From the IMG/VR virus record IMGVR_UViG_3300022309_000009, positions 1 through 50,072 of that record: a stretch of DNA of 50,072 nucleotides; one strand, 5' to 3'. Below the pieces are notes generated by a model. That model saw only the letters and a list, made by a program, of their open reading frames with translations. It ran no database searches and was not told the origin of the DNA. The DNA comes from a virus (Duplodnaviria; Caudoviricetes). Made by a program: the position numbers and the translations under genes. The first letter of the stretch is position 1, and each line of letters begins with the position of its first letter. This document shows, in pieces, positions 1 through 50,072 of the stretch.

Positions 1-324
1 CGCCCTGCGGGGAAACTCTTCCTCGGGTTGAGGGAGCCGGGACGCTTAAAGCCGTTGCGATCTGGGAAGGTGTGTCGCTCACTATTGAGCAGCGTGTCCC
101 ATGCTTTCTTGCGGGCCTTGAGCCGGGTGTGGGCTTTGCGGCCTGGCTTGCGCTTGCCGATCACGGTTGCCTCCGGGGGTCATGGTCGACTATGAACGGG
201 TTGTGGTTGAGAAAAGCTTCAAATCTGTCTGCGATCTCATGCACAAGCTCGTTCAGCCGTTCCCCTTCAGTGTCGCTTCCGTCGTCGTGCCAGCCGTACT
301 CTGCGAGGATTTCGCAAAGTCGGT
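1..324. repeat. Terminal direct repeat / circularisation overlap, copy 1
   Basis: Matches 49735-50072 except T110 vs G49844 and a 14-bp tandem duplication (GGGTTGTGGTTGAG) in the right copy. Confidence 0.95.
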
Positions 325-361
325 CGTTCAGGGCGAATCTGTTCACGAAGATAGTCAACAT
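161..361 (-). CDS. Small early hypothetical protein
   Basis: 66-aa ORF with GGAGG RBS, directly downstream of a sigma70-like promoter; its stop overlaps the next GTG start. Confidence 0.6.
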   Translation of the reverse strand: MLTIFVNRFALNDRLCEILAEYGWHDDGSDTEGERLNELVHEIADRFEAFLNHNPFIVDHDPRRQP

Positions 362-406
362 GTCACTCGCCTCCGGGGGTTCTCCTACGGTGTGTGTGTG
401 TGTGTG

Positions 407-435
407 ACTTTACACCACCGCAGGGCTGATTGCAA
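407..435 (-). promoter_or_regulatory. Housekeeping-sigma-type early promoter
   Basis: Minus strand reads TTGCAA-N17-TAAAGT, followed by an (AC)n leader and a GGAGG RBS. Confidence 0.65.
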
Positions 436-496
436 GGTGGGTAGGATTTGCTAAGGTGCGAGTTCGCTGGTCATCCGGTCGGGATGATCACACCCG

Positions 497-519
497 AAAA
501 GCCCGCTGTGGGCGGGCTT
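497..519 (-). terminator. Intrinsic terminator downstream of ssb
   Basis: AAGCCCGC/GCGGGCTT hairpin followed by TTTT on the minus strand. Confidence 0.55.
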
Positions 520-605
520 GGTTCGGGCTTCTCTGCGGGGTTGGTTCGCCGGAGCCTGTTGGCTAGTCAGCTTGTCACCCTCTCGCCCAGAGAAATCGGT
601 GGCGA

Positions 606-992
606 CTAGAAGGGGAGGTCGTCGTCGCCTGGTGCGTCGGTGGTTGCCTCGACGGAGTCGGGGGCGTCCGGAGCCTGCTCGTGGCCTTTGGCGGGGCGGA
701 GGAACTTGACGCTCGGCGCGTTGACCTCGAAGTAGTTGGTGTACGAGCCGTCGTCGTTCTGCTTGCTGGAGGTATTGATCGAACCCTCGATCAGAACCTC
801 GCTGCCCTTGCTCAGGTACTTGGCGCAGGCTTCGGCGGAGCCGTTCCAGGTCTTGACCCAGAAGAAGTCTGCTCCGGCGTTCTCGCCGCGACGTGTGACG
901 GCGAGCTTGAATGAGGCGACCTTCTTGCCGGTCTGCGTCTCGCGGAGCGTGACGTCAGAGGCGAGGTTGCCTAGTGCGATTACCTTGTTCAT
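606..992 (-). CDS. ssb: Single-stranded DNA-binding protein
   Basis: MNKVIALGNL...YLSKGSEVLIEG OB-fold signature and acidic C-terminal tip DDDLPF. Confidence 0.95.
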   Translation of the reverse strand: MNKVIALGNLASDVTLRETQTGKKVASFKLAVTRRGENAGADFFWVKTWNGSAEACAKYLSKGSEVLIEGSINTSSKQNDDGSYTNYFEVNAPSVKFLRPAKGHEQAPDAPDSVEATTDAPGDDDLPF

Positions 993-1141
993 GTGGTGTA
1001 GGGCCTCCTAGCCCTGTGCGAGCCAGTCAGATTCCGGCTCTTCGCATTAGAGTTTGGAAGCGACCCGCTCGCATCTTGGTCTGCGGGTGGAAGAAGTTTC
1101 CAGCTTCCTCTTCTTCCTGTTTCACTCTGATTCACCACCCA

Positions 1142-1675
1142 TTAGGCGAACAATCCCGCTGCGATTCTTTCGTAGTCAGCTTGATTCGCCAGGTCGAAGA
1201 TCGGGATGTTGTAGTGATGTGCGATCCGAAGCGCCTGTCCTGTGCCTCCGCCGCCTTCGCCCCGGAATGTCCAGCAGATGACGAATCTGGAGAGTACGGG
1301 GCGTGTTACGTCGGCGCCGAGGATCTGATGCACGTTCCTCGCGTGAAGAGAGCGAGCGGCTGGACTGCATTTCGTCCAGGCGGGATGGAACTGCTCAGCG
1401 ATGGAGTATGCCTCGGGCTGCGGCTGTTCGAGCGAGACTACGGCTTTTCGTCTTCCCTCGAAGCGAGGCCAGGGGAGGTATAGCTCGGGCTTCGGACGGC
1501 GACTGTTCGCGAAGTAGGCGCTGAACGCACCTTCCTCGAACGCTGAGTCGGCACCAGGAGCGCAGCCGGAGCGGAGTGTCCATGCGCGGCTCGCCAGTTC
1601 GAGAGCGAAGTCCTGCATGATGTAGAGGATGTCCCTGGGTGTTTCGCGTGAACCGATGCCGGTGTAGACCTTCAT
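1142..1675 (-). CDS. DprA-like / SLOG superfamily protein
   Basis: YTGIGSRETP, LRSGCAPGADSAFE and GGTGQA motifs typical of phage SLOG/DprA-like proteins. Confidence 0.8.
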   Translation of the reverse strand: MKVYTGIGSRETPRDILYIMQDFALELASRAWTLRSGCAPGADSAFEEGAFSAYFANSRRPKPELYLPWPRFEGRRKAVVSLEQPQPEAYSIAEQFHPAWTKCSPAARSLHARNVHQILGADVTRPVLSRFVICWTFRGEGGGGTGQALRIAHHYNIPIFDLANQADYERIAAGLFA

Positions 1676-1734
1676 TCGTATCTCCTTTCACTCCGAAAGA
1701 CCGCCCATTGGACAGTCAATCGGAGCTGGGCTGT

Positions 1735-2001
1735 TTAGGCCCTCCTCGCGTAGGCGAGCATTCGCCCGCCGTCTGAGTAGACGCTGTTGTTGAACGTCAG
1801 CTCTTCGTTCCAGGCTGCGAGGGTTTGCTCAGCCTGCTCACGGGTGGCGAAGTACTCGCTCTCCCGACTGTAGGGGCCGCAATGGCAGAAGGTTCCGATG
1901 TACCAGCCGCCGCCGCTGCTCAAAACCTTGAATGGCAGCTTCTCGTTGCAGTCGGGGCAGGTATCACTGGCACCGCTTAGGATCGTTTCTCCTGGAAGCA
2001 T
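1735..2001 (-). CDS. Small Cys-rich (Zn-binding) hypothetical protein
   Basis: CPDC...CHCGPYSRESEYF; GGAG RBS. Confidence 0.65.
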   Translation of the reverse strand: MLPGETILSGASDTCPDCNEKLPFKVLSSGGGWYIGTFCHCGPYSRESEYFATREQAEQTLAAWNEELTFNNSVYSDGGRMLAYARRA

Positions 2002-2002
2002 C

Positions 2003-2296
2003 TCAGACTCCTCTTTCGCTTGGGTTGAAAGTGCGGTAGCCGAACTCGTCCCAGCCGGTGAGGTCTTCGAGCTGGTGCGTCAACTCGGCTCGTCGGCCTT
2101 CGAGGTAGGCCAGTTCGTTGGCGATCTCGGGCCAGCCGTGCTGGTTGAGCGACTCGGTGGCGTCGGCGATTTGCTGCTCGACGCGCTTGAGGAGATGGTT
2201 CAGCCACTTGATCTGGCATCGGCCCTGCCTCTCCTCGCAGAAGCAGCCGAGTCGGCCGGAGAGGAGGTTCTTCTCGCAGTATGTCTCGGTGGCCAA
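2003..2296 (-). CDS. Hypothetical protein
   Basis: In the minus-strand operon; AGGAG RBS near the start. Confidence 0.55.
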   Translation of the reverse strand: MATETYCEKNLLSGRLGCFCEERQGRCQIKWLNHLLKRVEQQIADATESLNQHGWPEIANELAYLEGRRAELTHQLEDLTGWDEFGYRTFNPSERGV

Positions 2297-2322
2297 GTCG
2301 AACTCCTTTCGTTGGATTTTGC

Positions 2323-2535
2323 TCAGAACTCCGTTCCTCGAAGCGTGTACGGATGGATTCGTTCCGCGATGGTTGAGGAGACGGGCGGCTGCTCTTCCAG
2401 CTTGACGGCGAGCAGCATGAGGTTGTAAAGCTCATCGACGCCGTAGGTGCGGTGGACGATCTGGACGAACTCGGTGTTGAGTCTCGCGGAGCAGCTCGCA
2501 CAACCGCAAGCGAGTGCGGGGGCTGGTAGTCTCAT
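2323..2535 (-). CDS. Hypothetical protein
   Basis: ATGA overlap with the upstream ORF; CGCASC motif. Confidence 0.5.
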   Translation of the reverse strand: MRLPAPALACGCASCSARLNTEFVQIVHRTYGVDELYNLMLLAVKLEEQPPVSSTIAERIHPYTLRGTEF

Positions 2536-2759
2536 CGGAGACTCTTCCAGAGTTTGAGATCGGCCTGCGCCTTCTTTAGCTGTACGTCGATCCGAGTGGT
2601 GGCTTCGGCGTAGTCGTAGGCCCGTTCAAGATTTCCTGCGATGCAAGCGGCTGTGATTTCTTCAACCAGCTTGGCGCGGGCGTTGCGCAGCTTCTCGATG
2701 CGGTACTGTGCGTTCCAGATACGACCGAGGACGTTTCTCTCTTGGGCAGCGGTGGACAT
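2532..2759 (-). CDS. Hypothetical helical protein
   Basis: GAGGAG RBS before ATG 2759. Confidence 0.6.
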   Translation of the reverse strand: MSTAAQERNVLGRIWNAQYRIEKLRNARAKLVEEITAACIAGNLERAYDYAEATTRIDVQLKKAQADLKLWKSLR

Positions 2760-2854
2760 CTTCTTCTCCTCTCGTTCGTTTGCCCTCGTTTCACCACCCA
2801 CCCGCTTCAGCTCTCGGTCGCCAGCCGCTCTTTCGCTGGGATTCCGAACTGAGC

Positions 2855-2891
2855 AAAAAAGGGGGACGGCAGCTTGTAGGCCACCGTCCCC
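2855..2891 (-). terminator. Intrinsic terminator
   Basis: GGGGACGG/CCGTCCCC stem with T6 tail on the minus strand, after ORF 2901-3806. Confidence 0.7.
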
Positions 2892-2900
2892 GCTGATTGG

Positions 2901-3806
2901 TCAGGCCGCGTTGGCCCAAGAAGCCTCGGGCCTTACGACGGCGTCTCGTTCGCGCCTCTTCGCCAGCCTGTACTCGATGGAGCGGCAGAGGCTCGCGAAG
3001 CCTGACAACTCGCCCTTCTCATCGACCTTCATCTTCACCCAGGCGACGACGTTCATCGTCTCGTTCGGCGTGAAGTGTCCGTTGGTCTGCGTCCACGAGA
3101 GAATCATGTCGCGGTCGCTGTAGACCTTTCGTCCGAAGTATTCCTGGAGGAGCCGGTGGAGCTTCACCTTCAAGAAGGCGGTCTGCTTGATCCGCCATTC
3201 TGCTCGCTCCTCGTCGCGACGAGTCTTTTCCTCGTTGGTCTGCTCGAACTCTGGCCCTGCGATCCAGCTCTCGTCTGAGTCGCGGAGGCTCCAAGCCAGC
3301 AGGTCGTCGTCCATCTGCTCCCGAAGCTCGACTGCGTCTTCGCTGTCGGTGTGGATCGTTCTGTGCGGCAAGTCACCAGCAGCGGGTGACGCGATGGGTG
3401 TAGGGAGAAGCGAGGCGAGAAGCTCCTGCGGCGTGAAGCTGGTCTTCTCGACGTACTCGTAGCTCGGGATGTCCCAAGCGGTTGAGCGGAAGACCACGAC
3501 TGCTGGGACGTTCCGCTCGTCAATCACTTCCGGGTCGGGAAGGAACGACGTGTCGTCCGGCGTCCACCAGCGGAACGATTTGCGCTGCGGGTCGAAGCGG
3601 AGTGCGTCTGAATCATCGAGGCTCCAGAGGTACTTCAGCTCGGTCAGTTCCTTCGTCCGAGCTGCTGCCTCAACGGCCTCAGCCTTCGCGATCCACGCCT
3701 GAACCGCTGCGTCCTTCGTGCTGCTGATTGGCCCGGCCTGCGCCATCAGCATGTCGAAGTACTCGTCGTCGCGATCTTCTGCGAACGTCGGGATTGAGAG
3801 GGTCAT
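2901..3806 (-). CDS. Hypothetical protein (301 aa)
   Basis: Long ORF with AGGAGG RBS and its own terminator; no family recognised. Confidence 0.75.
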   Translation of the reverse strand: MTLSIPTFAEDRDDEYFDMLMAQAGPISSTKDAAVQAWIAKAEAVEAAARTKELTELKYLWSLDDSDALRFDPQRKSFRWWTPDDTSFLPDPEVIDERNVPAVVVFRSTAWDIPSYEYVEKTSFTPQELLASLLPTPIASPAAGDLPHRTIHTDSEDAVELREQMDDDLLAWSLRDSDESWIAGPEFEQTNEEKTRRDEERAEWRIKQTAFLKVKLHRLLQEYFGRKVYSDRDMILSWTQTNGHFTPNETMNVVAWVKMKVDEKGELSGFASLCRSIEYRLAKRRERDAVVRPEASWANAA

Positions 3807-3835
3807 CTACGCCTCCTAACTAGTAGGAACAACAC

Positions 3836-4143
3836 CACTTCTATCCTGTAGGGGACGGCGAGCTTTCAACCTCCGTATGCCCGCTCGAAGGCGCTGGAGG
3901 AGTGAAATACAAAAGAGGGGGCGACGTCTCCTGTGTCGATCTGCTAGTCAGCTCTTCCGACTAGTAGATCGGCCATGGGGGCGTCGATAAATCCCCTCGG
4001 GTATTTCATGGGGGAGGCGTCTTCGACTCGCGGGCCAGGAGGTAGCCGCCTCTCCCCCTTTCCCGGCGTGTTTCTAGCCAAGGGGGAAAGGGGGAGAACA
4101 TAGGCGGCGGTGAAAGTCGCGCTTGTGTCCCCGGATAGAAGTG
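3836..4143 (+). ncRNA. Candidate structured ncRNA (long branched rod)
   Basis: Nested complementary segments from CACTTCTATCC/GGATAGAAGTG inward to TCGATCTGCTAGTC/GACTAGTAGATCGG; many non-Watson-Crick pairs are G-U on the + strand. Confidence 0.55.
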
Positions 4144-4648
4144 TGTGTGTGCGTGTTGATGGAGGTACTAACTAGCAACGGGGGAGCTGGCTCTATCTGC
4201 TCCCCTCCATTCCCGAGATGCTCCCTGTAGTTCGGGAGCATGGCATCTCGGGATCATCAACACTCAGTTAGTTCAGCTCTTGTTGACCAGTAGCTCAACG
4301 TATCGAGCATCTGAAGGGCGGGTGATGGGGTGGTGCGGTGAGATGGGCAGAGGGTTAGCTAGTACGTTGAGTGATGGCGTGCGTTGTGTTGATTAGACCA
4401 GCTAATGATGCTGAGTGGCTCGGGCGACGGTCTTCCCCCCCGCTCTTGTACATACCCCTGCATCACGGGGAGGCCCTTGCTCTTGATCTTGCACGAGGGG
4501 GTGGGGTATCAGATCGGCGGAGAGAAGTTGCATGGGGGTAGGGGTAGCGGGTGGTTGGTTCTTATTGCTCAGCCCCTTCAGACCGGCCATTTCAAGCCAT
4601 CCCTCGTAACTTTGGGTATCCGTAGCTGTACCCAAAGTTGCCCCGTCT

Positions 4649-4668
4649 TCCGACGCTTCCTGTAGGAT
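4649..4668 (+). promoter_or_regulatory. Phage promoter motif copy
   Basis: TCCGACG-CTTCC-TGTAGGAT upstream of ORF 4725. Confidence 0.65.
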
Positions 4669-4724
4669 ATACCTACCGGACAAGATCATCCGGACACTAG
4701 ATCCCTGAAGGGGGGTGCAACACA

Positions 4725-4988
4725 GTGGCAAAGGTAGTTGACGTCATCAACCTCTCGAACGCCGACATGGCTGCTTTCGGAGGCTCTGCGGTGACTGTCC
4801 CGGCCTATTCGCGGGTCAATGGCATCACCATCACGGACGTCGGTTTGGGGACTGCGCTTGACACGCTGAACGCCTGTGTCATCAAGTCCACGGCCAACGA
4901 GGTTCAGCAGCGGTACGCGGCCAAGATGCTCAAGCGGACTGCTCCATACCAAACTCTAGCCCCCGGCCTAAAAGACCAGGGAACCTAG
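4725..4988 (+). CDS. Small putative virion protein, paralog 1
   Basis: GAAGGGGGGTG RBS; similar to ORF 5047 (VDVIN..GG..VTVPAYS). Confidence 0.65.
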   Translation: MAKVVDVINLSNADMAAFGGSAVTVPAYSRVNGITITDVGLGTALDTLNACVIKSTANEVQQRYAAKMLKRTAPYQTLAPGLKDQGT

Positions 4989-5046
4989 ACACCATTTCGC
5001 CGGACAAGTTCATCCGGCCTCGACCTCTGAAGGGGGGTGAAACAAG

Positions 5047-5280
5047 ATGGCAAACGTTGATCTCGTGAACGGAACCGGCTCCTCAATCGTGGCAGGTGGT
5101 GAGACAGTCCCGGCGCACAGTGTTCTTTCCAACAGAACTGTGACCGGAGCAAACCTCATCCTTCTCACGGACGCCGGAGCTGTCGCCTACCTCGCTGGGA
5201 TGGCGTATGAGCAGAAGCGGCTCAGCTCCAAGATTATGAAGCTCGGCCGGAACCCAGGTACGGCAACTGTCTCGATGTAG
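5047..5280 (+). CDS. Small putative virion protein, paralog 2
   Basis: Same leader and RBS as ORF 4725; VDLVN..GGETVPAHS. Confidence 0.65.
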   Translation: MANVDLVNGTGSSIVAGGETVPAHSVLSNRTVTGANLILLTDAGAVAYLAGMAYEQKRLSSKIMKLGRNPGTATVSM

Positions 5281-5301
5281 GGGCCTCTGCTGCGCCAAGA
5301 C

Positions 5302-5323
5302 GAAGGCCCCTTACGGGGCCTTC
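5302..5323. terminator. Bidirectional terminator-like hairpin
   Basis: GAAGGCCCC-TTAC-GGGGCCTTC between convergent genes. Confidence 0.7.
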
Positions 5324-5349
5324 TGTCGTTCTAGTAGCCGGTCTTTGGC

Positions 5350-5664
5350 TTACGCGGCTTGGGGCGCTTCTTGGTCTTCGTTGCCATCGGCCTTCTCCTC
5401 TTCTGCGGCCTCGTCGGCTGCTGGATCTGCGGCCTCTTCCTCTTCGCTACCGAAGAACTCGCCCGCAAGCTCGAAAGCTTCGGACACGACGTCACTGATC
5501 TCTTCCATTGCGGCCTCGATTGCCTGGGCAGCCTCGATGACCTCGGCCACGAGGGCGTCGGTAGTGGAGCGGAGCTTCGAGCCGTCCTCGGCGATCAGCG
5601 TGCCGTCACCGAGCTTGTCAACGACGTTGACCGTGCCGTCTGCTGTATCTACTGGGAATCCCAT
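5350..5664 (-). CDS. Highly acidic hypothetical protein
   Basis: E/D/A-rich 104 aa; AAGGGGGTG RBS; own promoter motif. Confidence 0.7.
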   Translation of the reverse strand: MGFPVDTADGTVNVVDKLGDGTLIAEDGSKLRSTTDALVAEVIEAAQAIEAAMEEISDVVSEAFELAGEFFGSEEEEAADPAADEAAEEEKADGNEDQEAPQAA

Positions 5665-5699
5665 AGGAACACCCCCTTTCGCGGGAGATTCACGTCTTA

Positions 5700-5719
5700 A
5701 TCCTACATGGTGTGTAGGA
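5700..5719 (-). promoter_or_regulatory. Phage promoter motif copy
   Basis: Minus strand TCCTACA-CACCA-TGTAGGAT (perfect inverted arms). Confidence 0.75.
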
Positions 5720-5723
5720 CGTA

Positions 5724-5750
5724 GAAGAGGCCCCTCGTCGGGGCCTCTTC
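5724..5750 (-). terminator. Terminator-like hairpin
   Basis: GAAGAGGCCCC-N5-GGGGCCTCTTC downstream of ORF 5773. Confidence 0.65.
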
Positions 5751-5772
5751 CTGTTCCGGCTTATTGAGTCGG

Positions 5773-6024
5773 TTATGCCGACTCTGCCAGATCGTTTGTG
5801 TCTTCTAGCTGAACTGCGGGGAGCTGTTCGGCGGCGGTTGTGATGAACTCGACTTCGTCCATCACCACGCCCTTCAGCGTCATGCCCCGGTGATGGCGGA
5901 TCTGAGCGTCTTCCAGCGCCGTGATGGCGATGGCGAACTCTCTTGCGGCTGGGGGCGGGCAGTTGACTTTCTGCTCCGCCTGTATCTCTGCGATGAGAGC
6001 TGGTATCTGAGCGACGATGGTCAC
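5773..6024 (-). CDS. Acb2/Tad1-like helical-hairpin protein (candidate anti-defence sponge)
   Basis: CPPPAAREFAIAITALEDAQ resembles the RExxxAxTxLEEA helix of Acb2/Tad1-family proteins. Confidence 0.45.
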   Translation of the reverse strand: MTIVAQIPALIAEIQAEQKVNCPPPAAREFAIAITALEDAQIRHHRGMTLKGVVMDEVEFITTAAEQLPAVQLEDTNDLAESA

Positions 6025-6404
6025 GAGAGGTACGTCCTTTCGACGTGCTTGCGAGCTGCTCTAATGTCTCGGAGCAAGGCCCGTGTGTCCCACTCTAGGT
6101 CGTCAATCCCCTGGAGGCCGAACTCTTCGTATGTCCAGGGCCAGGATCGCACGGCCAGTTCTTCCTCGGCGATTCTCTGAATCCTGCGGCTGTAGCCCTG
6201 CTCCATACGGGCTGCCCTGAAGGCTCCGACGAGACTCACCTTCTCGATGAGAAAGTAGTTCCTCGTCGTTACCTTGGTCGTCAAGCCGTAGATGGTGGCC
6301 TCGGCTCTTGGCTTACCAGGGAGCTTGCGTGGCCTGCCCTCTTTGAGCCATTCCTCAGCGAGGCCGAGTAGATCGGCGACCTTGGCTGCTGTTCTTTTCT
6401 GCAT
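6021..6404 (-). CDS. Hypothetical protein
   Basis: 127-aa ORF, GTGA-coupled to the downstream gene. Confidence 0.6.
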   Translation of the reverse strand: MQKRTAAKVADLLGLAEEWLKEGRPRKLPGKPRAEATIYGLTTKVTTRNYFLIEKVSLVGAFRAARMEQGYSRRIQRIAEEELAVRSWPWTYEEFGLQGIDDLEWDTRALLRDIRAARKHVERTYLS

Positions 6405-6436
6405 CTGTCATCGTTCCTTTCTGGACGCATCCAGCC

Positions 6437-6880
6437 CTAGAAGGGGATGTCGTCCGAGGCCGGGGCTTCGGCCACTTGCGGGGCCGGTGTTTCTGAGGCT
6501 CCAGCGGCAAGTCGCTCGAAGCCGGACTGCGACGGAGCCTGAAACTCGAACTCCACCGCGAAGTCCTTATAGGTGTACGTGGCACCCTGGCGGCGACCGA
6601 GGAACGAGATGGTGATTGCCTCACGCTCTCGGAAGCTTTCACCGATGGCCTTGCGGTTCTGGGCCTCTTCCTTGAAGGCCCTCATCAGGACGGCGCTGTC
6701 GAGCCAGACCGAGTAGAGCTGCTGATCCTCGGCAGACTCGATTTCGGCGACGAACTTCTCGACCATCTCGTCTGTCCCGAACTTCTTGGCCTGGACGGCG
6801 TTGACGCTGACCAAGGCTCCGGAGAGGACTTCCTTGCCCTCTTCCTCGAAGTTCCAGATCGTGTACTCGCTTGTACTCAC
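6437..6880 (-). CDS. Second SSB-like (OB-fold) protein
   Basis: Beta-rich core (VLSGALVSV...ITISFLG...YKDFAVE) and acidic C-terminal tip SDDIPF. Confidence 0.65.
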   Translation of the reverse strand: MSTSEYTIWNFEEEGKEVLSGALVSVNAVQAKKFGTDEMVEKFVAEIESAEDQQLYSVWLDSAVLMRAFKEEAQNRKAIGESFREREAITISFLGRRQGATYTYKDFAVEFEFQAPSQSGFERLAAGASETPAPQVAEAPASDDIPF

Positions 6881-6900
6881 TTCTTCCTACCTTTCTGCCC

Positions 6901-7014
6901 TCAGAAGAGAGCGGTGATGGTCGCTTTCACGATTACGAATACTCCGACGAACCACGGAAGCACCAAGATGACAGCCGGGAGGCCCTTGACCGTCGTCGCG
7001 GACTTCTTATTCAT
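6901..7014 (-). CDS. Small single-TM membrane protein
   Basis: AGGCAGGA RBS; hydrophobic stretch; overlaps the upstream stop. Confidence 0.5.
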   Translation of the reverse strand: MNKKSATTVKGLPAVILVLPWFVGVFVIVKATITALF

Positions 7015-7229
7015 CAGCGTTTCCTGCCTTTCGGTCGAGAGGGCCTTGGCGGTGCTGGTTCTGTCGGGAAGAGCGGAGCCTGGATACCGACAACGCGCCA
7101 TCTCTTGTGGCGCACGCGGAAGTTCTTGAGGGCCTGCGCCTCTGACGTTGCCCCCGTGTAGTAGAGGTACGTGGCGTCGGGCTTGCCAGGCTCGTTCGTG
7201 TGGATGATCCAGGTGCCGGTGCGGGCCAT
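7014..7229 (-). CDS. Small basic hypothetical protein
   Basis: GGGAAGGA RBS; first gene after a minus-strand promoter motif. Confidence 0.55.
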   Translation of the reverse strand: MARTGTWIIHTNEPGKPDATYLYYTGATSEAQALKNFRVRHKRWRVVGIQAPLFPTEPAPPRPSRPKGRKR

Positions 7230-7263
7230 AAGTCCTTCCCTGCGAGTTCGCTTATCTGTCTAC

Positions 7264-7283
7264 AGAGTATATGGCGGGTCGGA
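7264..7283 (-). promoter_or_regulatory. Degenerate promoter motif copy (divergent pair with 7301)
   Basis: Minus strand TCCGACC-CGCCA-TATACTCT. Confidence 0.45.
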
Positions 7284-7300
7284 CGGCACCTGTCGCTCCG

Positions 7301-7320
7301 TCCTACTTGTCGTGTAGAGT
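7301..7320 (+). promoter_or_regulatory. Phage promoter motif copy
   Basis: TCCTACT-TGTCG-TGTAGAGT upstream of the structured region. Confidence 0.6.
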
Positions 7321-7327
7321 GTCCGAC

Positions 7328-7740
7328 ATGGAGATTCGGTCGCACCGCATCTTCCATCGAACAGGCCGACACGACCGGCAAGCCCGTTACAGCGGGCTTG
7401 CAGAAATGAGGTAGGCAGCGACGATTTAGTGAAAACCAGCTAGAGAGCCTGCCTAGAGATTAGGTGAAGAAGCAGGAGACGCCATGGAGCAGGAATCGGG
7501 AAGCCGCCGATTCTGGAGTCGAGAGACTCAAGCCATACGGGCAAGTGCGTCGCGGGGATTGACCAGCCGCCGAGACTTTTCGGAAACGGCGAACCCCAGG
7601 GGGCTTCGGAGTACAGATGCGAACGGGGCGCTATCTCTTGGACGTAGGACTAGCTGGATAGAGGGTTGACCTCCCTCTAAGTCAAAGGGTCTGAGCCTCC
7701 GGGCTACTCCATCCGGGGAAGTTGAGCCTACCCAGGCTCG
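7328..7740 (+). ncRNA. Candidate multi-domain structured ncRNA with pseudoknot
   Basis: Begins 7 nt after a promoter motif; long-range helix 7436-7443/7650-7657; GAGA-tetraloop hairpin 7516-7529; H-type pseudoknot 7659-7685. Confidence 0.5.
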
Positions 7741-7760
7741 TCCTACAGTCCGTGTAGGAT
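7741..7760 (+). promoter_or_regulatory. Phage promoter motif copy
   Basis: TCCTACA-GTCCG-TGTAGGAT, 9 nt before ATG 7770. Confidence 0.8.
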
Positions 7761-7769
7761 AGGGAGAGA

Positions 7770-8060
7770 ATGGCTGGCCCTGTTCCCGTCCATCAAGCAG
7801 TAGCCGTCTCGACTACGGCTGTCTTGCTCTGCGATTCCAGAGCGACGAGGCGAGGCGCCTTCGTCTTCAACAAGTCGAGTCAGGTCTTGTATGTCAAGTA
7901 CGGCGAGGCGGACGTTTCTGCGACGAGCTTCACGCTCCGGATACCTGCGAACTGGTGGTTCGAGATGCCGTGGGGCAACGTCTACACGGGCAAGATTTAC
8001 GGCCTCTGGGCCGGAGCCGATGGCGCTGGTTCTGCACAGGTGACGGAGCTGGTCAACTAA
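7770..8060 (+). CDS. Small beta-rich putative virion protein
   Basis: First gene of the late operon; beta-sandwich-like pattern. Confidence 0.65.
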   Translation: MAGPVPVHQAVAVSTTAVLLCDSRATRRGAFVFNKSSQVLYVKYGEADVSATSFTLRIPANWWFEMPWGNVYTGKIYGLWAGADGAGSAQVTELVN

Positions 8061-9082
8061 TGCCTCTCTACGGCGAATCCAGTGGAGGTACGTCGGATCA
8101 TGGTTTGCTGTTGGGGCTTGAGGACGACGATCATCCGCAGTACGCGCTTGATACTGACCTGACGGCCCATGTGGCTGCTGCTGATCCGCACACTGGCTAT
8201 CAGAAGGAGTCGGAGAAGGGGGCGGTGAGCGGCTATGCGTCTCTGGACGCTGGCGGAAAAGTTCCGGATGCGCAGCTTCCTGCGACCATCACCCGTGACA
8301 CTGAGGCCGTCCTCGACGGTGATGCCGCTGGCGGCGTGCTGTCTGGGACGTATCCGAACCCCGGCTTTGCAGCCGACATGGCGACTCAGGTCGAGCTGGA
8401 CAACCACGGGATCGACACGACGTCTGTGCATGGCATCGCCAATACGGCTGATCTGCTGGCCCGCACTCTTGCTGATGCTAAGGGGGACATCCTCGCTGCG
8501 ACGGCTGCTGATGTCATCGCGCGGGTTGCTGTCGGCACGGATGGGCAAGTCCTGGTCGCTGACTCTGTCTCCACACCTGGAATCAAATGGGCCGATTCTC
8601 CCGCTGTTGATCTTGCTGCCCACCTGTCCAACCCTACCGATGCACACAACGCCTCCGCTATCTCGATTGCGGATACGGCTCTGGAGTTCACGGCTACCGA
8701 CGTAGAGGGGGCCTTGGCTGAGCTGGCGGCTCAGGATGTAACGGATGAAGCGGCGTTGGCTGCTCATCTTGCCGACGCGGTAGCTGCTCATGCGGCGTCG
8801 GCCATTGCCTTCACTCCGAACGGGAGCATCGCGGCGACTGACGTTCAGGCTGCGATTGTCGAGGTCAGGGACGAGGCGAGCGGTTCGGGTATCCCGGCGA
8901 CGATTGTCGATGCTAAGGGTGACTTGATCGCGGCCACAGCCGCCGATACGGTGGCGCGACTGGCTGCCGGTACTGACGGACAGATTCTTGAGTCTCGCGC
9001 TTCTGAGGCGACTGGTCTGAAGTGGGTTGCTGCGCCTGCTGGCGGAGACGGCAATCTTTTCAACTACGCATTCTTCAACTAG
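8060..9082 (+). CDS. Tail fibre-like protein with internal repeats
   Basis: DAKGDxxAATAADxxARxAxGTDGQxL twice; AHxASAI twice; GYASLDAGGKVPDAQLP fibre-type motif; start at TAATG overlap. Confidence 0.7.
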   Translation: MPLYGESSGGTSDHGLLLGLEDDDHPQYALDTDLTAHVAAADPHTGYQKESEKGAVSGYASLDAGGKVPDAQLPATITRDTEAVLDGDAAGGVLSGTYPNPGFAADMATQVELDNHGIDTTSVHGIANTADLLARTLADAKGDILAATAADVIARVAVGTDGQVLVADSVSTPGIKWADSPAVDLAAHLSNPTDAHNASAISIADTALEFTATDVEGALAELAAQDVTDEAALAAHLADAVAAHAASAIAFTPNGSIAATDVQAAIVEVRDEASGSGIPATIVDAKGDLIAATAADTVARLAAGTDGQILESRASEATGLKWVAAPAGGDGNLFNYAFFN

Positions 9083-9094
9083 AAAGGGTTTACC

Positions 9095-9487
9095 ATGGCC
9101 ACTGCCCCCGCTTTTGCTTCAACTCCGAGGATTGGTGTTGCAGCCGTTTCGACCGCTAATACGAATCGAGACGGCACCGGGACAATCGCGACTGTCCTGA
9201 CTGCTGGCTCCAGCGGAACGCTTATCAAGGAGATCCTCTGCAAGGCGACTGGCGATCCTGCCGATTCTGTCGTCACGATTTTCTTGCACGACGGTACGAA
9301 CTACTGGCTCTTCGATGAGTTCGATCTTGGGAATCCGGCTGCGGCCTCTACGACCGTGGAGGGGTATCGCATCGCCAAGACGTATGCGAACCTCGTCTTG
9401 CCGACAAGTTGGTCTGTGCGAGCTGCGATTACTGTCGCCTTGACTTCTGGCGTTATCAACGTCTATGCGCTTGGTGGCGATCTGTAG
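9095..9487 (+). CDS. Putative virion / tail protein
   Basis: MATAPAFASTP...VYALGGDL; T/A/G-rich; in the fibre cluster. Confidence 0.65.
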   Translation: MATAPAFASTPRIGVAAVSTANTNRDGTGTIATVLTAGSSGTLIKEILCKATGDPADSVVTIFLHDGTNYWLFDEFDLGNPAAASTTVEGYRIAKTYANLVLPTSWSVRAAITVALTSGVINVYALGGDL

Positions 9488-9489
9488 CC

Positions 9490-10233
9490 GTGAATCAAGG
9501 GGTCTATGGTTTTCCGGTGGGGCAGGATTTCCCGAACGGGCTTCTGGGTCTGCCCCCCAGACTCGATTCCTTGGAACACACAGGGCCACCTATCACTGAC
9601 TATGTTGGCTGGTGGGACAGCTCAGACTATTCGTCTTTGACGATTGTTTCTAATCTCATCACCCAATGGAATGACTTGACTGGCAGCGGCAATCATTTCA
9701 TTCAGACCAGCGCCTCGCTCCAACCCTCTTACGGAAGCCGGAAGATCAATGGGATTGTTGTTCCCGACTTCGATGGTTCTTCCGACTACATGACTGGCGG
9801 TCTTTCGGTTGGTGCGCCTGCGACGGTTTTTTGGGTTGGTGAACCCGACTCGCTTGGCACCCTTAATATGTGGGGTACTGTTCCCAACGGTCTTACCGGG
9901 AGGATCAACCCATCAGGACAGTTGTCAACCCTTAAGGATGGGGTCGCTGGCATAACACTTACTACCGCTGCGATGCAGGTCGGTCAACCTGTTGTCTGTG
10001 TTCATACGGCTGATGGTTCTGTTGGCGTTCTGCGTCAGAATGAAACGTGGTTGTCACAGGCTTTTGCCCAGACTCCGGTCGCGGGTGGTTTCTCCATTGG
10101 CTCGCGCAATGGGGCTGGCTCTGCGTGGTGGGACGGCGCTCTTGCGGAGTTCTTTTGTTACGACCGCATCCTGACTACTGAAGAGATTTCTTCAATGGTT
10201 GATTACTTGTCTCAGAAGTGGGGCGTTGGCTAG
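9490..10233 (+). CDS. Concanavalin-A/LamG-like tail or receptor-binding protein
   Basis: WWDSSD...WNDLTGSGNH...FDGSSDYM...WDGALAEFFCYDRIL pattern. Confidence 0.75.
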   Translation: MNQGVYGFPVGQDFPNGLLGLPPRLDSLEHTGPPITDYVGWWDSSDYSSLTIVSNLITQWNDLTGSGNHFIQTSASLQPSYGSRKINGIVVPDFDGSSDYMTGGLSVGAPATVFWVGEPDSLGTLNMWGTVPNGLTGRINPSGQLSTLKDGVAGITLTTAAMQVGQPVVCVHTADGSVGVLRQNETWLSQAFAQTPVAGGFSIGSRNGAGSAWWDGALAEFFCYDRILTTEEISSMVDYLSQKWGVG

Positions 10234-10251
10234 ATCGTCCTAGAGAGGTAG

Positions 10252-10271
10252 TCCTACCAGCCGTGTAGGAT
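10252..10271 (+). promoter_or_regulatory. Phage promoter motif copy
   Basis: TCCTACC-AGCCG-TGTAGGAT, 8 nt before ATG 10280. Confidence 0.75.
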
Positions 10272-10279
10272 TGACCTAC

Positions 10280-10855
10280 ATGGCCGTCCTGGCAATCAAG
10301 ACGGAGCCGAAGTGCAAGCTCTGTAGGCATCCGAACCGCGCTGAGATAGATGTCCTTCTGGAGCGGAGGTCGAACGGCGACCTTGATGAGAATGGTCGTC
10401 GCTTCAACGCCGAATACGTTCTGGAGATCCTTGGCACCTGGGGCGTGACGAATCCGACCCTGCTGAACATCAAGGGCCACTGGAAGAACCACTGTGAGGT
10501 CGTCAGTTCCGAAGAGGCCGAGGAGGTTGCCGCCCAGCTCTCTGAGCTGAACCAGGAGATGCTTGCGATCCTGGACGAGTCGGACGGCTCTGTCGATTCC
10601 GACCTTCGCGCGATCTTCCGACTCGGGACGAAGCGATTGCGTGGCCGCATCCTTCGCGGCGAAGATCCTGGCGTCACGCTCGACCATCAGCTTAAGGCTT
10701 CTTCTGAGCTGACGAAGCGGTCGCACAACGAATCGACGCGGGAGTTGCTCGGCACCCTGGCCGGTGGCCTTGTCATGGCCATCGAGCAGCAGAAGCAGCC
10801 GAAGCAGATCGAGTCTGCTTACGAGGTCATCGAGCAGGAGGCGGTCGAGTCGTGA
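10280..10855 (+). CDS. Probable terminase small subunit
   Basis: CKLCRHPNRAEID...HWKNH N-terminal domain and helical C-terminus; upstream of TerL. Confidence 0.55.
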   Translation: MAVLAIKTEPKCKLCRHPNRAEIDVLLERRSNGDLDENGRRFNAEYVLEILGTWGVTNPTLLNIKGHWKNHCEVVSSEEAEEVAAQLSELNQEMLAILDESDGSVDSDLRAIFRLGTKRLRGRILRGEDPGVTLDHQLKASSELTKRSHNESTRELLGTLAGGLVMAIEQQKQPKQIESAYEVIEQEAVES

Positions 10856-10979
10856 AGCGTCGCGGCCCCTTTTACTTCCAGCTCTGGGGTGGGATGTTCA
10901 CGCGCGGTTGCGCGTTCGCGTTGGCCCTCGGCGGCTCGTATTTCTGCGTGGAGTTCCGGCGCGATCCGAGGCACCGCTG

Positions 10980-11462
10980 ATGCGGATAGCCCTGACCACT
11001 GAGGAGATGATTCGCTATGGGGCTGCGGGCCTGGCACGCACGTCGAATGCGCTTGAGATGCGTCGTGTCGGCGCTCATGGTTTTGACCGCAATCACGAAC
11101 GCTGGCAGATCGACGTCGAGGGCGTCCTTACCGAAGCCGCTGCCGCGAAGGCGTTGAATCTTCCGTACAACCCGGTGGTCGGCGAGTTGGACACGCTCCT
11201 GGGTGACATCGGCCCCGGCCTTCAGGTTCGCGGGACGAAGTACCCCACCGGTTCTCTTCTGATCCATAGCAAGGATCAAGACGATGACATCTTCATCCTC
11301 GTGACGGGGATCTACGGCGTCTACGACATACGGGGCTGGATTCATGCCAGGGACGGCAAGCTGGAGAAGCTCTGGAAGATGTACAAGGGTCGAGGCGCGT
11401 TCTGGGTCGGCCAGGAGTGGCTGAAGCCCATCGAGACGCTTGATCTGGGGGCGTCGAAATGA
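10980..11462 (+). CDS. Hypothetical protein, possible PD-(D/E)XK-like fold
   Basis: GVLTEAAAAK...GDI...LQVR...YDIRGWI pattern. Confidence 0.55.
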   Translation: MRIALTTEEMIRYGAAGLARTSNALEMRRVGAHGFDRNHERWQIDVEGVLTEAAAAKALNLPYNPVVGELDTLLGDIGPGLQVRGTKYPTGSLLIHSKDQDDDIFILVTGIYGVYDIRGWIHARDGKLEKLWKMYKGRGAFWVGQEWLKPIETLDLGASK

Positions 11463-11542
11463 CCCTGTGGACTCTCATTCTGTGGTGTGCCGTCTTCTGG
11501 ATGGTCAACATCATTCTCGTTTACTGGGTCTTCTTCGTATGA
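11459..11542 (+). CDS. 27-aa membrane micro-protein
   Basis: MTLWTLILWCAVFWMVNIILVYWVFFV; ATGA overlaps at both ends. Confidence 0.5.
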   Translation: MTLWTLILWCAVFWMVNIILVYWVFFV

Positions 11543-11859
11543 GCGTCGAGAAGTACGCCCGTCGCGCTCTGTGGCGCATGACCTTCTTCCGACTCTGCGG
11601 GGAAATGTTCGTTCTGCCGCAAGTCTTTCTTCGGATGATCCAGTCCGCCTGCGGCTTTCTCGGTTCTTGGTTCAAGAACCTGGAGATGCTGTTCTTCACT
11701 CTGGAGTTGGATGCCGCGCGGCGCTACAAGCTGCTTACCGGAATCGACTTGCCCGCTGCGGCTCACGATCCCGGTCGTTACGCGCTCCTTGACGCTCAGC
11801 GCAACGAGGATGCTCAGACCTCTTTCATGCAACAGCTCGGCGCGGATATAGACGAATGA
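11539..11859 (+). CDS. Hypothetical protein
   Basis: ATGA-coupled into the TerL ATPase gene. Confidence 0.6.
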   Translation: MSVEKYARRALWRMTFFRLCGEMFVLPQVFLRMIQSACGFLGSWFKNLEMLFFTLELDAARRYKLLTGIDLPAAAHDPGRYALLDAQRNEDAQTSFMQQLGADIDE

Positions 11860-12698
11860 GTCTTGAGGTAGGCACCGGCAAGGCCAAGGAGGCGACCTCA
11901 CTCCTTGAGGCTTTCGCGATGGGCCGGAATGACCCGGTCTACTTCTGCGACTTCTTCATGGGCCGCAAGCTGCACGACGGGCAGGCCGAGTTCATGCTCA
12001 ACGCGCAGGCGAAGATCAATGCCCTTGCGACTGCGAACCGTTGGGGCAAGACCACCGAGCTGACGGGGATGCACTTCCACTCCGGCACGTACAAGATCGG
12101 TGCCGAGTCCAAGTACATGAACCCGGACGGCACGCTCGACTTTGATATCTTCACGAAGCTCAAGTACGATACCGTGCATACGGCGGGCGAGTGGGAACAG
12201 GCGTCTTTCGTCTGGGAGGACGCTCTCAAGATCATCGGTGAGAACGCTCGCATGGCTGCGTTGGTCAATGAGTTTCCGCGTTCTAAGCCGCCGTTCATCC
12301 GGGGCATCGCAGGTTGGAAGTGGATGTTCCGCACGCTCGGCAACAACGCCTCGAACATCGACGGCAAGTCGATCTATTTGCTCTCGATTGACGAGGCGGG
12401 CTGGATCGACAACTTGGACGAGATGATGCGGAACGTCCTCCGTGTACGTACAGCAGACGTACGCGGTCGCATTGTTATCGTCGGGACGTTCAAGCCCGGT
12501 ATCTCGCGTGATTTCTACAAGGTCTGCGTCCGAGCCTCCGCGTACACGGGGCGCCGCATCGACTTTGCCCACGGGACTGACGAGGAGGGTGACGCAGGCC
12601 CGCAGTCTCTTGACCTGGCTATCTCGAAATACCTGCGTGAGTTCGGAATCAACCTCGATGAGTACCGCGACGCGCTGGAGCGTGGAGTCAATGACTGA
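11856..12698 (+). CDS. Terminase large subunit, ATPase part
   Basis: Adenine-binding Q motif (LHDGQ), Walker A ANRWGKT, Walker B LLSIDEAG, coupling motif IVIVGT. Confidence 0.9.
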   Translation: MSLEVGTGKAKEATSLLEAFAMGRNDPVYFCDFFMGRKLHDGQAEFMLNAQAKINALATANRWGKTTELTGMHFHSGTYKIGAESKYMNPDGTLDFDIFTKLKYDTVHTAGEWEQASFVWEDALKIIGENARMAALVNEFPRSKPPFIRGIAGWKWMFRTLGNNASNIDGKSIYLLSIDEAGWIDNLDEMMRNVLRVRTADVRGRIVIVGTFKPGISRDFYKVCVRASAYTGRRIDFAHGTDEEGDAGPQSLDLAISKYLREFGINLDEYRDALERGVND

Positions 12699-12999
12699 GC
12701 CACTCGCTGTTCCAATGATGGCTGACGTCGCTCTGGCATGGTGGTACTGCCTCGACTGCGGCGAGAAAAACCCGATGGAAGTACACATCAGGAGTCATTG
12801 GACTTCTGCTCATCGCGAGGCCGACTCTACTGAGTTGCCTGCCAACGGCCTTGACTACGCGCTGGGCGGGCAGCTACTTCTGCTCCAGAAGCGCCGTGCT
12901 GCCTGGATTGACGAGCGAGCCGAGATGTTCTCCAACGAGATGCACGAGCGGTTCGGGGCTGAGGACTTCGTGGCTGAGGCGGAGATTCGCGATGCCTGA
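12691..12999 (+). CDS. C2H2-type zinc-finger protein between the terminase halves
   Basis: YCLDCG...HIRSHWTSAH; 8-bp overlaps with both neighbours; GGAG RBS. Confidence 0.65.
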   Translation: MTEPLAVPMMADVALAWWYCLDCGEKNPMEVHIRSHWTSAHREADSTELPANGLDYALGGQLLLLQKRRAAWIDERAEMFSNEMHERFGAEDFVAEAEIRDA

Positions 13000-13933
13000 T
13001 CCGTCGCTGTCCTCCGACCGCCCCGAATACTACGTTCAGACGGGAAGCATGTTCGAGAACCCGTACGGCGTTCCGCATGAGGAAATCGTCGCCATGATTC
13101 TGGAGCTGCCCGCCGAGATGGCCGCTCAGGTCGTCTTCGGCAAGTACGTCGAGAGCAGCGGCTTGGTCTTCACGGGCGAACTGGTGCAGATGCTCTTCGA
13201 CCGCGATGGTGAGCATTATGGCGCTGTCTCGCAGCAGCGAATCACTGGCGACCGCTGGGTAGATCCAGCCGCTCTAGAGCAGGCCCGCTTGATGACGCAG
13301 GATCAGAAGCGGACGATCTTCGCGACCGGAGTGGACTTCGCCCGGATCAACGACTTCACGGTCATCTTCAGTCTCGACATCCGCACCCGACCCGCTCGCG
13401 TCGTCTCTTTCCGGCGACTGAACCGTGTGCCGTGGGAGGGCATCTATCGCGAAGTGGGGCGGGCGATCCACCAGTTCGGCCCGTCTGTGCTGGCCGACGC
13501 CACCGGCATGGCTGGGGACGTCATCCTCGATGCACTTGAGGATCGCCACTACTGCCCGATTCACGACCGGACTACGCTCGGTGGGCAGACGTACTGTCAG
13601 AACCGGAACGGCGAGCCGCTTGGCGGCTGCCGTGATGAGCAGATGATCCCGCTGAACACGGTGGACGGCTTCCAGTTCACGAAGTCCAGCAAGCAGGGCC
13701 TCATCGAGCATCTCCGCAATCTGCTCTCGGTTGGCTACCGGGCCTCGTCGGATGAGCCGTTCGGCTGGCTCCGCAGCCCGCCCATTGTGGCTCTGGAAGA
13801 GGAGCTGGCTTTTTACTCGTGGGATGACAAGGGGCTTGACACCGACTGCGTGATGGCACTCGCCCTAGCGGCCTGGCAGGGAATCGAGCTGGCTCCTGGC
13901 ACGAGTTACTTTGGCTCGCCGTTCGGCACGTAA
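12992..13933 (+). CDS. Terminase large subunit, RNase H-like nuclease part
   Basis: GVDFARINDFTV, DATGMAGD and DTDCVMALALA acidic residues; GGAG RBS before ATG 12992. Confidence 0.88.
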   Translation: MPDPSLSSDRPEYYVQTGSMFENPYGVPHEEIVAMILELPAEMAAQVVFGKYVESSGLVFTGELVQMLFDRDGEHYGAVSQQRITGDRWVDPAALEQARLMTQDQKRTIFATGVDFARINDFTVIFSLDIRTRPARVVSFRRLNRVPWEGIYREVGRAIHQFGPSVLADATGMAGDVILDALEDRHYCPIHDRTTLGGQTYCQNRNGEPLGGCRDEQMIPLNTVDGFQFTKSSKQGLIEHLRNLLSVGYRASSDEPFGWLRSPPIVALEEELAFYSWDDKGLDTDCVMALALAAWQGIELAPGTSYFGSPFGT

Positions 13934-13958
13934 AGTACTGCAACAGTCAGTAGTCCCG

Positions 13959-13978
13959 TCCTGCATCTGCTGTAGGAT
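13959..13978 (+). promoter_or_regulatory. Phage promoter motif copy (leaderless portal mRNA)
   Basis: TCCTGCA-TCTGC-TGTAGGAT, 7 nt before GTG 13986. Confidence 0.75.
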
Positions 13979-13985
13979 ATGAGAT

Positions 13986-15836
13986 GTGTCTCTCCTCAAT
14001 CGAGGCTCCTCCCCGTCTGACGACCTACTCCTCGCCAAGCAGGAGTTCGAGGCGCTCCAGCAGGCTGCCGATGAGCGCCTCCAGCGGATGCAGATGTACC
14101 GCGATGAGAACGCCGCGCCGCGCAGCAGGCAGCTTGAGCTGAACAACAACTCGACTGACTACGGACGCAAGCCGCGTGCGGACGGCCAACCCAAGCGCCA
14201 CAACATCCCGTTGCCGCTCGGTAAAGCGCTGACCGTCAAACACGCCTACCGGATTGCCGGGCAACTCCCGGACGTCGTGGTTGACCAGCGCGATGAGTCG
14301 CTCGAAGAGCGGCACCGCTCGGACACGATGGAGAAAATCGTTTGGGCGGTTATGCGCCGCTCACGCGCGGAGACGGCGTTCGCTTCGGCGAGCTGGCATG
14401 GCTCGGAGGTCGGCTCTGCCTGTTTCGATCTGTACTGGGATATGCGCCAGCAGATCCCCGTCTTTCGCGCAATCGACCCGATGGGTGTTCTCGAAGTTCA
14501 GGGCGTTCAAGACCCGCACGACTTCCAGCGCGTGTACCGGATGTGGGACGTGCCGCTTGTTTCCGTCGCAGCCGAGTATCGGGACTCCACGTTTCGCGGT
14601 CAGCCTGTAGCTGTCGGCAACCTCAAGGCCCTGAACGTCGATGGCGGCGTCGAGATGGTGACGATTGTCCAGCTCTGCGACCGTAACCACATTCTGCGCT
14701 TCGCCCTCTGTGGCGGAGCGGGGATTGTCGGCCTGTACGAGCTTGAACATAACTACGGCTTCGCGCCGTACGTGGTGATTCCGAACATCGGCCCCTACGA
14801 CGATGTCTGGGGCTGGGCCGACTACGAGTTCGTTCGCGCCATCAGCGGCTACATGGGGACGCTGTTCAGTCGCGAGGCCGACGTTCTGAAGGCCGTCGCC
14901 GCTGGTGCGTACCAGGAGGATGGCACCGGAAAGCCCGGCGCAGAGATCGCCAGGATCATCACTCAGGGCGGTGTCCTTTCGACCAAGCGCGATTCTAAGG
15001 TGCAGCCGATTCAGGCTGCCGACATGCCGACCTTCGCGGAGGCACACGCCGACCGTGGGATGCAGCTCATCAAGATGCTGGGGTTCGCGCCGGATGCTGC
15101 CTGGGGCCTTCCTGGCTCGGGTTCCGGAACAGATCGTGGCCTGCAACTCCAGCCACTCCTTGAGTACACGGCCATGAAGCAGCTCAACTGGCAGAGCGGC
15201 CTCTCGCGGCTCTTCGGCATGGCCTTTCAGATGGTCGAGCAGAAGATGGTCGGCGAGGCGAAGTTCCGTGGCTCGAAACCTGGCAGCGGGCGCAGCAAGG
15301 GCAAGCGCCAGCCCTTCGTTCTTACCATCGGCCCGGAGGCCGCTCCTCTTCAAGAGGCAGTCGATTCGCCGGACGCGATGTCTGCTGCCATCGTGGAGCT
15401 TCCTCTTACGCCGAAGGCCATCTTCGACGGTGATTACGAAGCTCGCTTCGTCTGGCGTAACCGGGTAGACCCGGACGACCCGCAGTACGTCATGTCGGAG
15501 CTGAACAAGTTTCAGCAGGGCGTTCAGTCGCTTGAGACGACTCTTGAAAATCTTGGTGTCCAGGCTCCCGAGAGCGAGATGCGCCGGATTGAGCGAGAGG
15601 CGGAGAGGTTCCCGTGGGTTAACCAGGGCCTCGTCTCTCTCATCATGGCGCAGATTCGTGGCAATGCGCAGGGGACTGGCGGTGGCGCTCTGCCTGATCG
15701 GGCTGGGGCGCTGTCTGGTGCGATGGAGACGATGAACTCTCTCGGCGGCGGCGGACAGAGTGGTGCGTTGAATGCTGACGCTGGGGCTGGCGCTCTGGGT
15801 GCTGACGCTGTCGGCATTCCGGGCGGCGGTGCGTAG
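13986..15836 (+). CDS. Portal protein
   Basis: 616 aa directly after TerL; HNYGFAPYVVIPN...WGWAD portal-like motif; Gly-rich tail. Confidence 0.85.
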   Translation: MSLLNRGSSPSDDLLLAKQEFEALQQAADERLQRMQMYRDENAAPRSRQLELNNNSTDYGRKPRADGQPKRHNIPLPLGKALTVKHAYRIAGQLPDVVVDQRDESLEERHRSDTMEKIVWAVMRRSRAETAFASASWHGSEVGSACFDLYWDMRQQIPVFRAIDPMGVLEVQGVQDPHDFQRVYRMWDVPLVSVAAEYRDSTFRGQPVAVGNLKALNVDGGVEMVTIVQLCDRNHILRFALCGGAGIVGLYELEHNYGFAPYVVIPNIGPYDDVWGWADYEFVRAISGYMGTLFSREADVLKAVAAGAYQEDGTGKPGAEIARIITQGGVLSTKRDSKVQPIQAADMPTFAEAHADRGMQLIKMLGFAPDAAWGLPGSGSGTDRGLQLQPLLEYTAMKQLNWQSGLSRLFGMAFQMVEQKMVGEAKFRGSKPGSGRSKGKRQPFVLTIGPEAAPLQEAVDSPDAMSAAIVELPLTPKAIFDGDYEARFVWRNRVDPDDPQYVMSELNKFQQGVQSLETTLENLGVQAPESEMRRIEREAERFPWVNQGLVSLIMAQIRGNAQGTGGGALPDRAGALSGAMETMNSLGGGGQSGALNADAGAGALGADAVGIPGGGA

Positions 15837-18800
15837 TGTCGTCGTACTCCGGGGGTATCTCAACTCCAGCGGGCGGGCGGCAACAGCAGGGCAAGAAGCC
15901 TCCAAGACCCCCAAGGTCGAAGCTCCCCGCGCTTCCGGGGACGATAGATCCGTCCACCGGCAAGGTGACGCAGATCGGCGATCAGTTCGGCCCCGACGCG
16001 CAGCGGCGTAATGCGCGTCGGCGCAGAGAGATTCTTCGTCGCCAGCGGCTTCTCGCTGGGGCTGGGTTCCAGGTTGTGCCTGATGGCGTTTGGGGGCCGC
16101 GCTCCCAGACTGCTTGGAATCGCTACCTCCGGAATCGGAGCGTCGTCACCAAGAAGTCTCCACAGGACAAACTGGATCTTACGGAGCCAGGGACGGCTCC
16201 CACCACTACAAATGACAAGCGCGAGCAGAATGCCTTTCGGCGCGAGCAGGCTCGTCGTAAGGCGGAGCTTGCGCTAAAGAAGCAGATCGCTGACCAGCGT
16301 GCCGCGATTCTGAATCGGGCTGCGTCCCTGCGACGAGATCCTACGCTCGCCAAGGATATGACGCTTCGTCAGATTGCTGACGTCCTTGTTGATCGCGAGG
16401 TTGACTACCACCCGGACAAGAACGTCAATCTCACTAAGGCCCTCCAGATCAAGCTCGTCGCCAGGGGCTACAAGGTCAAGATCGACGGTCATTTCAACGT
16501 GGCTACTGCCAATGCGTTGAAGAAGGCGGAGGCGGCTGAGGTCGCTGCCGAGAAGAAGAGACAGGCCGCTTTCCTTGCCGACCGGCTTTACGGAAGTGGC
16601 GAGATCAAGCCCGGCGATACGCCTGCTTGGTGGGGCTTCGGCGCGATCCCGACCAAGGACAAGCTTCTGGCCACTCTTCAGGAAGGCGGTTTCTCGGCTG
16701 ACCTGATGTTTCAGCAGCTCCTTGAGCAGGTTCTTTCGCCCAATGTCGGTTGGCGTGCCGTACAGGCGCAGAACTTGGCTCGCATCGCCAACACGCTCCA
16801 GCCTGGCGGCGCTGCCGCTACCACGTCTCGTCTTACCGGCGATGCGTCTTCTGTGCCGCTCTGGATGTACCTCGTGGACATCATTGGTGTGCAGGACTTC
16901 GTGCCTTTCGGTGACTACTCGTTGAAGGCCGGTGTGTCTGAGGAGTGGCGACTGAGGGCGTTGCAGGAGCGGGCGAAACACAAGGACGTTCTGCTCCAGA
17001 ACGCTGCCACACGCAGCGCCACCATCGGGCAGGCGATGGCGCTGATGGGCGCTACTTCGCCGCAGGACTTCAAGGAGAAGATGTTTGCCCTCTCGGTCAA
17101 GGAGGAGGCGAAGTTCAAGCAGCTCCAGCAGTCCATCGCCTCGCAGGATGCCTCTTGGTGGGGCGACGCTATCAGTTCTATTTTCTGGGTCGGCGAGCAG
17201 GCCCGTACCGGCATCGCGAGCGGTCTTATCAATCCGCTGGCTCCGCAGACCGCCCCGGCCAAGCAGGAGCAGGCCGAGAGGGCCATCCAGGAGATGAATC
17301 CGGTGCTTCGGTTCGCCTTCGAGATTACGTTTGATCCGCTGAACCTCGTGGCTCCTGCTCGGTTTGCTTCGGCTGGTGCTGCTCTCTCTCTGCGAGCCTT
17401 CGGGCGGGGTGCGTCTCTCGGTCGCTACGTCGTCGTGGGCGAGGGGCTGTCGAAGGCTCTGGTTTACCAGAAGGGGACGTGGAGCAAGCTCGATGTCGCC
17501 TCTCGTCTCATCTCTGCTGACGACCCCTTCCGCATTACCGACTCCCAGCTTGGCAAGCGCGTAGAGGAGCTGACTCGACGTCTGTCTGTGACAAAGGACA
17601 AGGCAATGCTTGCCGTCTCGAAGCGACTCAAGCAAGCCCATCGTTTTGGCTGGAAGAACCCGACCTTCTCGGTTGCCGGGAAACGGATTGTTCTCCCCAA
17701 GTTTGGCAGCAAGCTGGCTAACGAATGGCTTGCCAAGACCGACATCGAGATGGCGCAGATGCTCCAAGACGCTCCTGTCTTCAAGCGCCTGGTGGCCACG
17801 TTGAAGAGCAAGAATGCCTCTCTCTACTCGGACTTTCTTCGTGGCCCGAAGAGTCAGTATGGCGCTGCGCTTAGCGGGCATCTGGGCGAGACGTTTAGGC
17901 CGTTGCTCGTCGCCCACCTTGCTCTCTCAACTGCGAACGATGCCTACAAGGCGAAGCTCGCGGTTCTCGCGGAGCAGGGTGTTACCGAGGGTGAGATGCG
18001 TGCCGCAATCCACGATGCTCGCATTGCGGCCCAGGAGGAATACACCACGATCCTTCGCGGTTTCGGGACGTTCCGTGCTGGCGGCGCAAATCCCGCGCTG
18101 TCTGATTGGGCCGGACGTAACTTGCAGAAGGAGTTGGCTGACCGGGTGGCTGCTCTTCAGGAGCAGGTTGAAAGTATGGTCTTCCCGGCGATTCAGGATG
18201 CGCTAGAGAAGCACGCAGATGACCTTCTTCGTTCGGCCAAGGCGCAACACGCGCTGTCAAGCGACACTGTTCGCGCTGCCGCCAAGCCTGTCACGCACGG
18301 AGGAGAGCAGGACTTCCTTCGCTACGCTGAGAATGGAGAGGCTGGCTACTCGTTCGTTACTGTGAAGGGCGGCAAGGCTGCTGTCTTCCGCGCTGGCGAT
18401 GGCTCTGTGCGGGGTCATGCTCTAGTCGGCGAGAACGGTTCTGTTCGTGTCTTCGTTGACCCGTCCTTCCGCCGTAAGGGCGTTGCCACTGAGCTGTACC
18501 AGACCCTCTCTCGAAATGGTGTCCCGGTAGAGAACCTGTCGGGGAAGGGGGCTATTACGACCGAGGGTGCTGAGTTCTTCGCGGGCCGACGCGCCAAGAT
18601 GGCAGGTCTTACCGAGCATCCTCTTTGGGATGACGCTGGTAACTGGCGCCATGCTGGCGCCGTAGACCAGGGCGACTTGGTTCGTACGATTCGTGAGTCC
18701 TTTGAGCGACCTGTGTCAATCAAGAACCATCGCTTCGGCCTCGGCCATACCAATGCAGAGATGGTCGCCGTCGTGACTCGCGAGCTGGGTATCAACGTGG

Positions 18801-21800
18801 GGCGTCTTGATGACTATGCCGCCCGTAAGATCGCTTCTGGCGTTATCACGGGCGCCGAAGACCGCGCTGCCGCCTCTCTTGCTCACCTTGATGAGGAGGA
18901 GCGGTTGATCCAGACGATCACTGGCTCCTGGGAGAAGCGAGCGGATGGCTTCTGGTACGACACGCGCGAGACGCTTGCGGAGAGCAATCTCTACGCCCGC
19001 CATCTCGATATGTACGACAAGAAGCTGGACTTCTCCGACTCCCTTGGAGAGATCGACGTTCTCGCGGTTCTGGGGCAGGCCGTTTCTCCTGCTGACTTTA
19101 CTCCCTTGGAGCAAGACCTGTTCAATATCGGTGCGTCGATGTCTGGCATCTGGTCTACCGAGCTTGCTGGCACCGGATTCCGCACGCCTGGCCTGAGTGG
19201 CGCTCTTACTCAGCACTCTGAGAAGATCCGCGAGACTCTTGATCGACGTGCGTACGCGCTGCGGCTTGCGGAGGAGTCCGCTCTTCCCAAGCTGCTCCTG
19301 GAGCAGGGCGCCGTGTGGCGTGCCTTCCAGTACTCGCAGAACCGGCTCCTCCAGATTTCGTACAAGGGGCTGAGCGCCCAGCTCGCACTATGGAAGTTCG
19401 CGACTCTGGCCTTGCGTCCTGCCTGGGCGATCCGGAACCATATCGACAACGTCGCCAAAGGCTTTATTAGTGGTGTCCATGATCCGCGAGCGTATATTGC
19501 TGGCCCCGCGTCTGCTGCGAGCAAGAAGGTTGCCTCCGTTCTAGAGCAGGACATTGCTCAGCTCCGGCAGCTCATTACCTTCTGTGATGACCTCTTCGGG
19601 ACGAATGTTGGCAAGCACTTCGATGTGATTGTCAACAGCATGTGGGAGCATTCTCCAGATGTCCTGAGCCGTCTTTTCAAGTCTCTGGACATCGAAGTTC
19701 CTCCCGAGGTTTTGGAAATGGGGCTGCGCCAGGACATTTGGGATCGGTCGCGCTTCAAGCTCATCAATGTGCCGAATGAGGAGCGTCTTACTGAGGTTGG
19801 CGCTGACCCGTCGTTGGTTCGCCCGCCCAAGAAGAAGGCCGGGGATGAAGGCTTCGCCGAGCGGTTCAAGCAAGGCATGTGGAATGTCATGGGCGCCGCC
19901 CCCGAGAACTATATGCGCCGAGTCATCTACCGGGACGAATACGCAAAGGCTCTGAAGGATCTTGCTGATTCTGGTATGAATGCGGTGCAGATTCATCTTG
20001 AGGCGACGAACCGCGCGTTGCAGCGCGTTGAGGACACGCTTTTCGACTACTCGAAGATCAGCGTCGCCGAGGACAACCTCAAGGTCTTCTTCCCCTTCAT
20101 TCAGTTCTGGCGCAAGAACAGCGTCTTCTGGATCGACTCGTTTGCAACAAAGCCGTGGCTTACGTCGGCTGTGCTGCACTTTGATGATGACCGGCGCGAG
20201 GCTCACGCTGATCTACCGATGTGGATGGAGCGGTACTTCCACACGGACGAGATCGCTGATGCTCTTGCCGTTGTCCCTGGCCTGTCGGATGCCTTTCTGG
20301 CGCTTGGCCTTGGCGATGGAGCGCAGTTCGACCCGATTTCTTGGACGTCGATGGCTCCGTTCTATCGCGCCTTCAAGGTGGCGGCGTATGGTGAGAATCA
20401 GCTTCTCCCCTCTGACCGACCTGCCCGCCTTGCCATCGTTGGGGCGATGCTCGACTCTCTGAACGACTGGGGCTTGGGCATGAACCCGTTTTTCCGCAAG
20501 CCCCTAGAAGCTGCTGGTGTGGCGAACTATCGTGCCTGGCAGCGGGTCTTCCCGCAGACGGCTCTGGCCGAGGCGGTCGCGAATGCCTCTGGGCAGGAAG
20601 GTATCGCCAGGCTAGTTGTTTCGATGGAGAAAGTCGTCTCCTTGAACTTCCCCATCACTGGCTCGAACGACATCGCTGACAACTTCGACTACTGGGTGCA
20701 GACGGTCGTGGCCGAGCAGGTTGCGTCGGGCGAGAAGCCTGACATCGCGAAGGCAGAGGAGACGATCCGTGACTGGTTTCTCATCCAGAACCTCTGGGGC
20801 TACTTCGGTGGTATCTACTGGCGACGCGCCACCCCGGAGGATCTGTACCTCTCCAAGCTTCAGGACGACGTCCTTACCGGCCACATCGAGTTCGACTCGC
20901 TTTCGTCCAAGGACAAGAAGCTCTTGCATCTCTGGTCGATGCGCGGCATGGACAGACTTACCTACGACCGCTATATCGCCCTCCAGCCTGTCATCGAGGC
21001 GTTCTTCCGGGGCGACAACGAGACGAAGGACAAGATCAAGAAGGAGAATCCGGAGATCATTCGCTGGACGGATGGTTCCTTCACTGGCCACCCTGTCTCG
21101 CAGAAGTTCATCCGCTATGCGCAGCGGTACGTCGATCAGGAGTTGTACTTCCAGGCTCTTGAGATCGCTGACACGCTGGACGTCGCCCCCGACGTCCGTC
21201 AGGTGGCGGCGGATCTGTTTCTCACGCCGGAGCTGAAGGCGTACTGGGAGAAGAACGCGACGCCGACGCGCATCCGTGAGCGGATGCTTCAGGCCGAGGT
21301 TCGCGACTACTTCAACACCCTGAACAAGGGGTACTTCGCGATTCCCGAGTCTGACCACGATGCTCGCGACGCCTTTGTTGAAGATCATCCCGAGCTTGTT
21401 CGCCACTGGAACAAGAACAACGATCCGAGCGACGACTACGGTGCGATCCTTGGTAGCGCCAAGGCTGACCTCCGCGACATCTACTTCCGGGTCGTTCAGC
21501 ATGAAGGCTGGGATGGTGCGGCCTCGTTTCTTAAGCAGTTTCCCTTCATGTTCGAGGGGACGAGTGCTGAGAAGAAGGTGAAGGATGGTGAGTTCATTCC
21601 TGGCGGCGGCAAGTGGAGTGCCGCTCGTATCGCCGACTTCCGCGAGGCCAAGCCGCATCTTTCCTGGTTCTTCGACACCTTCATGCCGAAGATTGGGCAG
21701 GAAAAGGCGTTCAAGTGGCTGGAGGATTCGGATACGGAGCGGGCCAAGATCATTCTCGACTACTTCAAGAAGTACCCCAGCACGAAGCGGCTTGCGTACA

Positions 21801-22900
21801 TGAAGGCCGCTCCCTGGCTTAAGCTCTACTTCGGTCTGCCGCCCGCTGAGCGAGGCGCGTGGCTGCGCGGTGGCTCCGAGGGGGCGAAGATCGTCCTCTC
21901 CTTCTTCGAGAAGTATGGTAAGGAGCAGTCGCAGCACGCCACGGACTTCCTGGAGGCCAAGTCTGTTCTCGACTTCTACTTCAAGATCCCGAAGCAGCAG
22001 CGCGATGACTGGCTTAAGTCTGGTGATCCTCGCGCTGCGAAGGTGTTGGCCTACTTCAAGAAGTACGGCAAGCAGCATCAGTTTGAGCGTGCTTTCAAGA
22101 AGCTCGTCGCCAAGTACCCGGAGCTGGCCCACGGGACGCCAGAGCAGGTACGGCGGATGGAGTTCTGGAAGCAGTACTTCGCGATCACTCCGGATCAGCG
22201 ACCCATGTTCGTCCTCCAAGAGGCCGAGAATCACGGCATCTTCATTTACGGCGAGTTTGGTGAGAAGCTCAATCACGACCGCGAGGAGGAGTATCTGCGG
22301 CGTGGAGTTGGGCTGGGCCTTTCCAAGCGGCAGTCCGCCTTCCTCTTTGTGAAGCCTCTCCTTGAGTTCTACCGCCAGCTTTCGAGTGACGAGAAGCCTC
22401 TCTTCGTTCGCGCGAACCCGGAGCTTCAATGGTACTTCGACAACTTCTCGAACGGTAGCGTCACTGGCGACAAGAAGCTCGATCCGCTTGTGGAGCAATA
22501 TTTCAGGCTCCCAGCCAACTCGCTCGCACGCTCAGCCTTCCTTCGCAAGCACCCGGAGGTTCAAGAGTGGTTCGACAAGCGCAGCTCTCCTGCTGAGCGG
22601 GCGATGAGAAGCTTGCTGACTCAGTACTTCGCCCTAGGTGGCTGGCAGCGTAGTGACTTCCTCCTCGATCATCCCGAGATCCAGACCTTCTTTGATCGGC
22701 GCCGGATTGAGAAGGCTTCCGAGCTGGCCCAGTTGTCGGCTTTCGATACTTCTGACCCGCGCCTGCGGCCCTTCTATGAAGACGCTGCTGATCTTGAGCG
22801 TGCTGCTGGGCGAATGCGTGCAAAGCTTCGGCAGTCGGCCATCAATCGCATGGTTCCGGACACGATTGAGACGCGCCGAGAACGTCGTCCGGCTGCTTGA
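15836..22900 (+). CDS. Giant (2354 aa) putative internal virion / ejection polyvalent protein
   Basis: Two PG-binding-like motifs (DGVWGPRSQTAW, DGHFNVATANAL), GNAT motif (VDPSFRRKGVATELY), C-terminal helical repeats. Confidence 0.7.
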   Translation: MSSYSGGISTPAGGRQQQGKKPPRPPRSKLPALPGTIDPSTGKVTQIGDQFGPDAQRRNARRRREILRRQRLLAGAGFQVVPDGVWGPRSQTAWNRYLRNRSVVTKKSPQDKLDLTEPGTAPTTTNDKREQNAFRREQARRKAELALKKQIADQRAAILNRAASLRRDPTLAKDMTLRQIADVLVDREVDYHPDKNVNLTKALQIKLVARGYKVKIDGHFNVATANALKKAEAAEVAAEKKRQAAFLADRLYGSGEIKPGDTPAWWGFGAIPTKDKLLATLQEGGFSADLMFQQLLEQVLSPNVGWRAVQAQNLARIANTLQPGGAAATTSRLTGDASSVPLWMYLVDIIGVQDFVPFGDYSLKAGVSEEWRLRALQERAKHKDVLLQNAATRSATIGQAMALMGATSPQDFKEKMFALSVKEEAKFKQLQQSIASQDASWWGDAISSIFWVGEQARTGIASGLINPLAPQTAPAKQEQAERAIQEMNPVLRFAFEITFDPLNLVAPARFASAGAALSLRAFGRGASLGRYVVVGEGLSKALVYQKGTWSKLDVASRLISADDPFRITDSQLGKRVEELTRRLSVTKDKAMLAVSKRLKQAHRFGWKNPTFSVAGKRIVLPKFGSKLANEWLAKTDIEMAQMLQDAPVFKRLVATLKSKNASLYSDFLRGPKSQYGAALSGHLGETFRPLLVAHLALSTANDAYKAKLAVLAEQGVTEGEMRAAIHDARIAAQEEYTTILRGFGTFRAGGANPALSDWAGRNLQKELADRVAALQEQVESMVFPAIQDALEKHADDLLRSAKAQHALSSDTVRAAAKPVTHGGEQDFLRYAENGEAGYSFVTVKGGKAAVFRAGDGSVRGHALVGENGSVRVFVDPSFRRKGVATELYQTLSRNGVPVENLSGKGAITTEGAEFFAGRRAKMAGLTEHPLWDDAGNWRHAGAVDQGDLVRTIRESFERPVSIKNHRFGLGHTNAEMVAVVTRELGINVGRLDDYAARKIASGVITGAEDRAAASLAHLDEEERLIQTITGSWEKRADGFWYDTRETLAESNLYARHLDMYDKKLDFSDSLGEIDVLAVLGQAVSPADFTPLEQDLFNIGASMSGIWSTELAGTGFRTPGLSGALTQHSEKIRETLDRRAYALRLAEESALPKLLLEQGAVWRAFQYSQNRLLQISYKGLSAQLALWKFATLALRPAWAIRNHIDNVAKGFISGVHDPRAYIAGPASAASKKVASVLEQDIAQLRQLITFCDDLFGTNVGKHFDVIVNSMWEHSPDVLSRLFKSLDIEVPPEVLEMGLRQDIWDRSRFKLINVPNEERLTEVGADPSLVRPPKKKAGDEGFAERFKQGMWNVMGAAPENYMRRVIYRDEYAKALKDLADSGMNAVQIHLEATNRALQRVEDTLFDYSKISVAEDNLKVFFPFIQFWRKNSVFWIDSFATKPWLTSAVLHFDDDRREAHADLPMWMERYFHTDEIADALAVVPGLSDAFLALGLGDGAQFDPISWTSMAPFYRAFKVAAYGENQLLPSDRPARLAIVGAMLDSLNDWGLGMNPFFRKPLEAAGVANYRAWQRVFPQTALAEAVANASGQEGIARLVVSMEKVVSLNFPITGSNDIADNFDYWVQTVVAEQVASGEKPDIAKAEETIRDWFLIQNLWGYFGGIYWRRATPEDLYLSKLQDDVLTGHIEFDSLSSKDKKLLHLWSMRGMDRLTYDRYIALQPVIEAFFRGDNETKDKIKKENPEIIRWTDGSFTGHPVSQKFIRYAQRYVDQELYFQALEIADTLDVAPDVRQVAADLFLTPELKAYWEKNATPTRIRERMLQAEVRDYFNTLNKGYFAIPESDHDARDAFVEDHPELVRHWNKNNDPSDDYGAILGSAKADLRDIYFRVVQHEGWDGAASFLKQFPFMFEGTSAEKKVKDGEFIPGGGKWSAARIADFREAKPHLSWFFDTFMPKIGQEKAFKWLEDSDTERAKIILDYFKKYPSTKRLAYMKAAPWLKLYFGLPPAERGAWLRGGSEGAKIVLSFFEKYGKEQSQHATDFLEAKSVLDFYFKIPKQQRDDWLKSGDPRAAKVLAYFKKYGKQHQFERAFKKLVAKYPELAHGTPEQVRRMEFWKQYFAITPDQRPMFVLQEAENHGIFIYGEFGEKLNHDREEEYLRRGVGLGLSKRQSAFLFVKPLLEFYRQLSSDEKPLFVRANPELQWYFDNFSNGSVTGDKKLDPLVEQYFRLPANSLARSAFLRKHPEVQEWFDKRSSPAERAMRSLLTQYFALGGWQRSDFLLDHPEIQTFFDRRRIEKASELAQLSAFDTSDPRLRPFYEDAADLERAAGRMRAKLRQSAINRMVPDTIETRRERRPAA

Positions 22901-22964
22901 TGTTTACCGCATCACATGTGAGGGCTTAGCCCTCGCTTTGGCGCTTTACACATCGCATGTGATG

Positions 22965-22984
22965 TCCTACGCTTGATGTAGTAT
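22965..22984 (+). promoter_or_regulatory. Phage promoter motif copy
   Basis: TCCTACG-CTTGA-TGTAGTAT upstream of scaffold and capsid. Confidence 0.7.
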
Positions 22985-23014
22985 TTTCCTGTACCCTAGC
23001 AGGAGGGAATCAAC

Positions 23015-23680
23015 GTGAGTAATACCATGACTCAGCCCAGCCCCGATGCTTCTGCCGCCCCTGGTTCCGATCAGGCTGCTGCTGGAGCCGGTGATGCTGC
23101 TGGAACCCCATCGGGATTCGTTCCGCTGGCGGAGGCTGAAAAGGCTCGTGAGGATGCTCGGAAGGCGGAACAGTCGGCGCGGGATCTTCGCACCGAGCTT
23201 GACCGCTTGAAGGCGGCTTCGGCTGCCGCTTCGACCACTCCGGCTCCGAAGAACGATTCGGGTTCCGATCTGGATGCGTTCAAGAAGTCGCTTCTGCAAG
23301 AGGTCTACGGGGCGAACCTCATGTCCCAGGCTTCTATCGCGCTGAAGTCCGAGTTCCCGGACGCTGATCCGGCGCTGTTTTCGCCGGATAGGCTCTCGCA
23401 GTTCGGTTCGCCTGAAGCATTCCGCTTCGCGGTGGAGGACAGTCACAAGCGCGTGGCTGCAATCCTCGCCGAGAGGGCGGTTGCTATCGAGGCGAAGGTA
23501 CGCGAGGAGATGGCTTCCAAGTTCGGTGATGGTGGGGCTGGCGCTGCTGGCTCGACCTCCGCGCCTGGGGCCGATCCGACTCCCGCGCAGCTCGCGGCCA
23601 TGTCTGTTGCGGAGATGAATGCCCTTGAGGCTGCGTCTCCCGGTGTCATGGATCGCGTTCTCAAGGCGGCGTCGGCCTAA
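23015..23680 (+). CDS. Capsid scaffolding protein
   Basis: Ala-rich coiled-coil protein immediately before the MCP; AGGAGG RBS. Confidence 0.75.
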   Translation: MSNTMTQPSPDASAAPGSDQAAAGAGDAAGTPSGFVPLAEAEKAREDARKAEQSARDLRTELDRLKAASAAASTTPAPKNDSGSDLDAFKKSLLQEVYGANLMSQASIALKSEFPDADPALFSPDRLSQFGSPEAFRFAVEDSHKRVAAILAERAVAIEAKVREEMASKFGDGGAGAAGSTSAPGADPTPAQLAAMSVAEMNALEAASPGVMDRVLKAASA

Positions 23681-23712
23681 CCGGCAACGACGACGAAAGG
23701 TTTTAGAGAACC

Positions 23713-24702
23713 ATGGCGACCACCACTCCCACCAACGTAGACAGCTCGATTCCCGAGCTGTGGGCGAAGCTTACGCTTCGCGACATGCTGCGCAGCGGCT
23801 TCTGGGCATCGAAGTCTGGCGCAGAGGGTAGTCGTTCGGCCATCATCATGGCCAGCGATCTGCTGAACAACCCCGGTGACACTGTTCACATCCAGGTCAC
23901 GAACCCTCTCGCTGGAGCGGGTGTGGCTGGCGACGTGACGGCGCTCGAAGGGTCTGAGGAGAATCTCGCGACGAGCGAGATCAAGGTCATTCCGCTCCTC
24001 TACCGCCACGGCGTTCGCTCGTATACCAGGGCGCAGAAGAAGAGCATCGTGGATCTCCGCATGGAGGGCAAGATGCGCCTCGCAGAGTGGGGCCAGGAGA
24101 AGATGGACGACGTTCGCTTCGCCAACTTTTCCCAGCTCACTGGTGTGATCAACGGCGAGACGTATACGGCGAATGCTCGCTCCGCTGGTGGCGGGACGGG
24201 TGTTGCCGCAGACATCGCTGCTGGCGATCACATCACTGTGGCTGAGCTTCAGAAGTCGAAGCTCACCCTGTACAACAACCGCGCTCTCCCGCTCAAGTCC
24301 TCGGACGGGCAGGACTTCTACGCGGCTGTGTGCCACCCGAACAGCGTCTACAACCTGAAGCGGGAAGCTGAGTACCGCGATTGGGTCAAGGACGCGGAGG
24401 TTCGCGGTGCAGGAAACCCGTTCTTCGTGGGCGCGACTGCCATGATCGACGGAATCCTGCTCTTCCAGCACAACAACGTCGTCACGGCTGCTGACGGTGC
24501 AGCGAGCATTGCCGTCTCCCGCAACCTCATCTTCGGCGCAGAGGCGTTCGTTGAGGGGCTGGACGAGAACGTGTCGTGGGCGGAGGACTCCTTCGACTAC
24601 GGCAACCAGTTCGGGATCGCGTACGGGTTCGCTTTCCAGCCCCGCAGGGCGCTGGCGAAGAACTCGCTGATCCTTCTGGCCGACGCGGTGGCCATCGCCT
24701 AG
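23713..24702 (+). CDS. Major capsid protein (HK97 fold, N4-gp56-like)
   Basis: IPELWAK...GDTVHI...LEGSEE...HPNSVYNLK...IDGILL...FDYGNQFGI pattern. Confidence 0.88.
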   Translation: MATTTPTNVDSSIPELWAKLTLRDMLRSGFWASKSGAEGSRSAIIMASDLLNNPGDTVHIQVTNPLAGAGVAGDVTALEGSEENLATSEIKVIPLLYRHGVRSYTRAQKKSIVDLRMEGKMRLAEWGQEKMDDVRFANFSQLTGVINGETYTANARSAGGGTGVAADIAAGDHITVAELQKSKLTLYNNRALPLKSSDGQDFYAAVCHPNSVYNLKREAEYRDWVKDAEVRGAGNPFFVGATAMIDGILLFQHNNVVTAADGAASIAVSRNLIFGAEAFVEGLDENVSWAEDSFDYGNQFGIAYGFAFQPRRALAKNSLILLADAVAIA

Positions 24703-24717
24703 TAAGCGATGCCGCTA

Positions 24718-24750
24718 GGGGGGAGGGGGCCGACGAGGCTCCCCTCCCCC
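24718..24750 (+). terminator. Hairpin after the major capsid gene
   Basis: GGGGGAGGGG/CCCCTCCCCC stem. Confidence 0.55.
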
Positions 24751-24760
24751 TCGGAGGCCC

Positions 24761-25309
24761 ATGGCCCGCAGCTACGACAACCGTCGATACCCCGCTGGCC
24801 CATATCTTGAGCCGACTGTTCAGCCCGCGTTGCGCGGGCCGAAGCGGACAGGCCCCATCGGAGAGCTTGTCCCTGGTGACGATGTCGAGGTCGCTCGCAT
24901 ACTCGCTCGTCTTCCCCGTCGTCCCAAGCGGGAAGCCGCTGTCTTTCACATCAAGCTAACGCAGGACGGAGCTGCGGCTACTGCTGTTGCTGTCGGCGAT
25001 GGTCTTTTCATTCTTGAAATCTCGGACGACATGGACTTGATGACGTTGCGTTCGGCCAAGCTCTTCTGTACGACCGTCTCTACGAGCGGCATTGTCACCG
25101 TCCAGCTTCGCAACATCACCACCGGCTTCGACATGCTGTCCACCAAGCTGACTATCGACGCTAACGAGAAGTCCTCGATTACTGCGGCGAATCCCTATGT
25201 TCTGAATCTGGAATATGTGCAGGTTCACGATGGCGACCAGATCGCCGTTGACGTTGATGTCGCTGGCACGGGGACGAAGGGTCTTGGTATCGTCCTTACC
25301 TTCAAGTAA
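24761..25309 (+). CDS. Putative virion protein
   Basis: Beta-rich C-terminal domain; GGAGG RBS. Confidence 0.65.
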   Translation: MARSYDNRRYPAGPYLEPTVQPALRGPKRTGPIGELVPGDDVEVARILARLPRRPKREAAVFHIKLTQDGAAATAVAVGDGLFILEISDDMDLMTLRSAKLFCTTVSTSGIVTVQLRNITTGFDMLSTKLTIDANEKSSITAANPYVLNLEYVQVHDGDQIAVDVDVAGTGTKGLGIVLTFK

Positions 25310-25986
25310 TGGCCGACATTCGTAAAAACTTCACGTTCTTTGATGACTTCAACCGTGCGAATGAAACTCCTCTAAGCGGCGGTGGTAACTGGGCCGGGCC
25401 GTCTGACAACGCTGTGTGGCCAACCTCTCCTCTTAGCCTTCTGTCGAATGTTGCTACACACAAGACTGGTAGGGCTAGTTCTGATTCGTATTGGACTCCT
25501 CGCACTTACGACGGTGATGATGCTGAGGCTTGGGCATATACGAAGGGGGGCAATGCCAGCGGCATTGCTTGGGGGATCGCACTCTGGAAAGACGTTGGTG
25601 GCTCCAATACCATCGACGGTTATCGCTTTCGTGTAGAAGTGTCCTCTGGCGGTGGCTCGTACGTTCTGCGAAGGTTCACCAACGGCGGGCAGGTACTCCT
25701 CAACTCGGTCGGGGGCGCTGCCACTGGCGGCGATTATTTCATGCTGATTCGCAGAAACGGCTCTTCTGTAGAGGGCTGGACGGCGCCTGCGGATGCGAGC
25801 GTCTGGACGAAGAGGGTTTCTGCTGTTGACACGACATATATGACTGGTTTCCATCTCGGCCTTGGCATCACTGATAACTCGGGTGCGCATGCCCTTGCCT
25901 GGGACAACTTCGGCGGTGGCCCGGCTCCTGTCACGACCTTCCTTCCGCAGATTTACCGTCGAACGAGGTTGCGCGGTGGCCGTTGA
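25309..25986 (+). CDS. Putative lectin-like virion protein
   Basis: FDDFNRAN...WDNFGGG beta-sandwich pattern. Confidence 0.65.
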   Translation: MADIRKNFTFFDDFNRANETPLSGGGNWAGPSDNAVWPTSPLSLLSNVATHKTGRASSDSYWTPRTYDGDDAEAWAYTKGGNASGIAWGIALWKDVGGSNTIDGYRFRVEVSSGGGSYVLRRFTNGGQVLLNSVGGAATGGDYFMLIRRNGSSVEGWTAPADASVWTKRVSAVDTTYMTGFHLGLGITDNSGAHALAWDNFGGGPAPVTTFLPQIYRRTRLRGGR

Positions 25987-25989
25987 TCG

Positions 25990-26009
25990 TCCTACGCAAC
26001 GTGTAGGAT
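25990..26009 (+). promoter_or_regulatory. Phage promoter motif copy (leaderless)
   Basis: TCCTACG-CAACG-TGTAGGAT, 6 nt before GTG 26016. Confidence 0.75.
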
Positions 26010-26015
26010 TACAGT

Positions 26016-26603
26016 GTGGCCTGGTCTGACGACGAGTACATCCTTTCCTTCGATGCCGAGGCCGGAGACATCTCCACGCTGGCGACTGCCGCCCAGAAGA
26101 TTCTCTGGTTCAATGAGGCACAGGCGCGGCTGAATCGGTACGCCGCCCGCACGTTGGACATTACGTGGGCTGCCACAGATCGTTCTGTCCCCATGTCGGC
26201 GGACTTCGTCGCTCTCGACAAGATCGTTCCTGATAGCGACAGTCACGCCGAGGCATGGCGCGTGTATGGCAACGCTCTGGTGATTGACGATCCGCTTGGC
26301 CCTGGTGAGGCTGGCTCTGCGCGGGTCTACTACTGGGGCGAGTGGGCCGTGATGACAACTGCTACGACTGCCACCGAGTTGAGCCTGGCCCAGGACTACG
26401 CTTGTCTTTACTACGCCCTTTCTCGTTTCTACAAGAAGATCGCCTCGAACAGGGCTTACTACAAGAGATACGCGACCCTCGTCGGGCAGAACTCTGCCTC
26501 GATGACCGACTTGCAACAGGAAGCTGACCGCTACTACCAGGACTTTCTGGAGTCTCGCGCCGATCTTGCTCCTGATCCGGCAGCGTTCTTCTACGACACA
26601 TAG
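26016..26603 (+). CDS. Head-tail adaptor-like protein
   Basis: ILWFNEAQARL N-terminal helix and CLYYALSRFY C-terminal helix; position before the nozzle-like gene. Confidence 0.6.
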   Translation: MAWSDDEYILSFDAEAGDISTLATAAQKILWFNEAQARLNRYAARTLDITWAATDRSVPMSADFVALDKIVPDSDSHAEAWRVYGNALVIDDPLGPGEAGSARVYYWGEWAVMTTATTATELSLAQDYACLYYALSRFYKKIASNRAYYKRYATLVGQNSASMTDLQQEADRYYQDFLESRADLAPDPAAFFYDT

Positions 26604-26611
26604 GGGGAGCT

Positions 26612-28570
26612 GTGGCGCTTCCGACCTACGACGCAGCGAAACATCACATCGGCCTGAAGCAAAGCGGCGGGACGAGCTACGGCTTCATGCTCGACGGTGG
26701 CTATGTCAAGGAGATCCAGCGGGAGAAGACCAGCTCTAGCGGGAGTGAGTTTGGTGGACAGACCGACCTGATTGGTCAGGCCCCTTCTCTTTCGCGCTGG
26801 ACGCAGGATGACTTCATTGGTGGCATGTTCGCCTATCAGTGGGGGCGAGACGACGCCATGTTCGCTGACTGCATGAACATGATGCCGTCGCAGCAGGCCC
26901 GCTCACTTATCTCATGTCCTCCGATGTTTCAGAAGGTGGCCATTGATCCCGATACCCAGGCTGGCTGGACTACCGATACGCCGAAGTCGATGTTCATGGT
27001 TGGTGGCTCAATCTACGTCTGTTGGCCACATACGCTGATGCGCTATCAGATCGACTCTGGCACTACGACTTGGGTGGCCCCCGCCACGAACTGTACTTTC
27101 GTAAATGCCGAGTACGAATCTACGGATCAGGTCATCTGGATCGTCAACAACAACTCCGATGCCGCAATCCAGCCGTTTATGCGTCGTGTCAAGACGGATC
27201 TGACTGATCCGTCCTGGTCGATTTCTTTCCCAGGCCCCGCAAATACCTTGACGCACGTTTGCTACGGCGGGACGATTTTCAACCAGTTCGTCGTGATGCA
27301 GATAGGCCGTAAGATTTACATTGGCGATCCTCCCGACAATCCTTCTCCCGATAATGATGGAGTCATGGCTTGGCGGAAGATGGGTCGTCTTCCTGGCCGC
27401 TGGCAAGACTCGCTGGCTTGGAACAACACTCTCTACATCCTCATTAACGATGGTTCTTTCACTTCGCGTATCTATGCCTTTGACGGTGATACAATCACGC
27501 CGATTGTCACTTTCCCGTTCAGCTTCTATGCGAAGTGCATGATCGAGTATGCCGGGCGCATTTTCGTGGGTGGAACTGGCACGGACGTCAATGGTGGTGA
27601 ACACTACGCCGAGTTGTACGAAGTGACTGGCGCTTCGACCCGCCTTGTTCGTTCCTTTTCTCCCGAGACGCGCAACTACTTCCTTGGCGGGGTTGCTGGA
27701 GAGTGGCCGCAGCAGATTGACGACCTGGCCGTGCATGAGGGCTTGCTCTGGATGTGCCAGAAGGGCAAGCGCATGGTTGCCTACGACATCACTAGCGACT
27801 CTTTCTATGGAGCTGCTGAGATTCAGTCGAATGCCAATCTGAACTTCTCGAAGATCATCGCTGGGAGAGGGCGCCTCTGGGCTTTTGGTGTTGACTCTGG
27901 AACCGATGCCGGTCACGGGATTTACCGCATCGCCCAGCCTGCTGATGGTGTTGCTGCTTGGAACCCGACGCTTATCACTTCGGACTTCGCTTACGAGATC
28001 GCCTCGCTGAAGTCCTGGAGCGAGATTCAGGTCTTGAGCCGTTATGGCTCCGTGTCGAGCATCGAGTACAGTGTCAACTCCGGTGATAGCTGGACGGCGC
28101 TTACTGTTGCGAACACAAGTAGCGGCAAGGTCTATTTTGCTTCTGCTCCCCTTTCTGCAATAACTCCGAGCAAGATCATTCGCTTCCGAATCAAGCTGAC
28201 TTCGACTGGTGACGCTGGGGTCGCAGCCACGTATCACCGCGAGCTTGTTGCCTTTACGGTGTCCTTCTCGATGACGAACGAGACGCAGAAGAAGGCGTGG
28301 GGCCTCACGATCAACGGCTCCGAGGAGATCGAAACGCGAGACGCCCTTCTTGACGAGGGCGTTACCCAAACGTATCTTCCTTCTGAGATCCGCTCCCAGC
28401 TCTGGACTTGGGCAAACGGGCAGACTCCACTGACTCTCCGCGATCTGGATGGTGACGACTATACCGTCAAGATCGAGGGCTTCCGCGAGATCATGCCGCT
28501 GGTCGGCCCGAATGCCACTGGCGATACCGAGCCTGAAGCTCAGTATGCGCTGACGCTTCTAGAGGTCTAA
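26612..28570 (+). CDS. Podovirus tail nozzle / tubular-B-like beta-propeller protein
   Basis: 652 aa with repeated beta-propeller-like blades; follows the adaptor. Confidence 0.6.
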   Translation: MALPTYDAAKHHIGLKQSGGTSYGFMLDGGYVKEIQREKTSSSGSEFGGQTDLIGQAPSLSRWTQDDFIGGMFAYQWGRDDAMFADCMNMMPSQQARSLISCPPMFQKVAIDPDTQAGWTTDTPKSMFMVGGSIYVCWPHTLMRYQIDSGTTTWVAPATNCTFVNAEYESTDQVIWIVNNNSDAAIQPFMRRVKTDLTDPSWSISFPGPANTLTHVCYGGTIFNQFVVMQIGRKIYIGDPPDNPSPDNDGVMAWRKMGRLPGRWQDSLAWNNTLYILINDGSFTSRIYAFDGDTITPIVTFPFSFYAKCMIEYAGRIFVGGTGTDVNGGEHYAELYEVTGASTRLVRSFSPETRNYFLGGVAGEWPQQIDDLAVHEGLLWMCQKGKRMVAYDITSDSFYGAAEIQSNANLNFSKIIAGRGRLWAFGVDSGTDAGHGIYRIAQPADGVAAWNPTLITSDFAYEIASLKSWSEIQVLSRYGSVSSIEYSVNSGDSWTALTVANTSSGKVYFASAPLSAITPSKIIRFRIKLTSTGDAGVAATYHRELVAFTVSFSMTNETQKKAWGLTINGSEEIETRDALLDEGVTQTYLPSEIRSQLWTWANGQTPLTLRDLDGDDYTVKIEGFREIMPLVGPNATGDTEPEAQYALTLLEV

Positions 28571-28571
28571 G

Positions 28572-29315
28572 GTGGCTATCAAAGTCCGTCGCTATCGCAG
28601 GAGCGGCGTCGGCAAGTACAAGCTGAAGCAGACTCCCTGGTTCGATCCGAACCCGCAGATACCTGGGACGGAGCCGGAGAAGCGTGTCTTTGCGATGCTC
28701 CAGGAGATGAGGATTTACTTCATCTTCCAGGGGCAAGTTCCTGAGTTCGAGAAGGGAAGTCCGTTCTTCACCCTTGCTCCTCCTGGGTATAAGCCGGACT
28801 TCGTACTTCCTGAATACCGGCTCATCATTGACCCCTTCTCGCCCTTCCATCACTCACTGAAGTCCGCTGTTCAGCGAGACGTTCGCAAGATTGTTGCCTA
28901 CAGCGTGCAGGGCTACGCCTACTATCATCCGTGGGCTATCGCTCCTGGCGTTTGGACGTGGGATCAGTACCACGACTCCCGTAAGTCGATCAAACTGGGC
29001 AAGCAGCGCGTTAAGCTGTACGGCGGGGTTAATGCCGCTCGAAACAAGTACCGGGGCTTCTCCAGGGTCTTGTCCGGTCAGAGGATGGGGACGTACGACA
29101 TGCTTCGTTCTATTCCTGAGATTGTTCGAGGGCCGATCTACAAGCTGACCGACCCAAGGGACATCAAGGCGAAGCAGTCTCCTGGCTACCGCCTCGGACA
29201 GTACATTGGCGCTGGGGCTGATAGTGTTGCTGCTGCCAACGCGGCTCGTGGCAGGAGGGCTGGGACGGCCCTGGGCATTAGATACGGCACTCGTCGTACT
29301 GTTCGTCGCTCGTAA
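28572..29315 (+). CDS. Basic protein with Vsr/DUF559-like endonuclease motifs
   Basis: TEPEKRVF...Q...YKPDFVLPEYRLIID...FHH; Arg/Lys-rich ends. Confidence 0.55.
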   Translation: MAIKVRRYRRSGVGKYKLKQTPWFDPNPQIPGTEPEKRVFAMLQEMRIYFIFQGQVPEFEKGSPFFTLAPPGYKPDFVLPEYRLIIDPFSPFHHSLKSAVQRDVRKIVAYSVQGYAYYHPWAIAPGVWTWDQYHDSRKSIKLGKQRVKLYGGVNAARNKYRGFSRVLSGQRMGTYDMLRSIPEIVRGPIYKLTDPRDIKAKQSPGYRLGQYIGAGADSVAAANAARGRRAGTALGIRYGTRRTVRRS

Positions 29316-29320
29316 GCCCG

Positions 29321-29340
29321 TCCTACACGACATGTATGAT
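29321..29340 (+). promoter_or_regulatory. Phage promoter motif copy (leaderless lysin mRNA)
   Basis: TCCTACA-CGACA-TGTATGAT, 7 nt before ATG 29348. Confidence 0.75.
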
Positions 29341-29347
29341 TCGTGCC

Positions 29348-30163
29348 ATGGAGGGTTTCGATGTCCATGGGGACAAGGGTCGAATCGACTGGGCAAAGGC
29401 CCGTGCTGATGGACATTCGTTTGCTTTTGTGAAGGCGAGCGAGGGCGCGACCTTTGTCGATGCTCGGATCGCCGAGAATCTCTCGGGTGGGGCGAAGGCT
29501 GGCCTTCTCGTCGGCCCGTATCACTATGCCCGCCCCGACAACCGTCCGAATCTGTACGGTGCGAAGATAGAAGCCAACTTTTTCTGCAAGGTCATCGCCG
29601 CCGCTGGCTACAACAAGGTGATTCATGGCCGACCCGTGTTGGACATCGAGGTCGGTGGTGGTGATCTGTCTGCCTGGGCAAACGCTTTCTGTTCGTGGGT
29701 TGAGGAGCTGACCGGAGTGTCGCCGATCATTTACTCCTACACTTACTTTGTTCGTTCCCACTTGCAAGCGCCGTACCTTGCTGATCGTTTGCTGTGGCTG
29801 GCCAACTACGGGCCGAACGACGGCTCCCGCCATGAGATTCCCTCCGGTGAGGCGCCCTGGCCAAACTGGACGGTGCATCAGTACACGTCGCGAGGCTCTG
29901 TCTCTGGTGTGAGCGGCAATGCTGACCGCAACTTTACTGACTCTCTGTCTCCGCTCCGCGCCTTTGAGTCTGAGGGTAAGCCGATGTGGCTGTGGATTCG
30001 TTGGAAACGTGGGCATGGTGAGTTCAAGCCGTTCGGGAAGTCCAACCCAGCAGTCCGCCCCGACGTCCCGAAGAAGATTCCCGCTGCCTGGTGGGCGCGG
30101 CTCCTTCTGAACATGGGTATTCACCCCCTTGGTGGCGGAGCCTGGAAGAGGACGGTTCAGTAA
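29348..30163 (+). CDS. Endolysin, GH25 muramidase
   Basis: GFDV...IDW...FVKASEG...GPYHY...LDIE...LWLANY...HQYTS...DRN; Trp-rich C-terminal domain. Confidence 0.92.
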   Translation: MEGFDVHGDKGRIDWAKARADGHSFAFVKASEGATFVDARIAENLSGGAKAGLLVGPYHYARPDNRPNLYGAKIEANFFCKVIAAAGYNKVIHGRPVLDIEVGGGDLSAWANAFCSWVEELTGVSPIIYSYTYFVRSHLQAPYLADRLLWLANYGPNDGSRHEIPSGEAPWPNWTVHQYTSRGSVSGVSGNADRNFTDSLSPLRAFESEGKPMWLWIRWKRGHGEFKPFGKSNPAVRPDVPKKIPAAWWARLLLNMGIHPLGGGAWKRTVQ

Positions 30164-30411
30164 TGCAGGCCAAAACCAATCTGGTCAAGGCTGTGATCGT
30201 CTTCGTCCTTCTCGGAGTTTCCATTGCCTTGCTTTTCGTCCCGACCGTCGATGGGTCAGACGAAGTCAAGGGCATGTTCGTGATGCTCACTGGCATCGCT
30301 GTCCGAGACTTCTTCAGCGCGATTCAGCAGGACAAGAAGGTCGCTGCGCTGAGGGAAGCGTACGACCCGGCTCCAGCCAAAAGCTACGTGCGTGGGGATG
30401 ACGAGGCTTAG
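30163..30411 (+). CDS. Putative holin (2 TM)
   Basis: Two hydrophobic segments; coupled to the endolysin stop. Confidence 0.65.
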   Translation: MQAKTNLVKAVIVFVLLGVSIALLFVPTVDGSDEVKGMFVMLTGIAVRDFFSAIQQDKKVAALREAYDPAPAKSYVRGDDEA

Positions 30412-30416
30412 GTGCC

Positions 30417-30668
30417 ATGCTTCATCACGACGATAGGGAAGCTTCGGATGCCGTGGAGGGACTAAGGAAATCTTCTCCCGAGCTGGCGACTCTCTTCGAC
30501 GCTTTACGTGCTGAGTTCGACGCCAAGCTGTCGTCTCTCAAGGCATGGGGTGTTGCGATGTGTCTCGGCGGTGGCGCCGTTGGTGGCTTCGCTGCCTCCC
30601 TCACTGAGATTGCACGGCCCGGCACCGTAACCGCTGTTGCTGGGGCGGTTGAGAGGCTTCTCAGTTGA
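30417..30668 (+). CDS. Small membrane protein of the lysis cassette
   Basis: Coiled coil plus one hydrophobic segment. Confidence 0.5.
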   Translation: MLHHDDREASDAVEGLRKSSPELATLFDALRAEFDAKLSSLKAWGVAMCLGGGAVGGFAASLTEIARPGTVTAVAGAVERLLS

Positions 30669-30687
30669 AGTCCTGGCGCGTAGATCG

Positions 30688-30891
30688 TTAGTGACGAGCT
30701 GCTTCGAGAGCAATCTCTCGTAGCACGGCGGCGATTGCCGCCTCGGCCTTTTCGCGCTTGAGACGATCAACGTCTCGATTCAGGATGTTACCCCGCACGG
30801 GGTAGAGCTTCGAGGCCGCCTCTGCGGCGATGCCGACGAAGGGCTTGCAGGCGATGATGTGGTTGTTGGCGGAGACGACTGCGAAGTACAT
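30688..30891 (-). CDS. Hypothetical protein
   Basis: TAATG overlap with an upstream micro-ORF (30891-31001). Confidence 0.5.
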   Translation of the reverse strand: MYFAVVSANNHIIACKPFVGIAAEAASKLYPVRGNILNRDVDRLKREKAEAAIAAVLREIALEAARH

Positions 30892-31002
30892 TAGGCGATC
30901 ACCCATAGCACCGGAAAGCAGAGGCCCAAGCCCATCATCATGCGGGTGAGAGTGCTGGTTACGATGGGCGGTGCGCCGATCTGGGAGAGCAGGAGGCTCA
31001 TC

Positions 31003-31710
31003 CTAGAACGCTGTTACTTCGGCCCATTTGACAAGGAAGGTTGCGATCCAGGTTCCTGTTGCTGGGACGGTGGCACGTATTGAGATGCCCTCGTTTTGCG
31101 CCAGGACAACCGGATGTTCTCCTCCGCCAATGTCAGGGTGCATTAACTCAACGCCCGATCCACCCGTCCCTGATGTTCCTCCGCCCTTCGGGATGAAGAA
31201 CTCGGCGATTGCGGGTGTGCTGCCGACGTTTCCGAAGCACGCACCCATAGGCACGGTGTCGAAGGTTTTTGTTCCGGCTCCAAGAGCTGCGGTGGTCGCA
31301 AGGCGAAAGCCTGTCGAGAAGAGACTGGCACCCATGGCTGCCGCGCGAGCTTGGAGCTGTGGATCTGCAACGCTGACCACTCCGCCTCCGGTGCCGTCTG
31401 CCGACCAGGCGGTCGAGCGGATGACGTTGAAGTTGTATGGCCCTGCTGCAAACGCGGTAGTGATGTTTCTGAACTCCAGTACTGTGATTTCCTGGATGAT
31501 GCAGAATCTCGTTGCATCTACCCACCGCATCTGGACGAGTTCTCCGTTTGCTGCCATGCCTGCTGCGATGGTGCCGGTCGTAAGCACTCCTCGGTAATGG
31601 CCGAGAGCGCCGTAGTCTTGTGGTTTCTGGATGACGTGGAAACCCTTAGCCGCGAAGGCTCCTACTTCAGCAACATTGCCACCCGCACCTTGTATCTGAA
31701 GTCCGGCCAT
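31003..31710 (-). CDS. Putative virion structural protein
   Basis: G/A/T-rich beta protein ending in WAEVTAF; own promoter motif. Confidence 0.7.
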   Translation of the reverse strand: MAGLQIQGAGGNVAEVGAFAAKGFHVIQKPQDYGALGHYRGVLTTGTIAAGMAANGELVQMRWVDATRFCIIQEITVLEFRNITTAFAAGPYNFNVIRSTAWSADGTGGGVVSVADPQLQARAAAMGASLFSTGFRLATTAALGAGTKTFDTVPMGACFGNVGSTPAIAEFFIPKGGGTSGTGGSGVELMHPDIGGGEHPVVLAQNEGISIRATVPATGTWIATFLVKWAEVTAF

Positions 31711-31718
31711 GTCTGCCT

Positions 31719-31738
31719 ATCTTACCATCGCCGTAGGA
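31719..31738 (-). promoter_or_regulatory. Phage promoter motif copy
   Basis: Minus strand TCCTACG-GCGAT-GGTAAGAT, 8 nt before ATG 31710. Confidence 0.7.
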
Positions 31739-31745
31739 CGTCCGG

Positions 31746-32120
31746 CTAGTTCCAAACCCACCAAACGCTGAACTGGCCCACGAACATGGGAGGGCTTTGT
31801 CTAGCTATGTTGATCTTCCGCCCGAGCTTTTTTGATGAAAGACCCCCAAAAGGGTCTTCGGGCTGGCCTTCAATCGGTGGGATCACATTGTTGGTGTTTA
31901 TGCCGTAGATGCGTATGTTCCCGGCGGAGACGTATAGACCGACTACTTTCATCTGGGCTGCGACGTGGTCTTCGGCGGTGTGGTCTGCTGTGTCCACCGG
32001 GCGTATCCAGGCTTCGACCGCTGACGTAGAGATTACTCCGGCTGTCACAACGTCGGTGTAGGCGACGTTCGAGCCTGGGAAGGCCCCAAAGTCGAGTGTG
32101 GCTGTGCCTTGAGCGCCCAT
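31746..32120 (-). CDS. Putative virion protein
   Basis: MGAQGTATLDFGAFPG...GQFSVWWVWN. Confidence 0.7.
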   Translation of the reverse strand: MGAQGTATLDFGAFPGSNVAYTDVVTAGVISTSAVEAWIRPVDTADHTAEDHVAAQMKVVGLYVSAGNIRIYGINTNNVIPPIEGQPEDPFGGLSSKKLGRKINIARQSPPMFVGQFSVWWVWN

Positions 32121-33914
32121 TTATGCCTCCGTGACGTAGAGGATCGTGCCGCGTGCGGCTCCTCCGGTGGTGATGATGTTGAGCGTTTCGTTGGCGATGC
32201 TTTCCCAGAAGGGGCATTCGGGCAAGTTGGGAATGACGAAGCCCGCTCCGGCCTTAAGATCCATCGGGCCTGAGAGGTCGCCGCTCGTCCCTCCGTTGAA
32301 CTTGAGCGTTCCGTCTGCGCTGATAGTGAGGATGACGCCGACTACCTTGTGCTTGTTGCCTCCTGATGCTGCTGCGATCAGAGTTGTGCCTGCCGCCCCC
32401 TGGTTGACTACTGCGCGGAGGACTGTCTTGCCGTGCTGGTTTGCCTGCGAAACAGGTACGGCAGTTGCGCGGAGCTGGGTGTCTGTTAGTGGGCCTGACA
32501 CTGGAAGCGTGGCGATTGGAGCTGCGCCGTCCGATAGCCGCACGAAGACGGGCGTCCCTACCGGCGCATCGACCGTGAGTGAAGCTGCGTTGTCTGTCAC
32601 GGGCAGCGCCGACTGGTTCGATGCCAGTGTCACCGGCAGGCTGGCTGCCATCGTGGTCTGGCCTAGCGCGGCAGGCATCCTCTCGAAGGCCCACTTTACG
32701 AGTCCTCTGAGTTTGCCGGACACTGTTCCTGTTGTGTCTGTGATGACTGCTGCGTCTGTCGTGTTTCCTTCGGTTACGTCTACCCCGGCAGCAATGGAGA
32801 TTGGGACTGCGGAGGCTCTGAGTTGCGTGTCTGTCAGCGGGCCTGATGCCGTGACTGTGCCGCTGACAGGTACGGCCGTGGCTCTGAGCTGCGTGTCGGT
32901 GAGCGGGCCGTCCACCGTGATGCTGCCCCCGTTGTCCGTTACTGGCCACGGCCCCGAACCGGCGTCGGCGGTTATGGTGCCTCCTACCTGGACTGATCCA
33001 GATGGAGCGACTTTTACGTCTACAAATGCTCCGCCGCCTGCCGTTGTGCGGCCCATGATGGCCGAACGTGTGTAGATCGCCGCTTCATCGAGTTCCACGG
33101 TGGCGTCCAGAGGTTCCTTGCGCGGGGTGTTGACTCCGAAGCTGAGAATGGTCTGAAGGCGAAAGATGCTCTGAGCTGAGCCGGTGTTCGTGTAGACCAC
33201 TCGGAAGTATCTTGCTCTTGGGAGGAGTTGAAAGGTTCGCCCGACGCTCGCCTGGAGATCGTAAGTCTCGATGTGATCCCAGTTGCTCCCATCCGAAGAC
33301 CACTGGAAAGAAATGCCGTTGGACGCTGATGCCTTGTCCGAAAAGATGTTTACGACGATGGAGCGAGTGTTGAGGAGTTCAACGCTCGCTCCTGTGAAAG
33401 TTCCGGAGCTACCAAGGGTGGCCGTGCTGGAGTTTCCCGTGTCGATTACGTCAGGGGCATCAATGGTCAGTGATCCCGAGTTGTCTGTGATTGGTAGGGC
33501 GTCTTGATCGGATGCAATGACGACTGGGAAGCTGGCGGTCTTGGCTTTCTGCCCGAGGGATGCTGGCATCCGCTCGTAGGCCCACTTCACTAGTCCGCGT
33601 AGCTTGCCCGAGACGGTTCCGTTCGCGTCGGTCACTATCGCTGCGTCTGTTGTTGCTCCTTGGGCTACGTCGGCCCCATCGGCGATGGTGGCCGGGCCTC
33701 CTCCTCCGCCTCCTCCTCCGCCCGCTGTGATGAGCTTGCCGTCTACGTCAACCTGAATGTCTTGGTAGACAAGCCCATCGACGTAGAAACCCTGTAGTCG
33801 GGCTGCGGTCAGCTCTCCCGAAAGACCATCTCCGAAGTTTCGCTCGCCTCTGAAAACGAGGTCGCCTTCCTTCGTCCGCTTGGTGTTCGGATCGGGATAG
33901 TTTTCTCTCGCCAT
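32121..33914 (-). CDS. Fibre-like virion protein with repeats
   Basis: GPLTDTQLRA(T/S)AVP three times; TTDAAxxTDxxGTVSGKLRGLVKWAxERMPAxLGQ twice. Confidence 0.75.
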   Translation of the reverse strand: MARENYPDPNTKRTKEGDLVFRGERNFGDGLSGELTAARLQGFYVDGLVYQDIQVDVDGKLITAGGGGGGGGGPATIADGADVAQGATTDAAIVTDANGTVSGKLRGLVKWAYERMPASLGQKAKTASFPVVIASDQDALPITDNSGSLTIDAPDVIDTGNSSTATLGSSGTFTGASVELLNTRSIVVNIFSDKASASNGISFQWSSDGSNWDHIETYDLQASVGRTFQLLPRARYFRVVYTNTGSAQSIFRLQTILSFGVNTPRKEPLDATVELDEAAIYTRSAIMGRTTAGGGAFVDVKVAPSGSVQVGGTITADAGSGPWPVTDNGGSITVDGPLTDTQLRATAVPVSGTVTASGPLTDTQLRASAVPISIAAGVDVTEGNTTDAAVITDTTGTVSGKLRGLVKWAFERMPAALGQTTMAASLPVTLASNQSALPVTDNAASLTVDAPVGTPVFVRLSDGAAPIATLPVSGPLTDTQLRATAVPVSQANQHGKTVLRAVVNQGAAGTTLIAAASGGNKHKVVGVILTISADGTLKFNGGTSGDLSGPMDLKAGAGFVIPNLPECPFWESIANETLNIITTGGAARGTILYVTEA

Positions 33915-33923
33915 ACTAGGTGA

Positions 33924-33943
33924 ATCATACCGTTCGCGTAGGT
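33924..33943 (-). promoter_or_regulatory. Phage promoter motif copy (divergent pair)
   Basis: Minus strand ACCTACG-CGAAC-GGTATGAT, 9 nt before ATG 33914. Confidence 0.65.
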
Positions 33944-33968
33944 CGTCTTCCTGGTTGTGTATGTGCCG

Positions 33969-33988
33969 TCCTACCTCTCGTGTAGGCT
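33969..33988 (+). promoter_or_regulatory. Phage promoter motif copy (divergent pair)
   Basis: TCCTACC-TCTCG-TGTAGGCT upstream of ORF 34021. Confidence 0.65.
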
Positions 33989-34020
33989 TGCCCTGCGTGA
34001 ATCAGAACAGGAGGTAGGCC

Positions 34021-34245
34021 GTGGAGGTCAAGAATGCACAGGACTTGGAGTTGGCGGAGGTTCTTGTCCAGCTTCGCGGGAGTCTTGACCGAGAGGATGT
34101 AGAGCATCTTCTCAAGGTCGCGCTTGTCAACGCCCTTGAGCTGACGACTCCTGGGTGGCGTGAGAACGGCCCGCTCATTGATCGACTTAAGGAGATCGGC
34201 GCGGCGCAGGCTGCCAAAAATCTCCTCGACAGGTACGGGCTATGA
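34021..34245 (+). CDS. Hypothetical protein
   Basis: AGGAGGT RBS. Confidence 0.65.
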   Translation: MEVKNAQDLELAEVLVQLRGSLDREDVEHLLKVALVNALELTTPGWRENGPLIDRLKEIGAAQAAKNLLDRYGL

Positions 34246-34326
34246 AGTTCCTCGTTGGAGTCTTTGTCGGCTCGCTGATCTCGTACGGCGTCGCTGTGTA
34301 CATCCTCTTCAAGGGATTGAATCATC

Positions 34327-35367
34327 GTGTCTGGTAGAGGCCCCGCCGCCAGGGAGCCGTTCAGCTCTGAGCGGATCAGTCCCTCGCGTGTCAACGCCTA
34401 CCTGACGTGCGGTGTGGCCTTCGAGATGAAGTACATCCAGGGCCTGCCCGAGCAGGCGTCGGGTTCTTCCGCTCTCTTCGGCTCTGTCTGCCACGAGGCT
34501 CTTGAGAAGTGGGCTGTCAACCGCGAGCAGGACTTGGTTCAGCTCATGTCTCAGGCGTGGTTGAGCGTGACTGAGGGGACGCCGGTCGCTGGCTTCATCG
34601 GTGCCTACCAGTCCCTCTCCGTTCGAGCCATGAAGAAGGAGCAGGAGATTCGCAACGACTGGGCTGCCAACGGCAAGGAGTCTAAGGCTCCGCGCATGAC
34701 TGCGGCCTGGAAGCACTCGGACATTGCGAAGGAGATCGAGGCGCTGCTTGCCAAGTGGCTACCCAAGCTCCGCGCTGAGTCTCCCTGGAAGTTTTCTGAC
34801 CGCGACCCGCTGCCGACTCTCTACGACGAGTCGCTCATCCTTGCCAAGAAGTACGCCCGTAAGTGGGGGCATCTGGACAACGCTCTCTATACGGAGTTCG
34901 GTTTCAACGTCGATTGGCGCGGCTTCGTGCTGCATGGCTACATCGACACCATCGAGGCGGTCTACGGCGACGACTACATGCTTGAGGCGTACCTCGTCAA
35001 CGACTACAAGACTTACCGAGCCGAGCCTGCCGAGCAGAAGGACTGGCGGCAGGTAGTCATCTACGACGTCGCCATCCGTGACCTGATCGAGCGAGGCGCG
35101 TTGGATCTTGACCCGACTGTCCCGATCCGTGTCTGTCTCGACTACGTGCGGCTGCTTGAGCGTCGCTACTGGCAGATCGGCGAGGCCGATCACGAGCAGC
35201 TCTTCAAGGAGCTGACCATGTACCGCAAGGGTGTGGACGCCGAGGTCTTTCTTCCGGCCAGCAAGAACCAGAACCCCGACTTCTGCCCCTTCCCTGAGAA
35301 CTGTTGCATGAGGACGAAGGGCGAGGGGCTGGGGAGCCGGATCGAGATGAATCAGGAGGCCGACTGA
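34327..35367 (+). CDS. PD-(D/E)XK RecB/Cas4-like exonuclease
   Basis: ISPSRVNAYLTC, FGSVCHEALE, GYIDTI, DYKT, QVVIY, C-terminal FCPF..C. Confidence 0.88.
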   Translation: MSGRGPAAREPFSSERISPSRVNAYLTCGVAFEMKYIQGLPEQASGSSALFGSVCHEALEKWAVNREQDLVQLMSQAWLSVTEGTPVAGFIGAYQSLSVRAMKKEQEIRNDWAANGKESKAPRMTAAWKHSDIAKEIEALLAKWLPKLRAESPWKFSDRDPLPTLYDESLILAKKYARKWGHLDNALYTEFGFNVDWRGFVLHGYIDTIEAVYGDDYMLEAYLVNDYKTYRAEPAEQKDWRQVVIYDVAIRDLIERGALDLDPTVPIRVCLDYVRLLERRYWQIGEADHEQLFKELTMYRKGVDAEVFLPASKNQNPDFCPFPENCCMRTKGEGLGSRIEMNQEAD

Positions 35368-35609
35368 TGCAGGCGCTTTCCGATTTAGCTCCTTGGTGTG
35401 AGTTTTGTAACGAGAAGCTCTCTATCGGCCCGAACGTCGATGGTAGCGAAGCCTGCGCTGACTGTGCGGCTGAGCTGATCGCCGCTCACGCCAAGTATGA
35501 GGCGGAGATGGCTGAGGTCGCCGGTCTTCACTTTGGCCCGAGCCGCGCCCAGCGACGGCAGATGAGGCGCAAGCATCGTCTTCACAACGATGGGAGGCCG
35601 AGATCGTGA
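35367..35609 (+). CDS. Small Zn-ribbon protein
   Basis: CEFC...CADC; AGGAGG RBS. Confidence 0.6.
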   Translation: MQALSDLAPWCEFCNEKLSIGPNVDGSEACADCAAELIAAHAKYEAEMAEVAGLHFGPSRAQRRQMRRKHRLHNDGRPRS

Positions 35610-35772
35610 GACGGAAACGAGCCAAGTCCGAGTACGTTAAGCAGTTGGAGCAGCACCGTGAGCGATGCAATGAGCGTCATCCGAACTGGCATGGCGTTCG
35701 TTGCGAGCGGCAGGACAACGATCACTACGTTCACACGGGCGAGGATCGCAACTACGAGTGGGTCGATAGAAA

Positions 35773-36138
35773 GTGAGCGAGCTGTGGCCGCATGAGTTTC
35801 GCGCCACGGTGGAGGTCGTCTTCGGCAAAAGTCTCAACCGGACGTCGTTCGAGCTGGTCAATCGGCGCGTCGTACACGCCTTCGATGTTTGGCGGCGGCG
35901 CTATGAGATGAACCCGGCGCAGGATCAGTACGCCTGGGAGGTTCTTGCTTGGGCTGTCCGACATACAGGGGAGTCGGTAGCCCAAATGTCGGACGTGCGA
36001 AGTCCCTATGTCTACCTTCGTCGGGCCGTTTCAATCGGAATGGAGCGCGTCGTGAATGATCCTCGTGTCCATAACGGTTTTAAGCGCCGCGCGGGGCTGG
36101 TTGACGTCACGGAGCTGCTCAAAGGGGCGTTCGCCTAA
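35773..36138 (+). CDS. Hypothetical helical protein
   Basis: 121-aa ORF within the operon. Confidence 0.6.
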   Translation: MSELWPHEFRATVEVVFGKSLNRTSFELVNRRVVHAFDVWRRRYEMNPAQDQYAWEVLAWAVRHTGESVAQMSDVRSPYVYLRRAVSIGMERVVNDPRVHNGFKRRAGLVDVTELLKGAFA

Positions 36139-37023
36139 ATGGTTCCAGCCTGGTATTGGCCTTGGGTTCGGTGGTATCTCGGCGAGGGGGAGTTCAAGGG
36201 CGATCCGAGGAATCATAGTCGCCGCCCTCTCGGGGCGCCTATGCCCATTCCACAGTGGGCCTGGGTCAAGCTTCGCCGCTTCCTTGCTGCTCGCCAGCCT
36301 CGTCCAGTAGCGCCTGTGGATCGGGGCCTGGCCTTCTGGCGCAGGATGGGCATGTGGGTGACGCGCATTGACCACTTCCCTCCGCCGTATGCCGTTGCAT
36401 ACGGCAACGGTCAGTATCCCTATGTCGTCGTTCCCTGTCTCTACGGCCTGGTGAGGGAGTCGCACACCGAGGGGCTGGCTGAGTACGTCGAGGACTTGCA
36501 CCGCCTTGGCTTCAAGGTGGTTGGTTCTCAGTGGGGGAGGGGGGGCAACTTGGCGGAGGCGGAGCTAGAGGCTGCGGCTGCGGCTGCGGCTGTTTCTGAG
36601 TACGGCTTCGACGGCTGGGTAATGAATGGTGAGAAGAACTACGAGGGCATGTCTCGGTCGGCTGCGTATGTGCGAAAGTTCCGCGACCTTCACCCGTCTC
36701 TTCCGTTTGGTTGGTCGCCCGAAGCCCGTCTTGACCTAGACCATGCTGTTCTTCAGGAGTTGGGCGTCGCCTACATGCCGCAGGCGTACCCGCTTGAGGC
36801 TCCGGTGGCCACGCTTCCCTACTGCGTTGAGTGGGGCGTCAAGTTCGGCTATGAGCTGAGGAACATCATCCCGCTCGTCCAGGCGTATCCGACCAACGGT
36901 GAGCGTTATCCCGCTGAGCGGTATAGAGCGCAGGCTCGTGTTCTTGGCCTCACCGCGCTGATCCTTTACACGGCGAATCAGTCTGCCGATGTCCCTCAGT
37001 TCTGGCGCGAGCTGGTCGTGTGA
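36139..37023 (+). CDS. Putative second cell-wall hydrolase (TIM-barrel GH-like) with N-terminal Trp-rich domain
   Basis: GFDGWVMNGE...YMPQAY core; N-terminus resembles the endolysin C-terminus. Confidence 0.55.
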   Translation: MVPAWYWPWVRWYLGEGEFKGDPRNHSRRPLGAPMPIPQWAWVKLRRFLAARQPRPVAPVDRGLAFWRRMGMWVTRIDHFPPPYAVAYGNGQYPYVVVPCLYGLVRESHTEGLAEYVEDLHRLGFKVVGSQWGRGGNLAEAELEAAAAAAAVSEYGFDGWVMNGEKNYEGMSRSAAYVRKFRDLHPSLPFGWSPEARLDLDHAVLQELGVAYMPQAYPLEAPVATLPYCVEWGVKFGYELRNIIPLVQAYPTNGERYPAERYRAQARVLGLTALILYTANQSADVPQFWRELVV

Positions 37024-37370
37024 GCGGCTACGCTCCCTGGAAGGCGCTTGAGAGGCGCCATGCCAAGCGCATGGGCGGCAAGCGGCTCTGGCGTCCCGAC
37101 TTCTCTGAGAGCCAGCCGGATGGAGAGTCGGAAACGGACGTGTGGGATGCCAAGGCGTACGCTACCTTCCGCGTCCATACGATCTTCGCTGAGTGTGAGA
37201 AGAAGTACCGGGAGTTCGCTGCTGGACGGCGCTTCCATCTTGTCCTCTTCTCGCGGAAGCATCCTCGCCTTGGGGATCTGGTTGTGCTGAAGGCTGATGA
37301 CTACGCGGAGCTGGTTGCTGCTGCTGATGTGGGCAGGGGGCTGGTTGTGGCGTTCCAGGAGTGCGAGTGA
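37020..37370 (+). CDS. Holliday junction resolvase-like nuclease (Hjc-type)
   Basis: WKALER...PD...WDAK...LVVL pattern. Confidence 0.6.
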   Translation: MSGYAPWKALERRHAKRMGGKRLWRPDFSESQPDGESETDVWDAKAYATFRVHTIFAECEKKYREFAAGRRFHLVLFSRKHPRLGDLVVLKADDYAELVAAADVGRGLVVAFQECE

Positions 37371-37933
37371 AGGGCGTCGCTATCAGCGGGAAGGCCGGTG
37401 CGGGGAAGAACGCCTTTGCTTTGGAGATTCAGCGTGTGTTGGCAGTTCGAGGCGTGCGGGCTGTGCCAGTGTCCCTCGCCTCTGCTGTGAAGGCGGACGT
37501 AAGACGTCTATACGGCCTCGAAAAGGGCGACCCCGGCGCTAGGGAGAAGCTGATTGAGCATGGTCACGGAATGCGGGCCGTTTGCCCTGACTACTGGATT
37601 CGCCGTCTCGTCAAACAGACGGACTCGCTCACTCCCTATGGTTTGATTCCCTTGGTGACTGATGTGCGGTATGAAAATGAGATGAGATGGGCGCGGGCGT
37701 GTGGCTTTCTCTGTGTCCGCGTTGATGCCACGGCGATGGATCGTGGTTACGTTCTGCATCGGCGCGGGGAGGATGTCCAGTTCGCTCACTCCGATCATCC
37801 TACCGAGGTTGAGTTGGATGATTGGGCCTTTGATCTTCGTTTCTGGAATCCGCATGGGGACAGCGGTTCGGCTTTGGCTCATTATGCGGTGCGAGTGGCT
37901 GATCTCGTGATGGATCAGGAAACTCGGCTCTAA
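37367..37933 (+). CDS. Deoxynucleoside monophosphate kinase-like P-loop protein
   Basis: ISGKAGAGK, DYWIRR, TDVRYENE, HPTEVELD. Confidence 0.85.
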   Translation: MKGVAISGKAGAGKNAFALEIQRVLAVRGVRAVPVSLASAVKADVRRLYGLEKGDPGAREKLIEHGHGMRAVCPDYWIRRLVKQTDSLTPYGLIPLVTDVRYENEMRWARACGFLCVRVDATAMDRGYVLHRRGEDVQFAHSDHPTEVELDDWAFDLRFWNPHGDSGSALAHYAVRVADLVMDQETRL

Positions 37934-37943
37934 GCTTGACGCC

Positions 37944-37972
37944 AAAAAGGGGGAGAGCCGTGAGGCTCCCCT
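37944..37972. terminator. Terminator between convergent blocks
   Basis: AAAAAGGGGGAGAGCC-GTGA-GGCTCCCCT; T-run on the minus strand. Confidence 0.6.
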
Positions 37973-38094
37973 GATATTCTTAGCTCATGTTTTGGTATGC
38001 GCAGGTCGGTGTCGCGCTGCCGCTCTTCGTGGTGTTCTGGGTGGTCGTCGCTCGCTTCTTCGGCGGGGACGAGGGTCATCCCATGAGCGAAGAT

Positions 38095-38634
38095 TCAGCG
38101 GGCAGTTAGTTCGCGCTTCTTGGGGGTGCGGTGCTTCTTGGCCTTTGCCTTTGCTTTGGGTGCTGCGACTCGGTGTAGGGGGCGTCGATTCCTCTCATCG
38201 CGCCACGAGTCCATCCGTTTCCAGACGTCTGTGGCCTTTCTGGCCCGGCTGCTGTCTGGATTGCCGACAATGATAATGACGTCGGCGCGGGGTGAGATGA
38301 AGCGGTGCTGCGTTTTGCCGTTCTCGTCCTGGTAGATCAGGAAGTCTCCCTCAATGATGGTGCCGACCTGATGGTCGGTGGGGGAGAAGCTCGTCTCCTT
38401 GTGTTTGAACTCGGTGTGGAGGCGTGGGATCTCGACCGTGTGACCGATGGCCTCAAGGAGGCGCTGGACTTCTTTCTCCGCTCCTCGTCCGTTGCCCGTG
38501 ATGATGAGTGCGTCCGGGTACTTCGTGTGGAGGGCGTAGAGGAAGTCCTCCAGCTCCTCCGGCACGTAGTCTGTGCCGCCCACGATGGCTATTCTTTGTG
38601 GTACAGATGTGGGACTGGCAACCCCTGTGGTCAT
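38095..38634 (-). CDS. YspA-like SLOG family protein
   Basis: RIAIVGG...LIITGNGRGAE...DVIIIV Rossmannoid pattern; basic tail. Confidence 0.6.
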   Translation of the reverse strand: MTTGVASPTSVPQRIAIVGGTDYVPEELEDFLYALHTKYPDALIITGNGRGAEKEVQRLLEAIGHTVEIPRLHTEFKHKETSFSPTDHQVGTIIEGDFLIYQDENGKTQHRFISPRADVIIIVGNPDSSRARKATDVWKRMDSWRDERNRRPLHRVAAPKAKAKAKKHRTPKKRELTAR

Positions 38635-38676
38635 GTCGTTTCTGCCTACGCTCTCTGTAGTAAGTCCTGGAAGCTC

Positions 38677-38696
38677 AGGGTACACGCGGCGTAGGA
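38677..38696 (-). promoter_or_regulatory. Phage promoter motif copy
   Basis: Minus strand TCCTACG-CCGCG-TGTACCCT; related GCCTACG sites at 38644 and 38700. Confidence 0.55.
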
Positions 38697-38776
38697 TGGG
38701 CCTACGGGGAGTGTCTATCTTGGGGCGTGGCCAAGCGCTTTATCGCATGGATAAAGGGCTGGCCGCGACTTGTGGT

Positions 38777-39016
38777 TCAGATGTGGGACTTAGATTGACG
38801 CGAGAGGCGGTAGTACACGATCTCCCCCTCGCGGATGGTGTTGAGGTTTGGTATGCGGCTGTACTCGATCTTGCGTGCTGTGATGATCTCGTTTGGGTCG
38901 CGGTCGAAGTCGATGCCGACGTTCTCCATGACGTAGTAGAACGGGTATGCGTCTTCGAGGGCGATGTACTTGCCGTTCAGGGGGCCGTTGAGGAAGTACG
39001 CGGTGATAGCTGGCAT
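38777..39016 (-). CDS. Hypothetical protein
   Basis: GGAG RBS; FLNGPLNGK motif. Confidence 0.55.
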   Translation of the reverse strand: MPAITAYFLNGPLNGKYIALEDAYPFYYVMENVGIDFDRDPNEIITARKIEYSRIPNLNTIREGEIVYYRLSRQSKSHI

Positions 39017-39059
39017 TCTTAAGCTCCGATCTTGTCCAGGTCGGCGCGGAGACGTTCGG

Positions 39060-39296
39060 TCATGGTCGTTCGTTCTTTCGAGCCAGGCGTGGGACTGGTC
39101 GGAGCTGTGTTGTGCCTTCGGGGTCGTTACGAGTTCGCGTGGCGGCGATGTGCGCCGAAAAGAGGAGGAGATTTGCGATGTCCTTGTCCGAGAGTGGTAC
39201 TTCACGGATTCGCCCGCTGGGTGTCGAGAGCATGAGCTTGATCGGCTGCTTGAATCCTTGCTGTGTGATGATGTTTACGAATCTGAGGTCGGTCAT
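39060..39296 (-). CDS. Hypothetical protein
   Basis: CCCCGGAGGC RBS motif; ATGA overlap with dnaB. Confidence 0.55.
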   Translation of the reverse strand: MTDLRFVNIITQQGFKQPIKLMLSTPSGRIREVPLSDKDIANLLLFSAHIAATRTRNDPEGTTQLRPVPRLARKNERP

Positions 39297-40618
39297 GGCG
39301 TGCCTCCGGGGCCTGGTCGGGTTTCAATGAAGCGGGAGTACCGCTCGGTGAAGAGCATGGTCGCGGTGCCTCTGCGGCCTTTGCGGTTCTTCTCCACGAT
39401 GATGTCCATGGAGCCGTCTGCCGCGACGTCCGTGTCGTGATCTGATTCGCGGTGCAGGAAGATGACGACGTCGGCGTCTTGTTCGAGGCTGCCGGAGTCG
39501 CGAAGGTCGGAGAGCATTGGAGCCTTGTCCATCCTTCCGTCTTGCTTGCGGTTCATTTGTGCGAGGGCCAGCACCGGAACCTTGAGTGTTTGGGCGAGCA
39601 TTTTCAGGCTGCGACTCACGTCGGAGACTTGCTCGTACTTGTTGGCGCCGTCTCCTTTCATTAGACCGATGTAGTCCACGACGATGAGGCCCAGCCGCTC
39701 CTGCTCGTTGTGGCGTCGAGCCAGGGAAGCGAGGGTGCTGGGCGTGGCGAGGCCGTCGTCATGGACGAGGATGTTCGACCGCTCCTTGACGATTTCGATG
39801 GCTCCGCCGAGGCGTTGGGCTTCATCTGGTGTGAGCTGTCCGTCTTCAAGGCGAAACCCGTCGATGCGTCCGGCACGGGACAAGGCTCGGATCTGTAGTT
39901 CGTGGCGGCTCATTTCCAGGCTCACGAATAGAACTGGCCAGCCGGAGTCGGAGACGTTCTCGGCGATGTTCTGCGCGAGTGTGGTCTTGCCGACGCCCGT
40001 CCGAGCGGCAATCAGGACAAGTTGGGACGGCCAGAGTCCATTGATGATGTTGTCTAGGCTTTGGAAGCCGGTCGGTAGCCCGCTGTTGGGGATTCCGCTT
40101 GTGTAAGCCTGGCGGATGGAGTCGATCAGGTCGTCCAGTCCCTCTGTGAGTGCGACGGCTGAGCGAGTTGATGCGCCGTGCGTCGCTGCGTGCAGGGCGT
40201 TCTCAGCTCTTCGGATTAGCTCATCCATCTCGCCGGGCCGGTCGGTGGCAAGTTGCTGGATGGTCTGCCCGGCGAAGAGCAGCTCCCTGAGCGAGGACAT
40301 TTCGCTCACGATCCTTGCATGATGTCCTGCGTTAGAGACTGTTGGGACGAGGGCGGCGAGTTCGCAGAGACGTGAGTGACCCCCGGCCTTGTTGAGCTGC
40401 CCCATTTTGTCGAGCTGGTCGGCGACTGTGATGAGTGATGTTGGCTTGCCTTGTGTGTGCAAGGAGAGTGCGGCGTTGTAGATAGTGCCGTGTGAGTCGC
40501 GAAAGAACTTACGGGCGGAGAGTTCTTCCAGAAGCTCATTGGGAATGCGCTCGCCAAGGAGAATGGCTCCTAGCACGCTCTCTTCAGCTTCCAGGTTGTG
40601 CGGAGGGCTGTCGTTCAT
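39293..40618 (-). CDS. dnaB: Replicative DNA helicase
   Basis: PPHNLEAEESVLG, AARTGVGKT, SLEMS, VVDYIGLM, LSDLRDSGSLEQDAD, KNRKG. Confidence 0.96.
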   Translation of the reverse strand: MNDSPPHNLEAEESVLGAILLGERIPNELLEELSARKFFRDSHGTIYNAALSLHTQGKPTSLITVADQLDKMGQLNKAGGHSRLCELAALVPTVSNAGHHARIVSEMSSLRELLFAGQTIQQLATDRPGEMDELIRRAENALHAATHGASTRSAVALTEGLDDLIDSIRQAYTSGIPNSGLPTGFQSLDNIINGLWPSQLVLIAARTGVGKTTLAQNIAENVSDSGWPVLFVSLEMSRHELQIRALSRAGRIDGFRLEDGQLTPDEAQRLGGAIEIVKERSNILVHDDGLATPSTLASLARRHNEQERLGLIVVDYIGLMKGDGANKYEQVSDVSRSLKMLAQTLKVPVLALAQMNRKQDGRMDKAPMLSDLRDSGSLEQDADVVIFLHRESDHDTDVAADGSMDIIVEKNRKGRRGTATMLFTERYSRFIETRPGPGGTP

Positions 40619-41247
40619 CTCGGTGGCCTGAGACAGTCGAAGGGGGCTAGGTCTTGCAGTCGTGCCTGGTTGTGCGGGTATCTGAGGATCAGGGCTGAAA
40701 GACGGATGGTTTGGCGTGCGAGTCGGCGGACATGCATCTCGTCTAAGTCTTGATCTGCACGAACTCGGATTAGGTCTGCTGCCAGCGTCTTGTTGCCGGG
40801 AAGGGTGGGGATATCGGTGTCGCGGTCGAGGTCGAGGCCGAGAGCCATTGTGATGGCTCCGGCGTAAGGGGCAGATGTCACCATGACCCTTCCGTAACAG
40901 AGGTCGTAGATGCGTCGCTTGGCTGCGTTCGGTGAGCCACGAAGGATGAGTGCGACTTGATGGGCGAGCAGTTCTTTCCAGCCATGGCCGAGGCCATCGC
41001 AATCTGTTGCTTCGAGGTATTTCTGGTTTTTTTCCAGTAGCACTCGAAGCGGCTCGGATGGGACTACCCATTCTTTCCATCCGTACCACGGGTTTTTGGA
41101 TGTTGTCGAGTAGTTGGCTTGCTTCTGGGCTGCTGCGTATGCTTCGGCTTCTTCGTAGGTGTCGAAGCGGACTTGCTTGCCTCGGTAGCCGTATCGTCCG
41201 ACGTATCGGGTGGTTCCGTCCTTGAGGGTGACGGTGAGAACGCTCAT
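40615..41247 (-). CDS. Putative DNA-binding protein
   Basis: N-terminal beta/helix motif (FDTYEEAEAYA) and a central HTH-like segment; coupled to both helicase genes. Confidence 0.5.
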   Translation of the reverse strand: MSVLTVTLKDGTTRYVGRYGYRGKQVRFDTYEEAEAYAAAQKQANYSTTSKNPWYGWKEWVVPSEPLRVLLEKNQKYLEATDCDGLGHGWKELLAHQVALILRGSPNAAKRRIYDLCYGRVMVTSAPYAGAITMALGLDLDRDTDIPTLPGNKTLAADLIRVRADQDLDEMHVRRLARQTIRLSALILRYPHNQARLQDLAPFDCLRPPR

Positions 41248-44200
41248 GCTGCCACCCCCGTTCCTGCGATCTTGAGTTGGGTGAGGAGTGCCGTCTTGGC
41301 CTCGGCGAACTCCTCGTCGGTCAGGATTCCGAGCGAGTGAAGTTCGGCTGCCTGCTTGATCTGTCCCATGATGTCGAGGGAAGGAGCCGGAGTTGCTGGG
41401 GGCGAAGGTTCTGGCGGTTCTCCGAATGTAAGCTGGCCGTTCTCTTCAGCTCGGCTCGACTCGTCGCCAGTGTGGTCTTCTGAGATTTTGCTGTCATCTA
41501 CGACGATTCCGAGAGGCGGCGTTTCCGGGTCTACCGGGAGGTCAAGAGAGTTTGTGGCAGGTGCCACTATCTCTTCTTCTTCTTCCTCGACCACGAGTGG
41601 AGCTGTAGATCCTGCGAAGAAGACTTCGAGCGATTCGCAGATAGCCTTGTCTACGACTTCCTGGAGGAAGGTTTGCATGGCCTCGTTTTCGAGGGCGGCG
41701 ATTTCTGCCTCTTCGGCTGCGTATGCGGCCTCAGTGGCGAGTCGTGCCTCATAGGCCGCGTTGGCGGCGTCCCAGTCGATGATCCAGGGTTTCGCCTGGC
41801 TGTTTGCGAAGTCCTTGGGGATCTCGAATGCTTCGATGTCTGGGATTGCATCCCAGGCTTCTGCGACAGTGGATTCGATGATCTCGTTTCCGGTTGCGGG
41901 AAGTCCCTTCTCGACCATCTCTTTTACGATGGCCGCGATGTCCGGTGGATCTTCGTTCTGTTCGGGTATATGACCGTCGATGGCCATTCCCGCTCCCTTG
42001 GCTTTGTCGGAAATGACGTCCCATTTCCGACCGACGAGGGAGAGGTTCTGCTCGCCCGGAATCACGACGTAGACGTCCACCGGGTTAACCGATGTGAGCC
42101 TGTGGATGCGTTCGGTGAACTGGGCGTATGTTTCGTAGTCCCAGTCGAGGCCCAGAAGCACGACTGCTGTGCCTTTGTCGAGGTTGTGGCCCAGTCGGAT
42201 TGCTCTTTGCGTGGAGCAGAGGACGGCCATGGTTCCGTTCTGGAACTCCTCGACAACCTTGGATCGGTCGGCGGGGTCGAGGGTGTCGCCAGAGCCGTTG
42301 CCCTTGAGCATTGTTTTGGTGTTGATGCCCTTCTCGGTGAGGCGGGCGGCTAGCCAGGGCGTTGCCTTCTTGACGTCTGTGCCGACGAGGACGCGACGGC
42401 CCTGCTTGACGAGGGCCATGATTGTCGTCAGCGCCTTGAATGCTGCTGGCGTGTAGTTCGAGACTTGGACGTTTGTCCACTCGAAGTCGGGATCGGTCTT
42501 AGGAAGGACTGAGGCGTAGTTGAGCTTGTGGTCTAGGCCGAGGATTGCGGCCATGCTGCGATGGGTGCCTCGTCTGACCTTGGGGTCGTTCGGGTACTTC
42601 TCTGCGAAGAGGTCGGGGAAGTGTTGGAGCCAGTAGTCCATCTGCTCGCGCTGGTAGTAGCCCAGCGGGGCGTACAGGACGTGGTGTTTCTTCTGGACAA
42701 TCAGCTCGCCTGTTTCTTCCTTCACGCGGCGGAGCAGGACTGAGGCGAGTTGCGCCCATAGCTTTGTGTGGTTGGTGACTTCGCCGACTTCCTTGACGCT
42801 GCTCCAGTTGCCGGTCAGTTCGTTGTACGTCCACTCCATGACGGTGTATTCCTTGGCGAACTCCGCCTTGCCGCCTGAGTAGGCGTAGTTGAACCGCTCA
42901 CTTTTGTTGCCGATGCCCCACCAGAGAAGCCAGTACGCCTGGGCGATGAAGTTCTTAACTGGCGTGCCGGACATGACGAGCCGGTGGCTGGCCCTCATCC
43001 CGCAGACTGCCTTTGTCTTCTGGGAGGAGTCTTTTTCGTTCGAGTTACGGGCAGACGCGATCTGCGTTCCTTCGTCCACGATGATGACGCCGCGCTTGAA
43101 CGTCGTGGAGAGGATCTGACCGATGGTTGGGAGGCGGTAGGTGTAGCGTGTCCATCCGCATCGCTTCCCCTTGGGGTCGTTCGGGTGATGGAGGCGGATT
43201 TTGTTGCAGGTTAGTCCGCCGAAGAGGGGCGCACCGCATTCCGGGCATTCGTGGGCGGTAGTGATTTCCTTCTCTTTGGTCTGCCATTCGCCCTCGTGCC
43301 AGGTGCGACGGCCCGTCTCCTTGTCGGTGACGTAGTGGCTGTTGATCCAGACTTCGGTCTTCTCGATCCGAATGGTGTATGGCTCTTCGATTTTGCGGAG
43401 GTTCTTTGCTCCGCCTGTTGTGAGGGCCTCGAAGTGCGTGATGTACCAGCCGCCTGCGCCGTCCTTGATTTGCTTGGCGATCTGCCGGGCCTCGATGAGG
43501 TTCTGAATGGCTCCGCCCGTTACGCTGTGGCTGTCGTCGCCGACGTTGATCTCGATTTTGTCGTTGCCCTTGCGGTTGCCCTTGTGCCGACCGATCCAGG
43601 TCAGTTCGATGCCAAACTTCTCTTTGGCTTCGCGCTGCCACTGGGGAATCAAGTCCTGTGGGCAGATAATCAGGTTGGGCGTGCTTTCGGCCTTCTTCGT
43701 TTTCTCATCGGCAATGAGGGCGAAGAGGATGCCCCCGATGGTCTTTCCGAGGCCCTGCTGCCAGGCGCAGATTCCTCGGTTGTTGACCGAGAGAGCTGCG
43801 ATGTCCTTGGCCTGGTATGCCTTGAGTTGGAACCCGCGCGGTGCGAGGTATTTCTCTTGGACTGCCTTGACATGATCGTCTTGATCGGCGATCAGTTCTG
43901 GGTAGCGCGTGCGGATGTCGGCGACGTCCGGGAGATCGAAGTACTTGAGGAGGTACTTGATGTTCTCTGCGTCGTCGTCGTAGAATGAGTGACGTCCGTT
44001 AATGATGATTCGCTGGTGGTAATAGCGCCTCTTCTTGCGGACGAGTTCGAGGTTGCCCCTGATGTTGTCGGTCTTGGTGAAGTGCTTGAGGTACTCCTGC
44101 TGTCGTAGCTCGACGCTGTACCACTTGCCAGCCTTCAGCTCTTTCTCGTCGTCGTCACGGACGCATTTGATCTTCGATTGCTGGTGAAGGTAGCCGAGTC

Positions 44201-45287
44201 GTTCTTGTGTTTTGAGTGGGCGGAGTGGCGTGGTGATTCGCTCGGCGTCCTCGATGATCGGAGTGACGGCCACCTTGACGAGTGGGTCGATCAGGAGGAT
44301 TCCCTCGTCCTCCATGATAAGTAGTTCGCGCCAGAGTCCTCCGTTCTGGGCGAAGTATTGGACGTTGCGATTGTGGATTCGGGCGCTGAGATCGCCGATG
44401 TGGCTGTTGTTTGAGATGGCGCGCTTCGTCCATTCTGTCGGCTCGTACTGGAGAACCTTGCCGCCCACAAGCTCGATGTCGTATGTTCGATCCTTGCGGA
44501 GAAATCTGCGACCGAACTCACGGTGGATGGCTTTCCAGTCTTCAGCGAACCGCTTTGCGTAGAAGGTGTCGCTGTGCCGACCGTAGTTGGTCTGACAGTG
44601 AAGGTTGCGCTGCTCTTCAACCCACGGGCCAAGAAGGTCGAGCGTGTCGAGCGTGGCCTTGCGAGTGATTACTTCGTGGCCCTGGACGCCTTCGGGGAAT
44701 GTCTTGAGACGGTCGGGATCGTTTGCGAAGAGGATGCGGTGCTGGTCTGTCTCGACTATCGCGTAGACGCCGGGGAAAGGGTCGTCCCACTTCATGTCGG
44801 TGGGGGCGACGTATGCGACGTACGTCTGCTCTTCCAGATTGGCGTTGAGGAACTCGCGGATGTCTTCGAGCTTGCTGTCAGAGCGAAGCAGGACGATGGT
44901 GTCGCCTAGCTCGGTGTTGAGTGGCTCAAAGAGGGAGGTCAGGCGGCGGAGATCGCCGACGATGGACTGGTAGCGGCCCTGACGGCGCCGTGATTTGCCT
45001 TCTTGCGGTTCGATTCCGAAGCTGAAGGCTGGGTCGAACGCGGTGAAGATGCTGCCGTCGCCTGCGTTGAGGGCGAAGGCGAGTCGTTGCTGGCCGAATA
45101 CGGTACGGATGAGCGCAGACAGTTCGTGTGGGTAGTCACGCTTGTCTGGGTCGATGGGTAGGGCGAACAGGGCTTCAAGTGCGGCGCAGATTGCTTCGTT
45201 CTGCTCTTCCGAGAGGGTCTTTGGGTCGACCCAGGTGTCGTACTCGGGTGCGTCGTCTAGTGACGCGGATTCCATGATGGCTGTCAC
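41244..45287 (-). CDS. Large SNF2-like SF2 helicase with C-terminal SHOCT domain
   Basis: LKAYQ, QGLGKT, IIVDEG, MSGTP, LGHNL, QFTERIHR; C-terminal LHSLGILTDEEFAEAK; start at GTGA overlap. Confidence 0.85.
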   Translation of the reverse strand: MTAIMESASLDDAPEYDTWVDPKTLSEEQNEAICAALEALFALPIDPDKRDYPHELSALIRTVFGQQRLAFALNAGDGSIFTAFDPAFSFGIEPQEGKSRRRQGRYQSIVGDLRRLTSLFEPLNTELGDTIVLLRSDSKLEDIREFLNANLEEQTYVAYVAPTDMKWDDPFPGVYAIVETDQHRILFANDPDRLKTFPEGVQGHEVITRKATLDTLDLLGPWVEEQRNLHCQTNYGRHSDTFYAKRFAEDWKAIHREFGRRFLRKDRTYDIELVGGKVLQYEPTEWTKRAISNNSHIGDLSARIHNRNVQYFAQNGGLWRELLIMEDEGILLIDPLVKVAVTPIIEDAERITTPLRPLKTQERLGYLHQQSKIKCVRDDDEKELKAGKWYSVELRQQEYLKHFTKTDNIRGNLELVRKKRRYYHQRIIINGRHSFYDDDAENIKYLLKYFDLPDVADIRTRYPELIADQDDHVKAVQEKYLAPRGFQLKAYQAKDIAALSVNNRGICAWQQGLGKTIGGILFALIADEKTKKAESTPNLIICPQDLIPQWQREAKEKFGIELTWIGRHKGNRKGNDKIEINVGDDSHSVTGGAIQNLIEARQIAKQIKDGAGGWYITHFEALTTGGAKNLRKIEEPYTIRIEKTEVWINSHYVTDKETGRRTWHEGEWQTKEKEITTAHECPECGAPLFGGLTCNKIRLHHPNDPKGKRCGWTRYTYRLPTIGQILSTTFKRGVIIVDEGTQIASARNSNEKDSSQKTKAVCGMRASHRLVMSGTPVKNFIAQAYWLLWWGIGNKSERFNYAYSGGKAEFAKEYTVMEWTYNELTGNWSSVKEVGEVTNHTKLWAQLASVLLRRVKEETGELIVQKKHHVLYAPLGYYQREQMDYWLQHFPDLFAEKYPNDPKVRRGTHRSMAAILGLDHKLNYASVLPKTDPDFEWTNVQVSNYTPAAFKALTTIMALVKQGRRVLVGTDVKKATPWLAARLTEKGINTKTMLKGNGSGDTLDPADRSKVVEEFQNGTMAVLCSTQRAIRLGHNLDKGTAVVLLGLDWDYETYAQFTERIHRLTSVNPVDVYVVIPGEQNLSLVGRKWDVISDKAKGAGMAIDGHIPEQNEDPPDIAAIVKEMVEKGLPATGNEIIESTVAEAWDAIPDIEAFEIPKDFANSQAKPWIIDWDAANAAYEARLATEAAYAAEEAEIAALENEAMQTFLQEVVDKAICESLEVFFAGSTAPLVVEEEEEEIVAPATNSLDLPVDPETPPLGIVVDDSKISEDHTGDESSRAEENGQLTFGEPPEPSPPATPAPSLDIMGQIKQAAELHSLGILTDEEFAEAKTALLTQLKIAGTGVAA

Positions 45288-45754
45288 GGAGTCCCCTTTC
45301 TCGCTACGCGGTCGAGCGACGCGAAGCCGCTTTTGCCTACTCGCGTGCGTTTGATGGTGATGAGTCCGCGATACTTGGGTGATGCGTAATCGGCCCACTG
45401 GTTCGCGTCGATCTCTTCGAGTCTTTCGTGGTAAGCGCCTTGGCGGGCGGCGATCTGTTGCTCTTCTGTCCAATGTTCGCGTTGCCAGGCGTGGCGCAGC
45501 TCGTGAAGGACGGTGAAACGGACGTGCTTGGTAAGGACGTACAAGCCCTCTCGCTCATACGATTCGCCCTGAGATGTGATGGTGACGTGATTGTTGGGCG
45601 GGTTGTATGAGCCGCGAATCTTGGGAAAGCCGCCGCTGTTAGCGATCCTTCCGCTGTGGTTCAGTGCGAGGGTGGGCGGGTTGCTCAGTTCAAGCTCGCC
45701 GATGACCTGGCAGAGGATCTCGTGGTTCATCTCGATGGTGATGTGAGCGGCCAT
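45284..45754 (-). CDS. Zincin-like metallopeptidase
   Basis: GSY...TVLHELRHAWQ...EEIDANQWA (HEXXH plus downstream E). Confidence 0.8.
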   Translation of the reverse strand: MAAHITIEMNHEILCQVIGELELSNPPTLALNHSGRIANSGGFPKIRGSYNPPNNHVTITSQGESYEREGLYVLTKHVRFTVLHELRHAWQREHWTEEQQIAARQGAYHERLEEIDANQWADYASPKYRGLITIKRTRVGKSGFASLDRVARKGTP

Positions 45755-45939
45755 CAGTCGTCTTCTTCGGATTCGAACCAGCGATCTTCGTCTGGGACGA
45801 GTGGTTCGAGTTGAATAGAGATGGCGGTGGGGCCATCTCCTTTGTTCACGGTGTTGCTGAAATCGCTGGCTTCTGATTCGGCTTCAGCTTCAGAGTTGGC
45901 GAAGACTGCGATGCGAGCGAAAAACTCGTAGCGTTTCAT
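45754..45939 (-). CDS. Small acidic hypothetical protein
   Basis: VFANSEAEAE motif; overlaps both neighbours. Confidence 0.55.
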   Translation of the reverse strand: MKRYEFFARIAVFANSEAEAESEASDFSNTVNKGDGPTAISIQLEPLVPDEDRWFESEEDD

Positions 45940-46157
45940 TAGCCTTGTCCTGCCGTTCGCAGTTCGATGCAGATTTCGTAGGTCTGTGTTCCATCTGCCC
46001 ATCCGATCAGGAGGACTTGCTCGCTTCCGACCGATGCGGCAAAGGAGTTGCCTGCGATGCCGATGACGTCGCCGTGTTGAAGGGTCTTACCCTTGTCCAG
46101 AACTCGGCGCACCACACGGTCGCCGAGGCGGAATGTACGATCTTCGTTGTCAGTCAC
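45939..46157 (-). CDS. Small SH3-like hypothetical protein
   Basis: FRLGDRV...G.V...IGWADG; CCCCAGGAGGCAACCG RBS motif. Confidence 0.6.
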   Translation of the reverse strand: MTDNEDRTFRLGDRVVRRVLDKGKTLQHGDVIGIAGNSFAASVGSEQVLLIGWADGTQTYEICIELRTAGQG

Positions 46158-46226
46158 CTTCGGTTGCCTCCTGGGGCTTGGTTGACACGAGGGAGTAGAG
46201 CGACAACTCTGCTCCCTCACTTTCTT

Positions 46227-46439
46227 CTACCGCTTCACACCACCTATTGACGGACGGCCCCGCTTGTCTTCTGCGAAGATGCGCGCCATGCTGGCGAGGG
46301 CGTAGAGACTACGTAGCTTTCTGTTAGCTTCCACCCAGTCCGGACTACAGTTTGGACAGTGTCCCCATTGCTTGTGGATTGGATCTGGTTCAAGCGGGGC
46401 GTTGCAATGGATACAAGCAGACAGCATCGAACCTTTCAT
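46227..46439 (-). CDS. Small Zn-ribbon protein
   Basis: CIHC...CPNC. Confidence 0.55.
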   Translation of the reverse strand: MKGSMLSACIHCNAPLEPDPIHKQWGHCPNCSPDWVEANRKLRSLYALASMARIFAEDKRGRPSIGGVKR

Positions 46440-46795
46440 CCTACATGTGGTGTCGGTTGACCAGTGATCGAAGATGTGACCGCGTTGAAGCCGCCAAGGT
46501 TAAGCGGTGTTCTTGCTGGAGAGGATTCTTCGGAGGGGGTCTGGTCAGTGAGCGACGGTGCATTCGGCGAGCTGCCTACTACCGCCGCCACCCCCTCCGA
46601 ACTTGCTTCGCTCTCCGCTGGAGGGAGGTCTTGGTTCCCATGCACCGGACAGTTCCGCGTACTCGTCTCGGCACATACGCAGAGAGCGTCTCTGGCGAGC
46701 GCGAGGGCAGTTCGTACACGCTGGCTTGCGTAGCGAGGGCGTTCACTCTCAAGGGCATCCACGAGTTCCATGAGAGCCTCGCGTTCGTCGCTCAC
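46436..46795 (-). CDS. Hypothetical protein
   Basis: Overlap-coupled at both ends; CVC...CPVH. Confidence 0.55.
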   Translation of the reverse strand: MSDEREALMELVDALESERPRYASQRVRTALALARDALCVCAETSTRNCPVHGNQDLPPAESEASSEGVAAVVGSSPNAPSLTDQTPSEESSPARTPLNLGGFNAVTSSITGQPTPHVG

Positions 46796-47511
46796 GACGG
46801 CCTCTTTGCTGGATTCAAGGCTGCTCGTGACGTGATGACGTGCAGATGGAGGTCAGACAGAGGCTCACGCTTGAAGTCCATCGGACACATGCCGCATTGC
46901 ATCTCCTGGTCGTCACCGTAGAGCGCCTCGTATGGATGACCGTGGTTACACCACCACTCGAAGCGAAGCCATCGCTCTGCAGCCTCCAACTGCTCCTGTA
47001 GCTCAAACACCTTCACATGCTCGGCGTTGAGGTCTATCGCAAGCGCCTCGTTCTCAGCTGCCCACTCACGGTCAGCGCCCTGAAGCGTCTGAAGCTGCTC
47101 TAGGAGTCCGTCCAGTTGTTCCTCGGCATCGCGCATCTCATCGTTGAGAAGCTTGTAGATGTCGATTCCCGCCGCCTTGCGAAGAGTCCGTCGAACGATC
47201 TCTCGAACGATCTCCACGCGATCCGCAGCCGAGAGCGCGAAGGGTTCCGAATGTGGTGAAGAGTCGCTCACGAATCGTTCCTTCGCTGGATCGGCTTCCG
47301 AGCAGTACGGAGCCTCCGGGTTGTGGAGCAGGCCCGGCTGGTCGATGCCCTCGCAGATCGGACAGCGATTCCATGCCGCCCAAAGGTCGTTTCCCTTCGG
47401 GCTGATCGCTGGAGCGGAGTCCGAAGTCTCGGAGCGAGCGTGACCGCCCTTCACAGGCGCGCTAGGCGACGCGCTTTCGGCACCGTCCCAATGGGCAGGA
47501 TTGTTAGGCAT
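46792..47511 (-). CDS. Hypothetical coiled-coil protein with Cys/His motifs
   Basis: CPIC..H..C and HGH..YGDD.EMQC..C motifs. Confidence 0.6.
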   Translation of the reverse strand: MPNNPAHWDGAESASPSAPVKGGHARSETSDSAPAISPKGNDLWAAWNRCPICEGIDQPGLLHNPEAPYCSEADPAKERFVSDSSPHSEPFALSAADRVEIVREIVRRTLRKAAGIDIYKLLNDEMRDAEEQLDGLLEQLQTLQGADREWAAENEALAIDLNAEHVKVFELQEQLEAAERWLRFEWWCNHGHPYEALYGDDQEMQCGMCPMDFKREPLSDLHLHVITSRAALNPAKRPS

Positions 47512-47773
47512 CGTCCTGCCTCGAAGCTGGAGCGTCGTCTTGGTTCGAGGTTGCGCCGGTACACCGGACGCAGCACGGCATTGACGGGGCCATGACCGCT
47601 CCACACTTCGGACAGACCCATCCGCTCGGAGCGACGACGGGCGGCGTCATTGGATTCGGATATGGCGTGAGCGGGTTCCACGGTGAAGGGAACGTCCGGG
47701 GATGACGCCAGCAGCTACCGCTCGTTGACTGACGACACGCCTCGCACGTCCCGCTGTAGTAGGGAACGCTCAT
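47504..47773 (-). CDS. Small Cys-rich protein
   Basis: CEAC..CWRH and GWVCPKCG..AP...C..C. Confidence 0.6.
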   Translation of the reverse strand: MSVPYYSGTCEACRQSTSGSCWRHPRTFPSPWNPLTPYPNPMTPPVVAPSGWVCPKCGAVMAPSMPCCVRCTGATSNQDDAPASRQDDA

Positions 47774-48039
47774 CCGTCCTGCCTCGAAGCTGGATTCAAG
47801 GCCACACTCGACCGTGTGGCGATCACGTTCAGCGCACGCGCTTTGCCCTCCTCGCCTTTGTGGAACGAGAGGGCAGCGTCGTTAACAAACTGCATCTCGG
47901 CTCGGAGCGACTCGAACTGCTCTTCGAGGTGTGCGAACCTACGCACGATGAAGTCCCAGGCGACATCGCGCTCCTCGGGCGTATCAGGTTCCGCAACGAC
48001 CGCGAGCGCCTGCCGGATCGAAGTCGGTCTAGCGTCCAC
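47770..48039 (-). CDS. Hypothetical protein
   Basis: C-terminus ALNPASRQD shared with neighbours. Confidence 0.55.
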   Translation of the reverse strand: MDARPTSIRQALAVVAEPDTPEERDVAWDFIVRRFAHLEEQFESLRAEMQFVNDAALSFHKGEEGKARALNVIATRSSVALNPASRQDG

Positions 48040-48250
48040 TCGCGGCCATCTCCTTGCGTTCCTTCATCTGTCGCACCACGAGAGCGCAGTAGTCCGGCGT
48101 GTGAGCGGGCCACGTCCGGCAAGTCCCGCACTTCTTGCAGCAGCCGATGCAGTAGCATTGGTGCATTTGGGGGTGCGAGTCGGTCGTCCAGCCGTTGTAC
48201 GGACTCGAAGACGTGGGTGGTTCCGAAGTCGGTTTGTGTTCTGTGGTCAT
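48029..48250 (-). CDS. Small Cys-rich protein
   Basis: CYCIGCCKKCGTC...H...C. Confidence 0.45.
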   Translation of the reverse strand: MTTEHKPTSEPPTSSSPYNGWTTDSHPQMHQCYCIGCCKKCGTCRTWPAHTPDYCALVVRQMKERKEMAASGR

Positions 48251-48350
48251 GTCCGCCAGCAGCCCTTCCACCAACACCACGTACAGATCGAGGTTGACGT
48301 GCAGCGGGTGCATTGCCAGCCGCAGAAGTGGCGGATCGGTTTCTTTGCGT

Positions 48351-48797
48351 TCACGACCGCACCAGCGCTGGGGCGCCATTTCGTCGTGCTTTCACTGATT
48401 CCGCGTCCCAGCCCCAAGGGCCTTCGTATTCGATTTCCTGCCCTTTACGTTCGAGCTTGTCTAAAAGTGCGAGGGTGAAGTCGAATGCGTCTGAGATTTC
48501 CCAGGACGGATGTTCGCAGGTTTGGTAGTTGTAACAGTGAGCCGTGCAAGAGGCTTCTCCTGGTGTTGGGGAGAAGTCGGGGTCTGTGTATTCGTATGCG
48601 TCGGCTTCCCAGCTGTTGAAGCCCATCAGTGGGTCGTCGTGGTGTGAGTAACGGTAGCCGACGCTCGCAGCATTTTCGCGCCAGAGCATACGGCCCAGTT
48701 TGTTGAGATCGCCCAGTTCGTCTTCTCCTTTGACGAAGGTGAGAGCCGATTTGATAAGGACGTCGATGTGTTCTTTCTGGACGATCCAAGCACTCAT
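48351..48797 (-). CDS. Hypothetical phage protein
   Basis: MSAWIV...ENAASVGYRY...CYNYQTCEH...PWGW; GGAGG RBS motif. Confidence 0.7.
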   Translation of the reverse strand: MSAWIVQKEHIDVLIKSALTFVKGEDELGDLNKLGRMLWRENAASVGYRYSHHDDPLMGFNSWEADAYEYTDPDFSPTPGEASCTAHCYNYQTCEHPSWEISDAFDFTLALLDKLERKGQEIEYEGPWGWDAESVKARRNGAPALVRS

Positions 48798-49234
48798 GCT
48801 GATTGCCTCCGGGGATTCAGGAGTTGGAAGACTCCGATGACCATGAGGATTCCGCCGACGAGTAGAAAGACGTCTGCGAGGTTGAAGATGATGATGTCGT
48901 TTCCGCTCGCGTACATGAATGGGTTTTCGGCTGCTCCCCAGAGATAGATGGAAATGCTGTTGCCGAGGAGGCCACTGATGATGAACCCAGCGGCCACCTG
49001 GAGCTGCTCACTGAAGAGAAGTGGAATGAGGAGCAGCGTTGAGGCGACTGGCGAGATTAGCCAGGTGAGTGGCCGCTCGTGCGGTGGGAATAGCGTCGTC
49101 ATTTGCGTCTTCGTCGCCATGTCTCCAACGACGAGCAGAACGATCAGGATGATTGCGTTCCACGGCTTGACGGTGTGCTGATGTGTCTTGCGGCGGCGCC
49201 ACCAGCGCCGCCAGCGCCGCCATGGCCCTTTCAT
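48794..49234 (-). CDS. Lipoprotein signal peptidase II-like membrane protein
   Basis: About 4 TM; DxxTK, GLLGN and FNLAD motifs; the VVDF aspartate position reads ENPF. Confidence 0.6.
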   Translation of the reverse strand: MKGPWRRWRRWWRRRKTHQHTVKPWNAIILIVLLVVGDMATKTQMTTLFPPHERPLTWLISPVASTLLLIPLLFSEQLQVAAGFIISGLLGNSISIYLWGAAENPFMYASGNDIIIFNLADVFLLVGGILMVIGVFQLLNPRRQSA

Positions 49235-49482
49235 CGGAGGATCAGACCGTCGTTGGTCATTCCTGTGATGAGGTTCGCGGCGTACCGTGGCTCTACGACC
49301 AAGGCTCCTCCGAACCAGTTGGAATCTTCGGAGATGTTTGCTGTGATCCATTCTCGTCCTGCTCGTGTGAGTGGCCGGAAGAGATCAATCGAGCCTTGGC
49401 ATTCGATGCTAATGTCGGGCTGGTTTTGCTCACGTCGCTCATGCTCCCAGTGAACGATGGTCATGTTGTCTAGTGCGGACAT
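49231..49482 (-). CDS. Hypothetical protein
   Basis: CCCCCGGAGGCAACCG RBS motif. Confidence 0.65.
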   Translation of the reverse strand: MSALDNMTIVHWEHERREQNQPDISIECQGSIDLFRPLTRAGREWITANISEDSNWFGGALVVEPRYAANLITGMTNDGLILR

Positions 49483-49712
49483 TTCGGTTGCCTCCGGGGG
49501 TGTGGTTGAAAGATGATGAGGAGCGGCGCACGGGTCTTAGAGCGGCCTATTGATCCGCTCGTTTCACTGGGTCTGGAATGAGATTCCGTGCTGCGCGAAC
49601 GCGCACTCAGCAGTTCGGTGGCCATGTTGTGTTGCGTCCACCTACGCTCGCTGCGTGTCGAAGGGCGAGCTACCGTTATGCCAAGGTAAGCCACGCCACT
49701 CCTCAACTTTGC

Positions 49713-49898
49713 CTAGCGGCTGTGAGTTTTCCCACGCCCTGCGGGGAAACTCTTCCTCGGGTTGAGGGAGCCGGGACGCTTAAAGCCGTTGCGATCTGGG
49801 AAGGTGTGTCGCTCACTATTGAGCAGCGTGTCCCATGCTTTCTGGCGGGCCTTGAGCCGGGTGTGGGCTTTGCGGCCTGGCTTGCGCTTGCCGATCAC
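49713..49898 (-). CDS. Small basic protein (partial duplicate at 1-164)
   Basis: CCCCCGGAGGCAACC-GTG start; FKRPGSLN motif. Confidence 0.55.
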   Translation of the reverse strand: MIGKRKPGRKAHTRLKARQKAWDTLLNSERHTFPDRNGFKRPGSLNPRKSFPAGRGKTHSR

Positions 49899-50072
49899 GG
49901 TTGCCTCCGGGGGTCATGGTCGACTATGAACGGGTTGTGGTTGAGGGGTTGTGGTTGAGAAAAGCTTCAAATCTGTCTGCGATCTCATGCACAAGCTCGT
50001 TCAGCCGTTCCCCTTCAGTGTCGCTTCCGTCGTCGTGCCAGCCGTACTCTGCGAGGATTTCGCAAAGTCGGT
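49735..50072. repeat. Terminal direct repeat / circularisation overlap, copy 2
   Basis: 338 bp, equal to bases 1-324 plus a 14-bp duplication. Confidence 0.95.

What the first reader, a model, noticed from the sequence alone, without database searches (positions are those of the whole stretch)
3836..4143. ~310-nt branched rod with strand-specific G-U pairs: candidate novel phage ncRNA
Seen: about ten nested helices, CACTTCTATCC/GGATAGAAGTG, GGGGAC/GTCCCC, GCTTTCA/TGAAAGT, ACCTCC/GGAGGT, CCCGC/GCGGG, TCGAAGGCGC/GCGTCTTCGA, GTGAAATAC/GTATTTCAT, GAGGGG/CCCCTC, CGACGTCTC/GGGGCGTCG and TCGATCTGCTAGTC/GACTAGTAGATCGG. A side arm is formed by GCCGCCT-CTCCCCCTTT/AAAGGGGGAG-AGGCGGC. Non-canonical pairs are repeatedly G-U on the + strand (A-C on the minus strand), implying selection on a single-stranded + strand fold. 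CTAACTAG direct repeats flank it (3816-3823, 4168-4175). Inference: a structured RNA such as a 6S-like polymerase decoy or protein sponge, or an ssDNA origin.
Basis: partly seen in the sequence, partly recalled or inferred. Interest (0 to 1): 0.8.

Follow-up and report, generated by a model that had tools for sequence, protein, structure and literature searches.

The report
Conserved giant hairpin heading phage early operon
An uncultured 50-kb phage and two distant relatives each carry one 310-360-base branched hairpin just upstream of their early genes, with the fold conserved but not the sequence, so it is a real and undescribed structured element whose job, and whether it acts as RNA or as folded DNA, is still open.

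Summary
Window 3836-4143 folds into the branched rod described (+ strand -190.8 kcal/mol, z -12.0; - strand -160.6, z -11.4). It is the most stable 300-nt window in the genome.

I found two homologues. One is in a metagenome contig (L013, 359 nt). The other is in a 50.3-kb IMG/VR phage (G001, 308 nt).

All three share these features:
- the terminal helix, a 4-nt bulge (TGTA or TGGA) and a second helix that covaries;
- a long arm with purine-purine bubbles (GGA/GGA, GGAGGA/GGGGGA);
- GCTCTT in an apical loop and a side hairpin on the 3' side;
- a (GT)5-6 run followed by a second hairpin.

Interior sequence identity equals that of shuffled controls.

G-U pairs favour the same strand in all three: 32 against 4. 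This stays significant after correcting for composition (p about 0.002). Z-scores, however, are equal on both strands.

The rod always lies 25-31 nt from the start codon of the first opposite-strand early gene, and that gene differs in each phage. The flanking CTAACTAG "repeat" is not conserved on the right, so it is not a duplication.

There is no Rfam match, no copy in bacterial genomes, and no recognisable promoter. RNA-library contigs were uninformative.

Best guess is a + strand non-coding RNA (0.4). A folded-DNA promoter or origin is a serious rival. The scan had noted other phage rod hairpins on other DNA, but not this family.

The parts
3836..4143 (+). The whole branched rod, 308 nt. 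It comprises terminal helix A, a 4-nt bulge, helix B, a three-way junction, a long arm and a side arm on the 3' side.
   Evidence: Folds. Homologous rods were found at L013 213-571 and at L089 3250-3557 in G001.
3836..3846 (+). Helix A, 5' strand (CACTTCTATCC). It pairs with 4133-4143 (GGATAGAAGTG). The sequence is conserved in all three copies.
   Evidence: Counting outward from the bulge, 9 of 11 positions are the same pair in all three copies. One position changes on both sides (A-T to C-G). G001 has one extra base pair inserted on both arms.
3847..3850 (+). Conserved one-sided 4-nt bulge: TGTA in the window and L013, TGGA in G001.
3851..3857 (+). Helix B, 5' strand (GGGGACG). It pairs with 4126-4132.
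   Evidence: Positions 3, 4 and 5 each change on both sides across the three copies: G-C/G-C/C-G, G-C/A-T/C-G and A-T/G-C/C-G.
3869..4043 (+). Long arm of the rod, about 175 nt and almost fully paired.
   Evidence: Its sequence is no more similar between copies than shuffled controls.
3896..3901 (+). 5' half (GGAGGA) of a symmetric purine-purine internal loop. The 3' half is GGGGGA at 4010-4015.
   Evidence: G001 has GGGGGA/GGAGGA, GGA/GGA and GGAGGA/GGGGGA loops. L013 has GGA/GGA, GGA/GCA and GAAA/AGA loops.
3950..3958 (+). Apical loop AGCTCTTCC. GCTCTT (3951-3956) occurs once per rod, and always in an apical hairpin loop.
   Evidence: The loops are AGCTCTTCC (window), CCTTTGCTCTT (L013) and GCTCTT (G001).
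4045..4110 (+). Side-arm hairpin on the 3' side of the junction.
   Evidence: Both relatives have a side hairpin at the same place, with no sequence similarity.
4141..4151 (+). (GT)5G run, starting in the last 3 bases of helix A and followed by TGTTG. Conserved in all three copies.
4153..4263 (+). Second folded domain, closed by GTGTTGATG/CATCAACAC. Each relative has a simpler hairpin at this place, starting at the conserved TGTTG.
   Evidence: I6 in L013; I1 in L089
3807..3835 (-). 29-nt spacer between the rod base and the start codon of the first leftward gene. It holds the GGAGG ribosome-binding site and a conserved CCTACTAGTTAGGAGG, and it includes the left CTAACTAG.
   Evidence: G001 reads CCTACTACTTAGGAGG with a 25-nt spacer. 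L013 has a 31-nt spacer.
2901..3806 (-). First gene of the leftward early/replication operon (P0001, 301 aa, no known domain).
4168..4175 (+). Right CTAACTAG copy. It is not conserved in the relatives and probably has no meaning.

Best explanation
The rod is a single-copy functional element that works as a folded single strand of + polarity. That is the strand antisense to the adjacent early operon.

Most likely it is a stable non-coding RNA of about 310-430 nt. On this reading the RNA is transcribed rightward, starts at or near the base of the rod, and ends after the (GU)n run and the second hairpin.

The long, almost fully paired rod would act as a rigid, nuclease-resistant scaffold. On it are displayed a conserved base module (helix A, the UGUA bulge and helix B), several purine-purine bubbles (GGA/GGA, GGAGGA/GGGGGA) and a GCUCUU apical loop. 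These would be binding sites for a protein or the ribosome. The RNA would therefore be a decoy, sponge or scaffold made at the switch point between early leftward and rightward transcription.

What is shown:
- the fold, and its conservation with compensatory changes;
- the strand bias of wobble pairs;
- the conserved loop and bulge motifs;
- the fixed position next to the early operon.

What is inferred:
- that the molecule is RNA;
- where it starts and ends;
- that its unpaired motifs bind a partner.
For: **Three independent copies fold far better than shuffles.** On the window-sense strand the z-scores are -12.0, -11.5 and -9.0.

**Structure is conserved and sequence is not.** Interior identity is 0.53, 0.62 and 0.57, against shuffled means of 0.53, 0.59 and 0.54. 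Helix B has three positions that change on both sides. Helix A has one such position and one base pair inserted on both arms.

**Wobble pairs favour the same strand in all three copies.** The counts are 11/2, 12/2 and 9/0, giving 32 against 4. The binomial p is 2e-6 against a 0.5 null. It is 0.002-0.003 against nulls set by the composition of the unpaired or flanking bases.

**Unpaired motifs are conserved on that strand.** These are the 4-nt bulge, GCTCTT in an apical loop in 3 of 3 rods, and symmetric purine loops in 3 of 3 rods.

**It is not a mobile or host repeat.** There is one copy per genome. None of the 19 bacterial-genome pattern hits is a rod.

**Prior knowledge (recalled).** Large conserved folds in tailed double-stranded-DNA phages have so far nearly always proved to be RNAs.
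Against: - No promoter was recognised on either strand in 3600-4800: 0 sigma-70-like sites against 0.4 expected. By eye there is no TANNNT -10 element in the 29-nt left flank.
- No intrinsic terminator follows the rod.
- Z-scores are equal on the two strands, because the + strand is G/T-rich. Part of the wobble-pair bias could therefore come from a region-wide composition skew.
- The rod sits at a fixed 25-31 nt from an opposite-strand start codon. A trans-acting RNA gene does not need that, and it hints at a role in cis on the early operon.
- The adjacent alternating (GT)n run is a classic feature of DNA structure.
- Contigs from RNA libraries show no excess depth over the rod. They cannot measure abundance or strand.
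Confidence: 0.4

Rival explanations
1. Folded + strand DNA acts as a hairpin promoter or entry site for the early operon. The + strand is the template for the leftward genes, which include P0001, a DprA-like gene and an SSB gene. A hairpin extruded from supercoiled DNA, or formed on single-stranded DNA, would be recognised by RNA polymerase. Transcription would then run out of the rod base into the 25-31-nt leader. This is the logic of the Frpo/ssi single-stranded promoters of conjugative plasmids and of the template-strand hairpin promoters of phage N4.
For: - The strand with the wobble-pair bias is the template strand of the adjacent operon in 3 of 3 phages.
- The rod base keeps a fixed distance to the start codon although the first gene differs: P0001, a DUF4326 gene, or a 51-aa ORF.
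- The spacer sequence is conserved.
- No ordinary promoter is found for an operon that must have one.
- The operon encodes SSB. Frpo elements sit upstream of ssb and are stimulated by SSB (passages of PMC11541004 read).
- The size of 308-359 nt lies within the 50-350-bp range of regulatory regions screened for Frpo in that paper.
- The (GT)n run beside the palindrome would, like a cruciform, absorb negative supercoils.
Against: - No -35 or -10 boxes with proper spacing lie in the stem near the base (and reading).
- A tailed phage injects double-stranded DNA, so a single-stranded promoter has no obvious occasion to form.
- No phage RNA polymerase was found in the proteins scanned. The 2354-aa virion protein matches no polymerase family and no solved structure.
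- One RNA-library contig (3637-3868) bridges the proposed start site. This is weak, because it may be DNA carry-over.
Confidence: 0.2
2. The element is a replication origin or strand-specific priming site. The + strand would fold when it is exposed as single-stranded DNA, either as lagging-strand template or as displaced strand. The fold would then be recognised by the phage DnaB-like helicase-primase or a host primase, as in single-strand origins and the minus-strand origins of filamentous phages.
For: - The fold is strand-biased.
- A conserved base module plus a conserved apical-loop hexamer, with a diverged interior, is the layout of ssoA-type origins (recalled).
- It lies at the head of the replication gene block, which includes SSB, a DprA-like gene and a DnaB-like helicase.
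- Cumulative GC skew rises monotonically. The + strand is therefore G/T-rich throughout, as expected if it is regularly single-stranded.
Against: - There are no iterons and no AT-rich unwinding region in 3700-4750. Only 12 two-copy direct-repeat families of 9-15 nt were found.
- The loops carry GCTCTT, not the TAGCGT-type motif of ssoA (the ssoA motif is recalled).
- No rolling-circle Rep was seen among the proteins scanned.
- A phage with its own primase-helicase does not need a dedicated priming hairpin.
Confidence: 0.12
3. The rod is the - strand 5' leader of the early operon. A promoter further right would transcribe the C-rich leader, hairpin 2, (AC)n and the rod. The rod would then act in cis as a 5' stabiliser, an RNase III site, an antiterminator (like HK022 put) or a translational control element just upstream of the ribosome-binding site.
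For: - The spacing to the ribosome-binding site is fixed and conserved, whichever gene follows.
- The - strand still folds at -159 to -164 kcal/mol, with z from -9.7 to -11.4.
- On the - strand the region 4300-4400 and 4494-4575 is C-rich and G-poor, like a Rho loading site. The second of these tracts is conserved in G001.
- One RNA-library contig runs from the gene into the rod.
Against: - On the - strand, 32 positions are A-C mismatches where the + strand has G-U. Only 4 positions go the other way. That is the opposite of what selection on a - strand RNA fold would leave.
- No promoter was recognised to the right of the rod either.
Confidence: 0.12
4. The rod is a double-stranded-DNA palindrome. 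It would work as an operator array, a cruciform or a supercoil sink between divergent transcription units, and be read by a dimeric DNA-binding protein, with no single-stranded function.
For: - It lies in the roughly 850-nt non-coding gap between the leftward early operon and the rightward promoter at 4649.
- Z-scores are equal on both strands.
- An alternating (GT)n run lies next to it.
- The ends are conserved in sequence.
Against: - A duplex-level function predicts no wobble-pair bias between strands. 32 against 4 is observed.
- The one-sided 4-nt bulge, the side arm and the purine-purine bubbles are asymmetries that a palindromic protein site does not need.
- Keeping 300 bp of compensated pairing with a free interior sequence is hard to explain by duplex binding.
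Confidence: 0.08
5. The rod is a mobile or selfish foldback element (MITE-like), inserted with a CTAACTAG duplication.
For: It has terminal inverted repeats, and an 8-mer occurs on both sides.
Against: - There is a single copy in the genome.
- The 8-mers lie 12 and 24 nt away from the inverted repeat.
- The right copy is absent from both relatives, while the rod sits at the same place in all three.
- The end pattern found no rod in 185,579 species' genomes: 19 hits, 0 rods. In IMG/VR it found only G001.
Confidence: 0.02

Closest known systems
Frpo / ssi single-stranded DNA promoters of conjugative plasmids (Masai and Arai 1997, recalled; passages of PMC11541004 read)
   Same: Both are long imperfect hairpins of about 300 nt that fold on one strand only. 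Both sit directly upstream of an operon that includes an SSB gene. In both, the folded strand is the template of that operon.
   Different: No -35, -10 or UP boxes are seen in the stem. The element lies in a tailed phage, which should inject duplex DNA. Sequence similarity to known Frpo could not be tested, because no Frpo sequence was at hand.
phi29 packaging RNA (pRNA)
   Same: Both are phage-encoded and have a paired 5'/3' terminal helix, a three-way junction and bulges. In both the fold is conserved while the sequence is almost free.
   Different: The rod is two to three times longer. No Rfam pRNA match was found. No interlocking loop pair was identified. The phage type is unrelated: terminase-based packaging and a 50-kb genome.
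6S RNA
   Same: Both have a rod shape with conserved structure and weak sequence conservation. Both are proposed to act as decoys.
   Different: No 6S model matches. There is no large central open-promoter bubble in the window copy, whose largest loop is 6x6. The rod is much longer and has a side arm.
ssoA-type single-strand origins and Ff phage minus-strand origin
   Same: Both are strand-specific imperfect palindromes with a conserved base region and a conserved apical-loop hexamer.
   Different: The loop motif is GCTCTT, not TAGCGT. No rolling-circle replication genes were found. The host replicon is a 50-kb double-stranded-DNA phage.
CsrB/RsmZ-type protein-sponge RNAs
   Same: Both carry several unpaired GGA motifs on a structured RNA: 3 in the window, 3 in L013 and 8 in G001 by my count.
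   Different: The GGA motifs lie in symmetric internal loops, not in hairpin loops. No Rfam match was found. The host is unknown, so it is not known whether it has CsrA.
RNase III processing hairpins and 5' stabilisers of T7-group and SP82 phages (recalled)
   Same: Both are long imperfect hairpins in phage non-coding gaps next to early genes.
   Different: Those hairpins are 40-80 nt and lie on the sense strand of the mRNA. Here the favoured strand is antisense to the adjacent gene, and the rod is 308-359 nt.

Membership tests
Any Rfam 15 family (including 6S, pRNA, GOLLD, ROOL, HEARO, CsrB/Rsm) | Covariance-model match at or near the gathering score | tested here: not met
   searched window 3000-5500 at E up to 10 and gave 8 weak matches. 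The best was mir-4716 at 24.9 bits, against a gathering score of 76. One search searched L013 and L089 at E up to 1 and gave 3 matches, none on a rod.
6S RNA | Large central bubble that mimics an open promoter, flanked by closing and terminal stems | tested here: not met
   The largest internal loop in the window copy is GGAGGA/GGGGGA (6x6). G001 has three purine loops in a row (6x6, 3x3, 6x6), which is nearer to a bubble but still not the 6S layout.
6S RNA | Binds the sigma-70 holoenzyme and templates product RNA | not testable with these tools
   This needs biochemistry.
Frpo/ssi single-stranded DNA promoter | The folded strand is the template of the genes immediately downstream | tested here: met
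   The strand with the wobble-pair bias is the template of the adjacent operon in 3 of 3 phages.
Frpo/ssi single-stranded DNA promoter | -35, -10 (and UP) elements formed within the stem with proper spacing | tested here: not met
   One search found 0 promoter-like sites in 3600-4800. Reading both arms near the base in all three copies shows no shared TTGACA/TATAAT-like or TANNNT pair. The host's consensus is unknown, so this counts only against the E. coli and actinobacterial types.
Frpo/ssi single-stranded DNA promoter | The element enters or exists in the cell as single-stranded DNA | not testable with these tools
   The genome encodes portal, major capsid and terminase proteins. It is therefore expected to be injected as duplex DNA.
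ssoA-type single-strand origin | Conserved CS-6 (TAGCGT-like) hexamer in the terminal loop and an RSB element at the base (both motifs recalled) | tested here: not met
   The apical loops carry GCTCTT, and no TAGCG is present in any loop.
phi29 pRNA | 120-174 nt, with a three-way junction and two loops that pair between molecules | tested here: not met
   The length is 308-359 nt. A three-way junction is present. By eye, no complementary loop pair appears among the hairpin loops listed.
MITE / foldback transposon | Many dispersed copies, with terminal inverted repeats flanked directly by a target-site duplication | tested here: not met
   There is one copy per genome. The 8-mers are 12 and 24 nt from the repeat, and the right one is not conserved. 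None of the 19 genome hits is a rod.
VIPR vrRNA (bioRxiv 10.64898/2026.04.26.720920) | 9-16 tandem YNNGG repeats followed by a structured tail | tested here: not met
   One search found 0 matches to five tandem GGYNN units in the window, allowing up to 1 mismatch.
Protelomerase target (telRL) or hairpin telomere | Perfect or near-perfect dyad of about 50 bp, together with a protelomerase gene | tested here: inconclusive
   The palindrome is imperfect and branched, with a one-sided bulge. No protelomerase appeared among the proteins scanned, but not every ORF was scanned.

The most novel reading that the evidence does not exclude
A tailed double-stranded-DNA phage drives its whole early/replication operon (including SSB and a DprA-like gene) from a giant hairpin of about 310 nt, formed by the template strand itself. 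This would be a phage counterpart of the plasmid Frpo single-stranded promoters and of the tiny hairpin promoters of phage N4. The adjacent (GT)n run and supercoiling, or exposure of single-stranded DNA, would set when the hairpin forms. Early gene expression would then be switched by DNA topology or by single-stranded DNA, and not by a conventional promoter.
Probability: 0.2. Interest if true: 0.85.

Novelty: new variant of a known kind. Interest (0 to 1): 0.6.

Why it matters
Long DNA palindromes are a liability for a replicating genome. Host nucleases that cut hairpins select against them (recalled). Keeping a compensated palindrome of 308-359 nt in three phages, whose neighbouring protein is only 37-57% identical, therefore implies strong selection.

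The element sits at the control point where the early/replication operon begins, and no ordinary promoter is visible there.

- If it is an RNA, it is a large new class of phage non-coding RNA. Its conserved protein-binding-type bubbles make it a candidate decoy or scaffold used in host take-over.
- If it is folded DNA, it would extend hairpin or single-stranded promoters or origins to tailed phages.

Either outcome can be tested with one stranded transcript map and one in vitro transcription experiment.

Tried and rejected
**Searches for relatives that found nothing**
- blastn of 3700-4400 against 50,697 phage records gave no match.
- The exact 37-nt apex pattern gave 0 hits in IMG/VR.
- A 3'-end pattern gave 0 hits in IMG/VR.
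- A 5'-end pattern gave 4 hits in IMG/VR. All four were folded and none is a rod.
- P0001 alone and the six-protein alignment A1 found no relative in IMG/VR.
- A1 found none in the genome collection.
- Eleven IMG/VR loci with DprA-like relatives (36-52% identity) were scanned in 300-nt windows, and none has a comparable rod.
- A refined end pattern found only G001 in IMG/VR. It gave 19 chance hits in genomes, with 0 rods.

**Contexts I could not fetch**
The contigs of P0002, P0003, P0005 and P0006 could therefore not be fetched. These are the closest relatives, at up to 76% identity.

**RNA evidence**
- Three metatranscriptome runs (X4-X6, two studies) hold Logan contigs over parts of 2000-7000, including parts of the rod (3637-3868, 3949-4133, 4136-4287).
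- Depth is low and even, at about 2-6.
- Contigs give no strand and no ends, and DNA carry-over cannot be excluded.
- I draw no conclusion from this data for or against transcription.

**The neighbouring protein P0001**
- It has no Pfam or PHROG family.
- The AlphaFold2 model from the six-sequence alignment has mean pLDDT 51.9. It was not taken to a fold search.
- ESM Atlas gave no hit of 0.9 or more.

**Other ideas tested and dropped**
- A phage RNA polymerase that might read a hairpin: none was found in the proteins scanned.
- Iterons or an AT-rich origin core: none found.
- A link to the phage's 13-copy promoter GTCCTAC-N6-TGTAGGAT. The rod's CCTGTAGG resembles the promoter's right half, and TCCTGTAGG is shared with the 4649 promoter. 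G001 reads TGGAGG at this place, so the resemblance is not conserved.
- Extension of the structured domain: 4144-4404 as a whole is not exceptional, with z -1.1 on the + strand and -2.5 on the - strand.
- VIPR vrRNA: no GGYNN array.
- A covariance model of the whole rod was not attempted.
- The MAFFT three-way alignment misregisters the 3' end of G001. Pair counts were therefore made by script from the bulge anchor.

**Literature**
- Two full-text searches listed nothing that describes this element.
- Supplementary files of PMC11541004, which hold the Frpo sequences, were not opened.
Full report
**What the window is**

The 50,072-base window is a whole IMG/VR virus record. It is a tailed phage of 59% G+C.

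- Structural and lysis genes lie on the + strand from about 7.3 to 30 kb: portal, major head protein and endolysin.
- Replication genes lie on the - strand: a DnaB-like helicase, an SNF2 helicase, SSB and a DprA-like gene.
- Its capsid protein is only 25-29% identical to that of cultured podophages of Proteobacteria.
- A DNA assembly from another run breaks the circle at a different place. The record's ends are therefore arbitrary.

**The observation**

All the listed helices and the side arm are in the minimum-energy or centroid fold.

| Strand | MFE (kcal/mol) | z vs 100 shuffles |
|---|---|---|
| + | -190.8 | -12.0 |
| - | -160.6 | -11.4 |

It is the most stable 300-nt window in the genome: -168.5, against a mean of -115.4 (sd 10.7).

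The + fold has 11 G-U pairs. All 11 become A-C mismatches on the other strand, and only 2 positions go the other way.

With DNA parameters the order is the same: -97.3 against -85.5.

**Setting**

A codon-usage and GC3 check shows that 4400-4700 is non-coding. Real + strand genes start at 4725, behind a phage-type promoter at about 4649.

The rod therefore lies at the left edge of a non-coding gap of about 850 nt. It is 29 nt from the start codon of P0001 (2901-3806, - strand). P0001 is the first gene of the leftward operon that continues into the DprA-like and SSB genes.

No sigma-70-like promoter is predicted anywhere in 3600-4800. No iterons are present.

**Relatives**

P0001 has only five relatives among 5.8 billion proteins.

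*First relative, L013.* A scan of JGI metagenomes with the protein alignment gave L013, 1830 nt, with a P0001 homologue at 57% identity. Upstream of that gene, on the corresponding strand, lies a 359-nt rod.

*Second relative, G001.* A scan of IMG/VR for the phage's own promoter motif (GTCCTAC-N6-TGTAGGAT) gave 70 loci. Only one contig was hit twice, a 50,318-base record called G001. G001 encodes a P0001-like protein: 37% identity over residues 176-284, E = 1e-21. It carries a 308-nt rod at L089 3250-3557.

| Copy | Length (nt) | Window-sense strand: MFE, z | Other strand: MFE, z |
|---|---|---|---|
| Window | 308 | -190.8, -12.0 | -160.6, -11.4 |
| L013 | 359 | -184.4, -11.5 | -164.1, -9.7 |
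| G001 | 308 | -180.2, -9.0 | -159.1, -10.2 |

**Shared anatomy**

All three rods have the following.

- **Helix A**, the terminal helix, with conserved sequence: CAC(G)TTCTNNCC pairing with GGNNAGAA(C)GTG.
- **A one-sided 4-nt bulge**: TGTA, TGTA and TGGA.
- **Helix B**, with three positions changed on both sides.
- **A three-way junction.** The long arm comes first, and a side hairpin lies on the 3' side.
- **Symmetric purine-purine internal loops** in the long arm: GGAGGA/GGGGGA or GGA/GGA.
- **GCTCTT exactly once per rod**, always in an apical loop.
- **A (GT)5-6 run** directly after the rod.
- **A second hairpin** that begins at a conserved TGTTG.

In helix A, one position changes on both sides, and G001 has a base pair inserted on both arms.

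The interiors are no more alike than shuffled sequences. Identities are 0.53, 0.62 and 0.57, against shuffled means of 0.53, 0.59 and 0.54. The structure is conserved, and the interior sequence is not.

**Strand**

| Copy | G-U pairs, window-sense strand | G-U pairs, other strand |
|---|---|---|
| Window | 11 | 2 |
| L013 | 12 | 2 |
| G001 | 9 | 0 |
| Total | 32 | 4 |

The + strand is G/T-rich, so I corrected the null. I used the composition of the unpaired bases of the rods, or of the flanking gap. The expected share of G-T is then 0.67, and the excess remains (p = 0.002-0.003).

With the genome-wide composition the expected share is 0.60 and p = 1e-4.

This argues for selection on a single + strand fold and against a purely duplex function.

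It is not proof. Z-scores against composition-matched shuffles are the same on both strands. The window copy alone is not significant after correction (11 of 13, p = 0.14).

**Position**

In all three phages the rod base lies 25-31 nt from the start codon of the first gene on the opposite strand. A conserved spacer fills the interval: CCTACTAGTTAGGAGG in the window and CCTACTACTTAGGAGG in G001.

The first gene differs in each phage:
- P0001 in the window;
- a DUF4326 gene in L013;
- a 51-aa ORF in G001.

The rod and spacer therefore behave as one cassette at the head of the early operon.

The left CTAACTAG of the finding is part of this spacer. The right one is absent from both relatives, so the "flanking direct repeat" has no meaning.

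**What it is not**

- No Rfam 15 family matches any of the three copies.
- It is single-copy and absent from the bacterial genome collection by its end pattern. It is therefore not a mobile repeat.
- It is not a VIPR-type repeat RNA.
- No phage RNA polymerase was found in the proteins scanned.

**Interpretation**

Three facts have to be reconciled:
- (i) the + strand is the favoured fold;
- (ii) the element is tied in position to an operon on the other strand;
- (iii) no promoter is recognisable.

*Non-coding + strand RNA (0.4).* It would start at the rod base. This fits (i), the conserved unpaired motifs, and the prior that large conserved folds in tailed phages are RNAs. It explains (ii) only through promoter overlap.

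*Template-strand hairpin promoter (0.2).* The logic is that of Frpo (passages of PMC11541004) or N4. It explains (i), (ii) and (iii) together. It lacks promoter boxes, and it lacks an obvious source of single-stranded DNA.

*The remaining readings.* An origin or priming site (0.12), a - strand leader (0.12, contradicted by the wobble bias) and a duplex palindrome (0.08) remain possible.

RNA-library contigs cover the region but give no strand, ends or level. They decide nothing.

**Verdict**

This is a real, conserved and undescribed structured element. It has three members so far. Its strand is probably assigned, but its chemistry (RNA or DNA) and its function are open.

Earlier notes of this scan describe other rod-shaped hairpin families in other phages. 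A look-up by sequence found this family only in this window.

Noticed in passing
window 4649-38696 (14 sites); L054, L084, L090 in G001: The phage's quasi-palindromic promoter GTCCTAC-N6-TGTAGGAT sits 7-9 nt before leaderless start codons. It is shared by the distant relative G001: 2 exact copies and one variant in L090. It therefore marks a phage clade with a common transcription system. No RNA polymerase or sigma gene was identified.
   Followed up: partly
window 4300-4400 and 4494-4575: These are G-rich, C-poor tracts on the + strand, and so C-rich and G-poor on the - strand. The second tract, around GGGGGTAGGGGTAGCGGGTGG, aligns with a similar tract in G001. They could be G-quadruplex or R-loop formers on the + strand, or Rho loading sites on a - strand leader.
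   Followed up: no
window 4653-4668: Contigs from three RNA libraries (two studies) all stop here: 4263-4668, 4297-4653 and 4422-4660. The stop is just after the perfect inverted repeat at 4608-4639 and at the 4649 promoter, while the DNA contig runs on. This is a weak hint of a transcript boundary.
   Followed up: no
window 4721-4995: Contigs in two RNA-library runs join 4721 to 4995, skipping 273 nt. That is almost exactly ORF 4725-4988. The shorter side of the joint is only 23 nt. It is probably a strain that lacks this small gene.
   Followed up: no
window 6458-6467: The RNA-library contigs carry three different 24-nt insertions here. This suggests a variable tandem repeat inside the - strand gene 6437-6880.
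   Followed up: no
L089 1897-1968 (- strand of the locus): G001 has a tRNA gene (64.1 bits) about 1.3 kb from the rod, on the rod's favoured strand. The window itself has no tRNA.
   Followed up: no
L089 3735-3998 and L088 1-546: The P0001-like gene of G001 is split across the two ends of the 50,318-base record. The 3'-open ORF is at the end and the 5'-open ORF at the start. The record is therefore probably a complete, circularly closing genome, although it is rated 53% complete.
   Followed up: partly
L013 602-916: A DUF4326 gene (E = 1.6e-19) lies between the rod and the P0001 homologue. This shows that genes are swapped in and out directly behind the rod-and-spacer cassette.
   Followed up: partly
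L002/L003 around 4501 and 3376: Two near-identical IMG/VR loci with DprA-like genes have unusually stable 300-nt windows: -134.7 and -128.8, against a mean of -88.1 (sd 15.2). They were not examined.
   Followed up: no

What the first reader, a model, noticed from the sequence alone, without database searches (positions are those of the whole stretch)
7328..7740. Promoter-driven ~410-nt multi-branched RNA with a pseudoknot at the head of the virion operon
Seen: it starts 7 nt after motif 7301 and ends at motif 7741. Hairpins lie at 7328-7357 and 7378-7401. A long-range helix CCAGCTAG/CTAGCTGG (7436/7650), extended by CCTGC/GTAGG and AGAGAT/ATCTCT, encloses a GACGC/GCGTC domain with GAATCGG/CCGATTC and GAGTC-GAGA-GACTC (GNRA loop), plus a GGGG/CCCC domain. 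Then TAGAGGG/CCCTCTA has a loop TTGAC complementary to downstream GTCAA (H-type pseudoknot). TAGGCAG/CTGCCTA offers an alternative pairing. Inference: an unclassified late ncRNA (scaffold, packaging RNA, ribozyme or switch). A 28-aa leaderless ORF and the 61-aa ORF 7484-7669 are alternative readings.
Basis: partly seen in the sequence, partly recalled or inferred. Interest (0 to 1): 0.8.

Follow-up and report, generated by a model that had tools for sequence, protein, structure and literature searches.

The report
Promoter-flanked non-coding spacer in a phage
A 413-base stretch without a gene sits between two copies of a phage's own promoter just before its virion genes; it is probably transcribed and is conserved, but the elaborate RNA fold proposed for it is no better than chance.

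Summary
The window is a complete ~49.7-kb uncultivated phage. Positions 7230-7769 are a protein-free gap between leftward early genes and rightward virion genes. Two same-direction copies of the phage's 21-bp motif GTCCTAC-N4-CGTGTAGGAT (7300, 7740) bracket the 413-nt unit 7328-7740. The motif behaves as a promoter for leaderless mRNAs: its right arm keeps TAnnnT, and a start codon follows 4-9 nt later. All the claimed helices exist. The fold is not exceptional, however: z = -1.64, and 64% of same-size windows of this genome fold better after GC correction. The proposed pseudoknot is sterically implausible. Rfam gives nothing. The 61-aa ORF is rejected on three grounds: non-coding codon usage, no homologues among 1.84 billion representatives, and a near-identical strain that changes its frame. 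The unit does look functional. It is about as conserved as neighbouring genes in a relative (87%), has the most extreme A-over-T skew in the genome, and is enriched in perfect local hairpins. The only whole-genome relative carries an unrelated sequence in the same promoter-bounded slot. Best reading: a promoter-driven, exchangeable non-coding transcription unit (leader or small RNA) of unproven structure. No covariation test was possible.

The parts
7014..7229 (-). 71-aa gene, the last leftward (early-side) gene before the gap
   Evidence: ORF. Codon-usage score +0.16 per codon and GC3 0.77, in the range of real genes. No Pfam or PHROG family.
7230..7299 (.). Short divergent spacer between the 71-aa gene and the upstream promoter copy
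   Evidence: Read. No sigma-70 consensus promoter found.
7300..7320 (+). Upstream copy of the phage promoter motif (2 mismatches; -10-like TAGAGT)
   Evidence: ATG 7328 lies 7 nt after it, the spacing seen at the leaderless genes.
7328..7740 (+). 413-nt non-coding unit (the finding)
   Evidence: No frame scores as coding. No Rfam family. Highest A-over-T skew of the genome. 87% identical in a relative's contig.
7328..7414 (+). 28-codon ORF starting at the predicted transcript 5' end; status uncertain
   Evidence: Codon score -0.07. Its AUG is paired in a 5' hairpin of -11.1 kcal/mol. No family hit.
7378..7401 (+). Perfect 9-bp G+C-rich hairpin with a 6-nt loop and no U tract after it
   Evidence: pairing probability 1.00. 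Not called a terminator by the scan.
7436..7657 (+). Domain enclosed by the candidate long-range helix 7436-7443/7650-7657
   Evidence: Both 8-mers confirmed. Ensemble probability 0.47, absent from the MFE structure.
7484..7669 (+). 61-aa ORF, rejected as a gene
   Evidence: Codon score -0.22. Only hit is P0004, covering 24-25 residues. P0004 continues in another frame.
7493..7513 (+). Perfect 7-bp hairpin (GAATCGG/CCGATTC)
7556..7577 (+). Segment replaced by about 90 nt in a near-identical strain; lies in the 5' half of the GGGG/CCCC arm
   Evidence: P0004 residues 1-24 match the frame of 7484-7555. Residues 55-81 match another frame at 7578-7658 (21 of 27 identical). The 30 residues between have no counterpart.
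7659..7679 (+). Perfect 7-bp hairpin (TAGAGGG/CCCTCTA) with a 7-nt loop; the claimed pseudoknot partner is 7681-7685
   Evidence: hairpin probability 0.84.
7724..7739 (+). 6-bp hairpin directly abutting the second promoter copy
7740..7760 (+). Consensus copy of the promoter motif (0 mismatches; TAGGAT)
   Evidence: ATG 7770 lies 9 nt after it.
7770..8060 (+). 96-aa gene, the first gene on the virion side
   Evidence: Codon score +0.18. Two homologues at 80-81% identity.

Best explanation
Positions 7328-7740 are a non-coding transcription unit sitting in a promoter-bounded slot of a phage genome. The phage has its own 21-bp promoter, GTCCTAC-N4-CGTGTAGGAT. The right arm is a TAnnnT -10 box, and transcription is inferred to start 6-9 nt later, usually on the start codon of a leaderless gene. 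A slightly weaker copy at 7300 points into the unit, and a consensus copy at 7740 follows it. RNA polymerase starting at about A7328 would therefore make a purine-rich, hairpin-studded RNA with no credible protein. That RNA either ends before 7740 as a short RNA of about 410 nt, or runs on as a long 5' leader of the virion-gene message. The second promoter independently makes the leaderless message for gene 7770. The unit behaves as an exchangeable cassette: a moderately distant relative keeps it, a near-identical strain has swapped one internal arm, and the only full-length relative carries unrelated sequence between the same promoter copies.

Shown: the absence of coding, the motif statistics, the conservation, the composition and the cassette behaviour. 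Inferred: the transcription start, the RNA's existence as a discrete species and any function. No particular global fold is supported.
For: Promoter: the motif gives 21 hits against 2.95 expected and is shared with relatives G001 and L015. Of 36 copies with <=4 mismatches in the window plus G001, 26 keep TAnnnT. Of those 26, 14 have ATG/GTG opening >=24 codons at +4 to +9, against 9.6% of 20,000 random positions. Variant right arms (TAGAGT, TATGAT, TAAGAT, TAGTAT, TAGGCT) keep T, A and the final T, which is the -10 pattern. Mycobacterium tuberculosis shows TANNNT centred 7-12 bp upstream of 73% of primary start sites (passages of PMC3898074).

Non-coding: all frames of the gap score like non-coding sequence. 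The 61-aa ORF scores -0.22 per codon and the 28-aa ORF -0.07. Real genes average +0.25, with a 5th percentile of +0.03. The 61-aa ORF has no relative among 1.84 billion representatives except P0004, which shares residues 1-25 and then continues in another frame of the window. There are no Pfam or PHROG hits for the four small ORFs or for P0004 at E <= 0.1.

Constraint: a contig of DNA run X8 lies on 7336-7721 with 50 substitutions and 10 gaps in 386 nt (87%). The seven listed X8 pieces on neighbouring genes are 81-90% identical. Only 8 of the 108 laid X8 pieces are listed.

Strand-specific composition: A-over-T skew is +0.19 (genome mean -0.14, sd 0.11, top 0.05% of windows). Purine content is 0.57 (top 0.15%).

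Local hairpins: top 2.4% of windows.

Cassette: G001 has a syntenic gap of about 380 nt bounded by motif copies, with no similarity inside. Local alignment score is 22, and 36 of 200 shuffles do as well.
Against: No transcript end has been mapped. RNA-library contigs cover the whole neighbourhood, and the tool warns that such libraries may hold DNA. No intrinsic terminator with a U tract exists in 6800-8200, so a discrete 410-nt species is unproven. The 7300 copy deviates from the consensus (TAGAGT) and may be weak or inactive. It is also the only one of the 14 start-associated copies whose ORF is tiny, so it could be a decayed promoter-gene pair. G001's upstream motif in the syntenic gap is degenerate: it ends in TAGGAG and is not among the <=4-mismatch copies. 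The conservation rests on one listed contig. The host is unknown, so reading the motif as a sigma-70-type -10 box is inference.
Confidence: 0.5

Rival explanations
1. One reading: a discrete, specifically folded multi-branched RNA of about 410 nt with a pseudoknot. It would be a new class of late phage RNA acting as a scaffold, packaging RNA, ribozyme or switch.
For: The stretch is non-coding and promoter-flanked. It has four perfect local hairpins (top 2.4% of windows). It has purine and A excess on the transcribed strand and 87% conservation in a relative. The only large difference in a near-identical strain is a swap confined to one predicted arm, 7556-7577, with the flanks unchanged. That pattern is common for variable arms of structured RNAs.
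Against: The fold energy is ordinary: z = -1.64, 8 of 100 shuffles as good, and the genome-wide residual is +0.38 sd. The long-range helix has probability 0.47 and is not in the MFE structure. The hairpin stems are all perfect Watson-Crick, so they carry no strand-specific G-U signal. The pseudoknot leaves 0-nt and 1-nt crossing loops. There is no Rfam match. The related phage G001 has no similar sequence in the same place. No covariation data exist.
Confidence: 0.15
2. The functional product is the 28-codon leaderless ORF 7328-7414, as a small basic peptide or as a leader peptide. In the leader-peptide case, its translation through the 7378-7401 hairpin would tune read-through into the virion genes. 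The rest of the unit would be untranslated spacer.
For: ATG 7328 sits exactly where the other 13 start-associated promoter copies place a real start codon. [quoted passage not shown] G001 has a 24-codon ORF 8 nt after a degenerate motif. Like the window's ORF, it ends about 10 nt after a G+C-rich hairpin.
Against: The codon score of -0.07 is below the 5th percentile of real genes. The AUG is buried in the most stable 5' hairpin of the window's seven promoter-proximal starts, -11.1 kcal/mol. The two peptides are not significantly alike: 1428 of 5000 shuffles do as well. A post-hoc test restricted to the N-terminus gives 75 of 5000. No family hit. This reading leaves 325 conserved nucleotides unexplained.
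Confidence: 0.15
3. The stretch works as DNA, not RNA: a regulatory, replication-origin, packaging or recombination region between the early and virion modules. The hairpins would be protein-binding palindromes or cruciforms.
For: It lies at the junction of divergent modules. All the hairpin stems are perfect Watson-Crick palindromes. The promoter motif is itself a quasi-palindrome that could bind a dimeric regulator.
Against: The palindromes all differ from one another, and there are no iterons or repeated operator-like sites. The strong A-over-T and purine asymmetry is strand-specific, which a symmetric DNA site does not require. The terminase genes lie 4 kb away and the helicase genes more than 30 kb away.
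Confidence: 0.12
4. The 61-aa ORF 7484-7669, which has an AGGAG 5 nt upstream, encodes a small protein.
For: AGGAG lies at 7474-7478, 5 nt before the ATG. The ORF is open. A gene caller called an 81-aa ORF from the same ATG in a related contig.
Against: The codon score of -0.22 per codon is typical of non-coding frames. The query itself did not come back from the 5.8-billion-cluster collection, so no called product identical to it appears to be on record there. P0004 shares only residues 1-24 and then reads a different frame of the window. The exhaustive HMMER search finds nothing else. No Pfam or PHROG family.
Confidence: 0.03

Closest known systems
Short promoter-proximal RNA of lambdoid late operons (PR'-tR' transcript: lambda 6S RNA, StxS)
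   Same: A late promoter at the head of the late or virion genes is followed by a few hundred non-coding nucleotides. The short RNA can be a by-product of regulation and also act on its own (start of the abstract of PMC7547250; the lambda details are recalled).
   Different: No U-tract terminator is found. No Q-like antiterminator was identified in the neighbouring genes scanned. A second promoter follows the unit and further copies lie inside the virion module, so antitermination is not needed.
Morons (independent transcription units inserted between phage genes)
   Same: It has its own promoter, lies between two conserved modules, and differs between related phages. Morons are described as independent transcription units spread by horizontal transfer (start of the abstract of PMC3594210).
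   Different: Morons carry a protein gene and usually a terminator. This unit has no credible ORF and no canonical terminator.
Leaderless short upstream ORFs of mycobacteria
   Same: The predicted transcript begins with ATG right after a TAnnnT box and opens a short ORF ahead of an operon (PMC4633059).
   Different: The host is unknown. The ORF is not shown to be conserved or translated.
phi29 pRNA, GOLLD and ROOL (phage-associated structured RNAs)
   Same: Non-coding RNAs of hundreds of nucleotides encoded by phages or prophages (start of the abstract of bioRxiv 10.1101/2024.12.08.627333, for GOLLD and ROOL; pRNA is recalled).
   Different: No Rfam model matched, even at E <= 10. No evidence of a conserved fold.
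Genome-wide conserved intergenic motifs of actinophages (phiC31 conserved inverted repeats, L5 stoperators, Cluster K start-associated sequences)
   Same: A quasi-palindromic motif is repeated in short intergenic gaps, co-oriented with transcription and close to start codons. A Cluster K paper was seen only as a search listing (PMC3203893). The descriptions of all three systems are recalled, not read.
   Different: Here the invariant positions are those of a -10 box (TAnnnT), and the start codon follows without a Shine-Dalgarno sequence. The nearest isolated phages by capsid protein infect Proteobacteria, at <30% identity.

Membership tests
Any Rfam 15 family (including pRNA, GOLLD, ROOL, riboswitches, self-cleaving ribozymes) | Score at or above the family's gathering threshold | tested here: not met
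   0 matches in the whole window at gathering. At E <= 10 on 7150-7850 the only match is the Mg-II riboswitch, 12.9 bits against 40, E = 9.6.
Structured non-coding RNA (generic) | Fold more stable than composition-matched sequence | tested here: not met
   z = -1.64, with 8 of 100 shuffles as stable. 64% of 497 same-size windows of the genome are more stable after GC correction.
Structured non-coding RNA (generic) | Compensatory base changes across homologues | not testable with these tools
H-type pseudoknot | Connecting loops long enough to cross the two stems | tested here: not met
   Stem 1 is 7659-7665/7673-7679 and stem 2 is 7666-7670/7681-7685. That leaves 0 nt between the 5' strands and 1 nt (7680) to span a 7-bp stem (read). 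The loop-length rule is recalled.
Lambdoid PR'-tR' late leader | Intrinsic terminator a few hundred nt after the late promoter | tested here: not met
   0 terminator-like sites in 6800-8200. Only hairpins without U tracts are present.
Lambdoid PR'-tR' late leader | Q-type antiterminator gene upstream | tested here: inconclusive
   The neighbouring small genes have no Pfam or PHROG family. Absence of a hit does not exclude a novel factor.
Moron | Own promoter, and presence or absence varying between related phages | tested here: met
   Motif copy at 7300. G001 carries unrelated sequence in the same slot.
Moron | Carries a protein-coding gene | tested here: not met
   Codon scores of all frames are in the non-coding range. 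No homologues or families for the small ORFs.
Leaderless short-ORF leader peptide | Start codon at the transcript's first base | tested here: inconclusive
   The spacing of 7 nt from TAGAGT fits the 4-9 nt seen at 13 real genes. No 5' end has been mapped.
Leaderless short-ORF leader peptide | ORF conserved in relatives | tested here: inconclusive
   G001 has a 24-codon ORF in the same place, but the similarity is not significant (1428 of 5000 shuffles). The X8 alignment starts only at 7336.

The most novel reading that the evidence does not exclude
A new class of late-expressed phage RNA: a discrete, purine-rich transcript of about 410 nt made from its own copy of the late promoter. It would be conserved as strongly as the proteins around it and carried in an exchangeable slot at the head of the virion genes. 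It could act in trans, for example in particle assembly or packaging or against host or early-phage messages. The unrelated C-rich cassette in the same slot of the sister phage would be a functional analogue.
Probability: 0.12. Interest if true: 0.75.

Novelty: new member of a known kind. Interest (0 to 1): 0.33.

Why it matters
If the unit is a real RNA gene, it would be a rare case of a virulent-type phage spending over 400 nt and a dedicated late promoter on a non-coding product. It would also show promoter copies acting as boundaries of exchangeable cassettes. As it stands, the useful results are negative or contextual. The proposed fold and pseudoknot should not be taken as evidence, and the 61-aa ORF should not be annotated. 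The surrounding motif is a well-supported promoter for leaderless genes in a phage lineage with almost no sequenced relatives.

Tried and rejected
Searches for homologous DNA:
- blastn 'distant' of 7230-7770 against 50,697 phage records gave no match.
- The search for related loci in viral contigs with the 96-aa and 147-aa neighbours gave none.
- The capsid protein found only G001.
- The 274-aa protein found two distant loci that are not syntenic.
- The terminase alignment in metagenome contigs gave 4 loci. One is G001 again. L012, L013 and L014 are at 46-54% identity and have no motif.
- The terminase alignment in viral contigs gave L015, which has only 1.9 kb upstream, plus G001.
- Two scans of genome contigs gave none.
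- The portal alignment gave G001 and L136. L136 ends 561 nt upstream of its portal gene.
- The strict motif scan of viral contigs found only G001.
None of the 117 loci numbered L018 or higher then on file, all but L017 of what fetched, has a protein or DNA match to the window. That scan was wasted.
- The search of earlier findings by sequence and by relatives gave nothing.

RNA libraries: contigs of X4, X5 and X6 lie on 28, 30 and 25 of the 30 bins of 2500-12500. They include 7043-7321, 7276-7608, 7401-7687 and 7675-8184. This shows neither a discrete RNA nor transcription, because contigs carry no ends or strand and DNA may be present. In these near-identical strains the four listed pieces inside the two non-coding gaps differ by 0.25-0.6%, against 0.5-5.6% for the 20 listed pieces on genes. 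Given the mosaic variation I did not treat this as significant.

Ideas dropped:
- Anti-Shine-Dalgarno (CCUCC) RNA. There are 2 sites in the unit, top 10% of windows only. G001's C-rich tract is top 0.5% for CCCC, but the feature is not shared.
- A terminator hairpin before every promoter copy. This is not consistent across 19 copies.
- A 5' hairpin as proof against translation. Values overlap those of real genes.
- Sub-threshold Rfam hits. The only hit is not credible.
- tRNA or attP. There are 0 tRNAs, and no integrase turned up among the ORFs scanned (not every ORF was scanned).
- Iterons. None found.

Host: the nearest isolated phages share <30% capsid identity and infect Proteobacteria. 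The portal protein finds nothing. No host is claimed.

Supplementary files of papers were not consulted.

Full report
**What the window is.** The window is one IMG/VR virus record of 50,072 bp. Its two ends repeat each other over about 338 bp, so the genome is about 49.7 kb. PHROG scans identify a rightward virion module:
- tail-fibre-like proteins from 8060,
- a split terminase at 11856-13933,
- a portal gene at 13986,
- a 2354-aa protein,
- a major head protein at 23713.

Replication genes run leftward: a DnaB-like helicase at 39293-41089 and a 1409-aa helicase-domain protein. An SSB gene lies at 606-992. The finding lies in the gap 7230-7769, between the leftward 71-aa gene (7014-7229) and the rightward 96-aa gene (7770-8060). 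The 96-aa gene is real: two homologues share 80-81% identity.

**The flanking motif.** GTCCTAC-N4-CGTGTAG occurs 21 times at <=3 mismatches against 2.95 expected, and 0 of 100 shuffles reach that number. The copies at 7300 and 7740 both point rightward. The motif is shared with the only full-length relative, G001 (IMGVR_UViG_3300018079_000014, capsid 69% identical), and with fragment L015.

In the window plus G001 there are 36 copies with <=4 mismatches, and 26 of them keep TAnnnT in the right arm. Of those 26, 14 are followed at +4 to +9 by an ATG or GTG opening >=24 codons. The control rate is 9.6% of 20,000 random positions. Thirteen of the 14 open ORFs of 89-617 codons with no Shine-Dalgarno sequence in between. 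The variant right arms keep exactly the T, A and final T. This is the signature of a -10 box driving leaderless messages, as described for Mycobacterium tuberculosis (passages of PMC3898074; PMC4633059). The 'promoter-driven' part of the finding is therefore reasonable, though it remains inferred. The 7300 copy (TAGAGT, ATG at +7) is the only one of the 14 whose ORF is tiny, at 28 codons.

**Is the unit coding?** No. I trained a codon log-likelihood on 16 long genes. Real genes average +0.25 per codon, with a 5th percentile of +0.03. Off-frame sequence averages -0.28. The 61-aa ORF scores -0.22, the 28-aa ORF -0.07, and no frame across 7230-7770 rises above +0.06.

The 61-aa ORF finds a single protein in both the 5.8-billion-cluster word search and the exhaustive search of 1.84 billion representatives. 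That protein is P0004, 81 aa, from a 2.1-kb contig. P0004 equals the ORF for residues 1-24. It then has 30 unrelated residues. It ends with 27 residues that match a different reading frame of the window at 7578-7658, 21 of 27 identical.

So a near-identical strain has about 90 nt in place of 7556-7577, and the frame is not preserved. The swap also falls in one predicted arm, the GGGG/CCCC domain, and leaves the flanks untouched. Pfam and PHROGs give nothing for the small ORFs.

The energy is unremarkable, however:
- The + strand folds at -157.3 kcal/mol, z = -1.64, and 8 of 100 shuffles fold as well.
- The - strand has z = -0.52.
- Among 497 windows of 413 nt from this genome, the unit's GC-corrected residual is +0.38 sd, and 64% of windows are more stable.

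By contrast, window 3801-4213 is at -7.1 sd. The long-range helix has ensemble probability 0.47 and is not in the MFE structure, which uses the alternative TAGGCAG/CTGCCTA pairing instead. The pseudoknot would need a 0-nt and a 1-nt connecting loop, which I regard as sterically implausible (rule recalled). Rfam 15 has no match. The one positive structural signal is local: four distinct perfect hairpins with stems of 6-9 bp, which puts the unit in the top 2.4% of windows.

**Signs of function.**
- *Conservation.* A contig of DNA run X8 lies on 7336-7721 with 50 substitutions and 10 gaps (87%). The seven listed X8 pieces on neighbouring genes are 81-90% identical. Only 8 of the 108 laid pieces are listed. 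One end of that alignment is where similarity stops, so a module boundary lies within about 20 nt of an edge of the unit.
- *Composition.* The unit has the highest A-over-T skew of any 413-nt window in the genome: +0.19 against a mean of -0.14, top 0.05%. It also has nearly the highest purine content (0.57, top 0.15%). This asymmetry is strand-specific and fits selection on a rightward transcript better than on symmetric DNA sites.
- *No repeats.* There are no iterons or repeated operators and no tRNA.

**The relative.** G001 is collinear with the window from 10244 onward. Upstream of that point it has a gap of about 380 nt in the same position. The gap begins with a degenerate motif, followed 8 nt later by an ATG that opens 24 codons. 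A G+C-rich hairpin and a C-rich tract follow, and the gap ends with motif copies 6 nt before the next gene.

Apart from the motif, nothing inside is similar to the window. The local alignment score is 22 and 36 of 200 shuffles do as well. blastn finds only motif copies. The two short peptides are not significantly alike. The slot and its promoter boundaries are therefore conserved, but the cargo is not. The neighbouring genes 7770-10250 also differ between the two phages and are also bounded by motif copies.

**Expression.** Three metatranscriptome libraries hold the phage, but as contigs spread over the whole 10 kb examined. The tool itself warns that this shows neither transcription nor ends. 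No discrete RNA is shown or excluded.

**Verdict.** The specific fold, the pseudoknot and any named RNA role are not supported.

My best reading, at 0.5, is a promoter-driven, exchangeable non-coding transcription unit acting as a leader or small RNA. It is closest in logic to the short promoter-proximal RNAs of lambdoid late operons (PMC7547250, abstract start only). It also resembles morons without a gene (PMC3594210, abstract start only). The rivals are:
- a specifically structured new RNA (0.15),
- a leaderless 28-residue peptide or leader-peptide device (0.15),
- a DNA-level element (0.12),
- the 61-aa protein (0.03).

That test remains to be done.

Noticed in passing
window 3801-4213: By far the most stable 413-nt window of the genome after GC correction. 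The residual is -7.1 sd on the + strand and -3.9 sd on the - strand, among 497 windows. It overlaps another first-stage note (the 3836-4143 rod).
   Followed up: partly
window 1-338 and 49735-50072: The two ends repeat each other (211 nt plus 127 nt at 100% identity, with a 13-14 nt offset between the blocks). This means a closed circle or terminal repeat, although the record is classed as linear.
   Followed up: no
window 4648-38697 and G001: The 21-bp promoter motif sits in short gaps throughout the virion module (10251, 13958, 22964, 25989, 29320). Some copies instead precede leadered genes that have a GGAGG Shine-Dalgarno sequence 30-35 nt downstream (5720-, 22964, 33968).
   Followed up: partly
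window 5773-6024 (-): The 83-aa protein has a weak Acb2/Tad1 hairpin-domain hit (E = 1.3e-4, 22.5 bits, below the cut-off of 27). It is a possible anti-defence nucleotide sponge.
   Followed up: no
window 6437-6880 (-): The 147-aa protein ends in ...DDIPF, the acidic tail typical of SSB proteins (recalled), but has no Pfam or PHROG hit. A true SSB lies at 606-992.
   Followed up: no
window 48794-49351 (-): The 185-aa protein matches signal peptidase II (Peptidase_A8, 28.2 bits against a cut-off of 25, E = 2.4e-6).
   Followed up: no
L009 5680-5620 (minus strand; G001 syntenic gap): A striking C-rich tract lies on the transcribed strand. The gap's CCCC count is in the top 0.5% of that genome's windows.
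   Followed up: partly
L013 3143-4340 and L014 1566-2764: Two more distant relatives are 94.5% identical to each other over 2.7 kb. They share a stretch of low coding quality (a 509-nt gap plus small low-GC3 ORFs) next to their divergent junction.
   Followed up: no
window 4609-4647 and 5722-5750: Perfect hairpins of 14 bp and 12 bp lie directly upstream of the promoter copies at 4648 (+) and 5720 (-). They may be terminators of the preceding units.
   Followed up: no
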